Notes under the pieces: model-generated | The model's input: only the letters and a program-made list of their open reading frames with translations | Databases searched by the model: none | What the model was told of the DNA's origin: nothing | Translations under genes and position numbers: made by a program | Part shown: piece after piece, positions 1 through 64,000 of the stretch | Position numbering within the stretch: position 1 is the first letter of the stretch | How the letters are laid out: every line of letters begins with the position of its first letter | Source: Faecousia sp. | Lineage (GTDB): Bacteria > Bacillota > Clostridia > Oscillospirales > Oscillospiraceae | Reading direction: 5' to 3' | Length of the DNA: 64,000 bases | NCBI GenBank assembly: GCA_045596215.1 | Contig: JAZOBY010000070.1 | Location: 636-64,635, forward strand

Positions 1-852
1 CGTCATCAGGAAGGCCAGGCGGATACCCCTGCTCACACATTGGCCGCTACCATTCAGAATCGTTACCCTGCGGTAGCCATCGAGGAGATCTTCGGTGATA
101 TGGCAGCCATGCGTGCCGTTAAGTCTGATGCGGAATTGGAATTGATGCGGAAGGCACAGCACACAACCTGCAATGCCATCATTGCCATGCTCCGCCACGC
201 AAAGCCGGAAATGAACGAAAGCGAACTGGAAGGTGCGTTTGACTTTTCCTTGAAGAAGCAGTGCGTTCGGGATCATGCCTTTACCAGCATCATTGCCGGC
301 GGCAGCCGTGCAACCACGCTGCACTACGACAATAACGATCAGATCGTGCATGACGGCGAGATGGTTTTGATCGACCTTGGTTCTGCTGAGGGTAAATACT
401 GTGCCGATATCTCCCGGACATTCCCCATCAACGGCAAGTTCACCCCGCGTCAGAAGGAGCTGTATAACACAGTTTTGGAGGCACAGCGGATCGTTATTGC
501 CAACGCCAAGCCGGGCATGACCACTATGGAGCTGAACCAAATGGTCATTGATTATTATGAATCCCGTCTGGATGCTTTGGGATTGCGTAAGGATGGAAAA
601 GGTGTTCGCGACTACTATTATCACAATGTTAGCCACAGCCTTGGCCTGGATACCCATGACATTTGCACCATGCGTGAGAGAACCTTGCAGCCCGGTATGG
701 TAATTACCGTCGAACCCGGCCTTTATGTAGAGGAAGAGGGCATCGGCATCCGCATTGAAAACGATGTGCTGATTACCGAGGACGGTGTGATTGATCTGTC
801 TGCAGAAATTCCCAGAACCGTGGAAGAAATTGAAGCCATTATGGCAAAGTAA
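1..852 (+). CDS. pepP: Xaa-Pro aminopeptidase (M24B), 5'-truncated by the window edge
   Basis: Frame is open from base 1; motifs TLHY, DLG..YCADISRTFP, HSLGLDTHD, TVEPGLY, GIRIENDVLIT. Confidence 0.9.
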   Translation, partial: RHQEGQADTPAHTLAATIQNRYPAVAIEEIFGDMAAMRAVKSDAELELMRKAQHTTCNAIIAMLRHAKPEMNESELEGAFDFSLKKQCVRDHAFTSIIAGGSRATTLHYDNNDQIVHDGEMVLIDLGSAEGKYCADISRTFPINGKFTPRQKELYNTVLEAQRIVIANAKPGMTTMELNQMVIDYYESRLDALGLRKDGKGVRDYYYHNVSHSLGLDTHDICTMRERTLQPGMVITVEPGLYVEEEGIGIRIENDVLITEDGVIDLSAEIPRTVEEIEAIMAK

Positions 853-858
853 ATGAAC

Positions 859-882
859 GGCCCTATCCACTTGGATAGGGCC
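859..882. terminator. Hairpin between convergent pepP and the cotJC 3' part
   Basis: GGCCCTATCCA-CT-TGGATAGGGCC perfect inverted repeat. Confidence 0.75.
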
Positions 883-889
883 ACATCTT

Positions 890-1303
890 TTACATATCAA
901 ACGCCGGGTTCAAACAGTACACATTCTTCTGATTGAGTCGCTCACGCAGTTGTTGCAGGCTTTCGCCAAAGCGTTGGAAATGGACGACTTCCCGTTCCCG
1001 GAGGAACTTGATTACGTCGTTTACGTCAGGATCATCGGAAAGTCTTAGAATGTTGTCATAAGTCACTCTCGCTTTTTGCTCTGCGGCCAGATCTTCTGTC
1101 AGATCCGCAATTGGATCACCTTTGACCTGGATGGTTGCTGCAGTCCAGGGGAATCCGGATGCCGCAGTGGGATATACTCCGGTAGTATGGTCTACAAAAT
1201 ACTGCTCCAAGGGCGTATTCTCAATGTCCTTTTCTTTCAAATTACGGGTCAGCTGATGCACGATTGCCGCCACCATTTCCAGGTGGCCCAATTCTTCCGT
1301 GCC
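890..1303 (-). CDS. cotJC: Spore coat manganese catalase CotJC, 3' fragment (residues 62-198 after excision)
   Basis: Reads (G)TEELGHLEMVAAIVHQL...GDPIADLTEDLAAEQKARVTYDNILRLSDDPDV...FLREREVVHFQRFGE, the C-terminal two thirds of CotJC; no convincing start of its own. Confidence 0.93.
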   Translation of the reverse strand, partial: GTEELGHLEMVAAIVHQLTRNLKEKDIENTPLEQYFVDHTTGVYPTAASGFPWTAATIQVKGDPIADLTEDLAAEQKARVTYDNILRLSDDPDVNDVIKFLREREVVHFQRFGESLQQLRERLNQKNVYCLNPAFDM

Positions 1304-1328
1304 TATTGAAGATTAAAAATGGTCATGT
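1278..1328. other. Left recombination junction of the cotJC-intervening element, crossover CC at 1302-1303
   Basis: cotJC similarity stops at 1302-1303; element arm TATTGAAGATTAAAAATGGTCAT is an inverted copy of the arm at 11063-11085. Confidence 0.88.
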
Positions 1329-1334
1329 TATAAT
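1306..1334 (+). promoter_or_regulatory. SigA-type promoter overlapping the left att arm
   Basis: TTGAAG (1306-1311), 17 bp spacer, TG-T-TATAAT (1326-1334). Confidence 0.65.
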
Positions 1335-1345
1335 AACCCAAGAAA

Positions 1346-1377
1346 GGCACTTTCCTACAAGCACTCTGCATACAATA
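1346..1377 (+). promoter_or_regulatory. Putative mother-cell sigE/sigK promoter upstream of the recombinase
   Basis: CATACAATA at 1369-1377 matches the sigE CATACA-T and sigK CATA---TA -10 consensus; GGCACT at 1346-1351 is a weaker -35. Confidence 0.5.
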
Positions 1378-1409
1378 GCAGAGAGGCTTATAGCAAGGTG
1401 GCGTTATAT

Positions 1410-1553
1410 TTGATAGTTAATCCCGAAGCTTTGACTATTACAAAAGCTGAGTGTGATGCGTTACTTAATGAATTCACGCATTACATACGGGATGTTTTTT
1501 CCATTAGAGAAATAAAGGAGGAAGTACGCAGTGGCAAAAACCCAAGTTATTGA
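1410..1553 (+). CDS. 47-aa small ORF overlapping the recombinase start, candidate directionality factor
   Basis: TTG start with AAGGTGG upstream (alternative in-frame GTG at 1398); MIVNPEALTITKAECDALLNEFTHYIRDVFSIREIKEEVRSGKNPSY. Confidence 0.45.
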   Translation: MIVNPEALTITKAECDALLNEFTHYIRDVFSIREIKEEVRSGKNPSY

Positions 1554-3222
1554 ACCAATCAAACGCCTGCTGAAAACAGAAGATGACCAGCCGCGAAATG
1601 TGTGCGCCTACTGCCGCGTTAGTACAGATGAATTCGACCAACGAAATTCACTGGTAGCACAAAAGCAGTTTTTCCAGCGGTATTTCTCACAACACCAAAA
1701 TTGGACAAATATAGGCATTTTTGCAGACGAAGGACTCAGCGGCACATCGCTTGAAAAGCGAGACGAGTTCAACAGGATGCTTGCGCTTGCCCGGTATGGC
1801 GGTGTTGAGATAATACTGACGAAGGAGGTATCCCGTTTCTCACGAAATGTGCAGCATCTGCTAAATATTGTGGAAGAACTCCGGAACAAAGGTGTTTACA
1901 TCTGGTTTTTATCTGATGATATCAACACTGAAAGTAATGACTACCGAGACAAATTAACCGAAGCGGCAACTAATGCTGAAAAAGAAAGCCTGAGAACTTC
2001 CCGCCGTGTGCGTTGGGGACATCAGCAACGTATGCAGCAAGGTGCAGTATTTGGCAGGAAGGAAATGTTCGGCTATAATATCGTTCGTGACAAAGACGGA
2101 ATTCAGCGCTTTGTTATCATTGAGGACGAAGCAGAAATCGTACGCCAGATTTATCAATGGTATGCTTCTGGTGACGGTACATTTACCATTGCAAAGCGGC
2201 TGCAGCAGATGGGCGTGAAAACCAAGCGATACAAAAACGGTTGGAGCAATGTAGTTATTCTACGGCTGTTGCGGAATGAGAAATATGTAGGTGACCTTGC
2301 TCAGGGCAAGACCTATACCCCTGACCCTCTTACCCATAAGAAGAAATATAACCGGGGTGATTCCATTAGCTTCTACATAACCGACCACCATCCAGAGGCA
2401 GCAATCGTCAGCCGTGACCTGTGGGATAAGGTGCAAAAAAGACTGAAAGAAAATGAACCTTCGGACGAGGTCAAAGCAAAGCACTCAAACCGCTACTGGA
2501 CATCCGGTAAGATTTATTGTGGCTGCTGTGGCAATTCCTATATCAGTGTGCGAAAAAAGCAGCAGAACGGCTTGTATAGGGCCTGGGAGTGCATTGAGAA
2601 CCACGAGCGCGGTCTACCGCGTCAGATTGTAAATGACCTGGGGGAAGTTGTTCCGGTCGGTTGCACTGGTAGACGGGTCAACGAGCGCGTTCTGGCAATG
2701 GCTTTGCACGATATTATCACACAGTTGATTATCCCCCATAAGGAGAAAATTTGCGCTACTCTTCGAGAGGACTACGATACGCTAACTAAACCCAAGGATA
2801 ACAGGGCACAAATAACAGCGGTAGAGAAAAAGCTCTCAAAGAGGCGGGAAGATATCGTTTCTCTTACCGATAAGTATATGAGCGGAATTGTTCCGGAGTT
2901 GGCATATACAGCCACTTCCAAGGCGTACCAAGATGAAATCAAGGAATTGGAATTGGACCTTGCGCAACTGAAACAAGAGGGTATCACTGCTGCTATGGAA
3001 GCCAGCGCATACACAGATTACATTGCCCAGATTGAACGCATTGTAGCTCTTTCGGATGAAGAGATAAACGAAGGTCTCTATGAACGAGTCACAAAGAGAA
3101 TCGTTGTACATCCCGAGCAGGTCTTGGAAATCCATCTGTCCTTTATGGCGAAGCCTATCTTTATGCGCTATAAAACGCAGGGCAGGGGAGCAACCTACAC
3201 AGCAATCTTTGAAATCCTGTAA
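1531..3222 (+). CDS. Large serine recombinase (resolvase, recombinase, zinc-ribbon/coiled-coil domains)
   Basis: AYCRVST catalytic Ser, DEGLSGT, TKEVSRFSRN, LRNEKYVG, CGCCG zinc ribbon, C-terminal coiled coil; RBS AAGGAGG. Confidence 0.95.
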   Translation: MAKTQVIEPIKRLLKTEDDQPRNVCAYCRVSTDEFDQRNSLVAQKQFFQRYFSQHQNWTNIGIFADEGLSGTSLEKRDEFNRMLALARYGGVEIILTKEVSRFSRNVQHLLNIVEELRNKGVYIWFLSDDINTESNDYRDKLTEAATNAEKESLRTSRRVRWGHQQRMQQGAVFGRKEMFGYNIVRDKDGIQRFVIIEDEAEIVRQIYQWYASGDGTFTIAKRLQQMGVKTKRYKNGWSNVVILRLLRNEKYVGDLAQGKTYTPDPLTHKKKYNRGDSISFYITDHHPEAAIVSRDLWDKVQKRLKENEPSDEVKAKHSNRYWTSGKIYCGCCGNSYISVRKKQQNGLYRAWECIENHERGLPRQIVNDLGEVVPVGCTGRRVNERVLAMALHDIITQLIIPHKEKICATLREDYDTLTKPKDNRAQITAVEKKLSKRREDIVSLTDKYMSGIVPELAYTATSKAYQDEIKELELDLAQLKQEGITAAMEASAYTDYIAQIERIVALSDEEINEGLYERVTKRIVVHPEQVLEIHLSFMAKPIFMRYKTQGRGATYTAIFEIL

Positions 3223-3228
3223 TACTAA

Positions 3229-3262
3229 AATAAGCCATGTGTGGTTTCACGCATGGCTTATT
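3229..3262. terminator. Bidirectional terminator
   Basis: AATAAGCCATGTGTG-GTTT-CACGCATGGCTTATT between convergent genes. Confidence 0.75.
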
Positions 3263-3614
3263 CTTTTGGATTCGCGGATGAATCTCTTAGATTTTTCATT
3301 GCCTGGACTTGTGCGATTTCATCACGGACATAGTTAAGGAATATCAACAAAAATGTCTCTTCCTCAACACCATTATCAAAGAGTTTTTCCGGGTTTGTAA
3401 TGAGCCTGTTCCGTTCATAGTTGTGCACAAGAACATAGCAATTATAGGTGTACACTAAATAGTATAAAACATCTTCAGGATTTTTGATTTTCTCAATATC
3501 TCGATATTGGCTGGTCGTGATTTTATCAAGCACATAATCAAAGAACTCATTATTTCGAGCATACATATCAGGGCTATTCTTATAAAAGTGTTTCATTTCT
3601 GCATATGAATTCAA
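3258..3614 (-). CDS. Hypothetical protein (118 aa), coupled to the XRE gene
   Basis: TTG start overlaps the xre stop; RBS GAAAGGGTG; AT-rich. Confidence 0.65.
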   Translation of the reverse strand: MNSYAEMKHFYKNSPDMYARNNEFFDYVLDKITTSQYRDIEKIKNPEDVLYYLVYTYNCYVLVHNYERNRLITNPEKLFDNGVEEETFLLIFLNYVRDEIAQVQAMKNLRDSSANPKE

Positions 3615-3898
3615 GGATTATCACCCTTTCTATCTATCGGCTCGATACTGACTTCATCTTTATCCAGCAGGTCGTTGTAAGTTACTCCGAGAGCCTCAGC
3701 AAGGTAGACAATTTCGATATCTGTAACAAATCGTTTGCCGGCTTCAATCCGCTGTACGGCATTTTTATCGATATCCAATCCGCGCAGTTGGAGCAGACCA
3801 GCCAGCTTGTTCTGCGATAGACCGGCTGCTTTACGGTACACGGCGACATTACGCCCACAGACATTGTTATCACCGTTTACGGTCTTGTTAATGAACAT
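3611..3898 (-). CDS. XRE-family HTH transcriptional regulator
   Basis: RKAAGLSQNKLA...AVQRIEAGKR...LAEALGV HTH pattern; ATG at 3898 with GAAAGGTGG RBS. Confidence 0.88.
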   Translation of the reverse strand: MFINKTVNGDNNVCGRNVAVYRKAAGLSQNKLAGLLQLRGLDIDKNAVQRIEAGKRFVTDIEIVYLAEALGVTYNDLLDKDEVSIEPIDRKGDNP

Positions 3899-3934
3899 AA
3901 TTCCGCCACCTTTCGGCATAAATATTCCAGATTT

Positions 3935-4008
3935 ATGACATTCACTACTTGTCATTTTGAATATTGTATGCTAAAATGGTGCAGAGAATGACATTCACTA
4001 AATGTCGT
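3935..4008. promoter_or_regulatory. Two palindromic operators flanking a sigA promoter for the cargo genes
   Basis: ATGACA-ttcactact-TGTCAT (3935-3955) and ATGACA-ttcactaaa-TGTCGT (3988-4008); TTGTCA (3949-3954), 17 bp, TAAAAT (3972-3977) with upstream TG. Confidence 0.75.
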
Positions 4009-4041
4009 CGATTAGAAAAAAATAGAAAGGGACGTTTGTTT

Positions 4042-4668
4042 ATGCCTTACTGTCAGAGCTGTGGTGCAGAAGTAGCTGGCAACTTCTGCCCGAACTGCGG
4101 TGCGCAAGCTGGTTCCGTGCCTCCTGCTGCTCCGCAACTTATCATTCACAAGGATGTGGATGTAAAACCCAGATACAATACCATTTCACTGGCGATTGCT
4201 GGATGGATGGGCTTTGCTTGCTTGATTATGACGCTGGTGTTTTTTATCTATGGTGTCTTAATCGCCGAGGGAACCTTTGGCGACAAGATGGGGTTTGTGA
4301 TTGCTACACTTGTTTGTGCGGGTCTGACCTATCTATGTTATTTGCCTGGTATTAGTACCATCCGCAAGCGTTCCCCTGAGGGAGAGGTGATGTCCACATT
4401 CTGGAGCTTCTTCGGAAAGTCTTTCCTTTTCTTTTTTGCATGGGGCGTTACCATTGCTGGTTGTGTCTATATTATTGGTATCTTTTTCAAGGTTTGGCGT
4501 TTTGGTCTGTGGGCTTCTCGCCCCAATGATGACCAGTACACTGCGTTTGTAGACGGCAAAAAAATCCCGGTTACCAGATATTACGATGACTTGCCTGACT
4601 ACGGAGCAAGAGGTGACTGGGTTTATCGGGACGAAAATGGTGAGTTCTACCGCCCACCTGTCAAATAA
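4042..4668 (+). CDS. Zinc-ribbon membrane protein
   Basis: N-terminal CQSCG...CPNCG, several hydrophobic helices; RBS GAAAGGGA. Confidence 0.8.
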   Translation: MPYCQSCGAEVAGNFCPNCGAQAGSVPPAAPQLIIHKDVDVKPRYNTISLAIAGWMGFACLIMTLVFFIYGVLIAEGTFGDKMGFVIATLVCAGLTYLCYLPGISTIRKRSPEGEVMSTFWSFFGKSFLFFFAWGVTIAGCVYIIGIFFKVWRFGLWASRPNDDQYTAFVDGKKIPVTRYYDDLPDYGARGDWVYRDENGEFYRPPVK

Positions 4669-4685
4669 CAAGGAGGAACAATCGT

Positions 4686-6404
4686 ATGAAAAGACTAATG
4701 AGCATCCTGCTGGCTGTGGTGATGATTATGGCGCTTGCTGTGCCTGCTATGGCTAACGGGGAAACCGAAAGCACAGAACCGAACCTGCTGGCTCATGCCG
4801 GTGATATGACCTACTATGTGGGCGGCTATGGCGCTATGCCTGGTGGTTATCAGTGTATGGTCGACCATACCTATGTGGAAAATTTTGATATTTCCTTCGG
4901 TGACCCCATTATAGAGAACTGGCCCACAGAGGCTGGCACATACACTGTCAATTTCACCAAAACCACCGCAATCAAGGGTGCAGGCGATACGGAATATACA
5001 TTTAATATTTCTATGAACATTACCGTTTTGGAACTGCCTGAGTTGTCCGGTCAGTGCGGCGACACGATGAACTGGAGCTTTGACAAGGATAGTTACACCC
5101 TGACCATTTCCGGCACTGGCGATATGTACACCATTGCCGCAAGTGACGAAGATTTCCAAAACGAAAACTTTAGCTATAAGCCTGGATGGTGGGATTTGCC
5201 TGTTAGGCATATTATAATTGAAGAAGGTGTAGAGAATCTGGCGAACTACACCTTTACGCAAGTCGGAATTTGCACTTACTACCAAATCCTTGAGACCATT
5301 CAGCTCCCAACTACGCTGGAAGCAATTCCCGAATTAGGTTTCCTGATGTCTAATGCTATGACATCCCTGACCATCCCCGAGGGTATCACCTCTATTACCG
5401 GTTGGCCTTTCGGATATCCAGGCAATAGCTTTTTGCCACTGACTGACCTGTATCTGCCCTCCACGCTGACCGAAATGGATATTGTGACGATTATTCTGGC
5501 TGGATATACGAACACACGGCCTATCACACAGACATTGAAGACTATCCACTTCGCAGGCACTGAGGAACAGTGGAAAGCCATTAATCAGATTCGCTCCGAA
5601 ACTATGCAGTCCATTATGCCTGTCGATGATGAAACCTATGCTCTTTACGAAGAAATGTTCAACGGAATTACTGTCGTCTTTGAACCCAAGGAAGATGCAA
5701 AAGAAGAAATCACAGTTGAGAACGGCACCGCTACTGTCCCTGACAGCTCTGTGGAAATCACCGAGGGCAAAGATGTTGTTATCGATGTGACCGATACCGA
5801 GGAGAAGGTCAGCAGCGTGGTCATCGGCTTTGAGACCGTAGACAAGATTGCCGATGCCGAGACCGCTGTGGAAATCAAACTGCCAGATGCCACTGTCAGT
5901 TTTGACAAGACCGCTATCGGCTCCATTGGTACACAGGCCGGAGAAACCGCCGTTACCATCGTAGCCAAGGAGGTCGAGGATACCACCCTGACTACCGAGC
6001 AGAAAGCTGCTCTGGAGGAAAAGGAAGTCTGCGCCATTCTGAATCTGGAAGCATTTGCCGGCGAGACCAAAATCACCGAGTTTGGCGGCGGCAAGGTCAC
6101 GGTCTCCGTACCCTTTACACTGCCTGAGGGTAAGGCTGGCACAGACTACTATGTCGCCTATGTGGCCGATGATGGCACCATCACCGCTATGCCTACCACC
6201 TATGCTGACGGTATTCTATCCTTCGAGACTACCCACTTCTCCAGCTATGTGGTACTGGAAAACAAGACTGTCACACCGGAACCCACACCTGACCCCAGTA
6301 ACCCCCAGACGGGCGACAATAGTATGCTGTTCCTGTGGGTCACTGTGATGCTTCTCAGTGCTGCCGGACTAACTGTCTGCCTTACCAAACGTCGTGCTTT
6401 CTAA
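4686..6404 (+). CDS. Sortase-anchored surface protein with BspA-like leucine-rich repeats
   Basis: Signal peptide; LETIQLPTTLEAI and LTIPEGITSI repeats; C-terminal NPQTG, hydrophobic helix, KRR tail. Confidence 0.85.
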   Translation: MKRLMSILLAVVMIMALAVPAMANGETESTEPNLLAHAGDMTYYVGGYGAMPGGYQCMVDHTYVENFDISFGDPIIENWPTEAGTYTVNFTKTTAIKGAGDTEYTFNISMNITVLELPELSGQCGDTMNWSFDKDSYTLTISGTGDMYTIAASDEDFQNENFSYKPGWWDLPVRHIIIEEGVENLANYTFTQVGICTYYQILETIQLPTTLEAIPELGFLMSNAMTSLTIPEGITSITGWPFGYPGNSFLPLTDLYLPSTLTEMDIVTIILAGYTNTRPITQTLKTIHFAGTEEQWKAINQIRSETMQSIMPVDDETYALYEEMFNGITVVFEPKEDAKEEITVENGTATVPDSSVEITEGKDVVIDVTDTEEKVSSVVIGFETVDKIADAETAVEIKLPDATVSFDKTAIGSIGTQAGETAVTIVAKEVEDTTLTTEQKAALEEKEVCAILNLEAFAGETKITEFGGGKVTVSVPFTLPEGKAGTDYYVAYVADDGTITAMPTTYADGILSFETTHFSSYVVLENKTVTPEPTPDPSNPQTGDNSMLFLWVTVMLLSAAGLTVCLTKRRAF

Positions 6405-6424
6405 GTTGATAAGCCCATAAAAAT

Positions 6425-6465
6425 AGTGAGCGAGTTGCGTTAATGCGTGACCCGCTCACTTTTCT
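6425..6465 (+). terminator. Rho-independent terminator
   Basis: AGTGAGCG...CGCTCACT stem followed by T-rich tract. Confidence 0.7.
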
Positions 6466-6721
6466 ATATGGGATTCCAAACATCAGATATGTGATATAAA
6501 TGGAAATATATACACCGGTGGTCGTTACTGCGGTATCCCGCCAAATGCTGACGGCAAGCACAATGGTGGGTTACAAAATATAGTAAGTTATCTTCGATAT
6601 ATTAATCAGGGGTCCGAGGCCGCCGCGCCCGTATATACTCAATAGAGGTATCTAAAATTATATATAAATGAAGTCCTCTCTGTCATTGTAATGGAAAGAC
6701 AATAACAAGGAGGCTTAATTT

Positions 6722-8452
6722 ATGTCTTATTATGCTGACTATTTAGCAGCAAAATGCGAGGAAGGTTGGGGCCAGGAAACCGACTGGATGGACTTCTATT
6801 GCAGCATCTTCGATGGCGGTCTTCCATACGGGAGCAAGAAATTTGCCAAGGACACCTATCTGGCAATCCTGCTCACCGTGGGCCCCAAGAAAAACGAAAT
6901 CCGGAAGCGGTTGGTGGATGAGGATTTATTTCCCCTGCAATCGGTGATTGCCAACCCCAGGGAAGGAACCACCAGCTTTATCAGTCCCATTACCTATGCA
7001 GGTAATTCCAAGAGCATCAAAAACGCCCGGTTCATGTTTGCTATGTGCATCGAGGTAGACGACCTGTTGGAGGAAACTGCTGAGGATGGAACAATCCGAT
7101 TCACTGGGCTGGAACACTTGATTGGAGAATGGGAGCGAGGGGTAATTCCAAAGCCAACCTATATCGTATCCTCCGGTAACGGTATCCACCTATACTATCA
7201 GTTCGTGGAAAAGCTCCCCATGTATACTCCGAACGAGCGTAAATTCATGAATATGCGCCGTGAATTGAGTCCTATGCTTTGGAATGCCGGATTGTCCACA
7301 AGCAAGGTACAGATTCAATCCACGGTACAGGGCTATCGGGTAGTTGGCTCTATCACTAAAAGCGGAAAAATCTGCCGGGCTTTTAAGGTTGGAGAACGGG
7401 TTACTCTGGAATACTTAAACGGATTTCTTTCTGAGGAAAACCGGGCGACTGACCTCCAATGGGGTCCAAAGCATTGCAGCCGGGATTATGCCCAAAAGCA
7501 TTATCCAGAATGGTGGGCTTCACAGCAAGAGAAGAAGAAAAAGCGGAAAGAGGAAGGACCGCCCCACTACATTGTCAGCCGCGCCGTGTATGACAATTGG
7601 AAGAATCGCATCGAAGCGGAAGTAGAGGTTGGGCATCGAGCCGGGTGTATGATGACGCTGGCAATCTATGCCTTAAAATGTGGCATCACCGAAGACGAGT
7701 TAATCCGGGATATTGAGTATTTTTCAGAATACTTTGATTCCCTGACCATAGACGAAAATAATCATTTTACTCTTGAGGAAGGAATGGCTGCTCTCAAATA
7801 TTACCGCAATCCCGAGTATTACACTTACCCCAACACCAGTATTTCTTACCGTTCCGGCATAGAGATTGTTCCCACCGAGAGGAATTTCCGTTCAAGGGAG
7901 GACCATCTTAAAATGTGTCGGGAGCGTGCTGCAGCTAAGACTTCCAAAAGGGACGCGGTCCGGGAATGGCGACTGGCTAACCCTGAGGGAAGAAAGTCTG
8001 ATTGCGTGCGCGCAACAAGCATTTCCAAGCGCACCGTGGATAAGTGGTGGGACATTTGTCTCGACAAGCGCAAGAAGGCACCTAAGCGTAAGCTGGTCAA
8101 AACCAAATGGTGCGACTGCTGTGGGAAGGAACAGCCCTTTGAACGCGGCACCGGAGTTCACTTTAACTCCTATAATCAGCACGCATACGAAGATGTAATT
8201 TTCAAGTGTGCGGTCTGCGGTCAGGTAGTAGGTAAATACGGAAAGAAGCACTACCGAACCTTTGATTCAGACCTTGAGTATCTGCGTTGGTACGAACTGC
8301 AGTACAAGCAAGGCTTTGGCTTAGATGGTCGCCTTCGGGAGGATTACAAACACGAACACCAAGAGGATGTGTGGTCGGTAGTGGATAACGGATATATTCC
8401 GCCCGATGTGGTTGAAGCATTGATTAAGAAGTACGGAGGACAGCAACAATGA
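6722..8452 (+). CDS. Primase-like replication initiator (Rep) with C-terminal HTH and Cys4 motif
   Basis: IEVDDL and PTYIVSSGNGIHLYY motifs of AEP-like plasmid Rep proteins; HTH-like RKSDCVRATSISKRTVDKWW; CDCCG...CAVCG. Confidence 0.7.
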   Translation: MSYYADYLAAKCEEGWGQETDWMDFYCSIFDGGLPYGSKKFAKDTYLAILLTVGPKKNEIRKRLVDEDLFPLQSVIANPREGTTSFISPITYAGNSKSIKNARFMFAMCIEVDDLLEETAEDGTIRFTGLEHLIGEWERGVIPKPTYIVSSGNGIHLYYQFVEKLPMYTPNERKFMNMRRELSPMLWNAGLSTSKVQIQSTVQGYRVVGSITKSGKICRAFKVGERVTLEYLNGFLSEENRATDLQWGPKHCSRDYAQKHYPEWWASQQEKKKKRKEEGPPHYIVSRAVYDNWKNRIEAEVEVGHRAGCMMTLAIYALKCGITEDELIRDIEYFSEYFDSLTIDENNHFTLEEGMAALKYYRNPEYYTYPNTSISYRSGIEIVPTERNFRSREDHLKMCRERAAAKTSKRDAVREWRLANPEGRKSDCVRATSISKRTVDKWWDICLDKRKKAPKRKLVKTKWCDCCGKEQPFERGTGVHFNSYNQHAYEDVIFKCAVCGQVVGKYGKKHYRTFDSDLEYLRWYELQYKQGFGLDGRLREDYKHEHQEDVWSVVDNGYIPPDVVEALIKKYGGQQQ

Positions 8453-8697
8453 CAATTACAAGTGTTGTAGCAGATACCGGGCGTTTCTCCAACCAGTTTG
8501 GACGGATTCATTATTTAATACGATTGGTGGATGGGCAGATTATATACTGCCCAAATGCCAAGAAGGTCGATAATGCCGTCGTTGGAGGATGCGGTGCTCT
8601 GAAGGGAAAGACCGTCCGAATTGAGACGGTTCCGCATCCGAAATATCCCAAACTGGTGGACCTCTGCATCGTTAGTGCAGAACGCCCCACCGCGTAG
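8449..8697 (+). CDS. Hypothetical protein (82 aa)
   Basis: ATGA overlap with the rep stop; RBS GGAGGA. Confidence 0.65.
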   Translation: MTITSVVADTGRFSNQFGRIHYLIRLVDGQIIYCPNAKKVDNAVVGGCGALKGKTVRIETVPHPKYPKLVDLCIVSAERPTA

Positions 8698-8710
8698 GTG
8701 GCCTTCGGAG

Positions 8711-8751
8711 AACTCCGCTTCCGCGACTTCGCGGAAGTATACGGAGTTATA
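8711..8751 (+). other. Candidate MOBV-type oriT
   Basis: Nested inverted repeat AACTCCG-CTTCCGCGA-CT-TCGCGGAAG-TATA-CGGAGTT with AAGTATA-N5-TTATA, directly upstream of the relaxase. Confidence 0.55.
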
Positions 8752-8828
8752 AACGCGTCTAACGCCAAGTTATCCGTATTCCTCCCGTGTCATTATTAGG
8801 GTGACTACTTTTTAAGGAGGAAATCACC

Positions 8829-9869
8829 ATGACAAACAAAGTTCGAGCAACCATGCACAACGGCAGGGGTCGAAACTCCGTTGGCTTCAAAGTCCGGCAC
8901 AATGATAGGGATTTTGACACCACCCATGCCGAGCATATCAATCCAGCGCCCAACCGAAAGAACAGGTATTTCATCATGGAGGCGGACGGCACGGTGAACA
9001 ATCGCCCACAAATCTCCTTTGAAACACACGAGAAAAGAATGTATAACCACCTTTTCTACGAGACCCTGAGTAAACAGGCTGAACGGCATATCAAGTCCGG
9101 TCATCGCGAACGCATCCGAACACCTGACCAATACCGTACCGCCATTCGCACCTGCCCTGAAGAGACTATTCTAATGCTCGGCACGCGAGAAAAGCACGCC
9201 GACTCGCAGGCTTTTATCAAAGCGGTCAATTTGTGGTGCCAGCAAATGAAGGCTGCCTACGGAACCCACTGGCGGCTCTTGGACGGAGCTCTACATTTTG
9301 ACGAGTCCACACCACACTGTCATATCAGGGCGGTCTGGACGGCAGAGGGCAAGGATGGTCTACAAGTCTCTGAGAATCAGGCACTGAGGGCACTGGGTAT
9401 CCAACGCCCCAACTTGGAGCAACCGGAGGGTAGGCACAACTGCCCAAAACAGACTTTTACACAGCAAGCCCGTGAAATCTGGATAACTGCCGCACGGGAG
9501 TACGGCATTGAGATTGAGGACATCCCTGAAATGCCTGGAAAAGTGACACGTACCAAGGAAGAGTACATCGCTCAAAAAGTCCGCAAGGAGATTGTGAAGC
9601 TGTCCGAGCAACGCGACCAAATCCGCGCTGAAGCCTCTCAGGCCGATTCTGAGCGGACCGCTCTTCGAGAAGAGGTTGCGGACTTGCAGAAGACTAAGGG
9701 GCGCTTAGAAGCGGCCGTGGCGCGTTTAAGAAAGATGCTGCAGCCTATTCAAAAGCTGTTTGAACGCTTGGCGACATACCACATCACCCCTGACCGAACA
9801 GTACTTGACGACATCCTGTCGGATGCAAAAACAACCCGCGCAATCCAATCACTGGATGCCCGGGCATAA
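8829..9869 (+). CDS. MobV/Pre-family relaxase (plasmid recombination enzyme)
   Basis: HNDR motif, HFDESTPHCH motif, C-terminal coiled coil; RBS AAGGAGG. Confidence 0.88.
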   Translation: MTNKVRATMHNGRGRNSVGFKVRHNDRDFDTTHAEHINPAPNRKNRYFIMEADGTVNNRPQISFETHEKRMYNHLFYETLSKQAERHIKSGHRERIRTPDQYRTAIRTCPEETILMLGTREKHADSQAFIKAVNLWCQQMKAAYGTHWRLLDGALHFDESTPHCHIRAVWTAEGKDGLQVSENQALRALGIQRPNLEQPEGRHNCPKQTFTQQAREIWITAAREYGIEIEDIPEMPGKVTRTKEEYIAQKVRKEIVKLSEQRDQIRAEASQADSERTALREEVADLQKTKGRLEAAVARLRKMLQPIQKLFERLATYHITPDRTVLDDILSDAKTTRAIQSLDARA

Positions 9870-9891
9870 TACCGCTTTGGAGGAAAATACT

Positions 9892-10158
9892 ATGAGTAAA
9901 TCAATTGACAGAAAGCCTACACTTGAGGAATGCCTGACACTCTGGAAACAGAAGGGCGAACTCACCACAGAGATTGAGGACTTAAAACTTGAGCAAGTCG
10001 GTTTGCGAGCCTCAGTAGATTATCTGCGACATGCTGAGCATAGACTACGGGTCAGTATCGCCAATCTCTGCTATGATATGTCCAATATCTTTAAGATTGC
10101 CGGGACTCTGGCAGACACAGAGCAAACGGGCACTTGGCAGAATCTACCCAAACCTTGA
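9892..10158 (+). CDS. Small coiled-coil protein (88 aa)
   Basis: ATG with GGAGG RBS; heptad pattern resembling the Mob C-terminus. Confidence 0.65.
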   Translation: MSKSIDRKPTLEECLTLWKQKGELTTEIEDLKLEQVGLRASVDYLRHAEHRLRVSIANLCYDMSNIFKIAGTLADTEQTGTWQNLPKP

Positions 10159-10337
10159 GGTCTTTTTCGGCCAGTTTGTCTTTATGAGATTGGTAGGCAG
10201 GGATACTACCATAGGCGCAGGTGCTGAGGCACGGACAGTACAACACCAGCGTCAACCGTGTTTTGATATTTGGTCTACTAATTGCGGTACTACCGCATGC
10301 TCTTGTCGGCATATCAATACCTTCCGTGCCAACTTAT

Positions 10338-10384
10338 ACCGTGGTGGGGTTTACCTTTCTCCCTCACCACGGTTTTTCTTTTTT
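10338..10384 (+). terminator. Terminator after the rep-mob module
   Basis: ACCGTGGTG...CACCACGGT followed by long T tract. Confidence 0.7.
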
Positions 10385-10471
10385 ACGCACACCCTTGCGC
10401 TGTCATTGTTAGATTGTAACCGTGGCACTGCCATGTAACATATAAATCTATGAATAGAGGAGAAACACAAA

Positions 10472-10921
10472 ATGGACAATCAATTTATCGAAGAACCTAA
10501 ATGTTTAACGGAGCGCTTTGTGGAAGCACTCAGTCTGGAAACCCAAACCGGAGAAATAAGGTGGCGATTTAAGGAAGGCTACGGAACTCCGGCAAAATGC
10601 ATATGTGAGGGGAGGGAACTGACAATCGTACCCGACTATTCCGACCCCGAGCAAGACGGCTACACCCTTTATAGTGCAGCCATAGACGGTACGGACTCCT
10701 GTATGCTTATGAGCGCGAAAGGGGTCCCGGCAATGCCTAACAGGCTGCGAAATCTGTACGAAGATATAGTGGAAGCCTCAAAAGAGAATCCCGAGCCTGC
10801 ATTAGCGCATATGGAGAGCTTTGTAAAGAAGTCTGCAGAAAAGCAATGCTTGTACTCTATCATAGATGCAATCAAGTTGCTCCACCGCACCATAACCACC
10901 AATCTGAAAGATGTATACTAA
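10472..10921 (+). CDS. Hypothetical protein (149 aa)
   Basis: ATG with GAGGAG RBS; no recognised motif. Confidence 0.7.
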   Translation: MDNQFIEEPKCLTERFVEALSLETQTGEIRWRFKEGYGTPAKCICEGRELTIVPDYSDPEQDGYTLYSAAIDGTDSCMLMSAKGVPAMPNRLRNLYEDIVEASKENPEPALAHMESFVKKSAEKQCLYSIIDAIKLLHRTITTNLKDVY

Positions 10922-11008
10922 CGCTACATACAGTCCTGCTTTTTCTTATTCTTTCTTTGTGGTAGGTCTGTGACATAAAACGCCGGTATTTCCGGTTACT
11001 CCTGTTAA

Positions 11009-11060
11009 CCCCCATACGCTGAATCTTTCTCCTTTCAGTTCAGCGTGTGGGGGCTTTTCT
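11009..11060. terminator. Hairpin just inside the right end of the element
   Basis: CCCCCATACGCTGAA...TTCAGCGTGTGGGGG then CTTTTCT. Confidence 0.7.
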
Positions 11061-11061
11061 A

Positions 11062-11110
11062 AATGCCCAAAATTAATCTTCTATACCGATATCTGTCAGC
11101 AGACCCTTTT
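11062..11110. other. Right recombination junction, crossover CC at 11086-11087
   Basis: cotJC 5' part ends at the GG of Gly62; element arm (minus strand) TATAGAAGATTAATTTTGGGCAT. Confidence 0.88.
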
Positions 11111-11270
11111 GGTCATCAAAGGGCATGGAGTATCTTTGGGCAAGATACCGCATGGATGCAGCCAACTCACCATCCGGCCCGCCGAACTGACTGATGATAA
11201 TGGATGCCAAACGGGGATTGGGGCGGGCGATCTTTACGGGATACTGCAACTTCTTGTCATATACAAACAT
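11073..11270 (-). CDS. cotJC: CotJC 5' fragment (residues 1-62 plus element-encoded IED and stop)
   Basis: MFVYDKKLQYPVKI...SQFGGPDGELAASMRYLAQRY...GLLTDIG is the CotJC N-terminus; follows cotJB. Confidence 0.93.
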   Translation of the reverse strand: MFVYDKKLQYPVKIARPNPRLASIIISQFGGPDGELAASMRYLAQRYSMPFDDQKGLLTDIGIED

Positions 11271-11273
11271 ACC

Positions 11274-11708
11274 TTAACCCTCCTTATTGGCTGCGTATTC
11301 CCAGGGCCACGGATCATCCAACCAACGATACCGCTCTCCCTGTACAGGCAGTCCGTGCTTCAAGGGGCGTTCTTCGTTAAACTCCATCATGCCCTTGTGA
11401 TAGATCTGTTGATACTTCCGGTACAACTCCAATGCCTCCGTGTCATGTGGATGCGTATCCAGGTAAAGGGCCAGCTCCTGGATCATAAAGGCAAGGGTTT
11501 GCAATTCCGTTTTGGGTGTAATGGGCTGTTCCTGTTGATTGACCATTCCCATAAAAGGCAGATCCAGTCCAGGGAACAGCGTACCACGAATCAGGGCTTT
11601 TCGCGGTTCGTACTGGGGCGGGCATTCCAGTTGAAAGGGAACGTAGGGATTTGCCAGCGGTGCCATCGCCGGCAGACGGCCCTCTGTGCCGTTGTTTTTC
11701 CGATTCAC
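11274..11708 (-). CDS. cotJB: Fused spore coat protein CotJA-CotJB
   Basis: LANPYVPFQ...ALIRGTLFPGL (CotJA) then ELALYLDTHP...WLDDPWPWE (CotJB); likely GTG start at 11708 after AGGAGG. Confidence 0.88.
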   Translation of the reverse strand: MNRKNNGTEGRLPAMAPLANPYVPFQLECPPQYEPRKALIRGTLFPGLDLPFMGMVNQQEQPITPKTELQTLAFMIQELALYLDTHPHDTEALELYRKYQQIYHKGMMEFNEERPLKHGLPVQGERYRWLDDPWPWEYAANKEG

Positions 11709-11827
11709 ATTCATTCCTCCTATCATAATTCAGTTGGAACTGTCGTTCCTGGTCATACTATGACTGTTCCTGCGGAAAAGTTCTGTGACAGGGGAGGAGG
11801 GCATAGAAATAAGCAGAGGTGATGACC

Positions 11828-12535
11828 ATGAAACGTGACAATTGGATCGTATTTGCTCCCTTTTATCTACTTGTGATCATTGTTTTTCTTGGCATTGCCC
11901 ATTTCGGAAGCAGTACCGTTACAACGATCCAGCAACAACGCCCGGTGGCGAGAGAACACTGCATTGTAATCGATGCCGGACATGGCGGGATTGACGGAGG
12001 AGCCACCTCCTGCACCGGGGTTTTGGAGAGTCATATCAATCTGGAAATTGCACTTAGATTGGAAAACGTGTTTCATTTGCTGGGTTATGACACGGTCATG
12101 ATCCGCCGAACGGATGAATCCATCTATACACAGGGTAATACCATAGCTTCTCAGAAGGTGTCCGATCTAAAAGAGCGTGTGCGGATCGTCAATGAAACAC
12201 CGGGTGCGATACTGGTCAGTATCCATCAGAACACATATTCCGACAGTCGTTACCGGGGTGCACAGGTGTTTTATGCAAAGGATGAGCAAAGCAAGATGAT
12301 TGCTCAAGCAATGCAACAAAATGTCATAAGTATTCTGAATTCCGGCAGCAGACGCAAATCCAAGCAGGCCAAAGGTGTCTATCTCATGGAGAATATTGCA
12401 ACGCCGGGGATTTTGATTGAATGTGCTTTCCTGACCAATCCGGAGGAGGAAGCTCTGATCAAAGATGCCAGTTATCAAACAAATCTGTGTGCAGTGATCG
12501 CAGGAACAATCAGTTCCTGGCTCGGTGGCACTTGA
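11828..12535 (+). CDS. cwlD: N-acetylmuramoyl-L-alanine amidase, CwlD-like
   Basis: N-terminal TM; IDAGHGGIDGG, SDLKER, SIHQN, GAQVFY, ECAFLTN. Confidence 0.8.
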   Translation: MKRDNWIVFAPFYLLVIIVFLGIAHFGSSTVTTIQQQRPVAREHCIVIDAGHGGIDGGATSCTGVLESHINLEIALRLENVFHLLGYDTVMIRRTDESIYTQGNTIASQKVSDLKERVRIVNETPGAILVSIHQNTYSDSRYRGAQVFYAKDEQSKMIAQAMQQNVISILNSGSRRKSKQAKGVYLMENIATPGILIECAFLTNPEEEALIKDASYQTNLCAVIAGTISSWLGGT

Positions 12536-12560
12536 CGGGCGAACAAACGATTGGTATAAT
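12532..12560 (+). promoter_or_regulatory. radA sigA promoter with LexA-like box
   Basis: TTGACG, 17 bp, TATAAT; CGAACAAACGATTG at 12540-12553 resembles the Firmicute SOS box. Confidence 0.65.
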
Positions 12561-12590
12561 GTTACAAAAGAAATGGGAGGACGATACTCC

Positions 12591-13952
12591 ATGGCTAAGA
12601 CAAAAACTGTTTTCTTTTGCACGGACTGCGGATATGAGACTCCCAAATGGATGGGACGTTGCCCCGGATGCGGTGCATACAACACCATGCAGGAGCATAT
12701 TGAGAAGCCGGTTGCCCCTGGACGGGCGAAATCCGCACCTGTGGGTATGAGCCGTCATCCCCAGCGGCTTTCTCAGGTAGACAGCAGCGACGAGCTGCGG
12801 TTTTCTACCGGAATGGGTGAACTTGACCGGGTGCTTGGCGGCGGGGCCGTAGCAGGCTCTCTGGTGCTTGTGGGCGGTGCACCGGGCATCGGCAAATCTA
12901 CACTGTTGTTGCAGATCTGTAACAGTCTGTGTCAGGGCAGGAGAGTCCTCTATGTTTCCGGTGAGGAAAGCGAGCGGCAATTGAAACTCCGGGCGGAGCG
13001 GCTGCATGTCAATTCTGATGAGCTTTTCATTCTGTCTGAGACTCGCCTTTCTGACATTTTGGAAACGGTTGAGGAACTGAAACCGGATATTCTCATCGTT
13101 GACTCCATTCAGACCCTGTATAACGAGTCGAATGAGTCTGCTCCCGGCAGCATTTCCCAAGTAAAGGATTGCACCATGGCATTGTTGCAGTTGAGCAAGT
13201 CCGAGGGGCTGACTGTATTTGTTGTGGGCCATATCAACAAGGATGGAAACATCGCCGGACCCAAGGTACTGGAGCACATGGTGGACTGTGTGATGTATTT
13301 TGAGGGCGATCCCAATACATCCTACCGTCTGCTCCGGGCGGCGAAAAACCGTTTCGGTTCTACCAATGAGATCGGTGTCTTTGAGATGATCGACACAGGC
13401 CTGCGGGAAGTGCCAAACCCATCTCAGACGCTATTGGAGGGCCGTCCTCAGGGGGCAAGCGGCACCTGTGTTGCGTGTGTCATGGAAGGAACACGGCCCA
13501 TACTGGCGGAAGTACAGGCTCTGGTGACCAAAACCACCTTCAATGTACCCCGGCGGGCATCCGACGGTTTTGATTTTAACCGTGCCGTACTGCTGATGGC
13601 AGTTATGGAAAAGCGTGCAGGCCTGCAACTGAACCTGTTTGATGCCTATATCAACGTAATTGGCGGTCTGCGGCTGGATGAGCCGGGAGCGGACTTGCCT
13701 GTTGCATTGGCGGTGGCGTCTTCCTATCGTGACAGTGCCATTGCGGACGATTTGGTTGCCATTGGAGAAGTGGGTTTGACCGGTGAGATTCGCGGGGTAT
13801 CCCAAATGAATCAGCGGCTTGCAGAGGTTGCACGCCTAGGTTTTACCAAGGTTGTGATCCCGAAATACGGCACCGAGAAGGTGGATATACCTGCTGGACT
13901 GACTGTGTATCGTGTTCGCAATATCAGAGAAGCAATTGAAGTTGCGATGTAA
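12591..13952 (+). CDS. radA: DNA repair protein RadA
   Basis: CTDCG...CPGC zinc finger, GAPGIGKST, KNRFG. Confidence 0.97.
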   Translation: MAKTKTVFFCTDCGYETPKWMGRCPGCGAYNTMQEHIEKPVAPGRAKSAPVGMSRHPQRLSQVDSSDELRFSTGMGELDRVLGGGAVAGSLVLVGGAPGIGKSTLLLQICNSLCQGRRVLYVSGEESERQLKLRAERLHVNSDELFILSETRLSDILETVEELKPDILIVDSIQTLYNESNESAPGSISQVKDCTMALLQLSKSEGLTVFVVGHINKDGNIAGPKVLEHMVDCVMYFEGDPNTSYRLLRAAKNRFGSTNEIGVFEMIDTGLREVPNPSQTLLEGRPQGASGTCVACVMEGTRPILAEVQALVTKTTFNVPRRASDGFDFNRAVLLMAVMEKRAGLQLNLFDAYINVIGGLRLDEPGADLPVALAVASSYRDSAIADDLVAIGEVGLTGEIRGVSQMNQRLAEVARLGFTKVVIPKYGTEKVDIPAGLTVYRVRNIREAIEVAM

Positions 13953-13957
13953 TAGGA

Positions 13958-13984
13958 AACCCCGTGTGTTTGACACACGGGGTT
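13958..13984. terminator. Bidirectional terminator
   Basis: AACCCCGTGTGT-TTG-ACACACGGGGTT. Confidence 0.75.
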
Positions 13985-13987
13985 AAT

Positions 13988-14803
13988 TTATTTCTTTCGT
14001 AGCTGCCAAAAGGCAACTGCACTTGCTGCGGCCACATTCAGCGAATCCACATTGTGATGCATGGGAATGATCACATTGTAGTCGCAGTTTTCGATGGTTT
14101 TTGCGGCTAATCCATCACCCTCGGTTCCCAGTACAACGGCCAGCTTTTCTTCGGAACAGAGTGTGGGATCATCAATGGGAATTGCTTTGTCGTTCAATGC
14201 CATGGCCGCAGTTTTGAAGCCGAATTGTTTCAAATATGCCTGCCAATCAGTAGAATCGTCCACTAAATAGGCCCATGGAATTTTAAAAACCGTACCCATA
14301 CTGACTCGGACAGCCCGGCGAACAAGGGGATCACAGCAGGTATGTGTGAGCAATATACCGTCCATGCCCAACGCGGCGGCACTGCGGAAGATGGCACCGA
14401 TGTTGGTGGAGTCAACGATTCCTTCCAAAACAGTGATTCTTGTTGCATTTTCGCAGACCTTAGCAGGGGACAGGGGAGTGGGGCGTTGCATTGCACACAG
14501 CACGCCCCTGGTCAGCTCATAGCCTGTCAGAGCAGACAGAACCTCCCGATCAGCGGTATAAACCGGAATTTCCGGGCACTTTTTGATAATCTCAGCACCA
14601 TCGCCGGTGATGTGCTTTCGCTCCATGAGCAAGGAGAGGGGAGTGCAACCGGCATTTAAGGCCAGGTGGATGACCTTGGGGCTTTCCGCGATGAAAATGC
14701 CCCTTTCCGGTTCCAGTCGATTGCGTAGCTGTGCTTGCGTCAGCCGGGCATACACATCTAGTTCCGGGACGGAAATGTCTGTAATTTCAATGATTTTCGC
14801 CAT
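13988..14803 (-). CDS. TrmH/SpoU-family RNA methyltransferase
   Basis: NIGAIFRSA, GTEGDGL, IPM..VDSLNVAAA. Confidence 0.92.
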   Translation of the reverse strand: MAKIIEITDISVPELDVYARLTQAQLRNRLEPERGIFIAESPKVIHLALNAGCTPLSLLMERKHITGDGAEIIKKCPEIPVYTADREVLSALTGYELTRGVLCAMQRPTPLSPAKVCENATRITVLEGIVDSTNIGAIFRSAAALGMDGILLTHTCCDPLVRRAVRVSMGTVFKIPWAYLVDDSTDWQAYLKQFGFKTAAMALNDKAIPIDDPTLCSEEKLAVVLGTEGDGLAAKTIENCDYNVIIPMHHNVDSLNVAAASAVAFWQLRKK

Positions 14804-15816
14804 TATTCGTCCTCATCAGAATCGGTAAAATCCAATTTGGAGAGGGGATTGGCCTCTGCAGCGATCTTCAATTCTGTGTTCTCAATGTGGGTGTAAATCT
14901 GTGTGGTGTTCAGGTTCTCATGACCCAGTACTTCCTGTACGGTTTTTACGTCAACGCCGCCAGAAAGCATCATAGTTGCAGCGGTATGACGCAATTTGTG
15001 TGCGGAGAATTGCGTGGAGTCCAAACCGGCCTGTAATAGTGCCTTTTTTACGAGGCGATGGACTGCTGTAACACTGATTCGGTTGCCGTCACGGGATCCA
15101 AATAGGGCTCGATTGTCAGAAAGCACTTTTTTGTTGCGTTCGACAAGGTAGGCGTCGATCGCTTTGCGGCAGGCGGTGCCAAAATAGACGATTCGTTCCT
15201 TATTGCCCTTACCAACAACACGAATCCGGTCTTCGTAAACATCTGTCATATTCAATCCAACCAGCTCGGTGCGGCGGATGCCGCAGTTAAGAAAGAGCAT
15301 CAAAATGGCATAATCACGTTTCTCATTTTGTCCGGAAACTGCCTGTAAGAGTGCGGAGGATTGCTCCAAAGTCAGGTATTTTGGCAAACTTTTCCGCAAT
15401 TTTGGGTACTCCAAATCCGCTACTGGATTTTCGACTAATTGCTTGGTACGAACCGTCAGGTATTTATAAAAGGATTTCAGGGCAGAAAGCTTTCTTGCTC
15501 TGGCGGTAGGGGAGATGCCATACTCCGGTACAGCTGCATCCGGATCCGGCGTACGATCATTGGCCAGGTAAGAAAGGAAATCATAGATATCAGATGTGGT
15601 AATTCCTTTAATAAATTCCAAATCAATATCCTTAATAGGGATATCGTCCAGCCGGGCATGGATGGGCATATCACTGCGCATCAATTTCATGAAACGCAGG
15701 AACATCCGAAGATCGAGATAGTATTCAGAGATCGTGCGTTGTGATTGACCTTTGATAGTCTCGTGATAGACCAGAAAATCACGCACGACTTGTGGACAGT
15801 CAGAATATCTTTGCAT
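14803..15816 (-). CDS. xerC: Tyrosine recombinase, XerC-like
   Basis: GIRRTEL, GKGNKER, HKLRH, LGHENLNTTQIY. Confidence 0.8.
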   Translation of the reverse strand: MQRYSDCPQVVRDFLVYHETIKGQSQRTISEYYLDLRMFLRFMKLMRSDMPIHARLDDIPIKDIDLEFIKGITTSDIYDFLSYLANDRTPDPDAAVPEYGISPTARARKLSALKSFYKYLTVRTKQLVENPVADLEYPKLRKSLPKYLTLEQSSALLQAVSGQNEKRDYAILMLFLNCGIRRTELVGLNMTDVYEDRIRVVGKGNKERIVYFGTACRKAIDAYLVERNKKVLSDNRALFGSRDGNRISVTAVHRLVKKALLQAGLDSTQFSAHKLRHTAATMMLSGGVDVKTVQEVLGHENLNTTQIYTHIENTELKIAAEANPLSKLDFTDSDEDE

Positions 15817-16133
15817 AGAACGCTCCTGATTGAACGCCCAATATAAAAGCCTGAAAGAGGGAAGTTGCATACTTAAATCCAGCGAACGCAACAAAATAAA
15901 AATTTTGTTGCGTTCAAGGAACGTTTTGCAGGATTTAGGCCAAATGGACGCTTTATACCTTATTTATAGTTGGGTTTACAATAATGCTATTTAAAGTATA
16001 TCTTTCTTTCATATTTGTGTCAAGGCATTTCATTTTTATCTGTTTCGATTTATTTTGCGAAACCTCTTTACAACTTCCCGATTACAAGGTAAAATATTTA
16101 AACTATCTTTCTCGTTCATTGGAGGTCTTGGTT

Positions 16134-17105
16134 ATGAGTGTTAAGCGAATTGGCGTACTTACCAGCGGTGGCGACGCTCCCGGTATGAACCCCTGTGTCC
16201 GTGCGGTTGTTCGTACTGCTGCGTTCCACGGCATTGAGTGCTATGGCATCCGCCGCGGTTATAACGGCCTGATCAATGGTGACATTTTTAAATTGGACGA
16301 AAAAAGCGTTTCCCACACCATTAATCGCGGTGGTACGATCCTTTATACTGCCCGTAGCAAGGACTTTATGGACGAAGAAGGTCAGAGAAAAGCTGTTTCT
16401 ACCTGTAAATTCCTGGGACTGGATAGCATCATTGCCATCGGCGGCGACGGCACATTCCGTGGTGCCCGTGCTTTGAGTAAATACGGCATTAACGTTGTAT
16501 GTATCCCCGCTACCATCGATAATGACATCAGTTGCACAAATTACTCCATTGGCTTTGATACTGCGGCTAATACAGCTATTGAATGTATCGACAAATTGCG
16601 TGACACCATGCAGTCTCATGAACGTTGTTCTGTAGTTGAAGTTATGGGCCGAAATGCCGGTTTTTTGGCTATGTATGTTGGCCTTGCTGTTGGTGCTACA
16701 GCTGTTCTTGTTCCTGAAAAACCCATTGATTTTGAGCAAGACGTGATTGAAAAGATCCGCCGTGCACGTTTTAACGGATTCAGCCACTATATGATCGTAG
16801 TTGCAGAAGGTGCCGCTTCCGCTTCCGATGTTGCTGCAAAGATCAAGGATGCCATCGATCTGGATCCCCGCGTTACCGTTCTTGGCCACATTCAGCGCGG
16901 TGGTACGCCCACCGGCCGTGACCGTATCAACGCAACAAAAATGGGCTATCTTGCTGTAGAATTACTGCTCGCCGGTAAGACAAACCGTATCGTTTGTACA
17001 CATGCAGGCAGCTTTACGGATATTGATATTGACGAAGGTCTGGCTATGAACAAGAGTATTCAGCAAATGGAAGTAGATGTGCTGGGTGCTATGACCGGCC
17101 TGTAA
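16134..17105 (+). CDS. pfkA: 6-phosphofructokinase
   Basis: TSGGDAPGMN, GGDGT, TIDND, EVMGR, LGHIQRGG. Confidence 0.96.
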   Translation: MSVKRIGVLTSGGDAPGMNPCVRAVVRTAAFHGIECYGIRRGYNGLINGDIFKLDEKSVSHTINRGGTILYTARSKDFMDEEGQRKAVSTCKFLGLDSIIAIGGDGTFRGARALSKYGINVVCIPATIDNDISCTNYSIGFDTAANTAIECIDKLRDTMQSHERCSVVEVMGRNAGFLAMYVGLAVGATAVLVPEKPIDFEQDVIEKIRRARFNGFSHYMIVVAEGAASASDVAAKIKDAIDLDPRVTVLGHIQRGGTPTGRDRINATKMGYLAVELLLAGKTNRIVCTHAGSFTDIDIDEGLAMNKSIQQMEVDVLGAMTGL

Positions 17106-17128
17106 CCCCCTACCCTGCCAACTTAATA

Positions 17129-17166
17129 AAAAATGCCAACTGTGTATTCAAACGCAGTTGGCATTT
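17129..17166. terminator. Bidirectional terminator
   Basis: AAATGCCAACTG...CAGTTGGCATTT. Confidence 0.7.
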
Positions 17167-18049
17167 ATGCTTTTGGATGGCACTTTTCGTACACAGATTT
17201 CAGTTTCTTATTGATCATCTGGGTATAAAGCTGGGTGGAAGAAATGTCGCTGTGGCCCATCAGCTCCTGCAAAGAGCCCAAATCCGCACCGTTTTCCAGC
17301 AGATGCACGGCGAAACTGTGACGCAGCGTATGGGGTGTCAGTTCTTTTTCAATATGTGCGGTCTCCTGATAGTGTTTCAGGATCTTCCAGAAGCCCTGCC
17401 GGCTCATACGCATGCCGTTAACATTGACAAACAACGCCTTTTCTTCCGGATTGGCCAGCATCGAGGCACGAATATCGTTAATATAGACCGTCAAGGCTCG
17501 CAAGGCGGCAGGATAAAGCGGAATGGAACGGGTCTTCTTTGCACCATTGCACTTAATGATACCCAAATCCAGATTGACCGCATCAATATCCAGGCTGATC
17601 AATTCCGTTACCCGCATACCGGTTGCATACATGACTTCCAGCATTGCTTTGTCACGGAAACCCTTGGCATCTACGCAAGCGGGCTGTGCCAGCAGAAGCT
17701 CGATCTCACGACCGGAAAGGATCTGGGGCAGTTTTTTCTCTCCCCTGTCTACCCGGATATCCGTAACCGGAGTAGATTCAAGGAATCCAGACGATACCAC
17801 ATAGCCATAGAAGTTCTTTAAGCTTGCCAGCGAACGGGAAACCGTAGCAGCGGAACGGCCGTCATCTTCCAAATGGGCAAGATAGTGGCTGATATTCACT
17901 TGTGTTGCATCCACAACATCCAGATCCTCATAGTGATGCAGCCATTCCGCAAATTGCCGAATGTCACGCATATAGGAGGCGATGGTATTGGCGGATGCCT
18001 GTCTTACCTTTGTCAGGTAATTTTCATAAGCACCGATCAAGTCCAACAT
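17165..18049 (-). CDS. xerD: Tyrosine recombinase XerD
   Basis: YATGMRVTEL, SRQGFWK, TPHTLRHSFA, MGHSDISSTQLY. Confidence 0.88.
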   Translation of the reverse strand: MLDLIGAYENYLTKVRQASANTIASYMRDIRQFAEWLHHYEDLDVVDATQVNISHYLAHLEDDGRSAATVSRSLASLKNFYGYVVSSGFLESTPVTDIRVDRGEKKLPQILSGREIELLLAQPACVDAKGFRDKAMLEVMYATGMRVTELISLDIDAVNLDLGIIKCNGAKKTRSIPLYPAALRALTVYINDIRASMLANPEEKALFVNVNGMRMSRQGFWKILKHYQETAHIEKELTPHTLRHSFAVHLLENGADLGSLQELMGHSDISSTQLYTQMINKKLKSVYEKCHPKA

Positions 18050-18581
18050 GAATTGCGTACCTTCCCATTGTTTCGTATGTATCCATCAGATTCGCCAGAA
18101 ACGGCGAGATCAAACAATAATAAATCATTCCGACAGCCACTATAAAAGTGCATGTCAAAGCCAGGTAACGTTTCCTAACGCTAACTGTAAGCAACCGGAC
18201 GCAGAGCCAGATCACCATTGGTATCAGACAGAGATCGGGAAAGCACATCAGCAGGCTGATCAGCCAGCCGGCGCTTCCGAAAGATCTGTAAACTGCGAAT
18301 ATTGCGGCAGAAAACAAAAATATACGCAAACCGCAAAGTAAACATACAAGCCAAGGCTTGGAATGAAGGAATACAACAACAAGATAAGGTGCTATGCACA
18401 CTACCACCCCAACGATCGACACACAGCGGCTCGCCGCCATGTGCATCAAAAGCCAATAAGGATCTCCTGCTAATTTACCGAGGCACGCACCGCATCCGGT
18501 ACTAAGGAGAACATATAACGCAAGAATGCACCATTTTTGCTTGCATTCCTGCAAAAAACGGGGTGTTGGGATCGCCGACAT
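18024..18581 (-). CDS. Membrane protein, possibly SpoIIM-like
   Basis: Multiple TM helices; lies immediately upstream of xerD as spoIIM often does. Confidence 0.55.
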   Translation of the reverse strand: MSAIPTPRFLQECKQKWCILALYVLLSTGCGACLGKLAGDPYWLLMHMAASRCVSIVGVVVCIAPYLVVVFLHSKPWLVCLLCGLRIFLFSAAIFAVYRSFGSAGWLISLLMCFPDLCLIPMVIWLCVRLLTVSVRKRYLALTCTFIVAVGMIYYCLISPFLANLMDTYETMGRYAIHVGLDRCL

Positions 18582-18945
18582 GACAGTAAACGCTCCTCTC
18601 AAAAACCAGCAACCACAGCAATGAATTTCGGAGAAGGAGATTTTATGAAATGACGACCAAGGTCACAAGATCACAAATACATGGATACTATACTCCAAAA
18701 ACGAATAAAATGCAAGGGTTTTCGGTTATTTTTACGTTTTTTGTAGATTATGCCCATTTTTATGTTAACATGATTATGTCAACTAAAACAACTTCCAAAA
18801 GGTTAAAATATTCAAATATTATTCATATTCAAAGATGTTGGGTGTGGGGCGTGTGGGCAACCACTAAATATTGTTTTTGCAAGTTAACTTGCAAAAACAT
18901 GCAGGCAGGTAAATCACACTTACCCACTTGTGAAATTTGTACAAA

Positions 18946-19362
18946 TTACCGATATGCCTTTTTCCGTTTTACTTTAAATTGGCCATTCTTTGCGGGCAGA
19001 AACGCAACAATTGCAGATCCCACCAGGATTACGACTGCACTTACGCCCATCTCCTGATACTGGCCGCCGAAAAACAGTGCTGTTGTGCCTATCAGAGCAA
19101 GATAATATATAACGCCGCTTAGCATACAAACTTGCAGCCGGAGACGTTTGGTCAGCATTGCACTGATGGTCGCACCGGCAACAGCCGCAATAGTAAGTAT
19201 AATGAGTGCGGCGTAGCTGATACTCCCCTGCCCTATCTTCTCGGAGGATATCAACCATGCACAGACTGCTGCACCAAGAACCGAAACAATCAGACTCACA
19301 CTGACCCCTATGGCCAATCCAAGTGGAATGCCCATCGTTTTGCCGGAGGTTTTCATTTTCAA
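18946..19362 (-). CDS. Four-helix membrane protein (TIGR04086-like)
   Basis: Four hydrophobic segments, basic C-terminus; TTG start after AAAGGAG. Confidence 0.65.
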   Translation of the reverse strand: MKMKTSGKTMGIPLGLAIGVSVSLIVSVLGAAVCAWLISSEKIGQGSISYAALIILTIAAVAGATISAMLTKRLRLQVCMLSGVIYYLALIGTTALFFGGQYQEMGVSAVVILVGSAIVAFLPAKNGQFKVKRKKAYR

Positions 19363-19409
19363 ATTCGCCAACTCCTTTCTTTTGTACAAGGTATTCCGTC
19401 CGTGACACA

Positions 19410-19448
19410 AAAAGAACCGGTGCACCCCAAAAGGTGTACCGGTTCTTA
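19410..19448 (-). terminator. Terminator after pgm
   Basis: AAGAACCGGTGCACC...GGTGTACCGGTTCTT. Confidence 0.7.
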
Positions 19449-19456
19449 ATAAAGCC

Positions 19457-21157
19457 TTATTGTGACATCTGCTCAATCATGCGATCCAGCAACGCTTTGC
19501 TGTCTGCTTTTGTTTTTCCGACTGCGGTGTAATAGAATTTCACCTTCGGCTCTGTGCCGGAGGGGCGGGCGATTACGCTGCCCTGCTGGCCAAGGATCAG
19601 TTCCAGCATATTGGATTTCGGCAAGTGAATCTCCGCCTGCTTGCCTGTCTCCAAATCACGGGAGATTCCAGATTGATAGTCATTCACCATGGTGACGGCC
19701 GCACCGCCGATGGCTTGTGGCACATCATTTCTCAGACCCGCCATCATCGCGGCAGCCTTTTCCATGGCATCCGCACCGGTCAGTTCGATGCTTTGCACAT
19801 GTGCCAGATAGTAACCATGGGTGGCATAAAGATCGTCCAAGGCGTCCAGGATGGTCTTTCCGTCCCGCTTCAGTGCAGCGGCCATTTCGCAAACCAACAT
19901 GGATGCAACAACGGCATCCTTGTCCCGGGCATAAGTGCCTTTCAGATAACCGCAGCTTTCTTCAAAGCCAAAGACGAATTTATTCTCCTCGCCCAATTCT
20001 TCAAGACGAAGGATTTCGCCACCGATATACTTGAAACCGGTAAGCACGGTCTTCATCTGAACACCGTAGCTTGCTGCGATCCGATCCGCCAATGGAGAAG
20101 AAACAAGGGAACGAATCACTTCTGCACCCACAGGAAGATCCTTTCTTGCAGTACGGGCTTTCAAAATATAATCCATCAGCAGGCAGCCCAATTCATTGCC
20201 GGACAGCTTCACAAATCCGTTACCGCTGGGCACAGCAATGGCCACGCGGTCTGCATCCGGATCCGTACCAAGAATCAGATCGCAGGGCACGCTCTGAGCA
20301 ACCTTGTAGCTCTCGTTCAGAGCCGCATCCGTTTCCGGGTTGGGATACTCGCAGGTCTTGAAATCCCCGTCAGGATACTCCTGACAGGCCACAACCGCAA
20401 CATTGGCACCCAGCCGTCCCAGAATCTCCCGGACCGGAATATTTCCGGTGCCGCACAAGGGTGTATAAACCACGTTTAGATTCCCTTGCCGAATCATTTC
20501 CGGCTCGATGGATTCGGCCAGAACGGTTTGGTAATACTTCTCCCACAAATCCTGACCAATATAGCTGATCAGACCATCCTTCATAAATTCCTCAAAGGAT
20601 TTACTTTCCGAAATGAAATAATCGATGGCAGAAATCTTCTGCGTAACGATCTTAGCGGGTTCGTCGGTCATTTGACAACCGTCCGGGCCGTAACACTTAA
20701 TGCCGTTGTAGGCACCGGCGTTATGGCTGGCAGAGATCACAATGCCGCAACCGCAGCCCAACTGCCGTACTGCAAAAGAAAGCATGGGCGTGGGTGCCAG
20801 CTTGTCGTAAAGCCATGTCTTGATCCCGGCCTCTGCCAAAGCGACTGCACAAATCTCAGCAAAAAGCTGGGAGTTGTGACGGGAATCGTAACCGATGGCA
20901 GCAATCTTCGGCAGATCTGTACCGGAGAGCCAGGCTGCCATACCCTGTGCCGCTCTGCGAACGGTGTAGCGGTTTAAACGGTTACTTCCCATTCCCATAA
21001 TGCCACGCATACCGGCTGTGCCGAATTGCAGATCGCTGCCGAAACGGCTCTTCAATTCTTCTGTATCATTTGAAATGGCCAGCAGTTCCCCCTTGGCATC
21101 TTCGGGCAAATCCGCATTGCACCAGAACTGATAACGATCCATAAATGTCATGTTCAT
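19457..21157 (-). CDS. pgm: Phosphoglucomutase/phosphomannomutase
   Basis: FGTAGMRG, SASHN, DPDADR, FEESCG, RPSGTEPK. Confidence 0.93.
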   Translation of the reverse strand: MNMTFMDRYQFWCNADLPEDAKGELLAISNDTEELKSRFGSDLQFGTAGMRGIMGMGSNRLNRYTVRRAAQGMAAWLSGTDLPKIAAIGYDSRHNSQLFAEICAVALAEAGIKTWLYDKLAPTPMLSFAVRQLGCGCGIVISASHNAGAYNGIKCYGPDGCQMTDEPAKIVTQKISAIDYFISESKSFEEFMKDGLISYIGQDLWEKYYQTVLAESIEPEMIRQGNLNVVYTPLCGTGNIPVREILGRLGANVAVVACQEYPDGDFKTCEYPNPETDAALNESYKVAQSVPCDLILGTDPDADRVAIAVPSGNGFVKLSGNELGCLLMDYILKARTARKDLPVGAEVIRSLVSSPLADRIAASYGVQMKTVLTGFKYIGGEILRLEELGEENKFVFGFEESCGYLKGTYARDKDAVVASMLVCEMAAALKRDGKTILDALDDLYATHGYYLAHVQSIELTGADAMEKAAAMMAGLRNDVPQAIGGAAVTMVNDYQSGISRDLETGKQAEIHLPKSNMLELILGQQGSVIARPSGTEPKVKFYYTAVGKTKADSKALLDRMIEQMSQ

Positions 21158-21208
21158 ACCTCCATTTTATAAAAAAACAGCTCAAATTCAATTGAGCTGT
21201 TTCTTTGA

Positions 21209-21712
21209 TTAAACCTCTTCTTCCACGGCCTCAGCGGCACGGTTTTCCTGAGATTCAGCCAATGCACGGAACTTTGCACGTGTATCCTGAACCTGGCCCA
21301 AAGACAGGCTGATAGCCTCCTCAGTACGACGCAGAGCATCGTCCATGTAATCGTTGCTGGCCTTACGCAGCTCGGCAATACGGGACTGAGTCTTGGCAAA
21401 CATTTCCTGGCATTGACGGCGGGCTTCCTGATAGATAGCTTCCTCAGCAACCAGTTCCTTTGCCTTCTGCTGAGCCTGACGGACAATGCCCTCAGCCTCA
21501 CGGCGGGCCTGGCCAATCAGTTCGTTACGGGATTCCACAATGGTGCGGGACTGCTTCAGCTCAGCAGGCAGTTGCGCAATGATCTCGTCCAGCATATCCA
21601 GAACCTTATCACGCTCCAAAATGCACTTGTCTGCACCCAAAGGCAGAGCCCGTGCGTCCTGGATCATGTCATACAAGGCACTGATGATATCTTCAATATG
21701 TTTCTCATTCAT
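21209..21712 (-). CDS. Conserved coiled-coil protein downstream of coaD
   Basis: ARALPL...LPAELKQS pattern and long coiled coil. Confidence 0.8.
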   Translation of the reverse strand: MNEKHIEDIISALYDMIQDARALPLGADKCILERDKVLDMLDEIIAQLPAELKQSRTIVESRNELIGQARREAEGIVRQAQQKAKELVAEEAIYQEARRQCQEMFAKTQSRIAELRKASNDYMDDALRRTEEAISLSLGQVQDTRAKFRALAESQENRAAEAVEEEV

Positions 21713-21714
21713 TT

Positions 21715-22212
21715 CTATTTTCCTCCTTGATCGGTTGTGGATATACGTTTTTTAAATTCTGGGATGATCTCCTCCGGCAAAAATGCGGAAAGATCAACAT
21801 TATATGCACCCAGTTCCTTTACGGTACTGGAACTCATATACATAAATTCATGCTCCGCAGTCAGGAACATGGTGTCAAGATCCGGGTTAATCTTGTGGTT
21901 GATCATGGCCATGGTAAACTCGTTTTCAAAGTCAGAGCCGGCCCGCAGACCTTTGACGATCACACAACTGCCTTTACGCTTGGCATATTCAGCCAGCAGT
22001 TCGTTGGAGCCGTCCACTTCCACGTTAGGCAGATCCTTTGTAACTTTACGGATCAGTTCCACCCGTTCATCTAATGTGAACATAGGGTTCTTGCCTGCAT
22101 TGACCATAACGCAGACGATCAGACGGTCAAAAATATGACTGGCACGGCGAATGATATTCAGGTGGCCGCTGGTCACCGGGTCAAAGCTGCCGGGATAAAT
22201 TGCGATTTTCAC
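21715..22212 (-). CDS. coaD: Pantetheine-phosphate adenylyltransferase
   Basis: YPGSFDPVTSGH, KGLR, SSSTVKE. Confidence 0.96.
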   Translation of the reverse strand: MKIAIYPGSFDPVTSGHLNIIRRASHIFDRLIVCVMVNAGKNPMFTLDERVELIRKVTKDLPNVEVDGSNELLAEYAKRKGSCVIVKGLRAGSDFENEFTMAMINHKINPDLDTMFLTAEHEFMYMSSSTVKELGAYNVDLSAFLPEEIIPEFKKRISTTDQGGK

Positions 22213-22223
22213 CGCATCACTCC

Positions 22224-22766
22224 CTAATCCTTACGGTATAATGTGAGCAACGTCTTGCCATATTTGTAATCTTTTGACCGGGAAAAGCCCGCAATTTGGA
22301 TATCCAATGGCTTTTCGACAGGACGTTCCGCAACTATTATACCACCAGATTGCAAAATGTCAATTTCTGATATCTTTTTTATTGAATTTTCTAAAAAAAC
22401 TTCTGCATATGGGGGATCCAGGAAGATAATATCGAATTTTTCTCGGCATTGTGACAAAAATTGGAGATAATCGGAGCGAATGACACGCCCTTCCCCTTCC
22501 ATCTTTGCACGGCGAAGGTTCTCTTTGATCAGTTTACAGGGTGCATCTCCGGCATCCACGAACACCGCACTTTTTGCACCACGGCTGATAGCTTCGATTC
22601 CCAACTGCCCTGTACCGCCAAAAAGGTCCAGTATCTTTGTTCCCGGAAGGTCAAATTGCAGGATGCTGAACAGTGCTTCCTTTACACGGTCAGCCGTGGG
22701 TCTGGTCTGCATCCCTTCCGGCGTTTTCAAAACAACGCCTTTTGCTTTTCCGGCGATGACTCTCAT
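22224..22766 (-). CDS. rsmD: 16S rRNA m2G966 methyltransferase
   Basis: MRVIAG, TRPTADRVKEALF, LDLFGGTG, DPPY. Confidence 0.95.
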   Translation of the reverse strand: MRVIAGKAKGVVLKTPEGMQTRPTADRVKEALFSILQFDLPGTKILDLFGGTGQLGIEAISRGAKSAVFVDAGDAPCKLIKENLRRAKMEGEGRVIRSDYLQFLSQCREKFDIIFLDPPYAEVFLENSIKKISEIDILQSGGIIVAERPVEKPLDIQIAGFSRSKDYKYGKTLLTLYRKD

Positions 22767-24586
22767 TGGTTACCCTCCTCTTCACGGAAATGTCGGTAAA
22801 CCGCATTTGCGGCGTCCCTGGGCAACAGCCTTTCCAGTTCCGGAAGTGTAGCCTGGCGAATTGCCGTGATGGACTTAAATTTCTTTAACAAATCCTGCTT
22901 TCGTTTTGGTCCGATACCGGGGATATTGTCCAAAGCAGAATATTTCAGCCGTTTGCTTCGCAGCTGCCGGTGATAGGTAATTGCAAAACGGTGTGTTTCT
23001 TCCTGAATATTGCCAATAAACGAAAAGACTGTTTGATTCGTATCGATACCAATCTCCTGTCCCTGAGGTGTCACCAGAGCCCGTGTACGGTGGCGGTCGT
23101 CCTTGACCATGCCAAACACCGGGAAGGAGAGTTCCAGCTCTTCAAGGGCCTGTACAGCCACGTTGGCGTGGTTGATGCCGCCGTCAATCAGCAGTAGATC
23201 CGGTGCTTCCTCAAAGCCCTGGTCACCGTTCTTATAATGGGCAAATCTGCGTTTGACGACCTGATGCATGGAAGCGTAATCGTCCTGATTGGCAAGGCCT
23301 TGCAGCTTAAAGCGTTTATAATCATTTTTGTGGGGTTTTCCGTCTTTGAAGACCACCATACTGGCTACGATATCCGTTCCGGAAATGTTGGAAATATCAA
23401 AGGATTCGATCCTTTTCGGCGGCTCCATGGAGAGCATTTTTCCAAGCAGCGATAATGTACCGCTAATGCGTTCTTCCTTATCCGTGACCCGCTGAGCCTC
23501 TTCATAGGCATTCTTGCAGGCCAGCTCCACAAGCTGGGCATTATCCCCCCGTTGCGGAGTATGGAGTTTTACCTTTTTGCCAAACTGCTGCCGGGCAAGC
23601 TGTGCAAACAGTTCCCCGTCCTCGATCTCAAAGGGCAACAGTACCCGATTGGGCACAAGTCCGCGGCTGAGATAAAACTGCTTCATCAAACTGCTGACAG
23701 CCTCAACTTTATCATCCGGCAACGGAAAAACCTCGTATTCTTTTTCCAGCAGATTGCCGCCGGAAAAATGCAGTACAGCAAAACAGGCCTTTGCCCCGGT
23801 TTCTGCATAACCGATCACATCCGTATCCGCAATAGAACCCGCTGTCACCAACTGCTTTTGGCTTAGTGCTTCCACCGCATTCAGCCGGTCACGCAAATTG
23901 GCTGCCAATTCGAAATTTAAAGATTCCGCCGCTTCCAGCATTTGATTACGGATTGCAGATGCCACCGTTTTATAATTCCCTTGCAACAGCTGCTTTGCTT
24001 GTTCCATTCGACTGCGATAGTCATCGGCAGTCATATTGGCCTGACACCAGCCGGCACATTGATTCATGTGATAATTCAGGCAGGGTCTTCCCTTCCCCGT
24101 GTCCCTGGGAAATTCCCGGTTGCAGGTGGGTAATTTCAGCGTGATGCGAATGGCATCCAACACATCCTGCGTCACACCACGGCTGCCGTAAGGACCGTAA
24201 TAACTTGCTCCATCATTGCTTACCCTGCTCACCATGGTGATCTTGGGATAAGCCTCTTTCATATCCAGACGCAGATAGGGGTATCCTTTGTCATCCTTTA
24301 ATAGGATGTTGTATTTGGGCATATGCCGCTTGATCAGGGAGCATTCCAGCACCAGAGCTTCGAACTCCGATGCGGCAACGATCACATCAAAGTGGTGGAT
24401 CTTGCTTACCATCAAGCGGGTTTTGGGAGAATGAGAAGCCGTGTCCTGAAAATACTGGCTGACCCTGTTTTTCAGTTTCTTGGCCTTGCCCACATAGATG
24501 ACCTTATCATCCTTATTGCGCATAATATATACGCCCGGTTCAAGAGGCAGGCTATGGGCCTTTTCCTTTAATTGATCGTAGGTCAT
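22763..24586 (-). CDS. uvrC: Excinuclease ABC subunit C
   Basis: GVY...YVGKAK GIY-YIG, FDISN, LIDGG, HhH GIGPKR. Confidence 0.97.
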   Translation of the reverse strand: MTYDQLKEKAHSLPLEPGVYIMRNKDDKVIYVGKAKKLKNRVSQYFQDTASHSPKTRLMVSKIHHFDVIVAASEFEALVLECSLIKRHMPKYNILLKDDKGYPYLRLDMKEAYPKITMVSRVSNDGASYYGPYGSRGVTQDVLDAIRITLKLPTCNREFPRDTGKGRPCLNYHMNQCAGWCQANMTADDYRSRMEQAKQLLQGNYKTVASAIRNQMLEAAESLNFELAANLRDRLNAVEALSQKQLVTAGSIADTDVIGYAETGAKACFAVLHFSGGNLLEKEYEVFPLPDDKVEAVSSLMKQFYLSRGLVPNRVLLPFEIEDGELFAQLARQQFGKKVKLHTPQRGDNAQLVELACKNAYEEAQRVTDKEERISGTLSLLGKMLSMEPPKRIESFDISNISGTDIVASMVVFKDGKPHKNDYKRFKLQGLANQDDYASMHQVVKRRFAHYKNGDQGFEEAPDLLLIDGGINHANVAVQALEELELSFPVFGMVKDDRHRTRALVTPQGQEIGIDTNQTVFSFIGNIQEETHRFAITYHRQLRSKRLKYSALDNIPGIGPKRKQDLLKKFKSITAIRQATLPELERLLPRDAANAVYRHFREEEGNQ

Positions 24587-24651
24587 ACTACCTCCAAAAA
24601 TTACCGCCTCAATGCATTTTCCTGCATTGAGGCGGATCAGATACTAGCGTA

Positions 24652-24912
24652 TCAATAAACATCCCGGGCAAGCAGGGATTCCAATGCGTTCACCGCGGCC
24701 TCAGCATCCGAACCGACGGCGGACAGAGTCACAGTCGCTCCGGTCACGATACCCAGAGACATGATACCAAGCAAGCTCTTGGCATTCATTTTCCGATTAT
24801 CGGATTCCAGATAAATGCTGGACTCAAATTCGTTCGCCTTCTGAACAAAATATGTAGCCTGCCTGTTATGCAGGCCGGACTCACAGCGAACGACAATTTT
24901 CTTACTATACAT
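24652..24912 (-). CDS. HPr-family phosphocarrier protein
   Basis: GLHNR and NAKSLLGIMSL. Confidence 0.9.
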   Translation of the reverse strand: MYSKKIVVRCESGLHNRQATYFVQKANEFESSIYLESDNRKMNAKSLLGIMSLGIVTGATVTLSAVGSDAEAAVNALESLLARDVY

Positions 24913-25059
24913 AACCAACATCTCCTCATGCATTCATCCGGTTTTGAATATCCAGAATGAACTCTCTGTTAATAATAGCAAAATTCAATAAAATGTCAAC
25001 TAATTTCTTATTTTTTATTGAAAATGGAAATAAATACCTAATATTTGAGGGAAAACAGG

Positions 25060-27435
25060 TTACCGAAATTCGGCAATGGTCACACCGTCTTCACCTTCGC
25101 CATATACGCCCAGGCGATAGCCCTTGATAAACTTGTTCTTTTTCAGTTCCTGGTGCACCGCATTACGCAATACGCCGGTACCCTTGCCGTGGATGATGCG
25201 AACGTTCTTCATTCCGCTACGCATGGCATTGTCCAGATACAAACTCAAAGTGCAGATGGCTTCCACTGCATCCATGCCCCGCAGATCCACCTCCGACGTT
25301 GCAGCATCCAGCTTCATTTCCCGGCCGGAATGCTCCGGGCGACCCTTTGTCTTATACGGATTTTCCTGCTCCAACAAATAGACCTCGTCAGGCTTGGCGC
25401 TCATTTTCAGTATACCCGCCTGTAACTGATACGTGCCGTCCTTGTTGATGGCAATGACGCTGGCCTTTGTGCCCAGTTTCAGCAATTCCACCGTATCGCC
25501 CACCAAAATACTACGGGTAGGTTTGGGACGATGCTGCTGAGGTCGGGCTGCACGGAGTTTATCTTCCACCTCATTCAAATTGCGTCGGATATCCGCTTGG
25601 CGTTGGTTCAGATTTGTGGCATCGGCATGATCCTGCAACTGCTTGCGCATCGCTTTCAATTCTTCGGATGCCAGATTAGCCGCCGCACGTGCTTCTTCAA
25701 TGATATACTGTGCCTCTTTCCGTGCAGCTTCCATGGCTTTATCCTTTTCCTTTTGAAGCTCCGCACGCATCAGCTCAGACTGCTCCTTGATTTTGGCCGT
25801 TTCCTGTTTCAGCCGTTCCGCTTCATGACGGGCAGACTCCATCTGCTGGCGCTGCTGCTCCAGCTGTGACAAGACATCCTCAAAATCCTTATCGCTCTGC
25901 CCTACCAGATCGTCTGCCTCTTTCAAAATCTCCTCAGAAAGACCCAACTTTCGAGAAATGGCAAAAGCGTTGGACTTACCGGGAATACCGATGAGCAGCT
26001 TATAGGTGGGCTGCAATGTCTCCACGTCAAATTCACAGGACGCATTGATGACACCCTCAGTACGCATGGCATAGAGCTTCAGCTCCGCATAGTGGGTAGT
26101 TGCTACCACGCGGCTGCCCATTTTCCGGGCAAATTCGATCAAAGCGATGGCCAAAGCCGCACCCTCAGCCGGGTCCGTACCGGCACCCAATTCGTCAAAC
26201 AGCACCAATGTGCGGTCATCGCATTGGTCCACCACGTCCACGATGGTGCGCATATGGCTGGAAAATGTGGAAAGGCTTTGTGCAATGGACTGCTCGTCGC
26301 CGATATCCGCCAAAACGGCATCAAAGGTGGACAGGACGCTTCCGTCCCCTGCCGGGATATGCAAACCGCACTCTGCCATCAGCGTCAGCAGACCGATAGT
26401 CTTCAAAGTAACCGTTTTGCCGCCGGTATTCGGGCCGGTGATGATCATAGTATCAAAATCAGAACCAAGACGCAGAGAAATCGGCACGACTTTCTTGCTG
26501 TCGATCAGCGGGTGGCGGGCCTTCCGCAGCTCTACCCTGCCCTGGTCATTCATCACCGGTGCCCAGGCCTGCATCCGATAGGCCAGTTTTGCTTTGGCGA
26601 AGATCACATCGAGTTGCACCAGCATGGCGTAGTTTAGGTTAATATCTTCCCTATGTGCGGCGGCTTCTGCGGACAATTCCGCCAAAATCCGCTCAATCTC
26701 CTTCTTTTCTTTCAATTCCAGTTCCCGCAGGGCGTTGTTGGCATTCACCGCACTCATGGGCTCGACGAAATAGGTCGAACCGGTAGCGGAAACGTCATGC
26801 ACCAGGCCGGGAACATCATTCTTATGCTCTGCTTTTACTGGCACAACATACCGTCCTTGACGGATGGTGATGATGGGTTCACGGAGATATTTGCTCATAG
26901 CAGGACTGGAAATGATCTTTTGCAGACCATCTCTGATTTTACCCGCCTGGATGCGCATATGCCGTCGAATATCTGCCAAAGCAGGCGATGCATTGTCTGC
27001 AATTTCATCCTCGGACAAAATTGCACCGAAAATGCGATCTTCCAGATATTTGTTGGGGGTCAACGCACCGAAAAGCACATCTAAAACCGTAGCTTTTTCA
27101 TCCTCTGCAACATAACCCTTGATATTTCGGGCACAGCGAAGCACACCGCCAATGCGCAGTAATTCTATGGGCTGCAAACTGCCACCCCGGTCGGCCCGTT
27201 CCAGGGATGCGGACACATCGGACACATCCCCAAAGACAGGATTACCCTTGCGGGTGCACAGCTCGGATGCTGCGGTTGTCTGCTCCAAACGCAGATTTAC
27301 ACCCTCTAAATCAGAAGTCGGCCGCAAATGCAGGCAAGCCTCCTTGCCACCCTGAGAACCGGCACAGGTTGCCAGCTGCTCCAATACAAGAGGCAATTCC
27401 AGTTTTATCAGGGATTTTTCGTATAATTCGGACAT
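25060..27435 (-). CDS. mutS2: Endonuclease MutS2
   Basis: TGPNTGGKT, DELGAGTDP, C-terminal Smr IIHGKGTG. Confidence 0.96.
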   Translation of the reverse strand: MSELYEKSLIKLELPLVLEQLATCAGSQGGKEACLHLRPTSDLEGVNLRLEQTTAASELCTRKGNPVFGDVSDVSASLERADRGGSLQPIELLRIGGVLRCARNIKGYVAEDEKATVLDVLFGALTPNKYLEDRIFGAILSEDEIADNASPALADIRRHMRIQAGKIRDGLQKIISSPAMSKYLREPIITIRQGRYVVPVKAEHKNDVPGLVHDVSATGSTYFVEPMSAVNANNALRELELKEKKEIERILAELSAEAAAHREDINLNYAMLVQLDVIFAKAKLAYRMQAWAPVMNDQGRVELRKARHPLIDSKKVVPISLRLGSDFDTMIITGPNTGGKTVTLKTIGLLTLMAECGLHIPAGDGSVLSTFDAVLADIGDEQSIAQSLSTFSSHMRTIVDVVDQCDDRTLVLFDELGAGTDPAEGAALAIALIEFARKMGSRVVATTHYAELKLYAMRTEGVINASCEFDVETLQPTYKLLIGIPGKSNAFAISRKLGLSEEILKEADDLVGQSDKDFEDVLSQLEQQRQQMESARHEAERLKQETAKIKEQSELMRAELQKEKDKAMEAARKEAQYIIEEARAAANLASEELKAMRKQLQDHADATNLNQRQADIRRNLNEVEDKLRAARPQQHRPKPTRSILVGDTVELLKLGTKASVIAINKDGTYQLQAGILKMSAKPDEVYLLEQENPYKTKGRPEHSGREMKLDAATSEVDLRGMDAVEAICTLSLYLDNAMRSGMKNVRIIHGKGTGVLRNAVHQELKKNKFIKGYRLGVYGEGEDGVTIAEFR

Positions 27436-27444
27436 TGTATTCTC

Positions 27445-28185
27445 CTAGATAAGTAAAGATTTATAAAAATCCAGCGAAGAAAATCCACGTTCCAGTTGGG
27501 TAGCCAGGTAACCCTCCGTCAGGCTTGCAAGATTCTCCAGGTTTTCTGCTCCAAGAGTGAACTGAAACAGCTTCTTAGGGTCACAACCACAGATATACTG
27601 CATGGCCTGGATAACTCCCGGATTTACCGGCATCCGGATACCGCCGCCCATACCGCCGCAGTGGGAACATTCCAGCTGTCCGGCGGACAGATCAAAACGA
27701 TTGGGAAACTCTGCACCGCAGACGTGACAACCAAACAGATCCGGTGCATAACCCGCAAGGCACGCCGCCCGGAGTTCAAATGCGGCCTTGATCTGACTTT
27801 CCGGCAGGTCAAGTGTGCATAAAGCATAGAGACTGTTCAGGAGCAACGCCAAAAGCTCAGGGTTTGGCAGATCTTCCTGAGAAATGACCTCAGCAACCTG
27901 AGCAAAATAAGTACCCAAAGAAAGCTTTGTCAAATCCCGCCGAAGGGGCTGGAACAATTCCAGGGAATGAGCCTCGTTGATGGTGTACATCCCGCGATAT
28001 TCAAATAATGTAAATTCCCCGAACGCAAGCAACTGGCAAGGGGCAATGAGCGGACTGTTTTTCCGCCGTAAGCCCCTGGCTTTGATGGTCAGCTTGCCAT
28101 GATTACGGGTCAATACCGTGAGCAGTGCATCCCGGTCATTGTAATCCGTAACCCTCAGGACGATCCCCTGGATGGTCAGATACAT
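27445..28185 (-). CDS. recO: DNA repair protein RecO
   Basis: GIVLR..DY...D..L..LT...GK N-terminus, Cys4 motif, follows era. Confidence 0.92.
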   Translation of the reverse strand: MYLTIQGIVLRVTDYNDRDALLTVLTRNHGKLTIKARGLRRKNSPLIAPCQLLAFGEFTLFEYRGMYTINEAHSLELFQPLRRDLTKLSLGTYFAQVAEVISQEDLPNPELLALLLNSLYALCTLDLPESQIKAAFELRAACLAGYAPDLFGCHVCGAEFPNRFDLSAGQLECSHCGGMGGGIRMPVNPGVIQAMQYICGCDPKKLFQFTLGAENLENLASLTEGYLATQLERGFSSLDFYKSLLI

Positions 28186-28279
28186 GGTTTTCCTCCATTT
28201 TTCGTGCCTGCTGATACAGCAGGTACATTTCCGGTGCACCGGTCTCGAGAAATAGTTCCCAGTAATTCATTGCATTCAT
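28136..28279 (-). CDS. YqzL-like small protein (47 aa), not in the ORF track
   Basis: MNAMNYWELFLETGAPEMYLLYQQ; GGAGGG RBS; era-yqzL-recO order. Confidence 0.7.
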   Translation of the reverse strand: MNAMNYWELFLETGAPEMYLLYQQARKMEENHVSDHPGDRPEGYGLQ

Positions 28280-28299
28280 ATCCATCCCTCCAACTTCCA

Positions 28300-28388
28300 G
28301 TCATTCCGAGCCAGTGCTCACACTGGCGTGGGAATCCCCATCGTAAGGTAAGATTGCCACACCAGCCTGAGGGCTGGTTCGCAATGAC
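28300..28388. repeat. Inverted pair of 37-bp REP-like palindromic units
   Basis: GTCATTCCGAGCCAGTGCTCACACTGGCGTGGGAATC (28300-28336) and, on the minus strand, GTCATTGCGAACCAGCCCTCAGGCTGGTGTGGCAATC (28388-28352). Confidence 0.75.
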
Positions 28389-28436
28389 ATGTTCTAGACG
28401 TAGGATTTGCAAATGAAGAAGAATTAACCTTGGAAA

Positions 28437-29324
28437 TTACTCTCTGTAGCCAAAGTTGCGGATAAGGAAATCGCTGTCACGCCAGCTTTCCTTAACCTTG
28501 ACCCAAGTCGTCAAAAACACCTTCGTGCCCATGAATTTTTCGCAGTCGGTACGTGCCATCGTAGAAATCTTTTTCAGCATAGCACCCTGCTTGCCGATGA
28601 TAATGCCCTTGTGGCTTGCTTTTTCGCAGTAAATAGTGGCATCCAGGTCAATAATGCCGCTGTCCCGCTCGGAGAATTTGGTGATCTCCACGGCCGTTCC
28701 GTGGGGGATCTCCCGATCCAAGCACCACAGCAGTTTCTCGCGGATGATCTCTGCCATCACCTGACGTTCCGGCTGATCCGTGGTCAGATCCTCCGGGAAC
28801 AGGAACGGGCCGTCTTGGGCGTAATTGCCGCATTCTGCGAGCAAGGCATCCACGCCATCGCCGGTCTTTGCGGAGATGGGAATGATAGCCGCAAAGGCAA
28901 AAGCCTGGCTGTATACTGCGATGACTTCCAAAAGTGTGTCCTTTTCTACGGTGTCGATCTTATTGATAGCCAAAACCACCGGGCCCTTTTTAGCGGCCAG
29001 TTGGTCCAAAAGCATCTGCTCCTGGGTGCCGACGGATGCAATGGGCTCAACCACCAAAATGGTAGCATCCACATCCGCAATGGACTCACGGACGGTGTTG
29101 ACCATGTAATCGCCCAGCTTGGTTCTCGCCTTATGGAAACCGGGAGTGTCCACAAATACATACTGTGTATCCTCTTTGGTTACGATGCCGCAGATGCGGT
29201 TACGGGTGGTCTGTGGCTTATTGGAAACGATGGCGATCTTCTCGCCAACAAGATAGTTGGTCAGCGTGGACTTGCCCACATTAGGCCGTCCGGCAATGGT
29301 GATCATAGCGGTTTTTGTTTTCAT
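28437..29324 (-). CDS. era: GTPase Era
   Basis: GRPNVGKST, DTPG, NKID, KH domain. Confidence 0.97.
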   Translation of the reverse strand: MKTKTAMITIAGRPNVGKSTLTNYLVGEKIAIVSNKPQTTRNRICGIVTKEDTQYVFVDTPGFHKARTKLGDYMVNTVRESIADVDATILVVEPIASVGTQEQMLLDQLAAKKGPVVLAINKIDTVEKDTLLEVIAVYSQAFAFAAIIPISAKTGDGVDALLAECGNYAQDGPFLFPEDLTTDQPERQVMAEIIREKLLWCLDREIPHGTAVEITKFSERDSGIIDLDATIYCEKASHKGIIIGKQGAMLKKISTMARTDCEKFMGTKVFLTTWVKVKESWRDSDFLIRNFGYRE

Positions 29325-29346
29325 ATCTTCAATCTCCTAAGTACAA

Positions 29347-29658
29347 TCAACTAAAATCGATCAATCTGTCGCCTTTAAATCGTAGTGTCCCGGTCTCGCC
29401 CTTGTGATAGCCGTTATAGGAAAACTCCGAGACCTTGAAGCTGCGGCGTTTGTTGCCGATCTGAAAGGTCACATAGTAGTGGTTTGTTTTACCGGAAGCA
29501 GAATATTTGGAAAAGGATTCCGTTACTTGTTTATTGACCAATGTTGCTTTCACAGACTTGGTGCGGCCGTACTGCCGCCGGAAAAACCATACAAGCATTC
29601 CGACAAACCAGATAATAGTTATAGCTGCTCCGATATATCCTGCTAAATTCTCCGGCAT
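29347..29658 (-). CDS. DUF2500-like membrane-anchored protein
   Basis: N-terminal TM, YYVTF, G.L.FKG. Confidence 0.7.
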   Translation of the reverse strand: MPENLAGYIGAAITIIWFVGMLVWFFRRQYGRTKSVKATLVNKQVTESFSKYSASGKTNHYYVTFQIGNKRRSFKVSEFSYNGYHKGETGTLRFKGDRLIDFS

Positions 29659-29677
29659 AACAGTACCTCCTTTGTGC

Positions 29678-30178
29678 TCAATCCCGGATCATTCCGGGAA
29701 TTGTAGCGGCGATGGCTTCCTCTCGTGCACGCATCTGCTTTTTCTGCTCGCCCTCGTCCAGGTGGTCATAGCCCAGCAAATGAAGCATGGAATGGATGGT
29801 CAGGTACCCCACTTCCCTCTTTACGCTGTGGCCGAATTCCTTGGCCTGGGCGGTTGCACGTTCCAGGGAGATGCACATATCCCCCAGGGGACACATATCC
29901 GTTTCCGCATCCAGGTATTCCGTCCAATCGCTGGGTGGATTGCCGGCTTCCAGCTGGAACATGGGAAAGCTCAACACATCCGTTGCCTTGTCGATATTCC
30001 GGCTGGCATTGTTGATAGCCCGGATGCCCCGGTCATTGGTGATCAGCACATTGATCTCACAAGGTACATCTATCTTCTCAGCAGTCAAAGTCGATTCCAC
30101 GCATTTGCGGATGATTGAAGTGATAAAGGCCTGCTTTAATGTGAAGATATCGAAATTGATATTGATTTTGTATTTCAT
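29678..30178 (-). CDS. ybeY: rRNA maturation RNase YbeY
   Basis: TDVLSFP, HSMLHLLGYDH. Confidence 0.96.
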   Translation of the reverse strand: MKYKININFDIFTLKQAFITSIIRKCVESTLTAEKIDVPCEINVLITNDRGIRAINNASRNIDKATDVLSFPMFQLEAGNPPSDWTEYLDAETDMCPLGDMCISLERATAQAKEFGHSVKREVGYLTIHSMLHLLGYDHLDEGEQKKQMRAREEAIAATIPGMIRD

Positions 30179-31188
30179 TATTTCTTCCTCTGTGTATACC
30201 GTTTTTGCGGATTCGTCGTCTGTTCTTGTTTCTTGCTGGCCTTTTCGTAAGCGTTGATAATCTGCTGCACCAAAGCATGACGCACCACGTCAGCACTGGT
30301 CAGCTGGCAGATGGCAATATCTTTTACATCTTCCAAAACCCGAACCGCATCCTTCAAACCGGAGACCTTGTCGTCCGGCAGGTCAATCTGGGTGACGTCA
30401 CCGGTGATGACAATTTTCGAGCCGAAGCCAAGACGGGTCAGGAACATCTTCATCTGCTCCCGGGTGGTATTCTGAGCCTCATCCAGAATGATGAAGCTGT
30501 CATCCAGCGTGCGGCCTCTCATGTAGGCCAGAGGTGCCACTTCGATAGAGCCACGTGCCTGGTACTTCTGGAAGGTTTCCGGGCCCAGCATGTCATACAG
30601 GGCGTCATACAGGGGTCTGAGATAGGGATCGACCTTGTTTTGCAGATCACCGGGCAAAAAGCCCAGCCGCTCCCCAGCTTCTACCGCCGGACGGGTCAGA
30701 ATAATCCGATTGACTGTCCGCTCCCGAAATGCGGCCACCGCCGCGGCTACTGCAAGATAGGTCTTGCCCGTACCCGCAGGGCCAACGCCGATGGTGATGG
30801 TATTGGCCTGGATGGCTTTCATGTATTTCTGCTGACCGACAGTCTTTGCCTTGATAGGCTTGCCCTTTGCGGTGATGCACACCACGTCCTTGGCCATTTG
30901 AGAAACCAGGGCATCATTGCCCTCCTGTACCAAGGTGATGAGGTAACGAACCCGCTGTTCGTCAATGGTCTCCCCTCTTGCTGCCAAGGACAGCAGCCCC
31001 TCTAAAGTCCTTGCCGCCTTGTCAACAGATTCTGCATCTCCGGAGATTTTCAATTCATTTCCTCGGTTGACAATATTCACATCCAAGGCTTCTTCAATAC
31101 GCTTGATATTCTCGTCAAAAGAGCCGAAGACTGCAATCAGATCCTCCACACGCTCAACACTGACGATCCGTTCTGTAACATGACTCAT
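30178..31188 (-). CDS. phoH: PhoH-family protein
   Basis: GPAGTGKT, RPAVEAGE, AYMRGRT, DEAQN. Confidence 0.95.
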   Translation of the reverse strand: MSHVTERIVSVERVEDLIAVFGSFDENIKRIEEALDVNIVNRGNELKISGDAESVDKAARTLEGLLSLAARGETIDEQRVRYLITLVQEGNDALVSQMAKDVVCITAKGKPIKAKTVGQQKYMKAIQANTITIGVGPAGTGKTYLAVAAAVAAFRERTVNRIILTRPAVEAGERLGFLPGDLQNKVDPYLRPLYDALYDMLGPETFQKYQARGSIEVAPLAYMRGRTLDDSFIILDEAQNTTREQMKMFLTRLGFGSKIVITGDVTQIDLPDDKVSGLKDAVRVLEDVKDIAICQLTSADVVRHALVQQIINAYEKASKKQEQTTNPQKRYTQRKK

Positions 31189-32366
31189 GGTGTTATGATC
31201 TCCTCCAACCGTTCCAGCCCGATCATTTCCAGGCATTCATATTTCCCATCCAAAAGCAAACAATCCTCCTGCCGGGAAATATCCACTTGCGAATTTAATA
31301 TTCTGCCGGCTACCATCTGACCGGATAGATAACGCTCTGCCAGCTGCGGCAATGTCGTTTCCTCTAAATCACCGGCAGCAACCGACTCTTGATTTTCGTA
31401 ATAAATACAGGTCTCTGTGACAAAAGCGATGGGCAAAACAAATCCACCCGGCAGCGTCACATAACTCTCCTCATACATTTTAACACATCCGGTATCCAAA
31501 ATTCCACTATCTTGTGAGAAATTTATTCGATTTTTTCCGATAATTATGCCTGTTTTCCTTTTTTCTACCACTTGCTCCCCTCTTTGAACAGAATTTTGGG
31601 GCATGACACAGGAAAATTCGTGGTGCGTTTCGGCATAAACTTCCCCTTGTGCCCGCTCAGCTCGAATGGAAATACCGCAATCCGTATAACCGGAAATCAG
31701 TACCTCTCCGGCTTTTACCGCCTGTCCGGTCTTGCAAGCGGCCGAGCCACCGGTGACTGTTAGCTCCCGAATCACCCCATCCCGCGTGGCGATAATGCTG
31801 CTGACACCATGCAACTGAGCAAGCTCATCTCCGCTTTGCCGTTCCCGTACGGAAATGGTTGCCACGCATCCGGCCGTATTGATCCCCACCCATTCCAATT
31901 CCGGAACAGAGCTTAAAAGCTGATTTTTCACCTTTTCGCTGCGGATCTCTCGCCGTGATACGCCGAATTCTATGCCACATTGGGCCGCCAGTTCCAATAT
32001 TTTTTTATCCGGAACGGCCGCATTGCCCTCAATTTGGAAGAAGAATATCCGTGTGGGAATCAGTAAAGTTAGCAGAATGATGAAAGCAAGTCCGCATAGC
32101 AAAACCGGTCGCTTCATAAGGAAACGAATCTGCCAATAGAGACCATTGTGGGTAACAATTTTCATGGTTTCACCACGTTTTTCCGTGATGCGTTTGACCG
32201 CTTTTATGTATTGCCTCTGCACGCCAAATGTACAACGCAGTTCATCCAGGAACCGTACATGCTCCAAGGGAATATTGCGTTCATGGAGCGTTGACAGCAT
32301 CCCGGAAATATCCGCAGATATGACTTCCACTGTCACCCCACCGTTAAAGGATTGCCACAGATCCAT
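31185..32366 (-). CDS. yqfD: Sporulation protein YqfD
   Basis: IIATRDGVI...GQAVKAGEVLISG; yqfC-yqfD-phoH-ybeY order. Confidence 0.88.
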   Translation of the reverse strand: MDLWQSFNGGVTVEVISADISGMLSTLHERNIPLEHVRFLDELRCTFGVQRQYIKAVKRITEKRGETMKIVTHNGLYWQIRFLMKRPVLLCGLAFIILLTLLIPTRIFFFQIEGNAAVPDKKILELAAQCGIEFGVSRREIRSEKVKNQLLSSVPELEWVGINTAGCVATISVRERQSGDELAQLHGVSSIIATRDGVIRELTVTGGSAACKTGQAVKAGEVLISGYTDCGISIRAERAQGEVYAETHHEFSCVMPQNSVQRGEQVVEKRKTGIIIGKNRINFSQDSGILDTGCVKMYEESYVTLPGGFVLPIAFVTETCIYYENQESVAAGDLEETTLPQLAERYLSGQMVAGRILNSQVDISRQEDCLLLDGKYECLEMIGLERLEEIITP

Positions 32367-32370
32367 CCCC

Positions 32371-32646
32371 TCACCCCCTGCAAAGCTGGACCATATCAAT
32401 GTTTCCCACAATGATCAGTTGTCCCTTGGTCATGCGGGACAACTCCAGTTTACTCCCGCACACGCAGACGGAGCCAAATTTCACCTTAACACGAATCAGA
32501 TTTTCACCGTACTCTGTAACGCCCTTGTGGTTTTCGATCAGAACTCTGCTATGGTCGATGATTTCCACCAATGGGCGGCCAGGAATCGGTTCATCCGGCA
32601 GATCCGCCGCAAATGCCAACTTATGTATCAAAGAATCGGACTTCAA
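32371..32646 (-). CDS. yqfC: YabP/YqfC-family sporulation protein
   Basis: IENHKGVTEY, G..L motif; gene order. Confidence 0.85.
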   Translation of the reverse strand: MKSDSLIHKLAFAADLPDEPIPGRPLVEIIDHSRVLIENHKGVTEYGENLIRVKVKFGSVCVCGSKLELSRMTKGQLIIVGNIDMVQLCRG

Positions 32647-32732
32647 TACACATCCCTCCTTTTGGGAAAGCATATGAACAAATGGGGATGAAATTGCATT
32701 TTGACGCATAGATTCTTTTGAGGTGACTGAAC

Positions 32733-33752
32733 ATGAAAAAAAGAATGATTCATGCCATATTTGCAGGGTTTGGCGTTTTACTTTTGATATTGGACAGTCG
32801 CAGTGCCCTCAGCGGTGCACAAGCTGGGATTGAACTGTGTCTATGCAGCGTTATTCCGTCCCTTTTCCCGTTTATCGTACTGACCGGTATGCTTGCATCT
32901 GTCGTAAGCGGAGGAAATTTCCGTTTTTTGCATCCTCTCGGAAAACTGCTCGGTATCCCGAGAGGCAGCGAAGGACTCTTCCTGACGGGTATTCTCGGCG
33001 GTTATCCTACGGGGGCTTTGGCTGTGCACCAGGCTTGGAAGTGTGGCCAGCTTCGGAAGAATGATGCACAGCGTATGCTGGCATTTTGCAGCAATGCAGG
33101 CCCTGCGTTTTTATTTGGAATTCTCGGAAGTAAATTTCCGCAAATATGGATGCTTTGGCTTCTTTGGGGTATTCACATTCTGTCCGCCATATTAGTCGGG
33201 ATGCTATTGCCGGGGAAAAGTCGTGAACAGCATAGGGTAACATCTGCACCATCTTTGACAGTCACACAAGCAGTTAAAAACGCCGTGTCGACAATGGGGT
33301 ATATATGCGGCTGGATTGTGCTTATTCGAGTCGTTCTTGCGTTTTGCGACAAGTGGTTTTTGTGGTTACTGCCCCATGCTGCCCGGGTTGGATTCTACGG
33401 CTTTCTGGAACTGGCGAACGGGTGTCTGACGATAGATACCCTGGCATCAACAGGTGCACGCTTTATTATATCTAGCGGCATGTTGGCATTTGGCGGTATT
33501 TGCGTGCTGATGCAGACCGCATCTGTTACAGGAAGTCTTGGCCTTGGGCTCTATCTGCCGGGAAAATTGTTGCAAACTCTATTCAGTATTCTACTCAGTT
33601 GGCTCGTCCAATGGTTGCTGTTCCCTGCCACGGAAAAGATCGATTTATCGCTAAGTATGTTCCTGATTCTTGGATTTACCGCCACTATTCTTGTAGCCAC
33701 AACAAGAAAAAGGAAAATTAGGGGTAGCATTCCCCAGTTATTTGGTGTATAA
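32733..33752 (+). CDS. ylbJ: Sporulation membrane protein YlbJ-like
   Basis: VIPSLFPF, GGYPTGA, SNAGPAF, LELANG, FGGICVLMQ. Confidence 0.8.
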   Translation: MKKRMIHAIFAGFGVLLLILDSRSALSGAQAGIELCLCSVIPSLFPFIVLTGMLASVVSGGNFRFLHPLGKLLGIPRGSEGLFLTGILGGYPTGALAVHQAWKCGQLRKNDAQRMLAFCSNAGPAFLFGILGSKFPQIWMLWLLWGIHILSAILVGMLLPGKSREQHRVTSAPSLTVTQAVKNAVSTMGYICGWIVLIRVVLAFCDKWFLWLLPHAARVGFYGFLELANGCLTIDTLASTGARFIISSGMLAFGGICVLMQTASVTGSLGLGLYLPGKLLQTLFSILLSWLVQWLLFPATEKIDLSLSMFLILGFTATILVATTRKRKIRGSIPQLFGV

Positions 33753-33783
33753 TCTACTCATAAGAACAAAAGGAGGCAGTATT

Positions 33784-33993
33784 ATGCTGTTTCGTAAGAA
33801 AATAGAAAGATCCTGCACATACTGTCACCACGGTACCGCTTTGGAAGAAGGACTGACATTGTGCACCAAACGGGGCGTCGTTCCGTCTGACAAAAAGTGT
33901 CGGAAATTTTCCTATGATCCCATCAAACGGATCCCCGTCAAACCCAAAGCATTGGATTTCAATAAGTACGACAACGAGGATTTCAGTCTATAA
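33784..33993 (+). CDS. Small Cys-rich hypothetical protein
   Basis: CTYC...C..RGVV...CRKFSYDP; AAGGAGG RBS. Confidence 0.75.
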   Translation: MLFRKKIERSCTYCHHGTALEEGLTLCTKRGVVPSDKKCRKFSYDPIKRIPVKPKALDFNKYDNEDFSL

Positions 33994-34039
33994 AACAAAA
34001 ACAGCGGAATTACTTCCGCTGTTTTGTTTATTTACCTGA

Positions 34040-36638
<2,599 letters not shown>

Positions 36639-36679
36639 ACCATCACCTCTTGGGATTATATGTCACGGACGGGAAAATA

Positions 36680-39079
36680 TTACAGCTTTTTCATATGGAC
36701 GGATGCAGTCTTCGCCATCAATTTTTTGGTACCGATCTGATCAAAGGCAATTTCCAGCAACGCGTCTCCGCCCATTTTCATGACGGACAGGACCATTCCC
36801 TTGCCGAATGCCGTATGATTGACCATATCGCCTTTGTTCAGCTCCAATGCAGGTGCAGAGGTCTGAGTCGGCGTCTTGGTGACATACACGTTTTTCGGTG
36901 CTGCCCAGGTTGTCGCCGGGCGGCGGAATGTGTCATCCGCAAAGCCTTGCACTTGCGGTGCGGTGAAACCGCCCCTCTTTTCGATTTCGTCCTGGGGCAG
37001 TTCCCTCAGAAAACGGGATGCCATGGATGCATTTGTGCGGCCGTAGAGCATTCTCTGTCGGGCATGGCTGATGGTAAGGGTCTGCTTCGCCCGGGTGATA
37101 GCCACATAGCAAAGTCGACGTTCCTCTTCCATTTCTTCCATATCTCCGATGGCCTTCATGCCCGGAAACAGGCCGTCTTCAAAACCGACCAGGAAAACGT
37201 GCGGAAATTCCAGACCCTTGGACGAGTGCATGGTCATCATGACCGCCGCATCATCACCGTCGTTATATTCCTCGATATCCGTGTAAAGAGCGATCTCTTC
37301 CAGGAAACCGGCCAGAGATGGTGTATCCGCATTCTCTACATAGGAAAGAATGCTGGATTTCAATTCCCGGATGTTCTCCAACCGGGTCTTGTTTTCCTCG
37401 GTATCTTTCTTTTGAAGCATCTCAATATAGCCGGTGCGAATCATCAGTTCTTCGTAGAAATCAGCAAGGCTCATGCCTTCGTCCAGCAGTGCTTCCAAAC
37501 CGTCAATTAAGGAAGCAAACGCACTCAGCTTGGGTGCAATCTTTTCAAGGGGTGCATACATGCCGGCATTCGACACTACCTCATATAAGGGCAGTCCTTC
37601 CGCGGTCGCCAAACGTGCCGCAGTTTCCAACGACTTTGCACCCAAACCTCTTGGCGGGTTATTGATGACCCGATTCAGCCGCAAGTCGTCAGAACGGTTA
37701 TTGATGACGCACAAATACGCCAGCATATCCTTGATTTCTGCCCGGTCAAAGAATCGTGTACCGCCAATGACCCGGTACGGAATCCCGTTGCGTTTCAGTG
37801 CATATTCCAGGGCATTGGATTGGGCGTTGGTGCGGTAAAGGATGGCGTAATCCTTGAAATTCTTGCCTTTGGATTTCTTAATGATCTGTCCGGCAACAAA
37901 ACTGGCCTCAGCCCGTTCGTCCGTTGCCTCGTATACCGTCACCGGGTCGCCGATGCCGTTGGCAGTCCAAAGGCGCTTGCCTTTTCGACCACGGTTGTGA
38001 ACGATCACAGAATTGGCCGCGTTGAGAATGGATTGGCTGGAACGGTAATTTTGCTCTAAGCGAATCACCCTCGCACCCCGGTACTGCTTCTCAAAATCCA
38101 AAATGTTTTCGATGGTGGCACCACGGAAGCGGTAAATACTCTGGTCATCGTCGCCCACAACACAGATATTCTCATATCCACCGGCAAGCAGGGACGTAAG
38201 CAGATATTGCAGATGGTTGGTGTCCTGATACTCATCCACCAAAACGTAACGGAATTTCCGCTGATAGTAGGCACGAACATCCTCATGCTCCTGCAAGAGC
38301 TTAACCGTCAGCAGGATAATATCGTCAAAATCGACGGCATTATTCTCTTTCAGCTTCGTCTGATATTTCTTATATGCCCTTGCAATGGGCATCAGCCGCA
38401 TATCACCACTGTCCAGCGCACGCTCCAACAGGTCGTCTGGCGATACCATCCGGTCTTTCTCCTTGCTGATGACACCAAGCAAAAATTTTGCAGGAAAGGT
38501 CTTGTCATCCAGGCCCATATCCTTGACAATATCCTTCATGATCCGCTCAGAATCCGCTGTATCGTAGATGGTAAAACTGCGGCTGTATCCCAACCGTTCA
38601 ATGTCCCGCCGCAGGATCCGGCAGCAGGCGGAGTGGAATGTCATGGCCCATACGTCTTCCGCCTCCGGGCCCAGCATGGTCCCCAGACGGGCTTTCAGTT
38701 CGTTAGCCGCCTTATTGGTAAAGGTAATGGCAATGATGCTCCAAGGCACAGCCGGGCGTAAGGCACACAGAAAGTCCGCATGACTGCGTTCAAAATCCGT
38801 AGCATCAGTAGACAGATTTTCCAAAAATTCCACGTCTTCTTCCGTTACCGTATCCGGCACATCGTTGACTGACGGATCACTGCCGGCACCAAAGCGGATC
38901 AAATTTGCAATGCGGTGGATTAGAACTGTCGTCTTTCCACTTCCGGCACCTGCAAGCAGCAAAAGCGGCCCCTCTGTGGTCAGAGCGGCTTCCTGCTGCA
39001 TTGGATTCAATTTTGAAAACTGCCCGGCAATGTAACGCCGCCGGGCAGTTAAAAATCGGTTTAAATACTCTTCGGTCAT
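36680..39079 (-). CDS. pcrA: UvrD/PcrA DNA helicase
   Basis: AGAGSGKT, TFTNKAA, DEYQD, HSSKGLEF, EERRLCYVAITRA. Confidence 0.95.
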   Translation of the reverse strand: MTEEYLNRFLTARRRYIAGQFSKLNPMQQEAALTTEGPLLLLAGAGSGKTTVLIHRIANLIRFGAGSDPSVNDVPDTVTEEDVEFLENLSTDATDFERSHADFLCALRPAVPWSIIAITFTNKAANELKARLGTMLGPEAEDVWAMTFHSACCRILRRDIERLGYSRSFTIYDTADSERIMKDIVKDMGLDDKTFPAKFLLGVISKEKDRMVSPDDLLERALDSGDMRLMPIARAYKKYQTKLKENNAVDFDDIILLTVKLLQEHEDVRAYYQRKFRYVLVDEYQDTNHLQYLLTSLLAGGYENICVVGDDDQSIYRFRGATIENILDFEKQYRGARVIRLEQNYRSSQSILNAANSVIVHNRGRKGKRLWTANGIGDPVTVYEATDERAEASFVAGQIIKKSKGKNFKDYAILYRTNAQSNALEYALKRNGIPYRVIGGTRFFDRAEIKDMLAYLCVINNRSDDLRLNRVINNPPRGLGAKSLETAARLATAEGLPLYEVVSNAGMYAPLEKIAPKLSAFASLIDGLEALLDEGMSLADFYEELMIRTGYIEMLQKKDTEENKTRLENIRELKSSILSYVENADTPSLAGFLEEIALYTDIEEYNDGDDAAVMMTMHSSKGLEFPHVFLVGFEDGLFPGMKAIGDMEEMEEERRLCYVAITRAKQTLTISHARQRMLYGRTNASMASRFLRELPQDEIEKRGGFTAPQVQGFADDTFRRPATTWAAPKNVYVTKTPTQTSAPALELNKGDMVNHTAFGKGMVLSVMKMGGDALLEIAFDQIGTKKLMAKTASVHMKKL

Positions 39080-39151
39080 AACTGCACCTTTATATCTTTT
39101 GGATGCTTCTATTCTACCGCATTTTCACCGAAAGGTAAAGTAAAATTTGTC

Positions 39152-39856
39152 CTAATCCATAAAAAGACGCAAATTGGACAAGGCTTTCTTTTCGATGCGG
39201 GATACCTGCACCTGACTGACCTGTAAGACCTTCGCCACACGCTCTTGTGTCAGACCGTGAAAATAACGCAGTTGAATGACCATACGCTCTCGTTCCGGCA
39301 AATTGGAAATAGCCTGCTTTAAGGAAATGATCTCCACAAGGGATTCTTCCGTCTGGGTATCTGTCAGCACATCTTCCAGGGAGAAACCATCCTCCCCTGT
39401 TTCCCTTTGGATGGATTCCGTTGCCGCCGTAGCCGTTTCCGCAACTGCGATTTCTTCCGGTGACAAACCTGTCTTTTCAGATATCTCCGTCACCGAGGGT
39501 TCACGGCCAAGGGCATTTGTCAAGTTGTTTCGTGCCATTTTGATGGTCGCCGCCTGCTCCTTGATGGTGCGGGATACCTTAACGGCTCCGTCGTCCCGCA
39601 AAAAACGTCGGATCTCCCCGGATATCTTTGGTACAGCGTAGGTAGAAAACTGCGTGCCGTATTCCAGGTCAAAGCCTTCCACAGCCTTTAAAAATCCCAG
39701 ACAACCCAGTTGGTACAGATCATCACCGTCCACACCACGACCGAGAAACCGACGGGCAACGGACCAAATCAAGCCGGAATTCTCCGTAACCAACGTCTCT
39801 GAAGCCGTCTTGTCCCCTTTCTGTGCCTGGGCGATCAGTTCTTCCAGCCTGCTCAT
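39152..39856 (-). CDS. sigF: Sporulation sigma factor SigF
   Basis: DDLYQLG, FSTYAVP, RDDG; follows spoIIAB. Confidence 0.93.
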   Translation of the reverse strand: MSRLEELIAQAQKGDKTASETLVTENSGLIWSVARRFLGRGVDGDDLYQLGCLGFLKAVEGFDLEYGTQFSTYAVPKISGEIRRFLRDDGAVKVSRTIKEQAATIKMARNNLTNALGREPSVTEISEKTGLSPEEIAVAETATAATESIQRETGEDGFSLEDVLTDTQTEESLVEIISLKQAISNLPERERMVIQLRYFHGLTQERVAKVLQVSQVQVSRIEKKALSNLRLFMD

Positions 39857-40287
39857 TTTCTTTTTTGGATCCTGCGACGCATATGTACCGTTGTTCCCTT
39901 TCCGGGAACGGATTTGATCTCAAAAGAGGTCATAAAGCTCTCCATAATGGTAAAGCCCATGCCGCTCCGGTCACTGCCTCCGGTAGTAAACATGGGCCGG
40001 CGTGCCTGCTCAATATCAGGAATACCAACACCCTGGTCTTTCACAACAATATCCAGCACATTGTCTTTCAGTATCCGGCACCGCAGCGTAATAAGGCCAA
40101 GTTCCTGCGGATATGCGTGAACAATGCAGTTGGTAACCGCTTCCGATACCGCTGTGCGAATATCTCCCAATTCCTCCAACGTGGGATCCATTTGTGCCGC
40201 AAAGCAGGCCACAGCCGATCGGGCGAATGCCTCATTTGTAGATCTGCTTGGGAACTCCAAGACCATAAAATTTTCGAATTTCATCAA
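39853..40287 (-). CDS. spoIIAB: Anti-sigma F factor
   Basis: NEAFAR, SEAVTNCIVHAY, RSGMGFTIME. Confidence 0.96.
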   Translation of the reverse strand: MMKFENFMVLEFPSRSTNEAFARSAVACFAAQMDPTLEELGDIRTAVSEAVTNCIVHAYPQELGLITLRCRILKDNVLDIVVKDQGVGIPDIEQARRPMFTTGGSDRSGMGFTIMESFMTSFEIKSVPGKGTTVHMRRRIQKRK

Positions 40288-40598
40288 ACTGCCTCCTTAA
40301 TTTCCACTAATTTATCAATGCCGGATGCACGAAAAACACGCATTGGCTGTTCACAGATGCCTGTAAGCATCAATTTTCCCTCAATTTGTGCCATGGCCCG
40401 CAGGGCGTTGATCACCACCGCAATTCCCGATGAATCCACAAATGTTACATCCTGGAAGTCCAAAACACATACTTCCGGTGTATATGCTTCGATCTTTCCC
40501 GCGATTGACTGAATGTAGTTTTTCGCACAATGGTGATCAATCTCTCCTGTCAGGGCAACTGTCAATCTGCCGTCATCCAGGAAACTTGTAAATTGCAT
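40284..40598 (-). CDS. spoIIAA: Anti-sigma F antagonist
   Basis: GEIDHH, FVDSSGI. Confidence 0.95.
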   Translation of the reverse strand: MQFTSFLDDGRLTVALTGEIDHHCAKNYIQSIAGKIEAYTPEVCVLDFQDVTFVDSSGIAVVINALRAMAQIEGKLMLTGICEQPMRVFRASGIDKLVEIKEAV

Positions 40599-40720
40599 TT
40601 TAATTCCTCCTTTTGTGTTTGTAGCAACAGTATAAAAAATGCGGTTTGGCTTTTGCAGTCGGAAATAGGAAAAGAAAAATGCTTCTGCACAAATTTGTGC
40701 AGGAGCATTTCATTATTTAA

Positions 40721-43360
40721 TTACAGTTTCTTCATTGCGTTTTCGCTTTGTTCCAGACTTGCGATCAAGTCCCGGGTCTTTTGTGCCTTTTCACGCTCTG
40801 CGGCAACCACGGCCTCCGGAGCACGAGAAACGAATTTCTCATTGCTGAGCTTGGCTTCCAGGCTGGCCAGGAACTTACGTTGGCTGTCCAGCTCCTTAGC
40901 GATCCGCTCCAATTCCTTGGCAACATCCACCAGCTGGCCCATAGGAATGTAGAGCTTCGCATCGGAAGTGGCACAAGTAATCATGCCGTCCAGATTTTCC
41001 GGCTCCTTATCCAAAAGGGTTACAGTATCGGCATATGCCAATCTCTGCATGAAGCCCTCGCCCTCGATGAATACCTTGGGATCATTGGCCAGGATATACA
41101 GTGCAGCTTTCTTGGAAGGCGGCACGTTCATCTCGGTACGGCGGTTACGGATGGCACGGATGGCTTCCATCACGGATTCCATACTGTTCTGCTCAGCCTT
41201 AAAGGCCAGGTCGGCACGGTACTGGGGCCATGCGGCAATGATCAGTGCGTCACCCTCGTGGGGCAGGCTCTGCCAAATTTCCTCAGTAATGAAAGGCATA
41301 AACGGATGCAACAGACGCAGGGTCTGATCCAGAACGTAAACCAACACCTGAATAGCTGTCTGCTTACGCTCAGCATCCTCGGAGTACAGTCTTGCCTTGG
41401 TCAGCTCGATATACCAGTCGCAGTAGGTGTCCCAAATGAAGTCGTAGATCTTCTGAACTGCAACGCCCAACTCGTACTTATCCATGTTCTCGGTGACTTC
41501 CGCAATCAGGTTGTTCAGCTTGGAAAGCACCCACTTGTCTGCGATTTCCAGCTTCTCCAAAGCGGGCAGTTCATTCACTGCATCCTCGCACAGGTTCATC
41601 ATGACGTAACGGCTGGCGTTCCACAGCTTATTGGCAAAGTTACGCATAGCTTCGCAGCGTTCCACATAGAAACGCATATCGTTTCCGGGAGAGTTGCCGG
41701 TGACCATGTTCATGCGCAGAGCATCGCAGCCGTACTTTTCGATCATTTCCAGCGGATCGATACCGTTGCCCAGGGACTTGGACATCTTACGGCCCTTATC
41801 GTCACGCACCAGACCGTGGATCAGCACAGTATGGAACGGAGTTTTGCCCACATGCTCACAGCCAGAGAAGATCATTCTGGCAACCCAGAAGAAGATAATG
41901 GCGTAGCCGGAGACCAGCACGTCCGTGGGATAGAATTTCTTCAAATCCTCGGTCGTATCCGGCCAACCCAAAGTCTCAAAGGGCCACAGAGCGGAGCTGA
42001 ACCAGGTGTCCAGCACGTCGGGATCACGCTCGATATTGGCACTGCCGCACTTGGAGCAAGTGCAGGCATCTTCCCGGGAAACGGTGATGTGACCGCAATC
42101 CGCACAGGTCCAAGCGGGAATCTGATGACCCCACCACAGCTGACGGGAAATGCACCAGTCACGGACGTTTTCCATCCAGTTCAGATAGGTCTTGCTGAAA
42201 CGGTCGGGAACAAACTTGGTCTCCCCTTCTTTGACCACACGGATGGCTTCCTCAGCCAGAGGCTTCATCTTTACAAACCATTGGGCAGAAATGATGGGTT
42301 CCACATCGTTATGGCAACGATAACAAGTACCCACATTGTGGGCATGCTCTTCCACCTTGATCAGGTAGCCGCCGGCTTCCAGGTCGGCAACGATCTGCTT
42401 TCTGGCCTCGTAGCGGTCCAGGCCCTCGTACTTGCCACCCAGAGCATTGACCTTGCCGTTATCGTCCAGCACGCGAATAACTTCCAGATTGTGCCGCAGG
42501 CCAACTTCAAAGTCGTTGGGGTCGTGGGCAGGAGTCATCTTGACGCAGCCGGTGCCGAATTCCATTTCTGCATAATCATCCGCAACAACAGGAATTTCCT
42601 TGTTGACCAAAGGCAGAATAACAGTCTTGCCAACGATGGAAGTATAACGCTCATCGTTGGGGTTGACGCACACACCGGAGTCGCCCAGCATGGTCTCCGG
42701 ACGGGTGGTGGCAACAATTACTTCGCCACTGTCGTCTGCCATGGGATAGCGGATGTGCCACAGATGGCCGGGCTTATCCACATATTCAACCTCTGCATCG
42801 GACAAAGCGGTAACGCAATGCGGACACCAGTTGATGATCCGACTGCCCTTGTAGATCAAGCCTTTTTCATACATGGACACGAACACTTCACGGACAGCCT
42901 TGGAACAGCCCTCGTCCATAGTGAAACGGGCACGCTCCCAGTCACAGGATGCACCCAACTTCTTCTGCTGTTCCACAATGCGGTTGCCGTACTTATGTTT
43001 CCAGTCCCACACCTTTTCCAGGAACTTTTCCCGGCCAAGGTCGTAACGGGTCAGGCCGTCTTTACGCAGTTCTTCTTCCACCTTGATCTGGGTGGCAATG
43101 CCGGCATGGTCAACACCGGGCACCCACAGGGCATCGTAGCCCTGCATCCGCTTGAAGCGGATCAGGGTATCCTGCAAGGTTGCGTCCATGGCGTGACCCA
43201 TGTGCAGCTGACCGGTAACGTTGGGGGGCGGCATGACGATGGTAAAGGGCTTTGCTCCCTCCTTACCCTGGGGCTTAAAGTACCCCTTTTGCTCCCACAT
43301 TTCGTACAGTTTGTTTTCTACTTGTTGGGGTTCGTAGACCTTTGGTAATTCTCTTGCCAT
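40721..43360 (-). CDS. valS: Valine--tRNA ligase
   Basis: [30 protein letters not shown]. Confidence 0.97.
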
Positions 43361-43373
43361 AATGCTCTCCTTT

Positions 43374-43606
43374 CAAAAAAGAAACGCCCTGAGGAAAAAC
43401 CTCAGGGCGAAAATACACATTTTCCGCGGTACCACCTGAATTTCCGGCAAGCCGGACACTTTGGCTGCTGTAACGGGCAGACCCGCACTTCCCTACTCTA
43501 TTCAGGAAGCAAGCTCCGAAGCGACCATTCCCATTTATCTTTGCGGACTCACACCAACCGTCCGCTCTCTGAAAAGAAAATACAGGAAACCTCTTCATCT
43601 AGGCTG
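43374..43606 (-). ncRNA. T-box riboswitch, Val (GUC) specifier, upstream of valS
   Basis: AGAGA and GGTG stem I motifs; GTC at 43525-43523; AATTCAGGTGGTACCGCG; terminator. Confidence 0.92.
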
Positions 43607-43736
43607 TTTACCAAAACAAATTATCACATTTTCCCGGGAATGTCAACCAAATTCTTTCCTTTTCCTCAATGTAATAAAACTTGACGGCATTGGGAAATCT
43701 GTTATAATAAAGAAAATCCTTTTGGGAGTTGACTGT

Positions 43737-44672
43737 ATGAAACTTTCCCTTATCGTCCCGTGCTATAACGAAGCGGAGAACATCTATGCCTTCCACGATG
43801 CCGTTTTGGAAGCATTTCAGTCATGTGGTTACGACTATGAACTCGTATTCATTGATGACGGCAGCCGGGATGCGACCCTATTTAACCTTAAAAAGCTGTA
43901 CAATCGTACCACCACACCGATGAAAATCATCTCCTTTTCCCGCAATTTCGGCAAAGAAGCAGCCATTTATGCAGGCCTTGAACACGCTGCCGGTGACTAC
44001 ATCACGCTGATCGATGCGGATTTGCAGCAGCGTCCGGAAATCGTCCGGGATATGGTTGCTTATTTGGATGAAAACCCGGATTTTGACATGGTTGCCGCCT
44101 ATCAGGATCGCCGGGGCGAAGGAAAAGTCCTTTCTTTCTTCAAAAAGGCCTTCTATTCCATCATCAACAAACTGTCCGATGTGAATTTGCAGAAGGATGC
44201 CAGTGATTTCCGCACTTTCCGCCGCAGCGTTGCGGAAAGCATCTTGTCCATTCATGAGTATCACCGGTTCAGCAAGGGCATTTTCGCATGGGTGGGATAC
44301 AAGACACACTTCATCCCTTATACCGCATGTGACCGAGCGGCAGGCACCACAAAGTGGAGTTTCCGTAAGCTGACGAATTACGCTATCGACGGCATTATTG
44401 GCTTCTCTACACGCCCTCTGCGGCTTGCAACCTATCTGGGAACGCTAACCGCAATTGCCGCAATGGTATATCTGCTGATTGTGGTTTTACAAAAACTGAT
44501 CGTCGGTATTGATGTACCTGGTTACGCGACCATCATTGTGCTCATTCTGCTTCTGGGCGGCATGCAGCTGTTCTGCATCGGCATCATCGGTGAATACGTT
44601 GGCAGAACCTTTGAGCAAAGCAAAAACCGGCCCATCTATCTTACCAAGGAAACCCTTGGCTGTGACGAATAA
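43737..44672 (+). CDS. GT2 glycosyltransferase, GtrB-like
   Basis: IVPCYNE, DDGS, FSRNFGKEAA, DADLQ, two C-terminal TMs. Confidence 0.92.
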   Translation: MKLSLIVPCYNEAENIYAFHDAVLEAFQSCGYDYELVFIDDGSRDATLFNLKKLYNRTTTPMKIISFSRNFGKEAAIYAGLEHAAGDYITLIDADLQQRPEIVRDMVAYLDENPDFDMVAAYQDRRGEGKVLSFFKKAFYSIINKLSDVNLQKDASDFRTFRRSVAESILSIHEYHRFSKGIFAWVGYKTHFIPYTACDRAAGTTKWSFRKLTNYAIDGIIGFSTRPLRLATYLGTLTAIAAMVYLLIVVLQKLIVGIDVPGYATIIVLILLLGGMQLFCIGIIGEYVGRTFEQSKNRPIYLTKETLGCDE

Positions 44673-44710
44673 GGAACACCCCATAGGATTTGCTCCTATG
44701 GGGTGAAATT

Positions 44711-47647
44711 TTATTTTTTCTTGAGCTTATGATAGATCTTCAATACCCGTTCGTTCCACTTTTGGCGGTCATTCAGGTAAATGAACAACAGGAAAACGAG
44801 CAGGCAAACGACAGAAATCAGCGTGCCGTAGGTGAAAGCATCATTGTGGTACACAAACATAATGTCGTGGTAACCCTCTGTCAGGAATACGCCAACCATT
44901 GCATCTGCTACGGTAGTTATCTCTGCCCTTTCTCCGTCCACATAGACATACCAGTTGCCATCATCGGGAATGGATGTGTAGAGCAATCCGTCCCGGTCGC
45001 AGATGATATTGCCAAAAATCTCGGTTGTAGAGAATTTGGTAATGTCCAAAGTGGAAGCATTCAGTATCTCGTAACCGCTGCGGAAAAGTGAATCATCCAG
45101 CATTGCCGCCTGGATACGCATACTGCTGTCCTCCCCTGCATCGCAGGAGATGCGGATCTCTACAACATCACCGGGCTTTACCTGGCTGACGGAAAATGTT
45201 TGGGGAAGCTGAGCAGACTCGCTGTAAAGATATTTGCCGTTTAGGCTGACGTAGAAACTATTGTCCGCATACAGGTTAACATCCAGACACAGGAAGCATT
45301 CCTGTTCAATGGTATACTTGTAAATCAGCGTACCGCTGTTGCCGGGGACACGGTATGCACAGTATCCGCCTTGGGTTTCAATGTTGATTTCTACGCCCTC
45401 GCCCTCAATTTCCAGCCAGTGAGCGGGCGTGTCGTTCCATACATTGCCTTCCAATCCGGTTGCTGCGGTAAACAGGGTATTCTGATTGTAAAATGCGTTG
45501 GACGAGTCGAACAGAAGCTTGGCATCTCCAAGAGCTGGTTCTGCCAAAAAACCTAAGGGCAGATACGCATTGTTTTCCAGCAAATACACATCCCCATAGT
45601 GGTGGATGTTGTCAAAATACGGATTTTCCTCCACTTGTGCAGACCGCTCCAGCATATATTTCAAATTCAGAAACAGATTTGCGACAGGAGAGCTTTCCTC
45701 GTAACAATAGCGGTTCCAGTTATCCTGGGCGGCAAAGCCCAGGGCTGTCATAAAACGCGTAACATCCACATTTGCCGAACTGGTAAAGGTGGAAATACCG
45801 TTGTAGTCGTTCAAAGCACCGTCGTTAAGCGTCTGGGAGTGAGTGGTCTCAACACGGTAGAACAGCGAATCCTCCCGCTCTTTCATATAGCGGATCATGG
45901 ACGCGGTATATTCCGTTCCCTGGGGGTAATTGGTGATGTCCGTATAGGCGAAATTGACTCCAAAATTCACAACGTTCATCACAAGCTCCAGGACCATGAC
46001 CAAGCCAAGCAATCCCGTAGACAGACGGTACCGGCTCTTACGCATCAGAGCAATACTTTTCCGGTCTTCCCATGTTGCATCTTTCTCAGGTGCCCGGTGC
46101 AGACGGGGGTACAGCAGAATGAGAAGACACAGGAAGAAGAACACGGCATTATATACCAGGAACACATAGGTGTCACCGTAGGCACTGTAAAGGGATTCCA
46201 TCGTCAGCAACGCAGTCTTTGCAGCCACTTCATTGCCAGCAATGGATGCACTCAAAGCCTGTCCAATATTTTCAAATAGCTCTCCCAAAGCACCAATAGC
46301 ATCCGGGATCAATTCCACATATTTGGAAAGCAGAAAAACGTCGATCGTCAGGATTCCGGCAGTGATAAAGTGCACCGGACGGAAACGATGACGGAACAAG
46401 TATGCTCTGTATGCCATGTAAAGCATAACAAAAGACAGGATAAAACTGAAACGGTACGGAATTTGATTCGTGAAATGGAAACCGTGCCAGATATAATCCA
46501 GTTGACGGATGACAAAGCTGGCCATGAAAAACAGAATCAGGACCACACAACAGATTTTGTCACGCAGCTTCACATTCCAAGCCATCAGGAAGAGAAAAGA
46601 CAATAGCAATACGGAAATACCGCAGTATACATTGGGCAGGCCATCCATGAATGTGGGAACATTACCACCGCTGAGGTTGCCGGCAACCTGTCCCATGCCA
46701 TTCAAAACGGGTGCGAATGACTTCCCTACCGCTTGGAACCACAGGGAAATCGCGGGCTCCCCAGCTTCCTTTGCGGCTTTAAAAGCCTCCCATGCCTCCC
46801 TTGCAGGTGTGCAAAGCTCATAATCAACCATATTCAATTGAAAGCCCTCTGGAAAGGAGTTTACGCTGGAATACGTCTTTCCCAATGCCGCCAGTGCCGG
46901 CAATTCCAAAATGGCCGTCATGCCGATGGCCAGCACAGAAAACAGTGCAATGCATCCAAGATCCAGAAAGAATGTCTTTACGCTTTTACATCTGCAAATC
47001 TGATAGCAGATAAACAGCAAAAGCACGAAAATGCAAGTAAAAAAGCCGATATAATAGTTGATAAAAATGGACAATGCCAGCGTAACGGTGTATAAAACGA
47101 ACTTTCTTTCCTTTAAAAGATACACCGTTCCCAAAGCAACCAGCGGCAGCAGTGCAAAGGTATCCAGCCACATGATATTCCACTGATAGCCCAAGGCCCA
47201 GGCACAAAGTCCATAGAAGCTGCCAAACAGAGCGATGGAAAAATCATTCCTGCCGAACAGCTTTTTCAGAAAAATGGCAAAGCACAAGGAAGCAAGACCC
47301 AGTTTTGCAGGTACGAGCAATGAAAAATACGGCAAGACCCAACTATCCGGCAAAAGCACACTCAGCAAATATAGCGGTGAAGCCAGATAGTATGAAATCA
47401 ACCCGAGATAGTCCATGCCCATGCCCACATTCCAGCTGAACAGGAGACTCTCACCACTCAAAAGGGCATTGCGATACGCCTTAAAGAACGGAAAATACTG
47501 ATGCCACATGTCGGAATACAGCAAGGATTTGTGACCGAAGGGCGTTGCACCCACGCAGATCATCAACACCAGCATTGCAGCAAAGGGCATCAAAAAAGCA
47601 ACGGCGAGATAATTTGGTTTCCATGTACGAAGTTTCGATAAATTCAT
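44711..47647 (-). CDS. YfhO-family membrane protein
   Basis: DMWHQYFPF, YYLASP, NIMWLD, WHGF..PYRF, TSIP.D.NW. Confidence 0.9.
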   Translation of the reverse strand: MNLSKLRTWKPNYLAVAFLMPFAAMLVLMICVGATPFGHKSLLYSDMWHQYFPFFKAYRNALLSGESLLFSWNVGMGMDYLGLISYYLASPLYLLSVLLPDSWVLPYFSLLVPAKLGLASLCFAIFLKKLFGRNDFSIALFGSFYGLCAWALGYQWNIMWLDTFALLPLVALGTVYLLKERKFVLYTVTLALSIFINYYIGFFTCIFVLLLFICYQICRCKSVKTFFLDLGCIALFSVLAIGMTAILELPALAALGKTYSSVNSFPEGFQLNMVDYELCTPAREAWEAFKAAKEAGEPAISLWFQAVGKSFAPVLNGMGQVAGNLSGGNVPTFMDGLPNVYCGISVLLLSFLFLMAWNVKLRDKICCVVLILFFMASFVIRQLDYIWHGFHFTNQIPYRFSFILSFVMLYMAYRAYLFRHRFRPVHFITAGILTIDVFLLSKYVELIPDAIGALGELFENIGQALSASIAGNEVAAKTALLTMESLYSAYGDTYVFLVYNAVFFFLCLLILLYPRLHRAPEKDATWEDRKSIALMRKSRYRLSTGLLGLVMVLELVMNVVNFGVNFAYTDITNYPQGTEYTASMIRYMKEREDSLFYRVETTHSQTLNDGALNDYNGISTFTSSANVDVTRFMTALGFAAQDNWNRYCYEESSPVANLFLNLKYMLERSAQVEENPYFDNIHHYGDVYLLENNAYLPLGFLAEPALGDAKLLFDSSNAFYNQNTLFTAATGLEGNVWNDTPAHWLEIEGEGVEINIETQGGYCAYRVPGNSGTLIYKYTIEQECFLCLDVNLYADNSFYVSLNGKYLYSESAQLPQTFSVSQVKPGDVVEIRISCDAGEDSSMRIQAAMLDDSLFRSGYEILNASTLDITKFSTTEIFGNIICDRDGLLYTSIPDDGNWYVYVDGERAEITTVADAMVGVFLTEGYHDIMFVYHNDAFTYGTLISVVCLLVFLLFIYLNDRQKWNERVLKIYHKLKKK

Positions 47648-47762
47648 AAAAATCTCCCGAGGTAGTAATTTGGTAGTATTTTACCACAAAAATATACTTT
47701 GGTAAAGGTTTCCGGAAAATTTTATAGAAAAACGCCTGCCGCAACTGCGACAGGCGTAAGAA

Positions 47763-48989
47763 TTACTTTTTGTCCCGCTTACGGGTAAGGTAAATATCCA
47801 GTTTTTCCTTCACATTTTCGGGGATTTCTCTGGCCACAGGACACTGGGCAGCATTGGCCATGCGATCAGTAAAGGTGGTGATAAATTCGATATCCTCCAC
47901 CATCTGCTCTCCGCTCATAACTGCAACCGTGTCATAGCCGTTATGGATGGTAGCCGTATTCGGAGGAGCGATCCGTGCAAAAGACAGAGCCGGCACGCCA
48001 TTGTCCGCAAAAGGTGTGGAATCGCTGGAATAAACATCCTGCTGGACCTTGATACCAAAGCCCAATTCCGCACCAAAATACTTGATGTAATGGGTAAGTG
48101 CCTCTTCTGTGGAGCAGCAAGCAATGAACTTGCCCATGATGCAGCCGATCATATCCAGGTTGATATTCAAAACGATGTCTTTCAGTTCATCCTCGTGAGC
48201 CTGGCAATAGGCTTTTGAGCCCAGCAAGCCTCGTTCTTCACTGCCGCACCAAATAAAACGCAGACCGTAACGGTGGGGATGGTTCACAAAGTATTCCAAA
48301 ACACCCAGGATACCCACAGAGCCGGACATATTGTCATATGCACCCTGAGAAAGGGATGTGGAGTCGTAATGGGCTGTCAAAACGATGTATTCCTGACGCT
48401 CACCGGGCAGATCCGCAATCACATTATGGGATTTGCCAGTAGCTTCCTCCTGCTTAATGGTGATTCTCGCCATGGATGCCCCATCCCGTGTCAATTCAAT
48501 GGCAGACTTGGCATTGATGTTCACACCCAGGATCTTGTTACCCTTGCTGACGTAACTACGCAGTTCACGCTGGTCAATGTCGTTATCCGTATAGTTGGCA
48601 TTGCCGTCATAGGTGATAAAGCCAACCGCTCCGTTTTCCAGCAGATCCTGATACATCCAGTAGCCCAGATAACCGTCGATCATAACGATCTTTCCCTTGC
48701 ACAGAGAAAGGCTGTACGGATCGGTACTACGCAGATAGTAAAGGGGTGCTTCCACTTTCCCGCTGCCGCAGTTCAGATATCCCTTGCAGGGGATTTCCTT
48801 GCCGTCCACGGTCAGAATTGCCTGCTCCATGGTTGCCATATCCACGTCGAATTCTTCCAGCACGGCAGAAACGCCCAATTCCGTGCATTTGCTTTGCAAA
48901 TATTTAGCAGCACGCAGTTCCTCAGAAGATCCACCCATACGCACATAGGCGGTCTCTTCAAAAATTTTCATAATTTGTTTTGCATCCAT
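47763..48989 (-). CDS. M28-family peptidase
   Basis: AHYD, GAYDN, GSEERGLLGS, NLDM. Confidence 0.88.
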   Translation of the reverse strand: MDAKQIMKIFEETAYVRMGGSSEELRAAKYLQSKCTELGVSAVLEEFDVDMATMEQAILTVDGKEIPCKGYLNCGSGKVEAPLYYLRSTDPYSLSLCKGKIVMIDGYLGYWMYQDLLENGAVGFITYDGNANYTDNDIDQRELRSYVSKGNKILGVNINAKSAIELTRDGASMARITIKQEEATGKSHNVIADLPGERQEYIVLTAHYDSTSLSQGAYDNMSGSVGILGVLEYFVNHPHRYGLRFIWCGSEERGLLGSKAYCQAHEDELKDIVLNINLDMIGCIMGKFIACCSTEEALTHYIKYFGAELGFGIKVQQDVYSSDSTPFADNGVPALSFARIAPPNTATIHNGYDTVAVMSGEQMVEDIEFITTFTDRMANAAQCPVAREIPENVKEKLDIYLTRKRDKK

Positions 48990-48991
48990 CT

Positions 48992-50296
48992 TTAGACCTC
49001 CGGATCGTCTTTCAAATGGAACGCCACTTTCAGATCTTCCACTTCGTCATCAGTAATGTGAACGATGTCACCCACCTCTTTGGACAGGATAATGGAATTG
49101 GCGGTGGACTCCATTACTTCCAGCCGGTCAAAGGCCTGCAGTAAGCTCTCGCCGGTCACCACAACACAGCTGTTTTCGATCATCATGGCCGGATGCACCG
49201 GGCTGAGGGCATCGGCAGTCTTGTCAGGTTCCAGATAAACCTGGTCATAGGGCAGCTTTTTCACATCCCGCAAAAGGATATAGCTTTCCGGGATGGTGCG
49301 GGGATCGAAAACTGCATCCGTAATGGCAAATGCCATGGAATTGACAGGATGAGCCTGTAAGATAGCCTTAATCTCCGGTTGTTTCTGATAGATCTTCTCA
49401 TGGAACAAAACGGCACGAGACGGGGTTTTCCCCTGCTCCTTCATGCCGGACTTGACACGCACAAGGTCATCTTCTTCCAGATATGCCCGGTCAAAATTGA
49501 AGGGCGTGATGAGGAAGCTGCCGTCTGCCAAACGCACAGAATAGGTGCCGTGGTTGGCAGTAAACAAGCCCATCTTGTAGGAACGGCGGATGAGGGTGAT
49601 CATATCCCGGCGAGCCGCCAGTTCCTCAGACGTGCGGCTGTGGGGGATGAAATCGTCCATTTTTGTATGATAACGGGTATCGCTGATACGGTATGCATCC
49701 GTGGCAAGGGGGCGGATTGTGCCCACCTTCTTGGCCAGAACCTCCAGAGTTGCCGTATAGTGCAGCGTCTCAAAACGCTGGAAGGCTGTGAACATATCCT
49801 TTGCACCGATGCAAACACCGTGATTCTCCAGAATCGCAATGTCACAACCGGACGCAAAAACAGAACCGATCTTCTCGCCCAATGCATCACTGCCCGGTAC
49901 GTCGTATTTTGCGATCTGCACGTCCGAACAGACCTTTCGGACAGAGGGAACCAAATCCAGATTGGGGCATTTACGGGCAATGGAAAACGCCACCAATGCC
50001 GGCGGATGGGCATGCAATACCGCTTGCAGATCCGGCCGCATATGGTACACCGAGGCATGGAACGGAAGTTCCGAAGATGGCTTGTGCTGACCCACGATCG
50101 TGCCGTCAGGCTTGACGCAGACGATATCCCCACGGGATAGCGTACCCTTGTCAACGCCGGCAGGTGTGATCCAGATATTACCCTCTTCATCCTTTATGGA
50201 CAAGTTGCCACCCGAAGTGGTAGTTAGACCCTTGTCATAAATACGCTGCATAAACATGACCAATTGGTCAGCCGGGTGAATGTATTGTATATTCAT
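48992..50296 (-). CDS. Class II aldolase with two tandem domains
   Basis: GGNLS, KPSSE, HAHP, ENHG in domain 1; degenerate second copy. Confidence 0.85.
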   Translation of the reverse strand: MNIQYIHPADQLVMFMQRIYDKGLTTTSGGNLSIKDEEGNIWITPAGVDKGTLSRGDIVCVKPDGTIVGQHKPSSELPFHASVYHMRPDLQAVLHAHPPALVAFSIARKCPNLDLVPSVRKVCSDVQIAKYDVPGSDALGEKIGSVFASGCDIAILENHGVCIGAKDMFTAFQRFETLHYTATLEVLAKKVGTIRPLATDAYRISDTRYHTKMDDFIPHSRTSEELAARRDMITLIRRSYKMGLFTANHGTYSVRLADGSFLITPFNFDRAYLEEDDLVRVKSGMKEQGKTPSRAVLFHEKIYQKQPEIKAILQAHPVNSMAFAITDAVFDPRTIPESYILLRDVKKLPYDQVYLEPDKTADALSPVHPAMMIENSCVVVTGESLLQAFDRLEVMESTANSIILSKEVGDIVHITDDEVEDLKVAFHLKDDPEV

Positions 50297-50311
50297 AATA
50301 ATCTCCTTAAC

Positions 50312-51769
50312 TCAAAATGTAAGCAAACGCTGATAGCCTTTCTCCCAGTCTTCTGTGTGATTGGGCTGATAGGTTTCAACAGTCTCAGAATTGCGGACGA
50401 TCTGACGCAGTTCGTCAATATCCTTGATATCACCAAGGGCCATAGCCTGAGCCAGCAGGTTGCCAATAGCTGCACCTTCCACCGGGCCGGTGATCACAGG
50501 GCGGTTAATGGAATCTGCCACCATCTGATTGAGCAGCTTGTTCTGAATACCGCCGCCAACGATGTTCAGCGTATCGATGCTCTGACCCTTGATCTCTTCC
50601 AGTCGCTCCAATGCCCAACGGTATTTCAGTGCCAGGGACTCGTAGATACAACGGGCGATTTGCCCCACAGTCTCCGGAACAGGCTGATTTGTGTCAGCAC
50701 AGAACTTCCGGATCTTCTGCACCATATTGCCACCGGCAAAGAATTCGCTGTAATCGGGATCAATGATGCTGCGAAGGGGTTCAGCTTTCTTGGCTTCCTT
50801 CACGATATCATCCCAACTGTACTTTGTTCCTGCTTTGATCCAGTCTCTGCGGCACTCCTGGATCAGCCACAGACCCATGATGTTCTTCAAGGGGCGGAAG
50901 CCGCCCTGAATGGTGCCCTCATTGGCAAAGTTGGCATCACGCACTTCCGGCGTCAGAATGGGCACATCCGTCTCCACGCCAAAGAGAGACCATGTACCGG
51001 AGGAACAAAACGCAAAGCTGCCGCTTCCGGGAATCGCTGCAACGGCGGATGCGGTATCGTGGGTGCCCACAGCGGCAAAATTCGCCTGATTAAGTCCAAA
51101 TTCCTCTGCCAGTTCCGGACGGAGCTTGCCACGCAGAGTGCCGGCCTGGTCGATTTCTGTAAAGATATGCTCCGGGATTCCCAGTGCTCGGATGCTATCC
51201 CAGTCCCAATCCCGGGTGGTGGGGTTGTAGAGCATGGATGTAGTAACATTGGTATACTCAGACTTCATTTCCCCAGTGAGGAAATAGCCCAGAAGATCGG
51301 GCATCATCAGAAGCTTCTGTGCCTGCTCCAAAGCCACATCATTTTGCCGCTTCCGGCGATAAAGCTGGTAGACAGTATTAAAATTCAGCTTTGCAATGCC
51401 GGTGCGGCTGAACAGTGTGGGAAAATCCACAATTTCAGATGCTGCGTCCATATCCTCGTCCACGCTGTAGCGGTATGCCCGGGGATTGCCCAACAGGTGT
51501 CCGTTGCGGTCCAGCAGACCGTAATCCACGCCCCAGGTATCAATACCAAAGCAGTCAAGGTCGCCAACGTTCGCCTGCTTGAAGGCCAGGAAGCCCTGTT
51601 TCAGCTGATTATAAAGATAAGGCAGATCCCAGTAGCAAACACCGTTCATCTCCACATAATTGTTTTCAAAACGGTGCAGCTCCCGCATGGTCAGTTTGCC
51701 GTTTTCCAACTGGCCCAAAATGGCACGGCCGTTGCTTGCACCCAAATCAAAAGCAAGTAAATTTCTCAT
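50312..51769 (-). CDS. rhaB: Rhamnulokinase/fuculokinase-like sugar kinase
   Basis: DLGASNGR, GIDTWGVDY, HDTASA, SSGTWSL, KNIMGLW. Confidence 0.85.
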   Translation of the reverse strand: MRNLLAFDLGASNGRAILGQLENGKLTMRELHRFENNYVEMNGVCYWDLPYLYNQLKQGFLAFKQANVGDLDCFGIDTWGVDYGLLDRNGHLLGNPRAYRYSVDEDMDAASEIVDFPTLFSRTGIAKLNFNTVYQLYRRKRQNDVALEQAQKLLMMPDLLGYFLTGEMKSEYTNVTTSMLYNPTTRDWDWDSIRALGIPEHIFTEIDQAGTLRGKLRPELAEEFGLNQANFAAVGTHDTASAVAAIPGSGSFAFCSSGTWSLFGVETDVPILTPEVRDANFANEGTIQGGFRPLKNIMGLWLIQECRRDWIKAGTKYSWDDIVKEAKKAEPLRSIIDPDYSEFFAGGNMVQKIRKFCADTNQPVPETVGQIARCIYESLALKYRWALERLEEIKGQSIDTLNIVGGGIQNKLLNQMVADSINRPVITGPVEGAAIGNLLAQAMALGDIKDIDELRQIVRNSETVETYQPNHTEDWEKGYQRLLTF

Positions 51770-51857
51770 AAGTATCAACCTTTCTGTCCCCTCCAAATGA
51801 TGGACGACCATAGATTTGCATATATATGATATCGTAAAAAAGTCTTTCTGTCAAATA

Positions 51858-51895
51858 GAATCCCGCCCTCTGCGGTCGCATAGGGCGGGGATTCT
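51858..51895 (-). terminator. Terminator
   Basis: AGAATCCCGCCCT...AGGGCGGGGATTCT. Confidence 0.6.
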
Positions 51896-54405
51896 CATAA
51901 TTGGCTTTTTGCGGTATCGGTGCCGTCGCCAACAAGCCCTAAACGCTCTGCCGCGTCCTGGCGCATCTTGTATTTCAGCACCTTGCCCGCAGCGTTCATG
52001 GGGAACGCATCCACAAACTCGATGTATTTGGGTACTTTATGCCGTGCCATGCTGGCTTTGATGTAAGCAAGCATTTCGTCCACCGTGACCGAACCCGCTT
52101 CTTTCAGCACGATACTGGCGTAGATCTCCTCGCCGTATTTCTGATCCGGTACGCCGATGACCTGTACATCCTTGACAGCTGGATGGGTATAAATGAACTC
52201 CTCGATTTCCTTGGGATAGATATTCTCACCGCCGCGGATGATCATATCTTTCAAACGACCGGTAATACGGTAATTGCCCGCTTCGTCACGACAGGCGATG
52301 TCACCGGAATGGAGCCAGCCTTCCGCATCCACTGTATCCGCAGTTGCCTGGGGCATCTTGTAATAGCCCTTCATGGTATTGTAACCACGGGAGCAGAATT
52401 CACCGTTGACGCCCGGGCCGACCTCTTCCCCAGTCTCCGGGTCAATGATCTTACATTGCACATACGGGAATGCATAGCCAACAGTATCGGTTCGCACTTC
52501 CAGAGAATCTGTCCAGGCAGACATGGTAGAGCCGGGAGCAGATTCCGTTTGACCGTAAACGCTGACGATGCCCCGCATATTCATTTCATCCGGTTGAGCA
52601 GCTCGTCGCATCAGTTCCGGAGGACAACCGGCACCGGCCATAATGCCGGTACGCATATGAGAAAAGTCCGTCTTGCGGTAGTCCGGATGGTTGAACATGG
52701 CAATAAACATGGTGGGCACGCCATTAAATGCAGTGATCTTCTCCTGATTGATGCAGGCCAAAGATGCCTTAGCAGAGAAATAAGGCATGGGGCACATGGT
52801 GGCACCGTGGGTCATGGAAGATGTCATGGACAGCACCATGCCAAAGCAGTGGAACATGGGTACCTGAATCATCATGCGGTCAGCTGTGGAAAGGCCCATG
52901 CGGTCACCGATACATTTGCCGTTGTTGACCACGTTGTAGTGGGTAAGCATAACGCCTTTGGGGAATCCTGTGGTGCCGGAGGTGTACTGCATGTTGCAAA
53001 CATCATCCGGGCGGACGGCAGCCGCCATAGCGGCAACCTGTTCCTCGCTGACCAGCGGGTATCTTGCCATAGCCTCGTCCATAGTCAGACATCCCGGCTG
53101 ACGGAAGCCTACCGTAATCACATTACGCAGGAACGGAAGCCGTTTACAGTGCAGGCTCTCCCCTGCCTTGGTCTGAGCGATCTCGGGGCACAGTTCGTTG
53201 ATGATGGCCTGGTAATTGGAGTCCAAACAGGAGTCGATCATCACCAACGTGTGGGTATCGGACTGACGAAGCAAATATTCCGCCTCGTGGATCTTATAGG
53301 CGGTATTGACGGTGACCAAAACCGCACCGATCTTTACTGTTGCCCAGAACGTGATATACCAAGCCGGGACATTGGTAGCCCAAATGGCGACCTTACTGCC
53401 GGCTTTTACACCCATGGACACCAACGCCCGGGCAAAACGATCCACATCCCGCTTGAATTCCTGATAGGTACGGGTATAGTCCAGGGTCGTATACTTAAAA
53501 GCATACTGATCCGGGAATTCATCAGCCACACGCTCCAAAACCTGATAAAAGGTCAGATTGATCAGTTCGTCCTTCTTCCACAGGTACTGACCTGTGCCGT
53601 CGTGATTCAAATAGAGGGATTTCTTTGCACCGCGGGGATTATGGAAGCGGCTCATGTAGTTGACAAAGTAAGGAAAAATAACATCCTGATCTTTCAGATC
53701 GTCCAGCCACTCCGGTTTCCATTCCAGGGAGATGAAGCCATCGTAATTGACGGAAGACAATGCCCGCATTACATCGGCAATGGGCATGGTTCCCTCACCA
53801 ATCAGCTGATAATTGCCCTGGTCGTCAGAATCCCGCAGGTGGACATGCCGGATATAACTGCCCAAATTTTTGATGGTAGCATCTGCACTTTCGCCCAAAT
53901 CACGGTAGGGATGGTGCATATCCCAAAGGGCACCCAAAAAGTCGCTGGCAAAGCGATCCATCATACTGCGAAGACGAGCAGTATCGGCATAAATACCGCT
54001 GGTTTTCAGCAAGATGCCCACGCCCAGTTTTTCCGCCTGGGGAAGTAAAATTTGAAGCCGTTGCTCTACAAGCACTTCATTATCGCTCAGGGCACAGGCA
54101 ACCACATACGGCACACGGGTATTGCCCGCAACCTCCATGAGGTCGAGCAGTGAATCGGTGTGGTCCTCCGCATCAGCAAGATCGCAGGAAGTGTCAAAAC
54201 AAGGGATCTGCAGTTTCTTATCCCGCAGCTGACGGACAGTGGCCGCAGACTGATACTTGTGAAACGGCCCGCCCCGGTCCAGCATGGGATCAAATTTGGG
54301 AAGATTATAGACTTCAATGCCGGAAAAACCCATTTCTGTGGCCGTATCCAGCATCTCATCCCAACTCATCCCGGGCCAACCACGGGTTGAAAAGGAGAGT
54401 TTCAT
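51895..54405 (-). CDS. Fusion of xylose-isomerase-like TIM barrel and acyl-CoA synthetase
   Basis: N-term WDMHH, HVHLRD, GEG, YDGFISLEW; C-term YTSGTTGFPKG, YGQTE, GWLHSGD, GRLKDMIIRGGEN. Confidence 0.9.
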   Translation of the reverse strand: MKLSFSTRGWPGMSWDEMLDTATEMGFSGIEVYNLPKFDPMLDRGGPFHKYQSAATVRQLRDKKLQIPCFDTSCDLADAEDHTDSLLDLMEVAGNTRVPYVVACALSDNEVLVEQRLQILLPQAEKLGVGILLKTSGIYADTARLRSMMDRFASDFLGALWDMHHPYRDLGESADATIKNLGSYIRHVHLRDSDDQGNYQLIGEGTMPIADVMRALSSVNYDGFISLEWKPEWLDDLKDQDVIFPYFVNYMSRFHNPRGAKKSLYLNHDGTGQYLWKKDELINLTFYQVLERVADEFPDQYAFKYTTLDYTRTYQEFKRDVDRFARALVSMGVKAGSKVAIWATNVPAWYITFWATVKIGAVLVTVNTAYKIHEAEYLLRQSDTHTLVMIDSCLDSNYQAIINELCPEIAQTKAGESLHCKRLPFLRNVITVGFRQPGCLTMDEAMARYPLVSEEQVAAMAAAVRPDDVCNMQYTSGTTGFPKGVMLTHYNVVNNGKCIGDRMGLSTADRMMIQVPMFHCFGMVLSMTSSMTHGATMCPMPYFSAKASLACINQEKITAFNGVPTMFIAMFNHPDYRKTDFSHMRTGIMAGAGCPPELMRRAAQPDEMNMRGIVSVYGQTESAPGSTMSAWTDSLEVRTDTVGYAFPYVQCKIIDPETGEEVGPGVNGEFCSRGYNTMKGYYKMPQATADTVDAEGWLHSGDIACRDEAGNYRITGRLKDMIIRGGENIYPKEIEEFIYTHPAVKDVQVIGVPDQKYGEEIYASIVLKEAGSVTVDEMLAYIKASMARHKVPKYIEFVDAFPMNAAGKVLKYKMRQDAAERLGLVGDGTDTAKSQL

Positions 54406-55802
54406 GCTTCTTCCTCCTCGTAAACGATCTTGTTAAGGGCACTGAGATACGCCTGAATGCTTGCACCCACGATGTCCGTGGAGATGCCACGACCGGAATA
54501 GAGTTTTCCGGAAGAACGAAGCTTGACAATGGTCTGACCCATAGCCGCACGACCCTCGGTAACAGACTGAATTTGGAAATCGTCCAGCTCATAATGGCGA
54601 CCGGTGATCTGCTCAATGGCCGCAAATGCCGCATCAATAGGACCGTCGCCCAGATATACGCCCTCCATAGGCACGCCGTTTTTCAGCAATTTCATATGTG
54701 CGGTCGCAGCTACTGTATTGCCGGATGTAATCACGTAATTATCCAGCTTATATGCGGACGGAACCTGCATAGCAGCAGAGGCCACAATGGCATCCAGTTC
54801 CCGGATCCCCACCTTGTCCCGCTTCTGTGCAAACTGCATGAAGGCCTCGTAAACTTTCATGCGATCTTCCTGAGAAAGATCATATCCCAGACGCTCTACT
54901 GCGGCACAAACCCCATCACAGTCGTCGTGGGAAGTCAAATAAATCTCGGAATTTTCCTGCACTTCATTGCCAAACCAGGAAACCTTGCTGCCATCCGCTT
55001 TGCAAATTCGCTGGATCTGCTCCACGATTCGGCTGAGCTTGGTCACATTAACATCCGTCTTTACACCCAATTCCTCGCCCTTGGCGGCCAAAACACGGGA
55101 TACATTGGTCATGTCAGCACAATCCTGAGGATATGCTGCACACTTAACCTCCCCTGCCCCTGCCTTGATTGCAGCAATGACACAGCTGTCGGCCATGGAC
55201 AAGGTGTTGGCACATCCCACACCCAGTGTGACCGTTTTCAATGCGGGAACGGAAGCGTACAAAGACGCAACAAATGCAGAGAACTCCTCAGGCAGCATTG
55301 TCCCGGCAGTATCTATCACGGTAACCGTCTTGGCACCGGCAGCAATCGCCGTTTCGATGGCCTTAAACAAAAATGCGGGCTCGCTTCTGGTGGCATCCTG
55401 AGCAACAAACTCCGTATCCGTCAATTTCCCACAGGCATGCACCGTCTCATCGATCGCCGAAAGCATTGCCTCAGGCTTTTTATGGAGCAAATACTCCATT
55501 TGCACAGAACTGACCGGTGCACACACTTGCAGGCGTGAGTGTTTAGCCAGACAAAGTGCGTTCCAGGTCTGCTCTACGCTCTCGGCAGTCAGTTCGACCG
55601 GGGCAGAAACGATGCTGTCATTTACAGCCGCAGCAATGGACTTGATCCGCAGAATATCAGAGCGAGAACCACGCAGACCTTCTACCTCAATCACAGTTGT
55701 GCCCAATCTGTCCAATAGTTTTGCCAACTCGATCTTCTCACGGAAGGACAAAGAAAAACCCTCCGCAGTCTGTTTCATGGTCATGTCGCTGATTTTGATC
55801 AT
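54402..55802 (-). CDS. 2-isopropylmalate synthase (LeuA)-like protein lacking catalytic motifs, regulatory domain intact
   Basis: QDATR, DTAG, GDGPIDAAF, TDIVGAS present; RDGEQ, HxH and GERAGN absent. Confidence 0.85.
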   Translation of the reverse strand: MIKISDMTMKQTAEGFSLSFREKIELAKLLDRLGTTVIEVEGLRGSRSDILRIKSIAAAVNDSIVSAPVELTAESVEQTWNALCLAKHSRLQVCAPVSSVQMEYLLHKKPEAMLSAIDETVHACGKLTDTEFVAQDATRSEPAFLFKAIETAIAAGAKTVTVIDTAGTMLPEEFSAFVASLYASVPALKTVTLGVGCANTLSMADSCVIAAIKAGAGEVKCAAYPQDCADMTNVSRVLAAKGEELGVKTDVNVTKLSRIVEQIQRICKADGSKVSWFGNEVQENSEIYLTSHDDCDGVCAAVERLGYDLSQEDRMKVYEAFMQFAQKRDKVGIRELDAIVASAAMQVPSAYKLDNYVITSGNTVAATAHMKLLKNGVPMEGVYLGDGPIDAAFAAIEQITGRHYELDDFQIQSVTEGRAAMGQTIVKLRSSGKLYSGRGISTDIVGASIQAYLSALNKIVYEEEEA

Positions 55803-55822
55803 TGTCTGTCACTCCTTAAAAT

Positions 55823-56074
55823 AAAAAGTCCCTGAGGCCGTATAGCCTCAGGGACGAATAAGCTTCGCGGTACCACCCTGATTATTTCCGCAACGGAAAT
55901 CCCTTTAGACTCCAACAAGTCCTATCCCTTAACGCGGGCCGACGGATCCCATTACTTGCGGATGCTTTTACAGGATCGACTCCGGAACCAGACCGTCTCA
56001 TTCAACCGCACCGGCTCACACCAACCGCCGGCTCTCTGGAGCTTTATGAATGTGACAGATTTTCCATCGCTGTC
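55823..56074 (-). ncRNA. T-box riboswitch, Leu (CUG) specifier
   Basis: AGAGA and GGTG motifs; CTG at 55991-55989; AATCAGGGTGGTACCGCG; terminator. Confidence 0.9.
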
Positions 56075-56169
56075 TTTCGTATAACATTGCCAATATTAAA
56101 GCACAGGATTTGGAATTTGTCAACAAAAATCTTTCAAAAAAATATTTTTTGTTTTTCACAAAAAAGCAA

Positions 56170-56198
56170 TTGACTTTTGCTCGTGAACATGCTATACT
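56170..56198 (+). promoter_or_regulatory. SigA promoter
   Basis: TTGACT, 17 bp, TATACT with upstream TG. Confidence 0.75.
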
Positions 56199-56217
56199 GC
56201 AACCAATATTTCAAAAA

Positions 56218-56475
56218 GGCTTTGACGAAGACGGTCGGATCCGAAGAATTACAGAGAGCCGGTGGTTGATGCGAATCGGTATTCTTCCCTCCACAGACCC
56301 ATCCCTTCCGAGCCGGAGTGCTGAATATTTTACATTAGTAAGCATCTCCCGTTTGCCTGCGTTAAGGGATAGGACTTGTTTGAGTCCGAAAAGTGGCAGT
56401 TATTCTGCAATTTGAGTGGTACCGCGGGTAGTTTATGCTCGTCTCAAGATTTTTCTTGAGGCGTTTTTTTATTTT
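56218..56475 (+). ncRNA. T-box riboswitch, Ile (AUC) specifier
   Basis: AGAGA motif; ATC at 56301-56303; AATTTGAGTGGTACCGCG at 56409-56426; terminator 56440-56470. Confidence 0.88.
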
Positions 56476-56492
56476 ATAAAGGAGGAAGCACT

Positions 56493-58781
56493 ATGTCAAA
56501 CACAACAACGTCTACACAGCTGATGGAGATCGCACAGCGAATTCGGGAGATGCGTGAGATTTTAGGCTTCAGCATTGAAAAGATGGCAACGCAGACAGAG
56601 GTTTCCACCGATCTTTACTGCCAATATGAAAGCGGCACGATTGATCTGCCCTTTACCTTTATGCACAAGTGTGCAAAAGCCTTTGGCCTGGAAATCACCG
56701 ACCTGTTGGAAGGCCACAGTGCCAAATTGTCCGGCTACACAGTCACCCGACGTGGTAAAGGTATGGTCACCGCCAGCGAGGATGGCATCACCATTCAGGA
56801 TATGGCACCTATGTTCCGCAAGAAGCTGGCTACCCCCTACTGGGTTACCTATCAGTATTCCGAAGATCTTCAGGATGAACCCATCCACACCACCACCCAC
56901 GACGGTCAGGAATTCAACATGGTCATCAAAGGTTCCGTTCGTATCCGTGTCGGTGACCACGAGGAAGTTCTTAACGAAGGTGACAGCATCTTCTATAAAT
57001 CCTCCACCCCTCATGGTATGATCGCCATTAACGGTGAGGATGCGGTCTTCCTTTCTATGATCATGGCCAGCGACAAGACAGACCAGGCACTGACAATTAC
57101 TCCTCAGCGTACCACGAAGTCCCCAGACCCCGATCTCCACCCGGATCAGCGTCTGCTTTGCAACGAATTTGTTTGGGGTATTGAGGATGCTAAGGGTCAC
57201 ATGACCGGCCTCAACTATGCCAACACGGACCGCTACAACTTTGCATTTGATACTGTGGATGCCATCGCACGGAAGGATCCAGACAAGCTGGCGATGATCC
57301 ATATTGCGGGCGATATGACCGAACGCCGCTTCACCTTTAAGGACATGAAGGACGGTTCTTCCCAGTGTGCCAATTATTTCAAGGCTCTGGGCATCAAACG
57401 GGGTGACCGGGTCATGGTGGTGCTGAAACGCCACTATCAGTTCTGGTTTGCCATTCTCGGTCTGCATAAGCTGGGTGCCATTGCCATTCCTGCGACAAAT
57501 CAGCTGATGGAACACGATTTCACCTACCGCTTCCAGGCAGGCGGAGTCAGTGCAATTCTCTGTACTGCAGATGGCGATACTGCCAATCAGGTAGATTTGG
57601 CCGAGCACGTATCCGGCATGAAACTGACTAAAATCATGGTAGGTGGACAGAAAGAAGGCTGGCATGACTTTAATGAAGAGTACAGCCTGTACAGCCGCCG
57701 TTATGTCCGTACTGATGACGCACCCTGTGGTGATGATCCCATGCTGATGCTCTTCACCTCCGGCACTACTGGCTATCCCAAGATTGCAATGCACAGCTAT
57801 AAATACGCTCTCGGCCACTATGTCACCGCCAAATACTGGCACATGGTGGAGCGGGACGGCGTTCATTTCACCATCTCCGAAACCGGCTGGGGCAAGGCAC
57901 TTTGGGGCAAGCTCTACGGCCAGTGGCTTTGCGAGAGTGCAGTCTTTACCTATGACTTTGACCGCTTCGACGCAGAAAAGATCCTGCCCATGTTTAAGCA
58001 GTACAACATAACTACCTTCTGTGCACCGCCGACCATGTACCGGATGCTGATCAAACAGGATCTGAGCAATTACGACCTCTCTTCCATCCATCATGCCACC
58101 ACCGCCGGTGAAGCATTGAACCCTGAGGTCTTCTATCAGTTTGAAAAAGCTACCGGTCTGCGGATCTACGAGGGCTTCGGTCAGACGGAAATGACCCTGG
58201 GCATCGCAAACCTCATCGGCGACACCATCAAGCCCGGTGCAATGGGTAAGCCTATTCCCGGCTATGGTATTGACATTGTGGATGCTGACGGCAATCCTGT
58301 GGAAGACGGCGTCAATGGTGAGATCGTCATTCACACCGATCCTGCCCCCTCCTGTGGCGTGTTCCTCGGCTATTACAACAATGCAGAAGCCACCGGTGAG
58401 GTCTGGCACGACGGAATGTATCACACCGGCGACCTTGCCTGGCGTGATGAGGATGGTTACTACTGGTATGTGGGCCGTGCGGATGACGTGATCAAGTCCT
58501 CAGGCTACCGGATTGGGCCCTTTGAAATCGAAAGCACCATCATGGAGCTTCCCTACGTTCTGGAATGTGGCGTTTCTGCCGCTCCCGACGAGGTTCGTGG
58601 ACAGGTTGTCAAGGCCAGCATCGTACTGGTTCCCGGCACCGAAGGTACGGAAGAACTGAAAAAGGAAATCCAAAACTACGTCAAGCAGCACACTGCTCCC
58701 TACAAGTATCCCCGGATTGTTGTGTTCCGCGATGAACTGCCCAAAACCATCAGCGGTAAAATCATTCGTAACAAGTTATAA
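56493..58781 (+). CDS. XRE-HTH/cupin/acyl-CoA synthetase fusion, paralog 1
   Basis: N-term HTH, HDGQEF cupin, FTSGTTGYPK, GFGQTE, YHTGD, KSSGYRIGPFE, PKTISGK. Confidence 0.92.
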   Translation: MSNTTTSTQLMEIAQRIREMREILGFSIEKMATQTEVSTDLYCQYESGTIDLPFTFMHKCAKAFGLEITDLLEGHSAKLSGYTVTRRGKGMVTASEDGITIQDMAPMFRKKLATPYWVTYQYSEDLQDEPIHTTTHDGQEFNMVIKGSVRIRVGDHEEVLNEGDSIFYKSSTPHGMIAINGEDAVFLSMIMASDKTDQALTITPQRTTKSPDPDLHPDQRLLCNEFVWGIEDAKGHMTGLNYANTDRYNFAFDTVDAIARKDPDKLAMIHIAGDMTERRFTFKDMKDGSSQCANYFKALGIKRGDRVMVVLKRHYQFWFAILGLHKLGAIAIPATNQLMEHDFTYRFQAGGVSAILCTADGDTANQVDLAEHVSGMKLTKIMVGGQKEGWHDFNEEYSLYSRRYVRTDDAPCGDDPMLMLFTSGTTGYPKIAMHSYKYALGHYVTAKYWHMVERDGVHFTISETGWGKALWGKLYGQWLCESAVFTYDFDRFDAEKILPMFKQYNITTFCAPPTMYRMLIKQDLSNYDLSSIHHATTAGEALNPEVFYQFEKATGLRIYEGFGQTEMTLGIANLIGDTIKPGAMGKPIPGYGIDIVDADGNPVEDGVNGEIVIHTDPAPSCGVFLGYYNNAEATGEVWHDGMYHTGDLAWRDEDGYYWYVGRADDVIKSSGYRIGPFEIESTIMELPYVLECGVSAAPDEVRGQVVKASIVLVPGTEGTEELKKEIQNYVKQHTAPYKYPRIVVFRDELPKTISGKIIRNKL

Positions 58782-58797
58782 ATAGCATAGATAACCC

Positions 58798-58826
58798 TTG
58801 ACATTCCTGCGTTAGAGTGGTATCAT
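58798..58826 (+). promoter_or_regulatory. SigA promoter
   Basis: TTGACA, 17 bp, TATCAT with upstream TG. Confidence 0.75.
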
Positions 58827-58842
58827 TTTTTAGTAGAATAAA

Positions 58843-59093
58843 GGCGAAGACGGAGAGTTTCCACAAGCTTCCCATCGAAAGAGAAATGGCGGTCGGTGCA
58901 AGCCATGATGGGTTTTGTTGATTGTCGCTCCATCAGCCGGAAGGAAGAAAGCAACCGCCTGTAGAACCTTCCCGTGTCGGCCGCGTCAGTGCCTAATGAG
59001 TGGTATCTGCAATGGCAGATGCAATTTGAGTGGTACCGCGGGTATGTATTGTACAAACTCGTCTCAAAGGTTATCTTTGAGACGAGTTTTTTC
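58843..59093 (+). ncRNA. T-box riboswitch, Val (GUC) specifier
   Basis: AGAGA and GGTG motifs; GTC at 58924-58926; AATTTGAGTGGTACCGCG at 59023-59040; terminator 59056-59092. Confidence 0.86.
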
Positions 59094-59111
59094 AAATTTG
59101 TGAGGTGCTTT

Positions 59112-61400
59112 ATGGACAAGATCATTACCGGAGTGGACAATAAAAACCGGGAAGTTGCGGCCCGTATCCGGGAACTTCGTGAAGTAACGGGGTTCACGGT
59201 AGAAGAAATGGCTGCACGCACCGGTCTGAGTGTTGAAGAATATCTGGCGTGCGAATCCGGCAACCGGGATCTGAGTATTGCGTTTTTGTACCACTGTACA
59301 TTAAGCTTTGGCGTGGACATGGGCGACCTTTTGGAAGGCCGCAGCCCCAAGCTTCGTTCTTACGCACTGACACGAAAGGGTCAGGGTCAGCGAATTGAAG
59401 AAGCCCACAACATGATCGGCTTCAACCTGGCGGCGGACTTCCGTAACCGTATTGCCCTACCGCTTTATATGGATCTTCCCTACCGTCCCGGTGCGGAGAG
59501 TGAGCCCATCCCCCTGACCACCCACTAAGGTCAGGAATGTGACATCGTCATCCGTGGTCATATGCGTATCCAGATCGGCGGACATACGGAGATCCTGCAT
59601 CCCGGCGACTGTATTTACTACAACAGTGCAACGCCCCACGGCATGGTAGCTGTAGACGGTGAGGACTGTGCATTCTACGCAATTGTTCTGCGTAACCAGG
59701 CCGCCCGTGAGGGCGATCACGATGCAACAGTGGTCTCCCCTGCGCAACTGGTTCAAACCCATGAAGAAGATTCCCGTATCTATCACGATTACATCGAAAC
59801 CACCGTAGAAAACGGTGTTCTGACCAAGATCGACTTCAAAAATCCGGATAAGTTCAATTTCGCCTTTGATGTGGTGGATGAACTTGCCCGGAGAAAGCCG
59901 GACAAGCTGGCCATGCTCCATCTTGCTGAGGACGGCACGGAGCATCGGTTTACCTTTAAGGATATCCAAAAAGAATCCGCTCGTGCGGCCAACTTCTTTA
60001 AATCCCTGGGTATCCAAAAGGGCGACCGGGTTATGCTGGTTCTGAAGCGGCACTATCAATTCTGGTTCGCAATGATGGGCCTGAATAAGCTGGGTGCAGT
60101 GGCAATCCCCGCCCCGAATCAGTTGCTGACCAAGGATTTTGCCTATCGGTTTGAGGCCGGCAATGTAAAAGCGATCCTCTGTACCGCAGACGGTCAGGTA
60201 GCCGATTCTGTGGATGAAGCAGCCGCATCCTGCCCGGTACTGAAAACCAAGATCCTGGTTGGCGGTAAGCGAAACGGCTGGCACGACTTTAACGAAGAGT
60301 GTGCCATGTTCAGCAGTCGCTTCCCCCGGACCGACGACGCACCCTGTGGCGATGACCCCATGCTCATGTTCTTTACATCCGGCACATCCGGTTATCCCAA
60401 ACTGGCAGCTCACAATCACAAGTATCCTCTGGGACACTTTATTACCGCCAAGTACTGGCACCGTGTTAATCCAGACGGTCTGCACCTGACTATCTCCGAT
60501 ACTGGGTGGGCAAAGTCCATGTGGGGCAAGCTCTATGGTCAATGGCTGTGCGAGGCGGCGATCTTTGTCTACGACTTCGACCGCTTTGATGCCGAAAAGA
60601 TCCTGCCCTTGTTCGCCAAATACGGCATCACCACCTTCTGTGCACCGCCTACCATGTATCGAATGCTGGCAAAGCGGGACCTCAGCCGTTTCGATCTGAG
60701 CTCCATCATTCACGCATCTACTGCGGGCGAGGCATTGAACCCCGAGGTCTACCGCCAGTTCCAAAAGGCAACCGGTCTGAGCATCATGGAAGGCTTCGGT
60801 CAGTCGGAAAGCACCCTGATCATCGGCAATACGGGCGGCAGCAGCCACAAGCTTGGCTCCATGGGCAAACCCGTACCTCTTTACGATGTGCACTTACTTG
60901 ATCCCGACGGCAACGAAGTAGACACCGGTGAAACCGGTGAGATCTGCATCAATATCAGCAACGGTCTACCCTGCGGCCTTGCCTATGCCTATGAAGGCAA
61001 CCCGGAAGTCACCGCCGAAACATGGCGTGACGGTTTCTACCACACCGGCGATCTTGCATGGAAAGACGAGGATGGCTACTACTGGTATGTGGGCCGTGCG
61101 GATGATGTGATCAAATCCTCCGGCTACCGGATCGGACCCTTTGAAATTGAAAGCACCATTATGGAACTGCCCTACGTTTTGGAATGTGGTGTTTCTGCCG
61201 CTCCCGACGAGGTTCGCGGCCAAGTGGTCAAGGCGAGCATCGTTCTGGTCAGCGGCTATGAAGGCAGCGACGCTCTGAAGAAAGAAATTCAGGACTATGT
61301 CAAACGCCGCACCGCTCCTTACAAGTATCCCCGAATTGTGGAGTTCCGTGAAAGCCTTCCCAAGACTACCAGCGGCAAGATCATCAGAAAGCAACTGTAA
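59112..61400 (+). pseudogene. XRE-HTH/cupin/acyl-CoA synthetase fusion, paralog 2, with one in-frame TAA at 59526-59528
   Basis: Same 2289-nt length as paralog 1; TTH*GQE versus TTHDGQE; frame continues after the stop. Confidence 0.8.
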
Positions 61401-61402
61401 TT

Positions 61403-62095
61403 ATGGAACATAAACGCGTAACCCTTTTCGCCGGACATTACGGCTCCGGCAAGACCAATATTGCCGTAAATTACGCACTTTACCTTGCCAAAGAGGGCAA
61501 AAAAGTGTGCATCGGCGATCTGGATATCGTCAATCCCTACTTTCGTACCAAAGACAGTGCGGATGTACTGGACGCGGCAGGCGTGGAGCTGATCAGCCCG
61601 CAATTTGCCAACACCAACGTGGATCTGCCGGCCTTGCCGGCGGAGGCGTACCGCTTGGTGGAAGACAAAAGCATCTACGCCATCATGGACATCGGCGGCG
61701 ATGACCGGGGTGCTTATGCCCTGGGCCGTTATACACCGGCAATTCTGGCAGAGAACGATTACCGAATGGTTTTCGTCGCCAACTGCTACCGCCCATTGAC
61801 CAAAACACCGGAAGATGCACTGGACGTGATGCGGGAGATTGAGGCCGCCTGCGGCATGAGATTTACCTGCATCGTCAACAATTCCCACCTGGGAGAGCTG
61901 ACCACACCACAGACGATTATTGACTCTGCCAAATATATCGAAAAACTGTGCGATATGTCCGGTCTTCCCCTGTGGCTGACCACTGCCAAGGAAGATGTGG
62001 CAACACAGATGGACGGCACCTTCCCCCTGCACTTGCAGGAAAAATACTTTGATTTACCGCCTCAGAAGCCGGTCAACCGGCCCCTGTGGGGATAA
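61403..62095 (+). CDS. P-loop NTPase associated with the oxidoreductase operon
   Basis: GHYGSGKT, DLDIVNPYFR, DIGGD. Confidence 0.8.
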   Translation: MEHKRVTLFAGHYGSGKTNIAVNYALYLAKEGKKVCIGDLDIVNPYFRTKDSADVLDAAGVELISPQFANTNVDLPALPAEAYRLVEDKSIYAIMDIGGDDRGAYALGRYTPAILAENDYRMVFVANCYRPLTKTPEDALDVMREIEAACGMRFTCIVNNSHLGELTTPQTIIDSAKYIEKLCDMSGLPLWLTTAKEDVATQMDGTFPLHLQEKYFDLPPQKPVNRPLWG

Positions 62096-62118
62096 AGATT
62101 CTTTAAGGAGGAACCCCA

Positions 62119-62325
62119 ATGGCAAAAGTTACATTCAAAACCGACTTGTGCAAGGGCTGTGGCCTGTGTGTCAACGCCTGCCCCAAGGGTATCCTGGCGA
62201 TTGCCACCGATACGATCAACAAAAAAGGCTATTCTCCCGCGGTCATGATCGATCAGGAAAAGTGCATCGGCTGTGCATTCTGTGCCACCATGTGCCCTGA
62301 CTGCATCATCACCGTAGAGAAGTAA
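62119..62325 (+). CDS. 2x[4Fe-4S] ferredoxin subunit of 2-oxoacid:ferredoxin oxidoreductase
   Basis: CKGCGLCVNACP and CIGCAFCATMCP. Confidence 0.93.
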   Translation: MAKVTFKTDLCKGCGLCVNACPKGILAIATDTINKKGYSPAVMIDQEKCIGCAFCATMCPDCIITVEK

Positions 62326-62336
62326 GGAGGTAAATT

Positions 62337-63398
62337 ATGGAACAGAAAGTTCTGATGAAGGGCAACGAAGCCATCGCTGAGGCTGCCATCCGTGCCGGCT
62401 GTCGCCATTACTTCGGATATCCCATCACACCCCAAACGGAAATTGCCGCATACATGGCTAAGAAAATGCCCAAAATCGGCGGTGTTTTTCTGCAAGCGGA
62501 AAGCGAAATTGCATCCATCAACATGGTTTACGGTGCTGCCGCGGCCGGTATGCGTGCCATGACCTCCTCTTCCAGCCCCGGAATCTCTCTGAAAACCGAA
62601 GGTTTGAGCTACATCGCCGGCTCTGACGTGCCTGCATTCGTCGTCAACGTACAGCGCGGCGGCCCTGGTCTGGGTGGTATTCAGCCTTCTCAGTCCGACT
62701 ATTTCCAGGCAACCAAGGGCGGCGGCCATGGCGACTATCGCATGATCGTCCTGGCTCCCGCTTCCGTGCAGGAAATGGCCAGCCTGACCATCAAAGGCTT
62801 CAACCTGGCTGACAAGTATCTGATGACCGCGATGATCCTTGCTGACGGCACCATCGGTCAGATGATGGAACCCATTTCCTTTGAAGATGCCGAGATTGAG
62901 AAGTACGAAAAGCCCTGGGCACTCACCGGCACCAACTGCGAGCGTAAGCACAACATCGTAAACTCCCTGTACTTAAAGCCGGAGGAGTTGGAAGTCAAGA
63001 ACTTTGAACGCTACGAGCGTTACAAGATCGTAGAAGAAAACGAACCCATGTGGGAAGAGTACATGATGGATGACGCGGAGTATTGCGTCGTAGCATTCGG
63101 TATCGCATCCCGTGTGGCCAAGAATGCTGTTGTTGCCGCCCGTGCTGAGGGCATCAAGGTGGGTCTGATCCGTCCCATCACCCTGTGGCCCTTCCCCACA
63201 AAGGCTCTGAACGCCGCTGCTGACAAGGTCAAAGGCTTTATCAGCGTGGAGCTGAATATGGGTCAGATGATTGAAGATATCAAGCTGGCAACGGAGTGTA
63301 AAAAGCCTGTCGCCCTGTGCAACCGCACCGGCGGCATGATCCCCAGTCCTGACCAGGTTCTGGAATCCATCAAAAACGCAACGAAAGGAGTTTACTGA
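62337..63398 (+). CDS. vorB: 2-oxoacid:ferredoxin oxidoreductase alpha subunit (VorB-like)
   Basis: [42 protein letters not shown]. Confidence 0.88.
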
Positions 63399-63399
63399 T

Positions 63400-64000
63400 A
63401 TGGCAGTCGTATTTGAAAAACCCAAGGCACTGACCGATGCAGTGCTCCACTACTGCCCCGGCTGTCCCCACGGCATTATCCACCGTTTGGTCGCTGAGGT
63501 TCTGGATGAACTGGGCATTGAAGGCAAGGCCATTGGTGTTGCACCTGTTGGCTGTGCCGTTATGGCATACGATTACTTTGCCTGTGACATGATCGAGGCT
63601 GCCCATGGCCGTGCTCCGGCTGTTGCAACCGGCATCAAGCGTTGCCGCCCCGAAAACGTGGTCTTTACCTATCAGGGCGATGGCGACCTGGCTTCCATCG
63701 GTATGGCCGAAACCGTCCATTCCGCCGCCAGAAACGAAAATATTACCATCATCTTTGTCAACAATGCAATTTACGGCATGACCGGCGGTCAGATGGCTCC
63801 CACTTCCCTGCCCGGACAGGTCACCCAGACCTCTCCTTACGGTCGTGACGTGAAGCATTGCGGCTGGCCTATCCGTGTCAGCGAGATGCTGGCAACCCTG
63901 GAAGGCCCTGAGTACATTGCCCGTGTGGCAGTCAATAACGTCAAGAACGTGAAAAACGCCAAGAAGGCTATCAAGAAGGCCTTTGAAAACCAGATCGAAG
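63400..64000 (+). CDS. 2-oxoacid:ferredoxin oxidoreductase TPP-binding beta subunit, 3'-truncated by the window edge
   Basis: [41 protein letters not shown]. Confidence 0.9.

Follow-up and report, generated by a model that had tools for sequence, protein, structure and literature searches.

We analysed a window of 64,000 nucleotides of contig DNA from an uncultured gut bacterium (Faecousia), in which a mobile element of 9.8 kb is located exactly within the spore-coat gene cotJC (Table 1). The gene belongs to cotJAB-cotJC, a mother-cell operon, and the insert divides its Gly62 codon, whose C is position 1301. Read along the minus strand, the final bases of the 5′ part are ...CTGACAGATATCGG|TATAGAAGATTAA (GG at 11087-11086) and the 3′ part starts with ...TTAATCTTCAATAGG|CACGGAAGAATTG (GG at 1303-1302). 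When 11086-11270 is joined to 890-1301, 9,784 bp drop out and 597 nt remain, with a 198-aa frame and a single terminal stop that reads ...LLTDIGTEELGHLEM...; the junction-spanning stretch of the protein rebuilt by this in-silico join is ...LLTDIGTEELGH.... The joined CotJC scores 200.8 bits against Pfam Mn_catalase (cut-off 27), has a full-length Mn_catalase fold with the E...EExxH...E...H ligands, lies beside cotJA/cotJB, and aligns end to end with intact genus relatives at 76-88% identity.

A preliminary description of this DNA had claimed the split by a 9.8-kb element, the in-frame join at GG and two halves free of stops and frameshifts, all of which the recomputed frame bears out. Neither half is complete alone: the 5′ frame meets a stop after 4 codons of element sequence and the 3′ part has no in-frame start upstream. 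The description was also right that the break parts EExxH from the N-terminus, as it falls after the E35 region and before the EELGH metal-ligand motif, and that the element contains no substitute end for the gene. The strings that it proposed for the rejoined and circle junctions were both correct on a sequence check. A second intact cotJC, which it had considered as a contrary finding, was searched for together with any other Mn-catalase gene, and none was found in this genome (80.5% complete). The genome codes for sigE-like, sigK-like and SpoIVA proteins.

Table 1. Features at the interrupted cotJC locus (positions in the window)
Feature	Position	Strand	Basis
cotJC 3′ part	890-1301	-	codons 63-198 + stop; Mn_catalase positions 60-198, 112 bits, stop-free
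attR core + recombinase-proximal attP arm TATTGAAGATTAAAAATGG	1302-1334	+	GG/CC core at 1302-1303
Truncated 51-aa remnant of conserved small gene	1398-1553	+	alignment: retains only the LI(V/T)NPEAL...Y(I)RD half
Large serine recombinase (LSR), 563 aa	1531-3222	+	Resolvase 100.4, Recombinase 83.1, Zn_ribbon_recom 28.3 bits
118-aa helical protein, candidate directionality factor	3258-3614	-	full-length paralogue of recombinase-upstream small gene
XRE-type HTH regulator, 114 aa	3611-3955	-	HTH_31 33.4 bits; repressor PHROGs; leads xre/118-aa operon
sigE-like promoter TCATTCT-14 nt-CATACAAT	3963-3991	-	motif match; faces xre/118-aa operon
234-aa zinc-ribbon protein	3964-4668	+	DZR match, weak
572-aa cargo protein	4686-6404	+	BspA-type leucine-rich-repeat match, weak
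576-aa plasmid Rep-like protein	6722-8452	+	homologous to the principal ORF of small plasmids
346-aa Mob (MobV/Pre-like) relaxase candidate	8829-9869	+	Mob_Pre 23.8 bits, below cut-off; MobV 26.3 bits
Two small ORFs, 135 and 149 aa	10031-10921	+	ORF calls
attL: core GG + distal attP arm TATAGAAGATTAATTTTGGGCATTT	11050-11087	-	core GG at 11087-11086
cotJC 5′ part	11086-11270	-	codons 1-61 + GG of Gly62; Mn_catalase positions 1-66, 73.6 bits
Fused cotJA-cotJB gene	11274-11726	-	immediately upstream of cotJC; CotJA 55.7, CotJB 71.3 bits

Attachment sites and gene content of the element

The two attachment sites, attL and attR, have GG alone in common, which matches the expectation for the crossover dinucleotide of a serine integrase. 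GG is likewise the sole stretch common to both junctions in all 12 same-site loci that were aligned, 11 with this recombinase lineage and 1 with a different LSR. The predicted rejoined attB reads …GACAGATATCGG|CACGGAAGAA… and the predicted circle junction, attP, reads …CTTCAATAGG|TATAGAAGAT…; attP is near-palindromic around the GG core, its arms agreeing at 12 of 13 positions. A strong, conserved sigA-type promoter ahead of the recombinase gene (TTGAAG-17-TGtTATAAT, 1306-1334) overlaps the recombinase-proximal attP arm, and both are conserved in the 10 other aligned loci of the lineage. All three domains of the LSR score above cut-off, the protein matches the phrog_95 integrase (3e-105) and its serine motif YCRVSTD is invariant.

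Two of the cargo genes resemble genes of plasmids. The Rep-like protein is 34-37% identical over ~420 aa (E 1e-61 to 5e-75) to the main ORF of 3.5-5.8-kb plasmids, and the relaxase candidate, whose MobV and Mob_Pre matches both lie under the curated cut-offs, shares 30% identity with the protein annotated as MobA on a Butyrivibrio plasmid. Profile searches gave no family match for the two small ORFs, and PADLOC returned nothing credible for the cargo genes. No phage structural, packaging or lysis genes were found in the element, the PHROG matches being to integrase and repressor only. The insert of 9,784 bp is thus of non-phage nature and, judged by its predicted genes, probably a plasmid-like element that integrates and can be mobilized. 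No visibly split sporulation gene was seen for the second LSR of this genome (C85).

Recurrence in the family and state of the insertion

The same arrangement recurs in relatives. Recombinases 59-99% identical to this one were examined at 10 further loci, and at all 10 the recombinase gene adjoins a cotJC 3′ part that is broken at this GG. Four additional LSR lineages also interrupt cotJC, at three conserved motifs; the LSRs land where the coding sequence of cotJC is best conserved. Roughly one-third of 202 cotJC-bearing genomes of the family have partial cotJC matches only. In each of the 19 carriers that have the two parts on a single contig, joining them gives an open frame of 193-203 aa, and decay of the halves, another contrary finding considered in the preliminary description, was seen in none of them. 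The recombinase is 96% identical between genera compared with 64% for cotJC, and on these sequence comparisons the element family clearly moves between genera.

We considered whether the contig could be an assembly chimera in which cotJC parts from two co-occurring species were joined via a shared element. Faecousia species do share nearly identical elements (recombinase 96-99% identical), the contig ends just 1.9 kb left of the element, and the M24 peptidase gene in the left flank has no close orthologue in 5 congeners. However, both cotJC parts are nearest to the same relative, L003, at similar identity (88.5% and 87.5%), and independent contigs from three other gut-metagenome runs (two studies) span both occupied junctions in related strains. 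We give a chimera a very small probability, and even if there were one, either junction alone demonstrates insertion. A scan of metagenome contigs with the recombinase retrieved 2 loci only. Among assembled contigs from public runs, none showed this strain with the element excised, a contig-level result that does not amount to absence. A contig in which the DIGTEE junction is uninterrupted was rejected as an excised form because several synonymous sites differ from this strain, which identifies it as the intact cotJC of another species; a 1201-to-11230 joint in X4, the middle of which is undefined, was also discarded as evidence of excision.

We give an equally small probability to a dead insertion, with an element unable to excise and cotJC a pseudogene in the making. 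The recombinase of this element is full length, with its three domains and catalytic motif, both att arms are intact and the cotJC parts lack stops and frameshifts, although truncated recombinases do occur in some relatives, where the cotJC halves are still intact. At positions that do not otherwise vary in the genus sample, the window CotJC carries 5 private substitutions, the highest number of any sequence, but all 5 are conservative and intact relatives have up to 4, so that this count gives no clear sign of relaxed constraint. For both halves dS was saturated (>1.8 or undefined), and omega (0.02-0.06 where computable) was no different from that of intact-intact pairs; dN/dS is therefore silent on selection after insertion.

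Control and timing of excision

The 118-aa protein is a candidate directionality factor. Its predicted structure is helical (pLDDT 77), fold searches against the PDB and a protein atlas gave no usable match, and no sequence similarity to any family was found in the searched libraries. All 7 elements of the lineage that were aligned encode the small protein, and in 5 of them its gene immediately precedes that of the recombinase; the gene that is truncated here lies ahead of the recombinase gene in other family members and, in most relatives, shares the sigA-type promoter with it. Predicted binding between the 118-aa protein and recombinase residues 180-563 scored 0.44, compared with 0.02 for the best control, which counts as weak support by the rating of the tool; of 80 solved complexes, 58 reach the mark for this prediction, as do 2 of 110 mismatched pairs.

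The preliminary description had interpreted the locus as a skin-like switch. Site-specific LSR insertion in a mother-cell operon and the prediction that precise attL x attR recombination would restore the gene stand, while the developmental timing was not carried over at that strength: in silico, the recombinase lies behind the conserved sigA-type promoter, and the lone sporulation-type signal in the element is the predicted sigE-like promoter ahead of the xre/118-aa operon. This motif was matched to the B. subtilis sigE consensus. Its conservation is uninformative because the motif recurs only in one relative, which is 95% identical. CATACAHT occurs in the window at chance level, and in the four other LSR lineages, the sequences ahead of the recombinase genes showed no enrichment of sigE/sigK-type motifs. 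A conserved CATA(C/T)AAT ~162 nt upstream of the recombinase gene resembled a sigE -10 box and was dropped as a promoter because it is coding sequence for the SYN motif of the small gene.

We estimate a probability of about one in two that this is a mobilizable element whose LSR excises it on sporulation, with the 118-aa protein as directionality factor, and so restores cotJC in the mother cell. The LSR recognises one attB, the conserved cotJC sequence encoding TDIG|TEE, with crossover at GG within the Gly62 codon. It would be made from its own sigA-type promoter, which is probably self-repressed. Mother-cell sigE would fire the promoter ahead of the xre/118-aa operon, and with the 118-aa protein as directionality factor the same enzyme would recombine attL with attR, freeing the circle and exactly rebuilding the 198-aa CotJC. 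The gene would be restored only in the terminal mother cell, and the forespore would retain the element. The structure, the site specificity, the recurrence across the family and the restoration in silico are shown, and the timing, the promoter activity and the role of the 118-aa protein are inferred. We counted for this switch the exact in-frame join, the LSR catalytic motif, the near-palindromic attP, the 10 same-site loci, the four further LSR lineages in cotJC, the 19 rejoining carriers, the sporulation operon, the sigE-like, sigK-like and SpoIVA genes, the lack of a second Mn-catalase gene, the sigE-like motif, the conservation and weak predicted binding of the small protein, and the precedents of gin/gerE, skinCd and SPbeta/spsM. 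Counted against it were the sigA-type recombinase promoter, the solitary sigE-like motif, CATACAHT at chance, the lack of sigE/sigK-type enrichment in the four other lineages, the Rep-like and Mob-like genes and movement between genera, intact halves being expected of an element that comes and goes, the mild effect of cotJC loss in B. subtilis, and truncated recombinases beside intact halves.

There is also a substantial possibility, somewhat short of even, that the element is an ordinary integrative mobilizable one for which cotJC is a conserved, harmless landing site, spores being formed without CotJC and excision being rare or linked to transfer as in Tn4451/Tn5397. With Rep-like and Mob-like genes and clear movement between genera, excision may serve transfer instead. 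A sigA-type promoter, recombinases with no general sporulation motifs nearby and, weakly, contigs of this strain with no excised form would all fit, and attB sites in the most conserved coding stretches are expected for a broad-host-range choice. Such a landing site accounts less well for five separate LSR lineages converging on one mother-cell-only gene, for a family in which about one-third of species representatives are interrupted and yet 0 of 19 checked are decayed, or for the sigE-like promoter ahead of the candidate directionality-factor operon; the same logic is developmental in gerE, sigK, spsM and spoVFB. Intact halves as such favour neither reading, since elements of this family spread horizontally and are able to leave by precise excision, and they are also expected if the element merely comes and goes.

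If excision is timed to sporulation, a large fraction of gut spore-formers would rebuild a coat gene by DNA rearrangement, which would extend the phenomenon from a few model Bacilli and Clostridia to dominant uncultured gut Clostridia and provide a well-defined recombinase, an attB/attP pair and a candidate directionality factor for testing. A larger proposal, which we consider rather unlikely in full, is that cotJC is a family-wide programmed-rearrangement locus, rebuilt in the mother cells of about one-third of Oscillospiraceae species by one or another of five or more recombinase lineages, here via a new helical directionality factor made from a sigE promoter, and that the circle is a replicating, mobilizable plasmid with sporulation as its launch point. 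Annotation pipelines will label cotJC a pseudogene in genomes with the insertion, and where species have an element in common, assemblies may fuse their sequences across it. The element family is also a natural example in which a flipped core dinucleotide reverses the orientation of insertion.

Comparison with known systems

The Tn4451/Tn5397-type mobilizable transposons use the LSRs TnpX/TndX, which act on many GA-centred targets and in both directions without a directionality factor. The element resembles them in its LSR and Mob/Pre-type relaxase candidate and, by analogy with the transposons, in leaving as a circle; in contrast, the recombinase family here uses one fixed site with a GG core.

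Elements that interrupt cotJC have been published before (Galperin 2022; Abe et al. 2013, as cited), which answers a question that the preliminary description had raised. According to bioRxiv 10.1101/2021.11.22.469490, Abe et al. 2013 listed the gene as an integration target, and in Laceyella sacchari it is interrupted by a skin-like element (bioRxiv 10.1101/2022.02.25.481979). Going by the cited account for the former, both have the target gene and the kind of element in common with our locus and both are known from genome sequence alone; L. sacchari belongs to the Bacilli, whereas the element here is from a gut Oscillospiraceae, and the two are likened by description. SPbeta in spsM is a further precedent (PMC4191935). 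The skinCd element of Clostridioides difficile, with CD1231 and its directionality factor CD1234 (PMC5025042), and the skin of B. subtilis target sigK, a regulator with timing that matters, whereas CotJC is a structural coat protein. In Bacillus cereus ATCC 10987, gerE is interrupted by gin, which has the GirC recombinase and GirX and is 28.6 kb long with three recombinases and a 9-bp overlap (PMC5595907), compared with 9.8 kb, one recombinase, a 2-bp core, plasmid Rep/Mob-like cargo and excision in silico only for the element here. Both are non-phage elements with an LSR, inserted within a small mother-cell sporulation gene that exact excision rebuilds, and gin needs a small accessory factor of which the 118-aa protein is a candidate counterpart.

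A split cotJC and its rejoining in silico

The minus-strand cotJC frame begins at 11270, reads to ...CTGACAGATATCGG and then enters TATAGAAGATTAA. The rest of the gene resumes with CACGGAAGAATTGGGCCAC, behind ...TTAATCTTCAATAGG, and stops at 890. As the preliminary description had claimed, joining the two parts (597 nt) yielded an open 198-aa frame whose one stop is terminal, and removed 9,784 bp; the removed piece has 47.1% GC versus approximately 50% in the flanks. The rejoined protein scored 200.8 bits on Pfam Mn_catalase, lies immediately downstream of a cotJA-cotJB fusion, and agrees residue for residue across the junction with the intact orthologues (76% to 88% identity) held by most same-genus genomes. 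A second intact cotJC, which might have made this copy dispensable, was not found: a search of the whole genome (1.77-Mb MAG, 80.5% complete) returned no Mn catalase beyond the two pieces.

There is a small probability that the two parts were instead brought together by a chimeric join. The left flank is short, with contig C70 ending 1.9 kb from the element; in five same-genus genomes no close counterpart of its M24 peptidase gene was found, the best match being 34% identical, and the DNA downstream of cotJC is common to no relative. The same relative is, however, closest to both cotJC parts. The split gene is real and cleanly resolved.

The inserted element and its genes

The element carries at one end a large serine recombinase (LSR) with Resolvase, Recombinase and zinc-ribbon domains and an invariant YCRVSTD serine motif, and together its two ends make up an almost perfect inverted repeat centred on GG, TTAATCTTCAATA-GG-TATAGAAGATTAA. 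PHROGs matches were confined to integrase and repressor families. Because of these matches and the gene content, the insert appears to be an integrative, plasmid-like mobilizable element rather than a prophage.

Locations of the features discussed (window positions unless a contig is named)
Feature	Location	Strand	Remarks
Left flank of cotJC	1-889		holds an M24 peptidase gene
cotJC 3' part	890-1301	-	
cotJC 5' part	11086-11270	-	
LSR gene	1531-3222	+	563 aa
118-aa gene	3258-3614	-	follows xre, opposite strand to LSR; candidate directionality factor
xre	3611-3955	-	XRE regulator, opposite strand to LSR
Palindromes	3899-4041		between xre and rightward genes
Zinc-ribbon protein			element gene
572-aa protein			weak leucine-rich-repeat match
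576-aa protein			homologous to the principal ORF of 3.5-5.8-kb plasmids at 34-37% identity (lowest E 5e-75)
Mob-like protein			element gene
Small orphan ORFs			element
L015, related element	G012:C94, 7227-7604		compared with window 1302-1340
L042, small cotJC insert	G290:C5, 12172-14726		
L039, cotJC insert	G245:C1, 1059-4217		
L053, second LSR of the window genome	G000:C85, 526-3762		514 aa

Ahead of the LSR gene lies a conserved promoter of sigA type, its -10 box extended (TTGAAG-17-TGtTATAAT) and its -35 box inside the attP arm (attP being the joined element ends); the position of the -35 box suggests that LSR may repress its own promoter. Beyond xre, repeated ATGACA...TGTCAT palindromes overlap another sigA-type promoter (TTGTCA-17-TAAAAT) and resemble an operator that would switch the cargo genes.

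Immediately upstream of the LSR gene, and overlapping its start, five relatives carry a conserved gene (about 105-115 aa; motifs YNCYELLH and LSLITNPDALF). The window's copy at this position has shrunk to 51 aa, and a full-length 118-aa paralogue sits after xre instead. The 118-aa protein is predicted to fold as a helical bundle (pLDDT 77), for which no PDB match was found. Its predicted binding to LSR residues 180-563 was 0.44 versus 0.02 for the best control (runs agreeing in at least 60% of contacts, partner pLDDT at least 80), hinting that the two might interact, a result that the prediction tool grades as weak support. Of 80 solved complexes 58 reached the binding mark, as did 2 of 110 mismatched pairs.

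Site specificity and further recombinase lineages

Querying species-representative genomes with LSR returned 9 loci (59% to 99% identity) in Faecousia, Flemingiibacterium, Acutalibacteraceae and a goat Clostridia MAG, and in all 9 a cotJC 3' part, interrupted at this GG, adjoins the LSR gene; genus relative G012 provides a tenth. Complete elements span 5.1-9.8 kb with conserved arms. Recombinase and host-gene identities are decoupled (L022 versus L025: recombinase 96%, CotJC only 64%; L022 versus L026: 58% and 93%), and the family therefore moves horizontally and finds the same cotJC site again.

The G012 element (L015) occupies the same GG in opposite orientation. Its proximal arm, read along the recombinase gene, is unchanged (TATTGAAGATTAAAA...ATGTTATAATA), but with core GG instead of CC, a naturally occurring flip of the core dinucleotide by which insertion polarity is reversed; the small gene and recombinase gene thereby lie directly downstream of the cotJ operon, co-directional with it.

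Four further LSR lineages, 27% to 35% identical to the window's LSR, have also invaded cotJC, targeting the window's own DIGTEE-coding stretch (two), the QYGGPDGE stretch (one) and a site near residue 132 (one). A cotJC match was present in 202 of 251 sampled genomes of the family; among matches listed, approximately 119 of the 202 were full length and approximately 70 only high-identity partial genes, some of them contig ends. Rejoining restored an open frame, 193-203 aa long, in 19/19 carriers whose two parts share a contig.

Very small inserts were seen at L042 (about 2.0 kb) and L049 (G060:C72; about 4.7 kb), whose serine recombinase ends after the Recombinase domain (267 aa without zinc ribbon in L042); their cotJC parts nevertheless rejoin to an open frame. 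L039 is a 3.1-kb insert with an LSR and a gene resembling an ordinary pyrimidine-nucleoside phosphorylase (Glycos_transf_3, 149 bits). In several genomes (for example G232:C1, G128:C39, G176:C228 and G209:C112) the 3'-part frame, 277-358 aa long, continues into the element for 100-190 codons on its upstream side, possibly an in-frame fusion with an element gene. The window genome's only other LSR (L053) adjoins a tyrosine integrase gene near mreB/recD2, and no split sporulation gene was seen at that locus.

Possible timing of excision and known intervening elements

Among the genome's proteins are a sigE-like one (347 bits), a sigK-like one whose gene is uninterrupted (284 bits) and SpoIVA (605 bits), and spoIVA has CATACCCT upstream. 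The xre/118-aa operon is preceded by TCATTCT-14 nt-CATACAAT, which closely fits the B. subtilis sigE consensus. This is a single case, the only other copy being in a 95% identical relative; CATACAHT occurs in the window at chance frequency (4 of 6 matches in the element), and no sigE-like motifs were found upstream of the recombinase genes in the other four lineages. dN/dS on cotJC was saturated. Mining for the rejoined junction, as proposed earlier, bore out occupied junctions elsewhere in contigs of public runs, and those contigs held no excised form of the window strain. Intact cotJC halves fit programmed excision and a mobile element that simply enters and leaves the gene equally well. Developmentally timed excision is plausible, at about even odds.

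cotJC is already known as a target of intervening elements: it is named by Abe et al. 2013, as cited in bioRxiv 10.1101/2021.11.22.469490, and Galperin et al. describe a skin-like element in Laceyella sacchari cotJC (bioRxiv 10.1101/2022.02.25.481979). The literature searched contained no experimental report of cotJC rearrangement. Among the elements that intervene in sporulation genes (PMC5595907, PMC4191935, PMC5025042), the present arrangement matches skin, vfbin, vrin and SPbeta/spsM, and above all resembles gin, the non-phage element of gerE.

What the first reader, a model, noticed from the sequence alone, without database searches (positions are those of the whole stretch)
1278..1328. 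Complete attP/attB pair can be read off, including the 5-bp motif shift typical of serine integrases
Seen: the two element arms read from the core are TATTGAAGATTAAAAATGGTCAT (1304-1326) and TATAGAAGATTAATTTTGGGCAT (11085-11063); 12 of the first 13 bases match, plus an outer TGGnCAT. The cotJC 3' arm CACGGAAGAATTGGGC shares GAAGA at positions 5-9, and its TTGGGC lies at 11-16 versus 16-21 in the element arm. Known: the zinc-ribbon-domain binding motif is offset 5 bp between attB and attP half-sites in large serine recombinases. Inference: this is a specific integrase target in the most conserved codons of cotJC, and a ready-made recombinase/att set to test.
Basis: partly seen in the sequence, partly recalled or inferred. 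Interest (0 to 1): 0.72.

Follow-up and report, generated by a model that had tools for sequence, protein, structure and literature searches.

The report
Integrase attachment sites splitting cotJC
A 9.8-kb mobile element carrying a large serine integrase sits inside the spore-coat gene cotJC, and its attachment sites can be read to the base; this is a known and common kind of insertion, and the claimed 5-bp motif shift is only partly borne out.

Summary
Window 1304-11085 is a 9,782-bp element inside cotJC. Its two ends are an 18/23 inverted repeat around a 2-bp core (GG on the cotJC strand). Removing 9,784 bp in silico gives a gapless 198-aa CotJC.

Comparative support:
- Nine same-genus genomes carry the uninterrupted site.
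- 14 elements with related integrases (59-99% identical), including this window, sit at the same GG.
- At least 13 more elements with other end sequences sit there too.
- Four family members lie in the opposite orientation, with the core flipped relative to the integrase gene. This fits a central dinucleotide that alone sets polarity.

The "5-bp shift" is only partly supported:
- The inner GAAGA match is in register and recurs across the family.
- The outer motif matches only the 3' (B') arm. The 5' arm shows nothing above chance.
- In this window 5 bp fits slightly better than 4 bp. Across the family, and in three other hosts of the same attP, 4 bp fits best. A 4-bp shift was seen by cryo-EM for SPbeta integrase.

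Added here: a conserved 118-aa helical protein is the only other gene shared by all family members, and is a candidate directionality factor with weak support. This scan has already reported cotJC-splitting serine-recombinase elements in 60 or more genomes. Verdict: a new member of a known kind.

The parts
890..1303 (-). cotJC 3' half (codons G-T-E-E-L-G-H to the stop), ending at the crossover core
   Evidence: Pfam Mn_catalase E=1.1e-28. The in-silico join gives a 198-aa CotJC that aligns without gaps to an intact orthologue, 174/198 identical.
1279..1301 (-). B' half-site of attB (the cotJC 3' arm), now part of attR
   Evidence: Matches the element arms in register at 7.0/12 inner positions (p=0.007). 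The outer motif is offset by 4-5 bp.
1302..1303 (.). Central crossover dinucleotide: CC on the + strand, GG on the cotJC strand. A second copy lies at 11086-11087.
   Evidence: These are the only letters shared by attL and attR. The same dinucleotide is the junction in all related and unrelated insertions examined. Metagenome contigs of the empty site break at 11086.
1304..1326 (+). Integrase-proximal attP arm. It also holds a sigma-70-like promoter: -35 at 1306-1311, extended -10 at 1326-1334.
   Evidence: 18/23 inverted repeat with 11063-11085. The arm and promoter are conserved in all 14 family members.
1398..1553 (+). 51-aa ORF: a truncated copy of the conserved small protein that precedes the integrase gene in other family members
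   Evidence: 37.5% identity over 48 aa to the full-length ORFs of L019 and L022; alignment.
1531..3222 (+). Large serine recombinase (integrase), 563 aa
   Evidence: Pfam Resolvase, Recombinase and Zn_ribbon_recom, all above their cut-offs. S31 and C330/C333/C354/C378 are invariant. pN/pS is 0.074 against a 96%-identical copy. The closest full-length solved relative is SPbeta integrase, 9dxh.
3258..3614 (-). 118-aa all-helical protein of an unnamed family; candidate recombination directionality factor
   Evidence: It is the only gene besides the integrase shared by all family elements. 99 unnamed homologues were found, none with a Pfam family. The fold model is confident (pLDDT 88.7) with no PDB match. 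The complex prediction with integrase residues 315-563 gave weak support: 0.55 against a best control of 0.06.
3611..3955 (-). XRE-type helix-turn-helix regulator, upstream of the 118-aa gene on the same strand
   Evidence: Pfam HTH_31 and HTH_3; PHROG transcriptional repressor families.
8829..9869 (+). Weak MobV/Mob_Pre-like relaxase, which suggests a mobilizable element
   Evidence: Pfam Mob_Pre E=4.3e-5 and NCBIfam MobV E=6.9e-6, both below their curated cut-offs.
11063..11085 (-). Integrase-distal attP arm
   Evidence: Inverted repeat partner of 1304-1326. Conserved in L020, L022, L021, L019, L026 and L015.
11088..11110 (+). B half-site of attB (the cotJC 5' arm, read outward from the core), now part of attL
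   Evidence: Contiguous with the 3' arm in nine intact orthologues. It shows no likeness to the element arms above chance.
11086..11270 (-). cotJC 5' half (M1 to the Gly codon at the core)
   Evidence: Pfam Mn_catalase E=1e-21. A fused cotJA-cotJB gene lies upstream at 11274-11726.

Best explanation
Window 1304-11085 is a small integrative, probably mobilizable, element. Its large serine recombinase (1531-3222) inserted it into cotJC by recombination between a roughly 50-bp quasi-palindromic attP and an attB inside the codons D-I-G-T-E-E-L-G-H. Cutting and rejoining took place at a 2-bp GG core.

Shown:
- The exact junctions and the 2-bp core.
- The intact target in relatives.
- Repeated independent use of the same dinucleotide.
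- Both insertion orientations, depending on which way the core points relative to the integrase gene.
- An intact integrase under purifying selection, with recent transfer between species.

Inferred:
- The inner parts of the element arms (positions 2-10, containing GAAG) and of the cotJC 3' arm are read in the same register by the recombinase domain.
- The zinc-ribbon domain reads an outer motif (TGGnCAT-like at positions 17-23 in attP) that lies 4 bp, possibly 5 bp, closer to the centre on the 3' arm of attB (GGnCAY at 14-19).
- The 5' arm of attB is a weak, sequence-dissimilar half-site.
- Excision would need a directionality factor. The best candidate is the conserved 118-aa protein at 3258-3614.

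Whether excision is timed to sporulation, as for skin and SPbeta, is not shown.
For: - Domains: Resolvase, Recombinase and Zn_ribbon_recom. The catalytic Ser31 and four zinc-ribbon Cys are invariant across 9 homologues.
- Junctions share only GG, and the arms match 18/23.
- Nine intact same-genus orthologues read straight through the site.
- In-silico excision gives a gapless 198-aa CotJC.
- Nine of 9 integrase relatives found in GTDB genomes, plus G012, G262, G073 and G102, sit at the same GG.
- Distant integrases (35-37% identical) in G007 and G025, and 13 further same-genus genomes (11 with other arm families), also sit there.
- Four family members are inverted, with the core flipped relative to the integrase gene.
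- Integrase genes are 91.5-99% identical at the nucleotide level between species whose cotJC is only 72-74% identical, and pN/pS is 0.074.
- Offset profile: inner identity 0.56 at offset 0; outer identity 0.54 at 4 bp and 0.33 at 5 bp.
- Published zinc-ribbon motif positions are 16-24 in attP, shifted 5 bp in attB for LI and phiC31 integrases and 4 bp for SPbeta integrase (PMC3783163).
- Empty-site contigs in one metagenome break exactly at 11086.
- The small protein is co-conserved with the integrase.
- Complex prediction, weak support: score 0.55, best control 0.06. The mark was reached by 58 of 80 solved complexes and 2 of 110 mismatched pairs, but at 0.60 or under by only 7 of the 80 and by both mismatches. 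Runs agree in at least 82% of contacts, and partner pLDDT is at least 83.
Against: - No recombination product was observed. No attP circle junction was found in four laid runs, in metagenome contigs or in viral contigs.
- The 5' half-site has no detectable motif.
- A weight matrix from the element arms ranks the true 3' half-site only about 20,000th of 3.5 million genome positions at any offset. Arm likeness therefore explains little of the specificity.
- The attB arms are coding sequence and the element arms are related by descent, so the offset statistics rest on few independent comparisons.
- The proximal arm is also a promoter, which constrains its sequence.
- The integrase fold model is of low confidence (pLDDT 51).
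- The directionality-factor assignment has only weak computational support.
Confidence: 0.85

Rival explanations
1. One reading: the zinc-ribbon motif is TTGGGC, and it lies exactly 5 bp closer to the core in attB than in attP, as in the LI and phiC31 integrases.
For: In this window the distal arm and the 3' arm share TTGGGC at 16-21 and 11-16. The 5-bp offset scores 5.0/8 against 4.5/8 for 4 bp, with p=0.016 if 5 bp is fixed beforehand. A 5-bp shift is the published rule for LI and phiC31 integrases.
Against: - The proximal arm matches only 3 of the 6 letters.
- Near-identical arms in three other host species fit 4 bp clearly better: 6.0, 5.0 and 5.5 of 8, against 3, 4 and 3.
- The family-wide profile peaks at 4 bp.
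- The most conserved outer letters of the element arms (G18, A22, T23) line up with invariant G14, A18 and Y19 of the 3' arm only at 4 bp.
- TTGGGC is not conserved among hosts that carry the same element (TTAGGG, TTGGGT, TTAGGA).
- SPbeta integrase, the closest full-length solved relative, uses 4 bp.
Confidence: 0.25
2. The outer-motif likeness between the element arms and the cotJC 3' arm is not functional. It reflects chance, the Leu-Gly/Ala-His codons and the promoter embedded in the arm. Specificity comes from features not visible as simple sequence identity.
For: - If the offset is not fixed beforehand, the window's outer match has p=0.16.
- The 5' arm shows nothing.
- The weight-matrix scan does not enrich the true site when the outer motif is added at any offset.
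- Hosts with Leu-Gly-His and Leu-Ala-His codons are both used by elements with the same arm types.
Against: - The peak at 4-5 bp is the only one in the offset profile, and it falls where the structural model predicts (PMC3783163).
- The best pairs reach 7/8 (L020, L021).
- The joint inner-plus-outer probability is 1e-3 to 1e-4.
Confidence: 0.25
3. The element is a plain integrative mobilizable element that uses cotJC only as a conserved landing pad. It is not excised as part of sporulation, and carriers simply lack CotJC unless the element leaves.
For: - The integrase promoter in the att arm is sigma-70-like, not sporulation-type.
- The cargo includes a weak MobV-like relaxase and no phage genes.
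- Nucleotide identities indicate recent transfer between species.
- No excised form was seen.
Against: - All characterised elements of this layout in mother-cell genes (skin, SPbeta, the gerE element) are excised in the mother cell (PMC5595907; PMC5025042).
- About one same-genus species in eight carries an insertion at this GG, which would be costly if the gene were simply lost.
- The only two CATACAAT motifs in the 64-kb window (sigma-E -10-like) lie upstream of the two copies of the small-protein gene. This is a post hoc observation.
- The genome encodes Spo0A.
Confidence: 0.4
4. The copy in this window is a fixed remnant that can no longer recombine.
For: The small-protein gene upstream of the integrase gene is truncated to 51 aa. 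No excision product was observed.
Against: The integrase gene is intact and under strong purifying selection (pN/pS 0.074). Both arms are intact and identical to those of a sister element. A full-length copy of the small-protein gene is present at 3258-3614. Near-identical elements have entered several species.
Confidence: 0.08

Closest known systems
SPbeta prophage in spsM of Bacillus subtilis (integrase SprA/YokA with directionality factor SprB/YotN)
   Same: A large serine integrase splits a mother-cell sporulation gene. The sites are a quasi-palindromic attP and a coding attB with a 2-bp core. It is the closest full-length solved relative by sequence (9dxh). Cryo-EM shows its second DNA-binding domain 4 bp closer to the centre on attB (PMC11722253), which is the offset the family data favour here.
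   Different: SPbeta is a 134-kb functional phage, whereas this is a 9.8-kb element without phage genes. The sequence match to YokA is weak (E = 1.6e-8). The candidate directionality factor matched nothing in the PDB by fold search. Sporulation control is not shown here.
skin elements in sigK (B. subtilis SpoIVCA; C. difficile CD1231 with the directionality factor CD1234)
   Same: A prophage-like or reduced element carrying a large serine recombinase interrupts a sporulation gene, and precise excision rebuilds the gene. In C. difficile a small directionality factor gives the cell-type control (PMC5025042).
   Different: The target gene is a coat protein, not a sigma factor. The element looks mobilizable and recently transferred. 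No excision data exist.
Reported cotJC-intervening elements (Abe et al. 2013, as cited in bioRxiv 10.1101/2021.11.22.469490; Laceyella sacchari in bioRxiv 10.1101/2022.02.25.481979)
   Same: The target gene is the same and the element class is the same. This scan has also logged cotJC-splitting serine-recombinase elements in 60 or more genomes.
   Different: Those reports concern Bacilli and give no base-resolved att analysis in the papers held here. This element is in an uncultured gut genus of Oscillospirales: close relatives are labelled Faecousia.
Listeria innocua (A118-type) integrase attP/attB model
   Same: The conserved outer motif of the element arms here lies at 16-23.
   Different: The shift is 5 bp there and is visible on both attB half-sites. 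Here it is best fitted by 4 bp and is visible on one half-site only.

Membership tests
Large serine recombinase (serine integrase) att system | N-terminal resolvase-type catalytic domain with a nucleophilic serine | tested here: met
   PF00239 E=1.2e-28. Ser31 in the invariant YCRVSTD motif across 9 homologues. The catalytic domain is homologous to solved serine recombinases.
Large serine recombinase (serine integrase) att system | Recombinase domain plus a zinc-ribbon domain with an inserted coiled coil | tested here: met
   PF07508 E=1.9e-23 and PF13408 at 28.3 bits (cut-off 25.3). Four Cys are invariant. Long paired helices at 425-505 flanked by beta strands appear in the fold model, but the model as a whole is of low confidence (pLDDT 51), so the coiled coil is only indicated.
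Large serine recombinase (serine integrase) att system | Exchange at a 2-bp non-palindromic central dinucleotide that alone sets polarity, with no longer duplication | tested here: met
   Only GG is shared by attL and attR. Family members with the core flipped relative to the integrase gene are inserted in the opposite orientation. This is sequence evidence; no strand-cleavage assay was done.
Large serine recombinase (serine integrase) att system | attP is an imperfect inverted repeat of about 50 bp | tested here: met
   The arms match 18/23. Arm conservation across 14 elements extends to positions 23-24.
Large serine recombinase (serine integrase) att system | attB half-sites carry the outer (zinc-ribbon) motif 4-5 bp closer to the centre than attP half-sites | tested here: inconclusive
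   On the 3' arm there is a peak at 4 bp (0.54) and 5 bp (0.33). The 5' arm is at chance. The genome scan does not single out the site.
Large serine recombinase (serine integrase) att system | A separate directionality factor is required for attL x attR excision | not testable with these tools
   There is only a candidate: the co-conserved 118-aa protein, with weak complex support of 0.55 against a best control of 0.06.
Sporulation-gene intervening element (skin/SPbeta type) | The element interrupts a mother-cell-expressed sporulation gene, and precise excision restores the reading frame | tested here: met
   The cotJC halves have Pfam Mn_catalase hits and cotJA-cotJB lies upstream. The in-silico join is gapless. 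Mother-cell expression of cotJ is established knowledge from B. subtilis and was not tested here.
Sporulation-gene intervening element (skin/SPbeta type) | Excision occurs during sporulation, under a sporulation sigma factor | not testable with these tools
   There are only hints: CATACAAT motifs upstream of both copies of the small-protein gene and the presence of Spo0A. No excised form was seen.

The most novel reading that the evidence does not exclude
The family is a natural set of cotJC-targeting serine integrases that, like SPbeta integrase, place the zinc-ribbon domain 4 bp rather than 5 bp inward on attB. They recognise essentially one strong half-site. They have switched insertion orientation in nature by flipping the central dinucleotide. 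They use a previously unnamed 110-130-aa all-helical protein as a new class of directionality factor, possibly expressed from sporulation promoters.
Probability: 0.25. Interest if true: 0.55.

Novelty: new member of a known kind. Interest (0 to 1): 0.33.

Why it matters
Serine integrases with defined attP/attB pairs are used as genome-engineering tools. This locus gives an intact enzyme, base-resolved sites, and natural variants of the same sites in several hosts and in both orientations. A small panel of assays could therefore test core polarity, half-site asymmetry and the 4-versus-5-bp geometry. Biologically, it adds to the evidence that cotJC is a crowded landing site in gut Clostridia, with about one species in eight of this genus hit at this one dinucleotide. 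The phenomenon itself is already described, both in the literature and repeatedly in this scan.

Tried and rejected
- Weight-matrix scan of the whole genome. I combined the inner motif with the outer motif at offsets 0-9, using a matrix built from the element arms. The true 3' half-site ranked about 19,000-35,000 of 3.5 million even at the best offsets, no better than the inner motif alone. The method does not discriminate.
- Exact and degenerate attP-junction patterns gave 0 hits in metagenome contigs (2 scans) and in viral contigs (2 scans). This is not evidence of absence.
- Laying contigs of four metagenome runs on 500-11800 showed no circle junction and no same-strain empty site. A 'joint' 1096->11295 in one run has a 26-letter side at 90% likeness, and I take it as cross-species similarity. 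Contigs that end at 1302 and 11087 fit an assembly-graph branch at the core, but do not prove excision.
I used the genome search instead.
- The Atlas look-up of the 118-aa protein gave no usable hit. Foldseek of its confident model against the PDB gave no match at E<=0.001.
- The AlphaFold model of the integrase from 9 sequences had pLDDT 51. I did not use it for fold search.
- Considered and rejected: crossover at the neighbouring TA, which would break the reading frame. Any longer shared core is also excluded, because the flanking letters differ between attL and attR.
- Considered and rejected: strict covariation between the host Gly/Ala codon and positions 19-20 of the element arms. L015, L019 and L022 break it.

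Full report
**What is there.** On the minus strand, the window carries a fused cotJA-cotJB gene (11274-11726) followed by cotJC in two pieces. The pieces are a 5' half (11270 down to the core at 11087-11086) and a 3' half (1303 down to 890). Both have strong Mn_catalase Pfam hits. Between them lie 9,782 bp (1304-11085). At the left end of this stretch is a 563-aa protein with the Resolvase, Recombinase and Zn_ribbon_recom domains, all above their Pfam cut-offs. Ser31 and four zinc-ribbon cysteines are invariant among nine homologues. The rest of the element encodes:
- an XRE-type regulator;
- several proteins with no family;
- a weak MobV-like relaxase.

There are no phage genes.

**The observation.** The quoted 23-mers are at the quoted coordinates. 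They match at 18 of 23 positions, and at 12 of the first 13. The two junctions share only two letters: CC on the + strand, GG on the cotJC strand. The letters on either side differ between attL and attR, so the exchange is confined to those 2 bp, as expected for a serine recombinase. Removing 9,784 bp in silico gives a 198-aa CotJC that aligns without a gap to an intact orthologue, 174/198 identical.

**Comparative proof of the sites.**
- Nine other species of the same genus read straight through the site (D-I-G-T-E-E-L-G-H), which gives attB directly.
- A peptide-pattern scan of GTDB genomes found nine loci with integrases 59-99% identical to this one, labelled Faecousia, Flemingiibacterium, Acutalibacteraceae and Clostridia MAGs. 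All nine are inside cotJC at the same GG.
- Four more family members came from whole-genome searches: G012, G262, G073 and G102.
- Integrases only 35-37% identical also sit at this GG, in G007 and G025.
- Among 200 same-genus species, 129 had a full-length match to the 3' half. Of these, 18 had a shortened upstream frame. I read 15 not already examined, and 13 are insertions at exactly this GG. With G000, G012 and G007 that makes 16. They represent at least five different end-sequence families, and several of these again show GAAG at positions 5-8.
- In one metagenome, two contigs of the empty site from a related organism depart from the window exactly at 11086.

**Orientation.** In ten family members, including the window, the integrase-proximal arm is joined to the cotJC 3' half. 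In four (G012, G262, G073, G102), the same arm, with its promoter and integrase gene, is joined to the 5' half. Relative to the integrase gene the core therefore reads CC in one set and GG in the other, and the element sits in the opposite orientation. This is what is expected if the central dinucleotide alone sets polarity. It independently supports GG as the crossover.

**Is the element alive?** Integrase genes in other Faecousia species are 91.5-99% identical to this one at the nucleotide level, while the adjoining cotJC halves are only 72-74% identical. Against the 96%-identical copy, pN/pS is 0.074. So the element has moved between species recently, and its integrase is under strong constraint. 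No excised form was found: there was no circle junction in four laid runs or in the metagenome and viral contig collections.

**The 5-bp claim.** The published model is as follows:
- The recombinase-domain motif is in the same register in attP and attB.
- The zinc-ribbon motif lies at positions 16-24 of attP half-sites.
- In attB that motif is 5 bp closer to the centre for the LI and phiC31 integrases.

For SPbeta integrase, cryo-EM shows 4 bp, and its authors call it an outlier.

Here the conserved outer motif of the element arms lies at 16-23, as expected. I compared all element arms with their own cotJC arms at offsets from -2 to 9, averaging over six integrase clades.

| Comparison with the 3' arm | Offset | Mean identity |
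|---|---|---|
| Inner positions 1-12 | 0 | 0.56 |
| Inner positions 1-12 | all others | 0.09-0.40 |
| Outer positions 16-23 | 4 bp | 0.54 |
| Outer positions 16-23 | 5 bp | 0.33 |
| Outer positions 16-23 | all others | 0.27 or less |

In the window itself 5 bp is slightly better than 4 bp (5.0 against 4.5 of 8). Near-identical arms in three other hosts favour 4 bp (6.0, 5.0 and 5.5 of 8, against 3, 4 and 3). At 4 bp, the most conserved outer letters of the element arms line up with invariant letters of the Gly/Ala-His codons.

Against random genome 30-mers:
- The window's inner match has p=0.007.
- Its 5-bp outer match has p=0.016 if the offset is fixed beforehand, and p=0.16 if it is not.
- The 5' arm of attB is at chance for both the inner and the outer motif.

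A weight matrix from the element arms does not pick out the true site in the genome at any offset. My conclusion is that an inward-shifted outer motif on one half-site is plausible and is where theory puts it. The offset is more likely 4 bp than 5 bp, the statistics are modest, and attB is strongly asymmetric.

**How excision might be controlled.** Comparing gene content among eight elements shows only one gene besides the integrase that is shared by all family members. It encodes a protein of about 105-118 aa. In most elements this gene lies between the arm promoter and the integrase gene. In the window the upstream copy is truncated to 51 aa (1398-1553). A full-length copy lies at 3258-3614 on the other strand, behind the XRE gene.
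- The family has 99 unnamed homologues and no Pfam domain.
- Outside the window's own genome, it was found in only three of 400 genomes sampled from the order. Each time it sat next to a family integrase in cotJC.
- It folds confidently as a helical bundle (pLDDT 88.7) with no PDB match.
- A complex prediction with integrase residues 315-563 gave weak support: 0.55 against a best control of 0.06. The mark was reached by 58 of 80 solved complexes and 2 of 110 mismatched pairs, but at 0.60 or under by only 7 of the 80 and by both mismatches. Runs agree in at least 82% of contacts, and partner pLDDT is at least 83.

I treat it as a candidate directionality factor, not an established one.

The integrase-proximal arm also contains a sigma-70-type promoter (-35, a 17-bp spacer, an extended -10) that is conserved in all family members. 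The only two CATACAAT motifs in the window lie upstream of the two copies of the small-protein gene. The genome encodes Spo0A. Sporulation-timed excision is therefore possible but untested.

**What is known already.** cotJC has been named as an insertion locus for such elements. The general class (skin, SPbeta, the gerE element) is well characterised. This scan has already logged cotJC-splitting serine-recombinase elements in at least 60 genomes, including the finding that they land at one two-base spot. The present locus is a well-resolved new member. It adds the 4-bp reading, the natural orientation flip and the co-conserved small protein.

Noticed in passing
L017 (G019) 860-900 and 5390-5410; L030 (G031); L029 (G021, contig end): There is a second insertion hot spot in cotJC, about 75 codons downstream, at the L-A-A-E codons. 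G019 has a roughly 4.5-kb insert there flanked by a 12-bp direct repeat and carrying another serine-recombinase-like gene. G031 and G021 break at the same codons. In the genus survey, more than a dozen further species show 3'-half matches that start near residue 67-68.
   Followed up: partly
window 1306-1334: A sigma-70-like promoter (-35 at 1306-1311, 17-bp spacer, extended -10 at 1326-1334) lies inside and just beyond the integrase-proximal att arm. It is conserved in all 14 family members. Integrase bound to this arm would sit on its own promoter.
   Followed up: partly
window 1369-1376 (+) and 3963-3970 (-): The only two CATACAAT motifs (sigma-E -10-like) in the 64-kb window both lie in the element. 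One is upstream of the truncated copy of the small-protein gene. The other is upstream of the XRE gene and the full-length copy. The total count equals the chance expectation; only the positions are suggestive.
   Followed up: partly
window 11274-11726 (-): cotJA and cotJB are fused into one 150-aa open frame: Pfam CotJA matches at residues 23-58 and CotJB at 74-143.
   Followed up: no
L038-L052 (same-genus genomes): At least five unrelated end-sequence families are inserted at the same GG. Several have GAAG at positions 5-8 of the arm next to the 3' half, as this family does. This suggests convergent mimicry of the inner half-site.
   Followed up: partly
window 11073-11087 (-) and the equivalent junction in L015: In both insertion orientations the truncated cotJC 5' half runs into an in-frame TAA three codons into the element arm (…D-I-G-I-E-D-stop), because both arms contain GAAGATTAA.
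   Followed up: no
G000 contig C85:2236-3642: The same genome has a second large serine recombinase, 31% identical to this one, on another contig. Its context was not examined.
   Followed up: no

Follow-up and report, generated by a model that had tools for sequence, protein, structure and literature searches.

Three T-box leaders and three acyl-CoA ligases suggest tRNA-gated salvage of branched short-chain acids in Faecousia

In the uncultured gut bacterium Faecousia (Oscillospiraceae) we describe a gene cluster in which each of three acyl-CoA ligases lies behind its own T-box leader. The cluster is probably a tRNA-gated salvage pathway, by which leucine, isoleucine and valine would be made from isovalerate, 2-methylbutyrate and isobutyrate. 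It lies at the end of the window, a stretch of 64,000 nt (GenBank assembly GCA_045596215.1, contig JAZOBY010000070.1, positions 636 to 64,635), and runs on to a second contig (Table 1). A preliminary description of this DNA had read the acid of each ligase from the amino acid of its T-box, and this reading, a prediction from sequence, agrees with every computational check. We found no paper in the literature describing such a T-box-gated branched-acid cluster.

Table 1. Features of the cluster in the window and on contig C71 of the same genome.
Feature	Position	Strand	Basis or detail
TIM-barrel::acyl-CoA ligase fusion	51895..54405	-	Pfam AMP-binding and AMP-binding_C
LeuA-like pseudoenzyme, 466 aa	54402..55802	-	Pfam HMGL-like barrel and LeuA_dimer regulatory domain
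Leu leader terminator	55828-55855, then U-run	-	
Leu T-box leader	55847-56079	-	RF00230, 110.1 bits; specifier CUG at 55989-55991
Candidate promoter of Leu leader	56095..56123	-	TTGACA, 17 nt, TTTAAT; read from sequence and alignment
Promoter of Ile leader	56170..56198	+	TTGACT, 17 nt, TATACT, with TG
Ile T-box leader	56213-56449	+	RF00230, 97.7 bits; specifier AUC at 56301-56303
Ile leader terminator	56440-56463, then U-run	+	
HTH_19-cupin-acyl-CoA ligase, Ile type (Gly467), 762 aa	56493..58781	+	Pfam; Ile clade
Promoter of Val leader	58798..58826	+	TTGACA, 17 nt, TATCAT, with TG
Val T-box leader	58838..59093 including terminator; RF00230 match 58838-59069	+	Specifier GUC at 58924-58926
Val leader T-box core	59028-59041	+	Sequence
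Val leader terminator hairpin and U-run	~59057-59093	+	Sequence
HTH-cupin-acyl-CoA ligase, Val type	59112..61400	+	Alignment; Val clade; Ala at WIT position
P-loop NTPase (CbiA/ParA-like, weak match)	61403..62095	+	Pfam, below cut-off
VorD-like ferredoxin subunit, 68 aa	62119..62325	+	Translation: two CxxCxxCxxxCP motifs (4Fe-4S)
VorB, alpha subunit of 2-oxoisovalerate-type 2-oxoacid:ferredoxin oxidoreductase (VOR)	62337..63398	+	NF005507
VorA, TPP-binding beta subunit, cut at window end	63400..64000	+	Pfam, NCBIfam
VorC (gamma)	C71, 151-687		tblastn; best match though below its cut-off
IlvE	C71, 700-1770		NF009897, 496.8 bits (cut-off 307)

Results

The RF00230 model matched at all three sites for which T-boxes had been claimed, and each leader has UGGU and a competing terminator. 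The Leu and Ile leaders exceed the RF00230 gathering score of 93 bits. The Val leader scores 73.9 bits, under this threshold, yet it matches the model over its full length (1-219, E 7e-16), has the T-box core and terminator, and has orthologues in relatives; GGAG of its 5′ stem pairs with CUCC once a 1-nt shift is corrected. Specifiers were read at the column of the model where valS shows GUC. This column was calibrated within the genome, where it returned the right amino acid for 9/9 T-box-controlled aminoacyl-tRNA synthetase or trp genes (ValRS, TyrRS, MetRS, IleRS, ThrRS, PheS, AlaRS, CysRS and one trpB operon). Read at this column, the specifiers were the same as those claimed, CUG (Leu), AUC (Ile) and GUC (Val), and in all three leaders this codon is in the loop of Stem I, adjacent to a 4-bp stem and a K-turn. 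Moreover, AUC followed by C also occurs in this genome's ileS leader, as in the leader of the Ile ligase. Both hexamers of the candidate Leu-leader promoter are kept in 10 relatives in the alignment, and the Ile-leader promoter is also conserved among relatives. The assembly contains tRNA-Leu(CAG) and tRNA-Val(GAC), both with A73, which matches UGGU. tRNA-Ile(GAU) was not found in this assembly (80.6% complete), a point that we count against the salvage pathway.

A leftward operon with a synthetase under the Leu T-box had been described. The ligase is indeed behind this leader, but a LeuA-like gene comes first, its stop codon overlapping the start of the ligase gene. The LeuA-like protein resembles LeuA in having an HMGL-like barrel and a C-terminal LeuA_dimer domain, but falls under the cut-off of every LeuA model (283.6 vs 532). 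Against 3RMJ, it has GCANT in place of HCHND and has lost GERAGN, and it carries DMTMKQTAE where LeuA has DTTLRDGEQ (catalytic Arg/Asp); the HxH metal ligands, like the catalytic residues, are absent from 31/31 orthologues. We rejected it as a true LeuA, since catalytic, metal and substrate residues are gone and no leuBCD partners were found in the genome; as a partner of the ligase it may sense leucine. In the ligase itself, a xylose-isomerase-like TIM barrel (residues 20-232) is joined to an acyl-CoA ligase (residues 290-808). It scores 667 bits to NF009233, under that model's cut-off of 832, and stays under the cut-offs of all other NCBIfam models too; the subfamily is poorly characterised. 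In relatives it is invariably preceded by a Leu T-box and the LeuA-like gene. It is a candidate isovalerate-CoA ligase, the least secure of the three substrate assignments, with the T-box as sole pointer.

All three ligases carry AMP-binding (PF00501) and AMP-binding_C (PF13193) domains. The Ile- and Val-type ligases are paralogues, 60% identical, whose ligase domains match MacsMa of Methanosarcina acetivorans (3ETC; E 7e-181 over 516 residues). MbcS is the best NCBIfam match of both types. By sequence the two HTH-cupin ligases are relatives of MbcS and not equivalogs, because their scores (434.6 bits for the Ile type, 435.1 for the Val type) fall under the equivalog cut-off of 850. They share the Trp of AKYW with MacsMa and MbcS; unlike these enzymes, they add an N-terminal HTH_19 and cupin module of ~240 residues, and they are encoded in linkage with VOR and under T-box control. 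MacsMa prefers 2-methylbutyrate (PMC10455477), while MbcS of Staphylococcus aureus accepts 2-methylbutyrate and isobutyrate and takes isovalerate poorly (PMC10026030). A different type of ligase behind the Leu T-box fits this picture, in which the nearest characterised enzymes take the other two acids and little or no isovalerate. At the WIT position the Ile type has Gly, as MacsMa does, and the Val type, unlike MacsMa, has Ala; the Gly type is a candidate 2-methylbutyrate-CoA ligase and the Ala type a candidate isobutyrate-CoA ligase. The second synthetase of the preliminary description does lie behind the Val T-box, but in the assembly its frame is broken inside the cupin motif by an in-frame TAA at 59526-59528. 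This nonsense codon is also counted against the salvage pathway. Position 59526 is G (GAA) in 4/4 related metagenome runs, and the orthologues of the Val-type ligase are intact. Among the runs listed as holding the locus, none was of RNA.

We compared ~100 loci from relatives across Oscillospirales. In these loci, Ile T-boxes precede 74 ligases, Val T-boxes (GUA or GUC) precede 45, and Leu T-boxes (CUC or CUG) precede 25 pairs of LeuA-like gene and TIM-barrel ligase, with zero cross-assignment; synonymous switches of the specifier (CUG/CUC, GUC/GUA) preserve the amino acid. In the ligase tree, 44/45 Val-gated ligases group in a single clade free of Ile-gated ligases, and the Ile/Val label costs 2 changes where the minimum possible is 1. 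Gly467 is found in 74/74 Ile-type ligases and Ala in 44/44 of the Val type, and no other residue of the ligase domain separates the two types perfectly. In the alignment this position falls on the Ile of 'WIT' in Acs, a motif lining the acyl pocket (PMC8383264). Most residues separating the two types lie in the HTH-cupin part, at positions 45-116.

These comparisons bear on whether the ligases are acid-specific at all. The three switches might just turn the genes on whenever any branched-chain amino acid runs short, with the specifier not predictive of specificity; MbcS (PMC10026030) and MacsMa (PMC10455477) each use at least two branched acids. Moreover, the one-switch-per-ligase layout is common but not universal: three relatives lack a separate T-box for the Val-type ligase, and several genomes encode only one HTH-cupin ligase, which is under an Ile T-box and upstream of VOR. 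We nevertheless consider non-specific ligases unlikely, given an old duplication into Ile- and Val-gated clades that was retained across families, the perfect Gly/Ala discrimination at a pocket position, and the Leu T-box that always precedes another ligase family.

The ligases had been said to feed one oxidoreductase. A single VOR was found in the 80.6% complete assembly, but its operon does not end with the window, continuing past the contig onto C71 with VorC and IlvE. As in VorABCD, the delta, alpha, beta and gamma subunits are encoded separately and in that order, and VorB is above its subfamily cut-off (547.6 bits, cut-off 399). Unlike in known VOR, a P-loop NTPase gene precedes vorD, and its position between ligase and VorD is conserved in relatives, where the genes have this order too and the last one encodes IlvE or an amino-acid dehydrogenase. 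VOR and IlvE are located behind the Ile and Val leaders only and not behind the Leu leader. This too counts against the salvage pathway, as it leaves the response to leucine-only starvation unexplained.

Lastly, we searched for the canonical pathway, a check that the preliminary description had proposed. The Faecousia genome yielded no ilvB, ilvC, ilvD or leuBCD, although at 80.6% completeness absence from this assembly alone is weak evidence; its sole aconitase and Iso_dh genes are an acn/icd pair. In five relatives of 98-100% completeness ilvC, ilvD and leuB were not found, and ilvD is missing from 23 of ~25 genomes with the full-length ligase. It is very improbable that the ligases chiefly provide branched acyl-CoAs to prime the synthesis of branched-chain membrane fatty acids, with amino acids secondary. 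The best NCBIfam match is MbcS, whose role shown in Staphylococcus aureus is the supply of lipid primers (PMC10026030, PMC11167679), but the score is far under the equivalog cut-off (434 vs 850). Regulation through tRNA charging, the co-transcription with VOR and IlvE and the unsuccessful search for ilv/leu genes all argue for amino-acid supply. Operon context suggests that VOR runs in the synthase direction. VOR catalyses reversible reactions and is most familiar as an enzyme of amino-acid fermentation in archaea and Clostridia; even so, it is scarcely credible that the cluster runs oxidatively, fermenting branched-chain amino acids via IlvE and VOR to acyl-CoAs and acids, since a T-box turns genes on at amino-acid scarcity, the wrong signal for breakdown, AMP-forming ligases push acid to acyl-CoA at a cost of two ATP equivalents with no energy conserved in reverse, and the normal biosynthetic route is missing from these organisms.

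Discussion

In the salvage pathway that we propose, each acid would be activated by its own AMP-forming ligase, isovalerate by the TIM-barrel fusion, 2-methylbutyrate by the Gly type and isobutyrate by the Ala type. A single four-subunit VOR (VorDBAC) would then reductively carboxylate the acyl-CoAs with reduced ferredoxin, and IlvE would transaminate the 2-oxoacids. The specifiers are predicted to pair with tRNA-Leu(CAG), tRNA-Ile(GAU) and tRNA-Val(GAC). The T-boxes would act as transcription attenuators in which uncharged tRNA stabilises the antiterminator, such that a ligase would be made only under shortage of its amino acid.

T-boxes of this kind have precedents. The ilv-leu operon of Bacillus subtilis is under a Leu T-box, and the valS, ileS and leuS leaders of Firmicutes are likewise T-boxes. 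The Faecousia leaders have the same parts as these, a Stem I bearing the K-turn and specifier loop, a UGGN bulge and a terminator with antiterminator, and are predicted to follow the same logic, in which uncharged cognate tRNA calls for supply of that amino acid. They differ in their targets, which are acid-activating ligases, a ferredoxin-dependent oxidoreductase and IlvE rather than ilv/leu enzymes, aminoacyl-tRNA synthetases or transporters, and in that three switches of different specificity adjoin, one per ligase. Predicting the function of a downstream gene from the specifier is an established approach (PMC7778990, PMC2494555).

Each ligase may also carry a protein-level sensor besides its RNA switch, a suggestion that we make tentatively and hold to be doubtful. 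The Ile and Val ligases could be 'trigger enzymes', at once ligase and DNA-binding regulator, or allosterically controlled enzymes, through their HTH-cupin module. A trigger enzyme of this sort would resemble BirA, where the adenylate serves as corepressor. That the residues separating the Ile and Val types lie mostly in the HTH-cupin part fits sensors diverging together with substrate. In the Leu operon, the dead LeuA with its leucine-binding regulatory domain, translationally coupled to the ligase, could be a subunit that senses leucine and shuts off isovalerate activation.

The chemistry proposed for the salvage pathway, from acid to acyl-CoA to 2-oxoacid to amino acid, is that of rumen anaerobes, in which labelling in the 1960s-70s found isovalerate, 2-methylbutyrate and isobutyrate to be reductively carboxylated to leucine, isoleucine and valine, and the habitat, that of gut and rumen Clostridia, is alike. 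The rumen pathway was defined by labelling and growth requirements, whereas the Faecousia cluster is known from its genes, with amino acids assigned via riboswitches. The riboswitches label candidate genes of the branched-acid pathway by amino acid.

Leaders and specifiers

The preliminary description had reported three T-boxes with CUG (Leu), AUC (Ile) and GUC (Val) specifiers ahead of the acyl-CoA ligases, and this is borne out by Rfam and Infernal searches together with a calibration on the genome itself. An Rfam scan returned three T-boxes above the gathering score in the window, namely the valS leader and the two divergent leaders. The Val leader of the second ligase is the fourth, scoring 73.9 bits against a gathering score of 93 (E 7e-16) and covering model positions 1-219; its sequence carries the UGGUACCGCG core, and a terminator hairpin of 13 bp runs into UUUUUU. 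Good sigma-70 promoters lie upstream of the Ile leader and, at 58798-58826, of the Val leader, and the leftward promoter of the Leu leader is kept in ten relatives; the divergent Leu and Ile promoters span 56095-56198.

At the specifier column of the Infernal alignments, the valS leader and the second rightward leader both have GUC, the leftward leader has CUG and the first rightward one AUC. This column was calibrated on all 13 T-boxes of the Faecousia assembly (G000), where the RF00230 specifier calling proposed as a check was also right for the aminoacyl-tRNA synthetase leaders and the trpB operon: UAC for TyrRS, AUG for MetRS, AUC for IleRS, ACC for ThrRS, UUC for PheS, GCC for AlaRS, UGC for CysRS and UGG for trpB. 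The pyrimidine 3′ of the AUC codon in the Ile ligase leader is unusual, yet is no objection, since the ileS leader likewise reads AUC followed by C. G000 encodes tRNA-Leu(CAG) and tRNA-Val(GAC), both with discriminator A73, matching UGGU, whilst tRNA-Ile(GAU) was not found in the assembly.

Features of the window and of other loci discussed in the text
Feature	Position	Strand	Remark
Rhamnulokinase, aldolase-like and peptidase-like genes	47763-51811	-	
TIM-barrel ligase	51895-54405	-	
LeuA-like gene	54402-55802	-	
Terminator of Leu leader	55828-55855	-	
Leu T-box leader	55847-56079	-	Rfam, above gathering
Ile T-box leader	56213-56449	+	Rfam, above gathering
Terminator of Ile leader	56440-56463	+	
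Ile ligase	56493-58781	+	
Stretch identical in protein, Ile ligase	58400-58640	+	
Val T-box leader	58838-59069	+	permissive scan of 58600-59700
Val ligase	59112-61400	+	
In-frame TAA	59526-59528	+	
Stretch identical in protein, Val ligase	61020-61260	+	
P-loop NTPase	61403-62095	+	
HMGL-like, aconitase, ICDH-like row	C47:10788-15688		G000 contig (locus L068)
Phe T-box operon	C69:8353-15900		G000 contig (L067:354-7879)
Trp T-box, operon downstream	C59:7369-7596		G000 contig (locus L009)
T-box-like Stem I	L086:8328-8433		locus of a relative

Genes behind the leaders

The Ile leader precedes a 762-aa HTH_19-cupin-ligase and the Val leader a paralogue 60% identical to it. In its ligase domain, the Ile enzyme matches MacsMa (PDB 3ETC, E 7e-181), which prefers 2-methylbutyrate as substrate (PMC10455477). 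MbcS is the best NCBIfam model for both enzymes, with both scores well under its cut-off; MbcS itself activates 2-methylbutyrate and isobutyrate, isovalerate being a poor substrate (PMC10026030). These preferences fit a pair of Macs/MbcS-like enzymes under the Ile and Val T-boxes, with the Leu T-box governing a ligase from a different subfamily.

The Val ligase contains an in-frame TAA inside the cupin motif, aligning with Asp137 of the paralogue. Since all orthologues are open, and contigs from two studies, covering four related gut metagenome runs, have G at position 59526 (GAA, Glu), the stop is either private to this assembly or an error. Over ~75 residues of the C-terminal domain the two paralogues share the same protein sequence. 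Approximately one codon in three differs synonymously there, which rules out gene conversion and makes strong purifying selection the cause.

Behind the Val ligase follow, in order, a P-loop NTPase, a 68-aa ferredoxin with two 4Fe-4S motifs, VorB (547.6 bits, cut-off 399) and a TPP-binding beta subunit, the last three being subunits of a 2-oxoisovalerate-type oxidoreductase (VOR). The contig ends 145 nt beyond the window, and its continuation, C71, begins with VorC and IlvE (NF009897, 496.8 bits, cut-off 307). The P-loop NTPase (230 aa, weak CbiA/ParA matches) keeps its place between ligase and vorD in almost every locus, and might serve as a maturation factor of this Fe-S enzyme.

The first gene behind the Leu leader encodes a 466-aa protein that combines an HMGL-like barrel with a LeuA_dimer domain and scores far under every LeuA cut-off. 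It lacks the HxH metal ligands (GCANT instead), GERAGN and the Arg/Asp of DTTLRDGEQ; HxH is absent from 31/31 orthologues, among which the active-site positions vary freely. The regulatory domain is kept, the protein is conserved and its partner is always the TIM-barrel ligase. The latter, whose start overlaps the stop of the LeuA-like gene, is an 836-aa protein in which a xylose-isomerase-like TIM barrel is fused to an acyl-CoA ligase. Its ligase part scores highest with NF009233 (667 bits, cut-off 832), a cut-off passed in 1 of 14 model genomes used as a control. A homologous-protein search aimed at naming this ligase returned only relatives at 88-100% identity, called 'AMP-dependent synthetase' or 'AMP-binding protein'. 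The TIM-barrel ligase is directly followed on its strand by a rhamnulokinase, a double class II aldolase-like protein of 434 aa and a peptidase-like gene of 408 aa; the rhamnulokinase adjoins the TIM-barrel ligase in locus L069 too.

Two further T-box operons were observed in G000. In one, a UUC (Phe) T-box leads into an acyl-CoA ligase of 557 aa, a sodium/solute symporter of 508 aa, IorA (586 aa), IorB (190 aa), a PaaK-like phenylacetate-CoA ligase (440 aa) and an ORF of 143 aa. With its ligases and indolepyruvate oxidoreductase, this operon looks like an aromatic counterpart, predicted to convert phenylacetate to phenylalanine. In the other, a UGG (Trp) T-box is followed by a membrane protein of 172 aa and by a 410-aa ORF, TrpB-like as judged from its first residues only; this operon may serve tryptophan salvage from indole.

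Conservation of specifier and ligase

The closest public locus to that of the host, Faecousia sp. (Oscillospiraceae), is 96% identical. GTDB species genomes hold at least 599 loci, mostly in gut and rumen MAGs, and the full-length HTH-cupin ligase is present in many families of the order. A look for expression found no RNA run listed as carrying the locus. We searched 100 loci with a Stem I covariance model built from the 13 G000 leaders, calling the specifier after a check of stem complementarity; the Val specifier of the window was itself placed by stem complementarity, the custom model being one base off. HTH-cupin ligases lie behind Ile (AUC) T-boxes in 74 cases, behind Val T-boxes in 45 (35 GUA, 10 GUC) and behind a low-scoring GGG in one, with 18 having no T-box of their own. 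LeuA-like/TIM-ligase pairs follow a Leu T-box in 25 cases (14 CUC, 11 CUG), and no T-box was detected in six. Since the changes of specifier are synonymous (GUA/GUC, CUC/CUG), it is the amino acid that is conserved. The odd, low-scoring calls were GGG in L136, GAA in L138 and GCA in L086. The last belongs to a T-box-like Stem I between an Ile-type ligase and the P-loop gene, a place occupied in relatives by the Val ligase, and may be a remnant after loss of that gene.

In a tree of 138 ligases, 44 of the 45 Val-gated enzymes group in a single clade (52 rows) from which Ile-gated enzymes are absent. The Ile/Val label needs two changes on this tree, the minimum being one, and a smaller IQ-TREE run gave SH-aLRT values of 99 and 97 for the two clades. 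Comparison of 74 Ile-type with 44 Val-type sequences identified 12 columns conserved within each type and differing between them, 11 of which lie in the HTH-cupin part. The sole discriminating column of the ligase domain, in TGW[G/A]K, is Gly467 in 74/74 Ile-type and Ala in 44/44 Val-type enzymes. Its counterpart in acetyl-CoA synthetase 7KDS is the Ile of GWITGH, and the 'WIT' motif encloses the acyl-adenylate's alkyl group (PMC8383264); in MacsMa the residue is Gly. The extra pocket methyl predicted for the Val-gated enzyme would parallel the one-carbon gap between 2-methylbutyrate and isobutyrate, which is suggestive, not proof.

Arrangements vary. In three relatives a Val-type ligase directly follows the Ile-type without its own leader, several genomes have a single ligase behind an Ile T-box and then VOR, and gene order near the Leu operon differs between loci. 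The usual cluster end is VorC and IlvE, whilst some Faecousia relatives end with a Glu/Leu/Phe/Val-type amino-acid dehydrogenase. The layout of one ligase per amino acid put forward in the preliminary description, each with a switch of its own, is therefore common, though not universal.

The canonical route

A genome check for ilvBCD and leuBCD had been proposed. We found no ilvB, ilvC or ilvD in G000 (80.55% complete), and no true leuCD/leuB either, the only aconitase being a PRK07229-type aconitate hydratase. This enzyme (647 aa) sits in a row between an HMGL-like gene (481 aa), probably a Re-citrate synthase, and an isocitrate-dehydrogenase-like gene (369 aa); the row looks like a citrate-to-2-oxoglutarate branch. 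Across 61 genomes (G000 and 60 relatives, which are kin and not independent), ilvD is missing in 23 of ~25 with the full-length ligase and present in 15 of 36 without it. In five cluster-holding genomes that are 98-100% complete, none of ilvC, ilvD and leuB scored above cut-off.

A proposed tRNA-gated salvage route

These data are best read as salvage, gated by tRNA, in which branched acids become Leu, Ile and Val. Ligases gated by tRNA would convert the acids to acyl-CoA, VOR running in the synthase direction would yield the 2-oxoacids, and IlvE would complete the amino acids. VOR and IlvE are placed behind the Ile and Val leaders only, and induction under leucine shortage alone is unexplained by this layout. 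In the divergent promoter region only the two promoters are conserved, and no conserved palindrome that could serve the HTH domain as an operator was seen there.

The serious rival is that the ligases are broad and non-specific, as genomes with a single ligase would suggest; the split into clades and the pocket residue argue against it. A role in making lipid primers, as in S. aureus, would leave both the tRNA control and the linkage to VOR and IlvE unexplained. Oxidative fermentation is unlikely, as scarcity is what triggers a T-box, and AMP-forming ligases consume ATP to activate the acid.

It has been known for sixty years that branched short-chain fatty acids are required by many anaerobes that degrade fibre in the gut and rumen, and dairy cattle receive these acids in feed. 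To our knowledge, the genes behind this requirement are poorly defined. T-boxes, VOR, short branched-chain ligases and the pathway as defined by labelling are already known, and prediction of function from specifiers is an established approach (PMC7778990, PMC2494555). In a full-text literature search with look-ups in PMC3766115, PMC2494555 and PMC7778990, we found no paper describing T-boxes on these genes or an arrangement with one ligase for each amino acid. Here, T-boxes lie over salvage of fermentation end products, not de novo synthesis. The riboswitches label the candidate genes by amino acid, allowing direct and cheap tests (three ligases, three acids) and thereby making an old nutritional question directly testable. 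Moreover, presence of the cluster with absence of ilvC and ilvD would provide a genomic marker of cross-feeding dependence, applicable to a large uncultured group of Oscillospirales.

Follow-up and report, generated by a model that had tools for sequence, protein, structure and literature searches.

A gene in a 64,000-nucleotide stretch of Faecousia sp. DNA (the window, from whose first nucleotide all positions are counted) is a non-catalytic paralogue of the short-form 2-isopropylmalate synthase (LeuA), encoding a barrel that lacks the residues for Claisen condensation and a regulatory domain that is intact. It is the first gene of a leucine T-box operon, induced by leucine starvation, and it is translationally coupled to a gene for a TIM barrel fused to an acyl-CoA ligase. 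We give roughly even chances to the interpretation that its product is a leucine-binding regulatory subunit of this ligase, which would activate isovalerate for leucine salvage by reductive carboxylation.

Loss of the catalytic site in an intact LeuA-like protein

The gene and the parts of its product are arranged as follows.

54402..55802, minus strand, coding sequence of the LeuA-like pseudoenzyme, an intact open reading frame of 466 aa plus stop
54999..55802, minus strand, DRE-TIM barrel without catalytic residues (residues 1-268)
54807..54998, minus strand, shortened linker and subdomain region from which the HxSGIH..TYEI stretch is deleted (residues 269-332)
54405..54806, minus strand, LeuA-type regulatory (LeuA_dimer) domain with the GDGPIDA and GISTDI motifs (residues 333-466)

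The first-pass annotation had described this gene as a catalytically dead LeuA kept at full length, and its account of the sequence is borne out by the translation, which reads ISDMTMKQTAEG where active LeuA has DTTLRDGEQ, has GVGCANT in place of HCHND, and contains both GDGPIDAAF and TDIVGAS. In the DMTMKQTAE motif the substrate Arg has become Lys and the metal-binding Asp has become Gln, and both positions are variable across the LeuA-like family, the former substrate-Arg position being occupied by R, K, C, S, A or T. Alignment with 12 true short-form LeuAs of the same bacterial family shows that the metal-binding Asp and both His of the HxH motif are gone, and agrees with the reported absence of GERAGN and HESGIH. 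The GERAGN loop is shortened by deletion and its remaining residues are replaced, while a deletion of about 20 aa in subdomain I, seen in 93-100% of members, removes the K..IVG.NAFAHESGIHQ..TYEI stretch and with it the catalytic His of HxSGIH. The HxH motif itself reads GCANT; across the family many different residues occupy its positions, and no more than 2% of 114 members have His at either one. In the EDAxR strand the Glu is replaced by Gln in this reading frame, and only 22% of family members retain the Glu.

Profile matches recover the two outer domains, an HMGL-like domain at residues 13-258 (Pfam PF00682, E 1.5e-28) and a LeuA_dimer domain at residues 334-459 (Pfam PF08502, E 5.8e-30, 104.3 bits against a cut-off of 24.9) that spans positions 5-130 of the 131 in the model. 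The reading frame falls far under the cut-off of all NCBIfam LeuA models, at about half of the curated values (283.6 against 532 for NF002086 and 254.3 against 598.7 for TIGR00973), and PF22617 (HCS_D2), which true LeuAs carry, is absent from the Atlas neighbours of the protein. The AF2 model has a mean pLDDT of 92.1, with about 97 over the barrel and values below 50 at residues 274-284; its closest PDB matches are MAM/LeuA structures (6e1j, 3hpz and 3fig), and its barrel superposes on 3eeg with an rmsd of 1.6 Å over 272 columns.

In this model the GDGPIDA and G.GISTDI motifs lie at the N-termini of helices 388-400 and 444-465. One report places the leucine carboxylate of M. tuberculosis LeuA between the N-termini of two regulatory-domain helices (PMC11057210). 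In citramalate synthase a domain of this type binds isoleucine (work cited in PMC9860122). Structure entry 3hps holds M. tuberculosis LeuA with ketoisocaproate.

Conservation and selection across the family

The LeuA-like family occurs in about 600 species genomes, mostly Oscillospiraceae/Faecousia, and forms more than 100 clusters at 50% identity in which length, fold and regulatory motifs are maintained. Comparison with active LeuA shows that catalytic loss is common to the whole family and not peculiar to one copy: the catalytic motifs are missing in all 110 LeuA-like representatives examined, down to about 30% identity, and are retained in three true LeuAs within the representative list. 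Within the family, conservation is highest in the regulatory domain. The description of this domain as well kept holds across 114 members, at least 90% of which have the LeuA-invariant residues G387, P388, A391, A395, G417, G437, G439, S441, T442, Y452 and N457; within the family G385, G387, G439, D443, A455 and N457 are invariant, and GDGPIDA and G.GISTDI are the two most strongly conserved motifs. This domain is 41-47% identical to that of true short-form LeuA from the same bacterial family versus 23-27% to CimA-like proteins, and the barrel is 34-36% identical to that of the same LeuAs.

The barrel has near-invariant polar residues of its own (D6, T8, S98, E103, Y104, K109, D136, R139 and D164), and D6, S98, E103, Y104, K109, D136, R139 and D164 lie near the C-terminal ends of barrel strands. 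Values of dN/dS between 0.03 and 0.30 over all three parts of the gene indicate purifying selection, and those of the barrel (0.07-0.30) place the dead barrel itself clearly under it. Because the barrel is both under selection and rich in such residues, it may do more than hold the sensor. The reading frame is intact in nearly all of the roughly 600 genomes, with an in-frame TAG in two sampled copies (G011 and G081), and the dN/dS values give no sign of neutral decay among orthologues. Catalytic loss throughout the family, a retained fold, purifying selection and a regulatory domain that is the best conserved part together uphold the identification as a pseudoenzyme.

Leucine T-box control and coupling to an acyl-CoA ligase

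Upstream and downstream of the LeuA-like gene, the operon shows the following features.

55847..56079, minus strand, leucine T-box leader of the LeuA-like operon (Rfam RF00230, 110.1 bits against a gathering score of 93), conserved upstream of orthologues
55989..55991, minus strand, specifier codon CUG (Leu) in the Stem I specifier loop, from the leader alignment
55823..55855, minus strand, terminator hairpin and U-run of the leucine T-box, read from the sequence, with GGGAC...U-run conserved in the alignment
55812-55817, ribosome-binding site AAGGAG of the LeuA-like gene, likewise read from the sequence
54402..54405, minus strand, ATGA stop/start overlap from the LeuA-like gene to the ligase, translational coupling
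51895..54405, minus strand, TIM-barrel and acyl-CoA ligase fusion of 836 aa, probable isovalerate-CoA ligase

The presence of a leucine T-box ahead of the gene, noted in the first-pass annotation, is substantiated by its score and by the CUG specifier, which appears as CUG or CUC in about 80 aligned orthologous leaders, the CU being invariant, the third base G or C and the flanks variable. The UGGU bulge is also present and fits discriminator A73, following the identity rule by which UGGU bulges correspond to A73 tRNAs. The overlap between the stop of the LeuA-like frame and the start of the ligase fusion is likewise real, and the 4-nt ATGA arrangement recurs in 66 of 77 related loci, with a 1-nt overlap in 7 more. 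In 79 of 80 loci the LeuA-like gene stands next to the ligase, its only invariant neighbour; among loci of other genera at 42-50% identity the two are adjacent in 9 of 12, and in 2 of the remaining 3 the contig ends just past the gene. A weak search for a LeuA-like/ligase fusion among longer proteins found none, returning only one unrelated multi-domain protein.

The ligase fusion has AP_endonuc_2, AMP-binding and AMP-binding_C domains (Pfam) and matches NCBIfam PRK12583 with 667 bits. Its N-terminal TIM barrel (aa 1-255) is ketose-3-epimerase-like, with matching fold, and retains D162, H189 and E228 out of four metal-ligand positions. Genomic context makes isovalerate its probable substrate, and this context includes a divergent set of genes.

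56213..56449, plus strand, divergent isoleucine T-box with specifier AUC (Rfam 97.7 bits; 54 leaders aligned)
56493..58781, plus strand, HTH, cupin and acyl-CoA synthetase protein 1 (MbcS-like), from domain and family matches, syntenic in related loci
58838..59069, plus strand, third T-box (valine) with specifier GUC (73.9 bits, E 7e-16, below the Rfam gathering score)
59112..61400, plus strand, HTH, cupin and acyl-CoA synthetase protein 2, interrupted by TAA at 59526-59528 in the Faecousia sp. window
61403..62095, plus strand, small P-loop protein (ParA/ApbC-like, weak match), syntenic
62337..63999, plus strand, 2-oxoisovalerate:ferredoxin oxidoreductase, with a VorB-type alpha subunit at 62337-63398 and a beta subunit from 63400 that runs off the window

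Two additional ligases are driven by the divergent isoleucine and valine T-boxes, as is a VorB-type 2-oxoacid:ferredoxin oxidoreductase, whose alpha subunit matches NF005507 VorB with 547.6 bits against a cut-off of 399 and whose beta subunit belongs to the PorB_KorB family. A reading of the isoleucine specifier as UCC/UCA (Ser) was rejected, the helix register and the UGGU bulge fitting A73 tRNAs. The MbcS-like ligase of the cluster scores 434 bits, below its cut-off; two reports describe the S. aureus enzyme MbcS as a synthetase of branched-chain acyl-CoAs (PMC10026030, PMC11167679). In three genera (G090, G092 and G093) the gene that immediately follows the ligase fusion encodes a branched-chain aminotransferase. 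The downstream genes for an FGGY kinase, a double class II aldolase, an M28 peptidase and YfhO were considered as operon members and discarded, being common to the closest relatives only.

Distribution and leucine pathway content

Co-occurrence was assessed in 101 genomes, one per genus, comprising 21 carriers of the LeuA-like protein and 80 non-carriers, a sample of related genomes of which many are incomplete MAGs. The TIM-ligase is present in all 21 carriers, in line with the proposed tie to the neighbouring ligase that adjacency also supports, across genera and at low identity. LeuB exceeds its cut-off in 3 of 21 carriers versus 56 of 80 non-carriers, and the LeuA-like gene is not beside leuBCD. 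In G000 (80.6% complete) neither leuB nor leuC was found over the cut-off, and leuC, ilvC and ilvD were not found in G000, G068, G090 and G092. An HMGL-like match on contig C47 was rejected as a second, real LeuA in the genome, its neighbours all scoring below the leucine cut-offs; it adjoins aconitase-like and isocitrate/isopropylmalate-dehydrogenase-like matches, and the cluster looks like a Re-citrate-synthase type rather than leuABCD.

The ligase is found without the LeuA-like protein in nine sampled genomes, and therefore works alone. In three of the nine it stands directly behind a leucine T-box, and because this ligase clade sits under leucine control with no LeuA-like gene, the LeuA-like protein is an optional accessory rather than an essential component, which fits a regulator without proving one.

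A proposed model of leucine feedback and its alternatives

In the mechanism that we consider about evenly balanced between true and false, the ligase would convert isovalerate to isovaleryl-CoA, the neighbouring VorB-type oxidoreductase would convert isovaleryl-CoA to 2-oxoisocaproate by reductive carboxylation, and a branched-chain aminotransferase would complete the route to leucine. The LeuA-like protein, which probably dimerises by way of its regulatory domains as LeuA does, would bind both the ligase and leucine; leucine, as end product, would then rapidly control the ATP-consuming entry step, adding to the slower response of the T-box. Leucine binding, ligase binding, the direction of regulation and the ligase substrate are elements that we infer, and a branched-chain compound other than leucine could be the ligand.

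The most serious alternative, though an unlikely one, is a structural partner that senses no leucine: it would serve the ligase for dimerisation, as a scaffold or for stability, or would bridge it to the oxidoreductase, with the regulatory domain acting as a dimer interface. The LeuA regulatory domain does double as a dimerisation domain, as its Pfam name records, and selection on the barrel and conserved coupling to the ligase agree with such a role. Complex prediction lends weak support to contact with the ligase, and so to this reading and to the leucine-feedback model alike: the LeuA-like protein with the ligase TIM domain scores 0.36, against 0.00 for the best of three controls. Of 80 solved complexes 58 attained the mark applied, and of 110 mismatched pairs 2 did, but at scores of 0.60 or less there were only 7 of the 80 solved complexes and both mismatches; the runs share at least 39% of contacts, with a partner pLDDT of at least 78. 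The most strictly kept residues, however, are the two glycine-rich motifs at the helix N-termini of the LeuA amino-acid site, not those of a generic interface, and a pure scaffold would not need their invariance; the partnerless ligase clade, moreover, shows that the ligase folds and works alone.

Quite unlikely is a different ligand (2-oxoisocaproate, isovalerate, isovaleryl-CoA, isoleucine or valine) or a different target (the oxidoreductase or the aminotransferase). Citramalate synthase uses the same domain to bind isoleucine, ketoisocaproate is bound in 3hps, and the aminotransferase lies in the operon in three genera. Against this, the regulatory domain is much nearer to true LeuA than to CimA-like proteins, the operon is controlled by a leucine T-box, and no neighbour other than the ligase is invariant.

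Less credible still is a neo-enzyme, in which the barrel, alone or jointly with the ligase's epimerase-like TIM domain, would have acquired a metal-independent activity needed for leucine supply. Such an activity would account for the selection on the barrel and for the polar residues by its C-terminal strand ends, and the ligase TIM domain has most of its metal-ligand positions; but family members differ without restraint at the former catalytic positions, deletion has removed subdomain I, the part that closes the active site in LeuA, the isovalerate route requires no extra chemical step, and a ligase clade does without the protein. A comparably long shot is that the dead barrel keeps an acyl-CoA/2-oxoacid pocket and, with the ligase TIM domain, would form a metabolon of two disabled TIM-barrel enzymes for a leucine-gated hand-over of isovaleryl-CoA to the VorB-type oxidoreductase. 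A functionless, decaying leuA relic has next to no probability: most carriers do lack leuB and leuC and two copies carry an in-frame TAG, but the relic reading is refuted by the selection and conservation data, with intact frames, low dN/dS, maintenance of length, fold and motifs over the many clusters, and conservation of both T-box and coupling.

Relation to known systems and implications

The LeuA-like protein has the same domain order as short-form LeuA (TIGR00973/NF002086; 3rmj, 3eeg and 3ewb; full-length M. tuberculosis 1sr9 and 3fig), with a DRE-TIM barrel followed by a linker and a beta-beta-beta-alpha regulatory domain, and it evidently derives from that family. Unlike short-form LeuA, it lacks the metal ligands, the Glu base, the GERAGN loop and the catalytic subdomain-I stretch, and its gene, most of whose host genomes have no leuB, is coupled to that of an acyl-CoA ligase. 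HisZ, an inactive paralogue of histidyl-tRNA synthetase, is the regulatory subunit of the short-form ATP phosphoribosyltransferase HisG, and both the complex and its histidine feedback have been shown experimentally. The likeness would be one of concept only: an enzyme that recognises an end-product amino acid has a dead paralogue, which is reused as a subunit of the enzyme opening the supply route of that amino acid; fold and partner are unrelated, and the LeuA-like complex and feedback are proposals. IlvN/IlvH, the ACT-domain regulatory subunit of acetohydroxyacid synthase, is encoded next to the catalytic subunit and places the end-product site on a separate polypeptide, as proposed for the LeuA-like protein, but it is a small ACT-domain protein and not a full-length dead enzyme of 466 aa.

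Rumen and gut anaerobes classically make branched-chain amino acids from branched short-chain acids by reductive carboxylation, and the cluster has the parts that this route needs: acyl-CoA ligases and a VorB-type oxidoreductase, joined by an aminotransferase in relatives. We found no published description of the LeuA-like family in the full-text literature on isopropylmalate synthase pseudoenzymes, reductive carboxylation, isovalerate and acyl-CoA synthetases, nor, in the literature searched, a gene cluster that is controlled by T-boxes, has a separate ligase for each amino acid and includes a dead LeuA. Some pipelines annotate the family as 2-isopropylmalate synthase, and automated metabolic reconstructions could therefore wrongly credit carriers with starting leucine synthesis. 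If the regulatory-subunit model is true, the protein would be a candidate natural leucine-sensing module, reuse of the allosteric domain of the old enzyme would have brought end-product control from the lost pathway into salvage, and the cluster would offer a gene-level handle on the long-known ability of anaerobes in gut and rumen to regenerate leucine, isoleucine and valine from acids of fermentation.

A LeuA-derived protein with a lost active site and a conserved regulatory domain

The LeuA-like protein and its linked features are encoded as follows:

54402-55802, (-) strand: single, intact open reading frame of the LeuA-like protein (466 aa)
54402-54405: ATGA shared by the stop codon of the LeuA-like gene and the start codon of the TIM-ligase gene
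55847-56079: T-box directly upstream of the LeuA-like gene (Rfam, 110.1 bits)
55989-55991: specifier codon CUG (Leu) of this T-box, located by leader alignment

The protein combines an HMGL-like barrel (residues 13-258) with a LeuA_dimer regulatory domain (residues 334-459; Pfam), and every NCBIfam LeuA model matches it at about half the curated cut-off (e.g., 283.6 vs. 532). All sequence strings quoted in the first-pass annotation, which described the loss of the LeuA catalytic motifs, are found in the translation, and the loss extends to the whole family. In an alignment of true LeuAs with 110 LeuA-like representatives, spanning identities down to about 30%, the Arg-Asp-Gly-Glu/Gln motif, both HxH histidines and the GERAGN loop are absent from all 110 representatives, while the three true LeuAs retain RDG(E/Q), HxH and GERAGN. 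Relative to 12 true short-form LeuAs encoded by members of the same bacterial family, LeuA-invariant residues of the active site and subdomain I are replaced or deleted, and a deletion of some 20 residues removes the HxSGIH...TYEI stretch.

Decay of the gene is ruled out by pairwise dN/dS values of 0.03-0.30 for barrel, linker and regulatory domain alike (28 orthologues), and we hold with high confidence that the protein is a pseudoenzyme that arose from LeuA and has been conserved under selection. Two sampled copies carry one in-frame TAG each (G011:C44:15485-16909 and G081:C65:4575-5975); the former may be decaying, since no ligase is present in the 1.6 kb of contig remaining after it. At 50% identity the family divides into more than 100 clusters; about 600 species genomes contain it, chiefly gut and rumen members of Oscillospiraceae, Faecousia and Acutalibacteraceae. 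Its members are publicly annotated as 'hypothetical protein', '2-isopropylmalate synthase' or by domain-only names, and literature searches found no published description of the family.

Conserved positions of the family cluster in the C-terminal third; F20, K109, G385, G387, G439, D443, A455 and N457 are invariant. Among residues invariant in the 12 short-form LeuAs, G387, P388, A391, A395, G417, G437, G439, S441, T442, Y452 and N457 of the regulatory domain persist in 90% or more of the 114 LeuA-like members compared, in agreement with the initial view that this domain is well kept. Modeled with AlphaFold2 from the family alignment, the protein reaches a mean pLDDT of 92.1, and disorder is confined to the shortened linker (residues 274-284); the top Foldseek matches are methylthioalkylmalate synthase and LeuA structures, and superposition of the barrel on 3eeg gives 1.6 Å. 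The model places the two strictest motifs, GDGPIDA and G.GISTDI, at the N-terminal ends of helices 388-400 and 444-465, and a description of M. tuberculosis LeuA puts the carboxylate of leucine between the N-termini of two regulatory-domain helices (PMC11057210). The regulatory domain is 41-47% identical to that of true short-form LeuA, about 31-36% to long-form LeuA and 23-27% to CimA-like proteins, against only 34-36% identity between the dead barrel and the LeuA barrel, and sequence comparison therefore indicates descent from short-form LeuA, with the sensor end changed least.

Coupling to the acyl-CoA ligase

The downstream TIM-ligase is a fusion protein of 836 aa that joins a xylose-isomerase-like TIM barrel to an acyl-CoA ligase. 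The two genes adjoin in 79 of 80 loci, and the overlap of stop and start noted at first reading is kept as a 4-nt overlap in 66 of 77. A further 12 loci, from other genera and at 42-50% identity, have the two genes adjacent in 9 cases; eight loci show a T-box above the gathering score, and in two of the three non-adjacent loci the contig stops just past the LeuA-like gene. The proposed leucine specificity of the T-box likewise holds: in about 80 aligned orthologous leaders, a triplet lying just before the Stem I closing helix always starts with CU and has G or C as its third base, whereas the bases on either side vary, and the specifier can therefore be assigned to Leu.

Co-folding of the LeuA-like protein with the ligase TIM domain gave a weak signal (score 0.36; best of three controls 0.00) by a mark that 58 of 80 solved complexes and 2 of 110 mismatched pairs reach, but that at scores of 0.60 or below is reached by only 7 of the 80 complexes and by both mismatches; runs agreed in at least 39% of contacts, with partner pLDDT of at least 78. 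A search among longer proteins, which is weak evidence, found no fusion of the LeuA-like protein and ligase. The N-terminal domain of the ligase (residues 1-255; window 53641-54405) is predicted as a ketose-3-epimerase/UlaE/AsbF-like barrel (pLDDT 88.5, TM 0.65-0.74) that retains three of the four usual metal-ligand positions (D162, H189 and E228), the first Glu position being Leu/Lys, and may represent a second disabled or repurposed barrel of the same system.

Nine sampled genomes encode the TIM-ligase without a LeuA-like gene, and a tenth (G066) has a divergent LeuA-like copy at 30% identity. Three partnerless ligases lie directly behind a Leu (CUC) T-box (G002, locus L112; G028, L106; G077, L108), and true LeuA and LeuB are present in G002, G028, G044 and G077. 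The six partnerless ligases that could be included in a ligase tree form one clade (support 100/100), and one loss or one gain is enough to explain them on a tree whose root is not established. Since the ligase occurs without the LeuA-like gene, even directly behind a Leu T-box, the LeuA-like protein is accessory to it, which suits a regulator better than a catalytic subunit.

Neighboring genes and genome context

Further features of the cluster, and of related clusters in three other genera, are:

56213-56449: divergent T-box, specifier AUC (Ile)
58838-59069: third T-box, specifier GUC (Val; 73.9 bits, below the Rfam gathering score)
56493-58781 and 59112-61400, (+) strand: two acyl-CoA synthetases, each an N-terminal XRE-type HTH and cupin fused to an adenylate-forming enzyme
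47763-51811, same strand as the ligase, downstream: rhamnulokinase-like FGGY kinase, 434-aa double class II aldolase protein and M28 peptidase
G090:C46:10133-10855, G092:C59:4983-5705 and G093:C1:143357-144079: branched-chain aminotransferase (PF01063)

The conserved (+)-strand neighbors are the two HTH-cupin-acyl-CoA synthetases, a small P-loop protein and a 2-oxoacid:ferredoxin oxidoreductase whose alpha subunit passes the VorB model (547.6 bits; cut-off 399). The synthetases stand behind their own T-boxes, Ile and Val respectively, and resemble BirA in joining an enzyme to a DNA-binding part. The second contains an in-frame TAA (59526-59528) where orthologues have Glu (14 of 15) or Val (1 of 15) within the cupin motif (TH-E-GQECD), which reflects a nonsense mutation of one base or else an error in the assembly; the ATG at 59562 could serve as a restart for its ligase part. 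The window also holds a fourth T-box (43400-43610, 122.8 bits), located ahead of valS (40721-43360), which encodes a class I tRNA synthetase with a Val-tRNA-synthetase C-terminal arm. The FGGY kinase, double aldolase and M28 peptidase are probably not members of the system, since they, like the YfhO gene downstream of the ligase, are common to the closest relatives only. In the three other genera the aminotransferase gene follows immediately after the TIM-ligase gene and would complete a T-box/LeuA-like/ligase/aminotransferase operon.

A sample of one genome from each genus of the taxonomic family (101 in all) has 21 carriers of the LeuA-like protein, all with the TIM-ligase; LeuB scores above cut-off in 3 of these 21 carriers vs. 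56 of the 80 other genomes, counts that call for caution because the genomes are related and many are incomplete. No leuB, leuC, ilvC or ilvD was found in the MAG containing the window (80.6% complete) or in the well-assembled carriers G068, G090 and G092, and G093 has ilvC and ilvD with the leucine branch absent. The MAG containing the window also encodes an HMGL-like synthase without LeuA_dimer beside aconitase-like and isocitrate/isopropylmalate-dehydrogenase-like genes (G000:C47:10785-15615), all below leucine-pathway cut-offs, which looks like a Re-citrate-synthase-type glutamate branch rather than leuABCD.

A proposed role in leucine supply

Cluster content and genome pattern fit a leucine supply route from isovalerate, in which the ligase would convert isovalerate to isovaleryl-CoA, the VorB-type enzyme would reductively carboxylate this to 2-oxoisocaproate, and the aminotransferase would yield leucine. 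The LeuA-like protein probably belongs functionally with the Leu-T-box ligase in this route. The best available mechanism, which we infer and give about even weight, is the one originally put forward, in which it would act as a leucine-binding regulatory subunit of the ligase, much as HisZ acts with HisG, which we take to be the closest analogue in principle.
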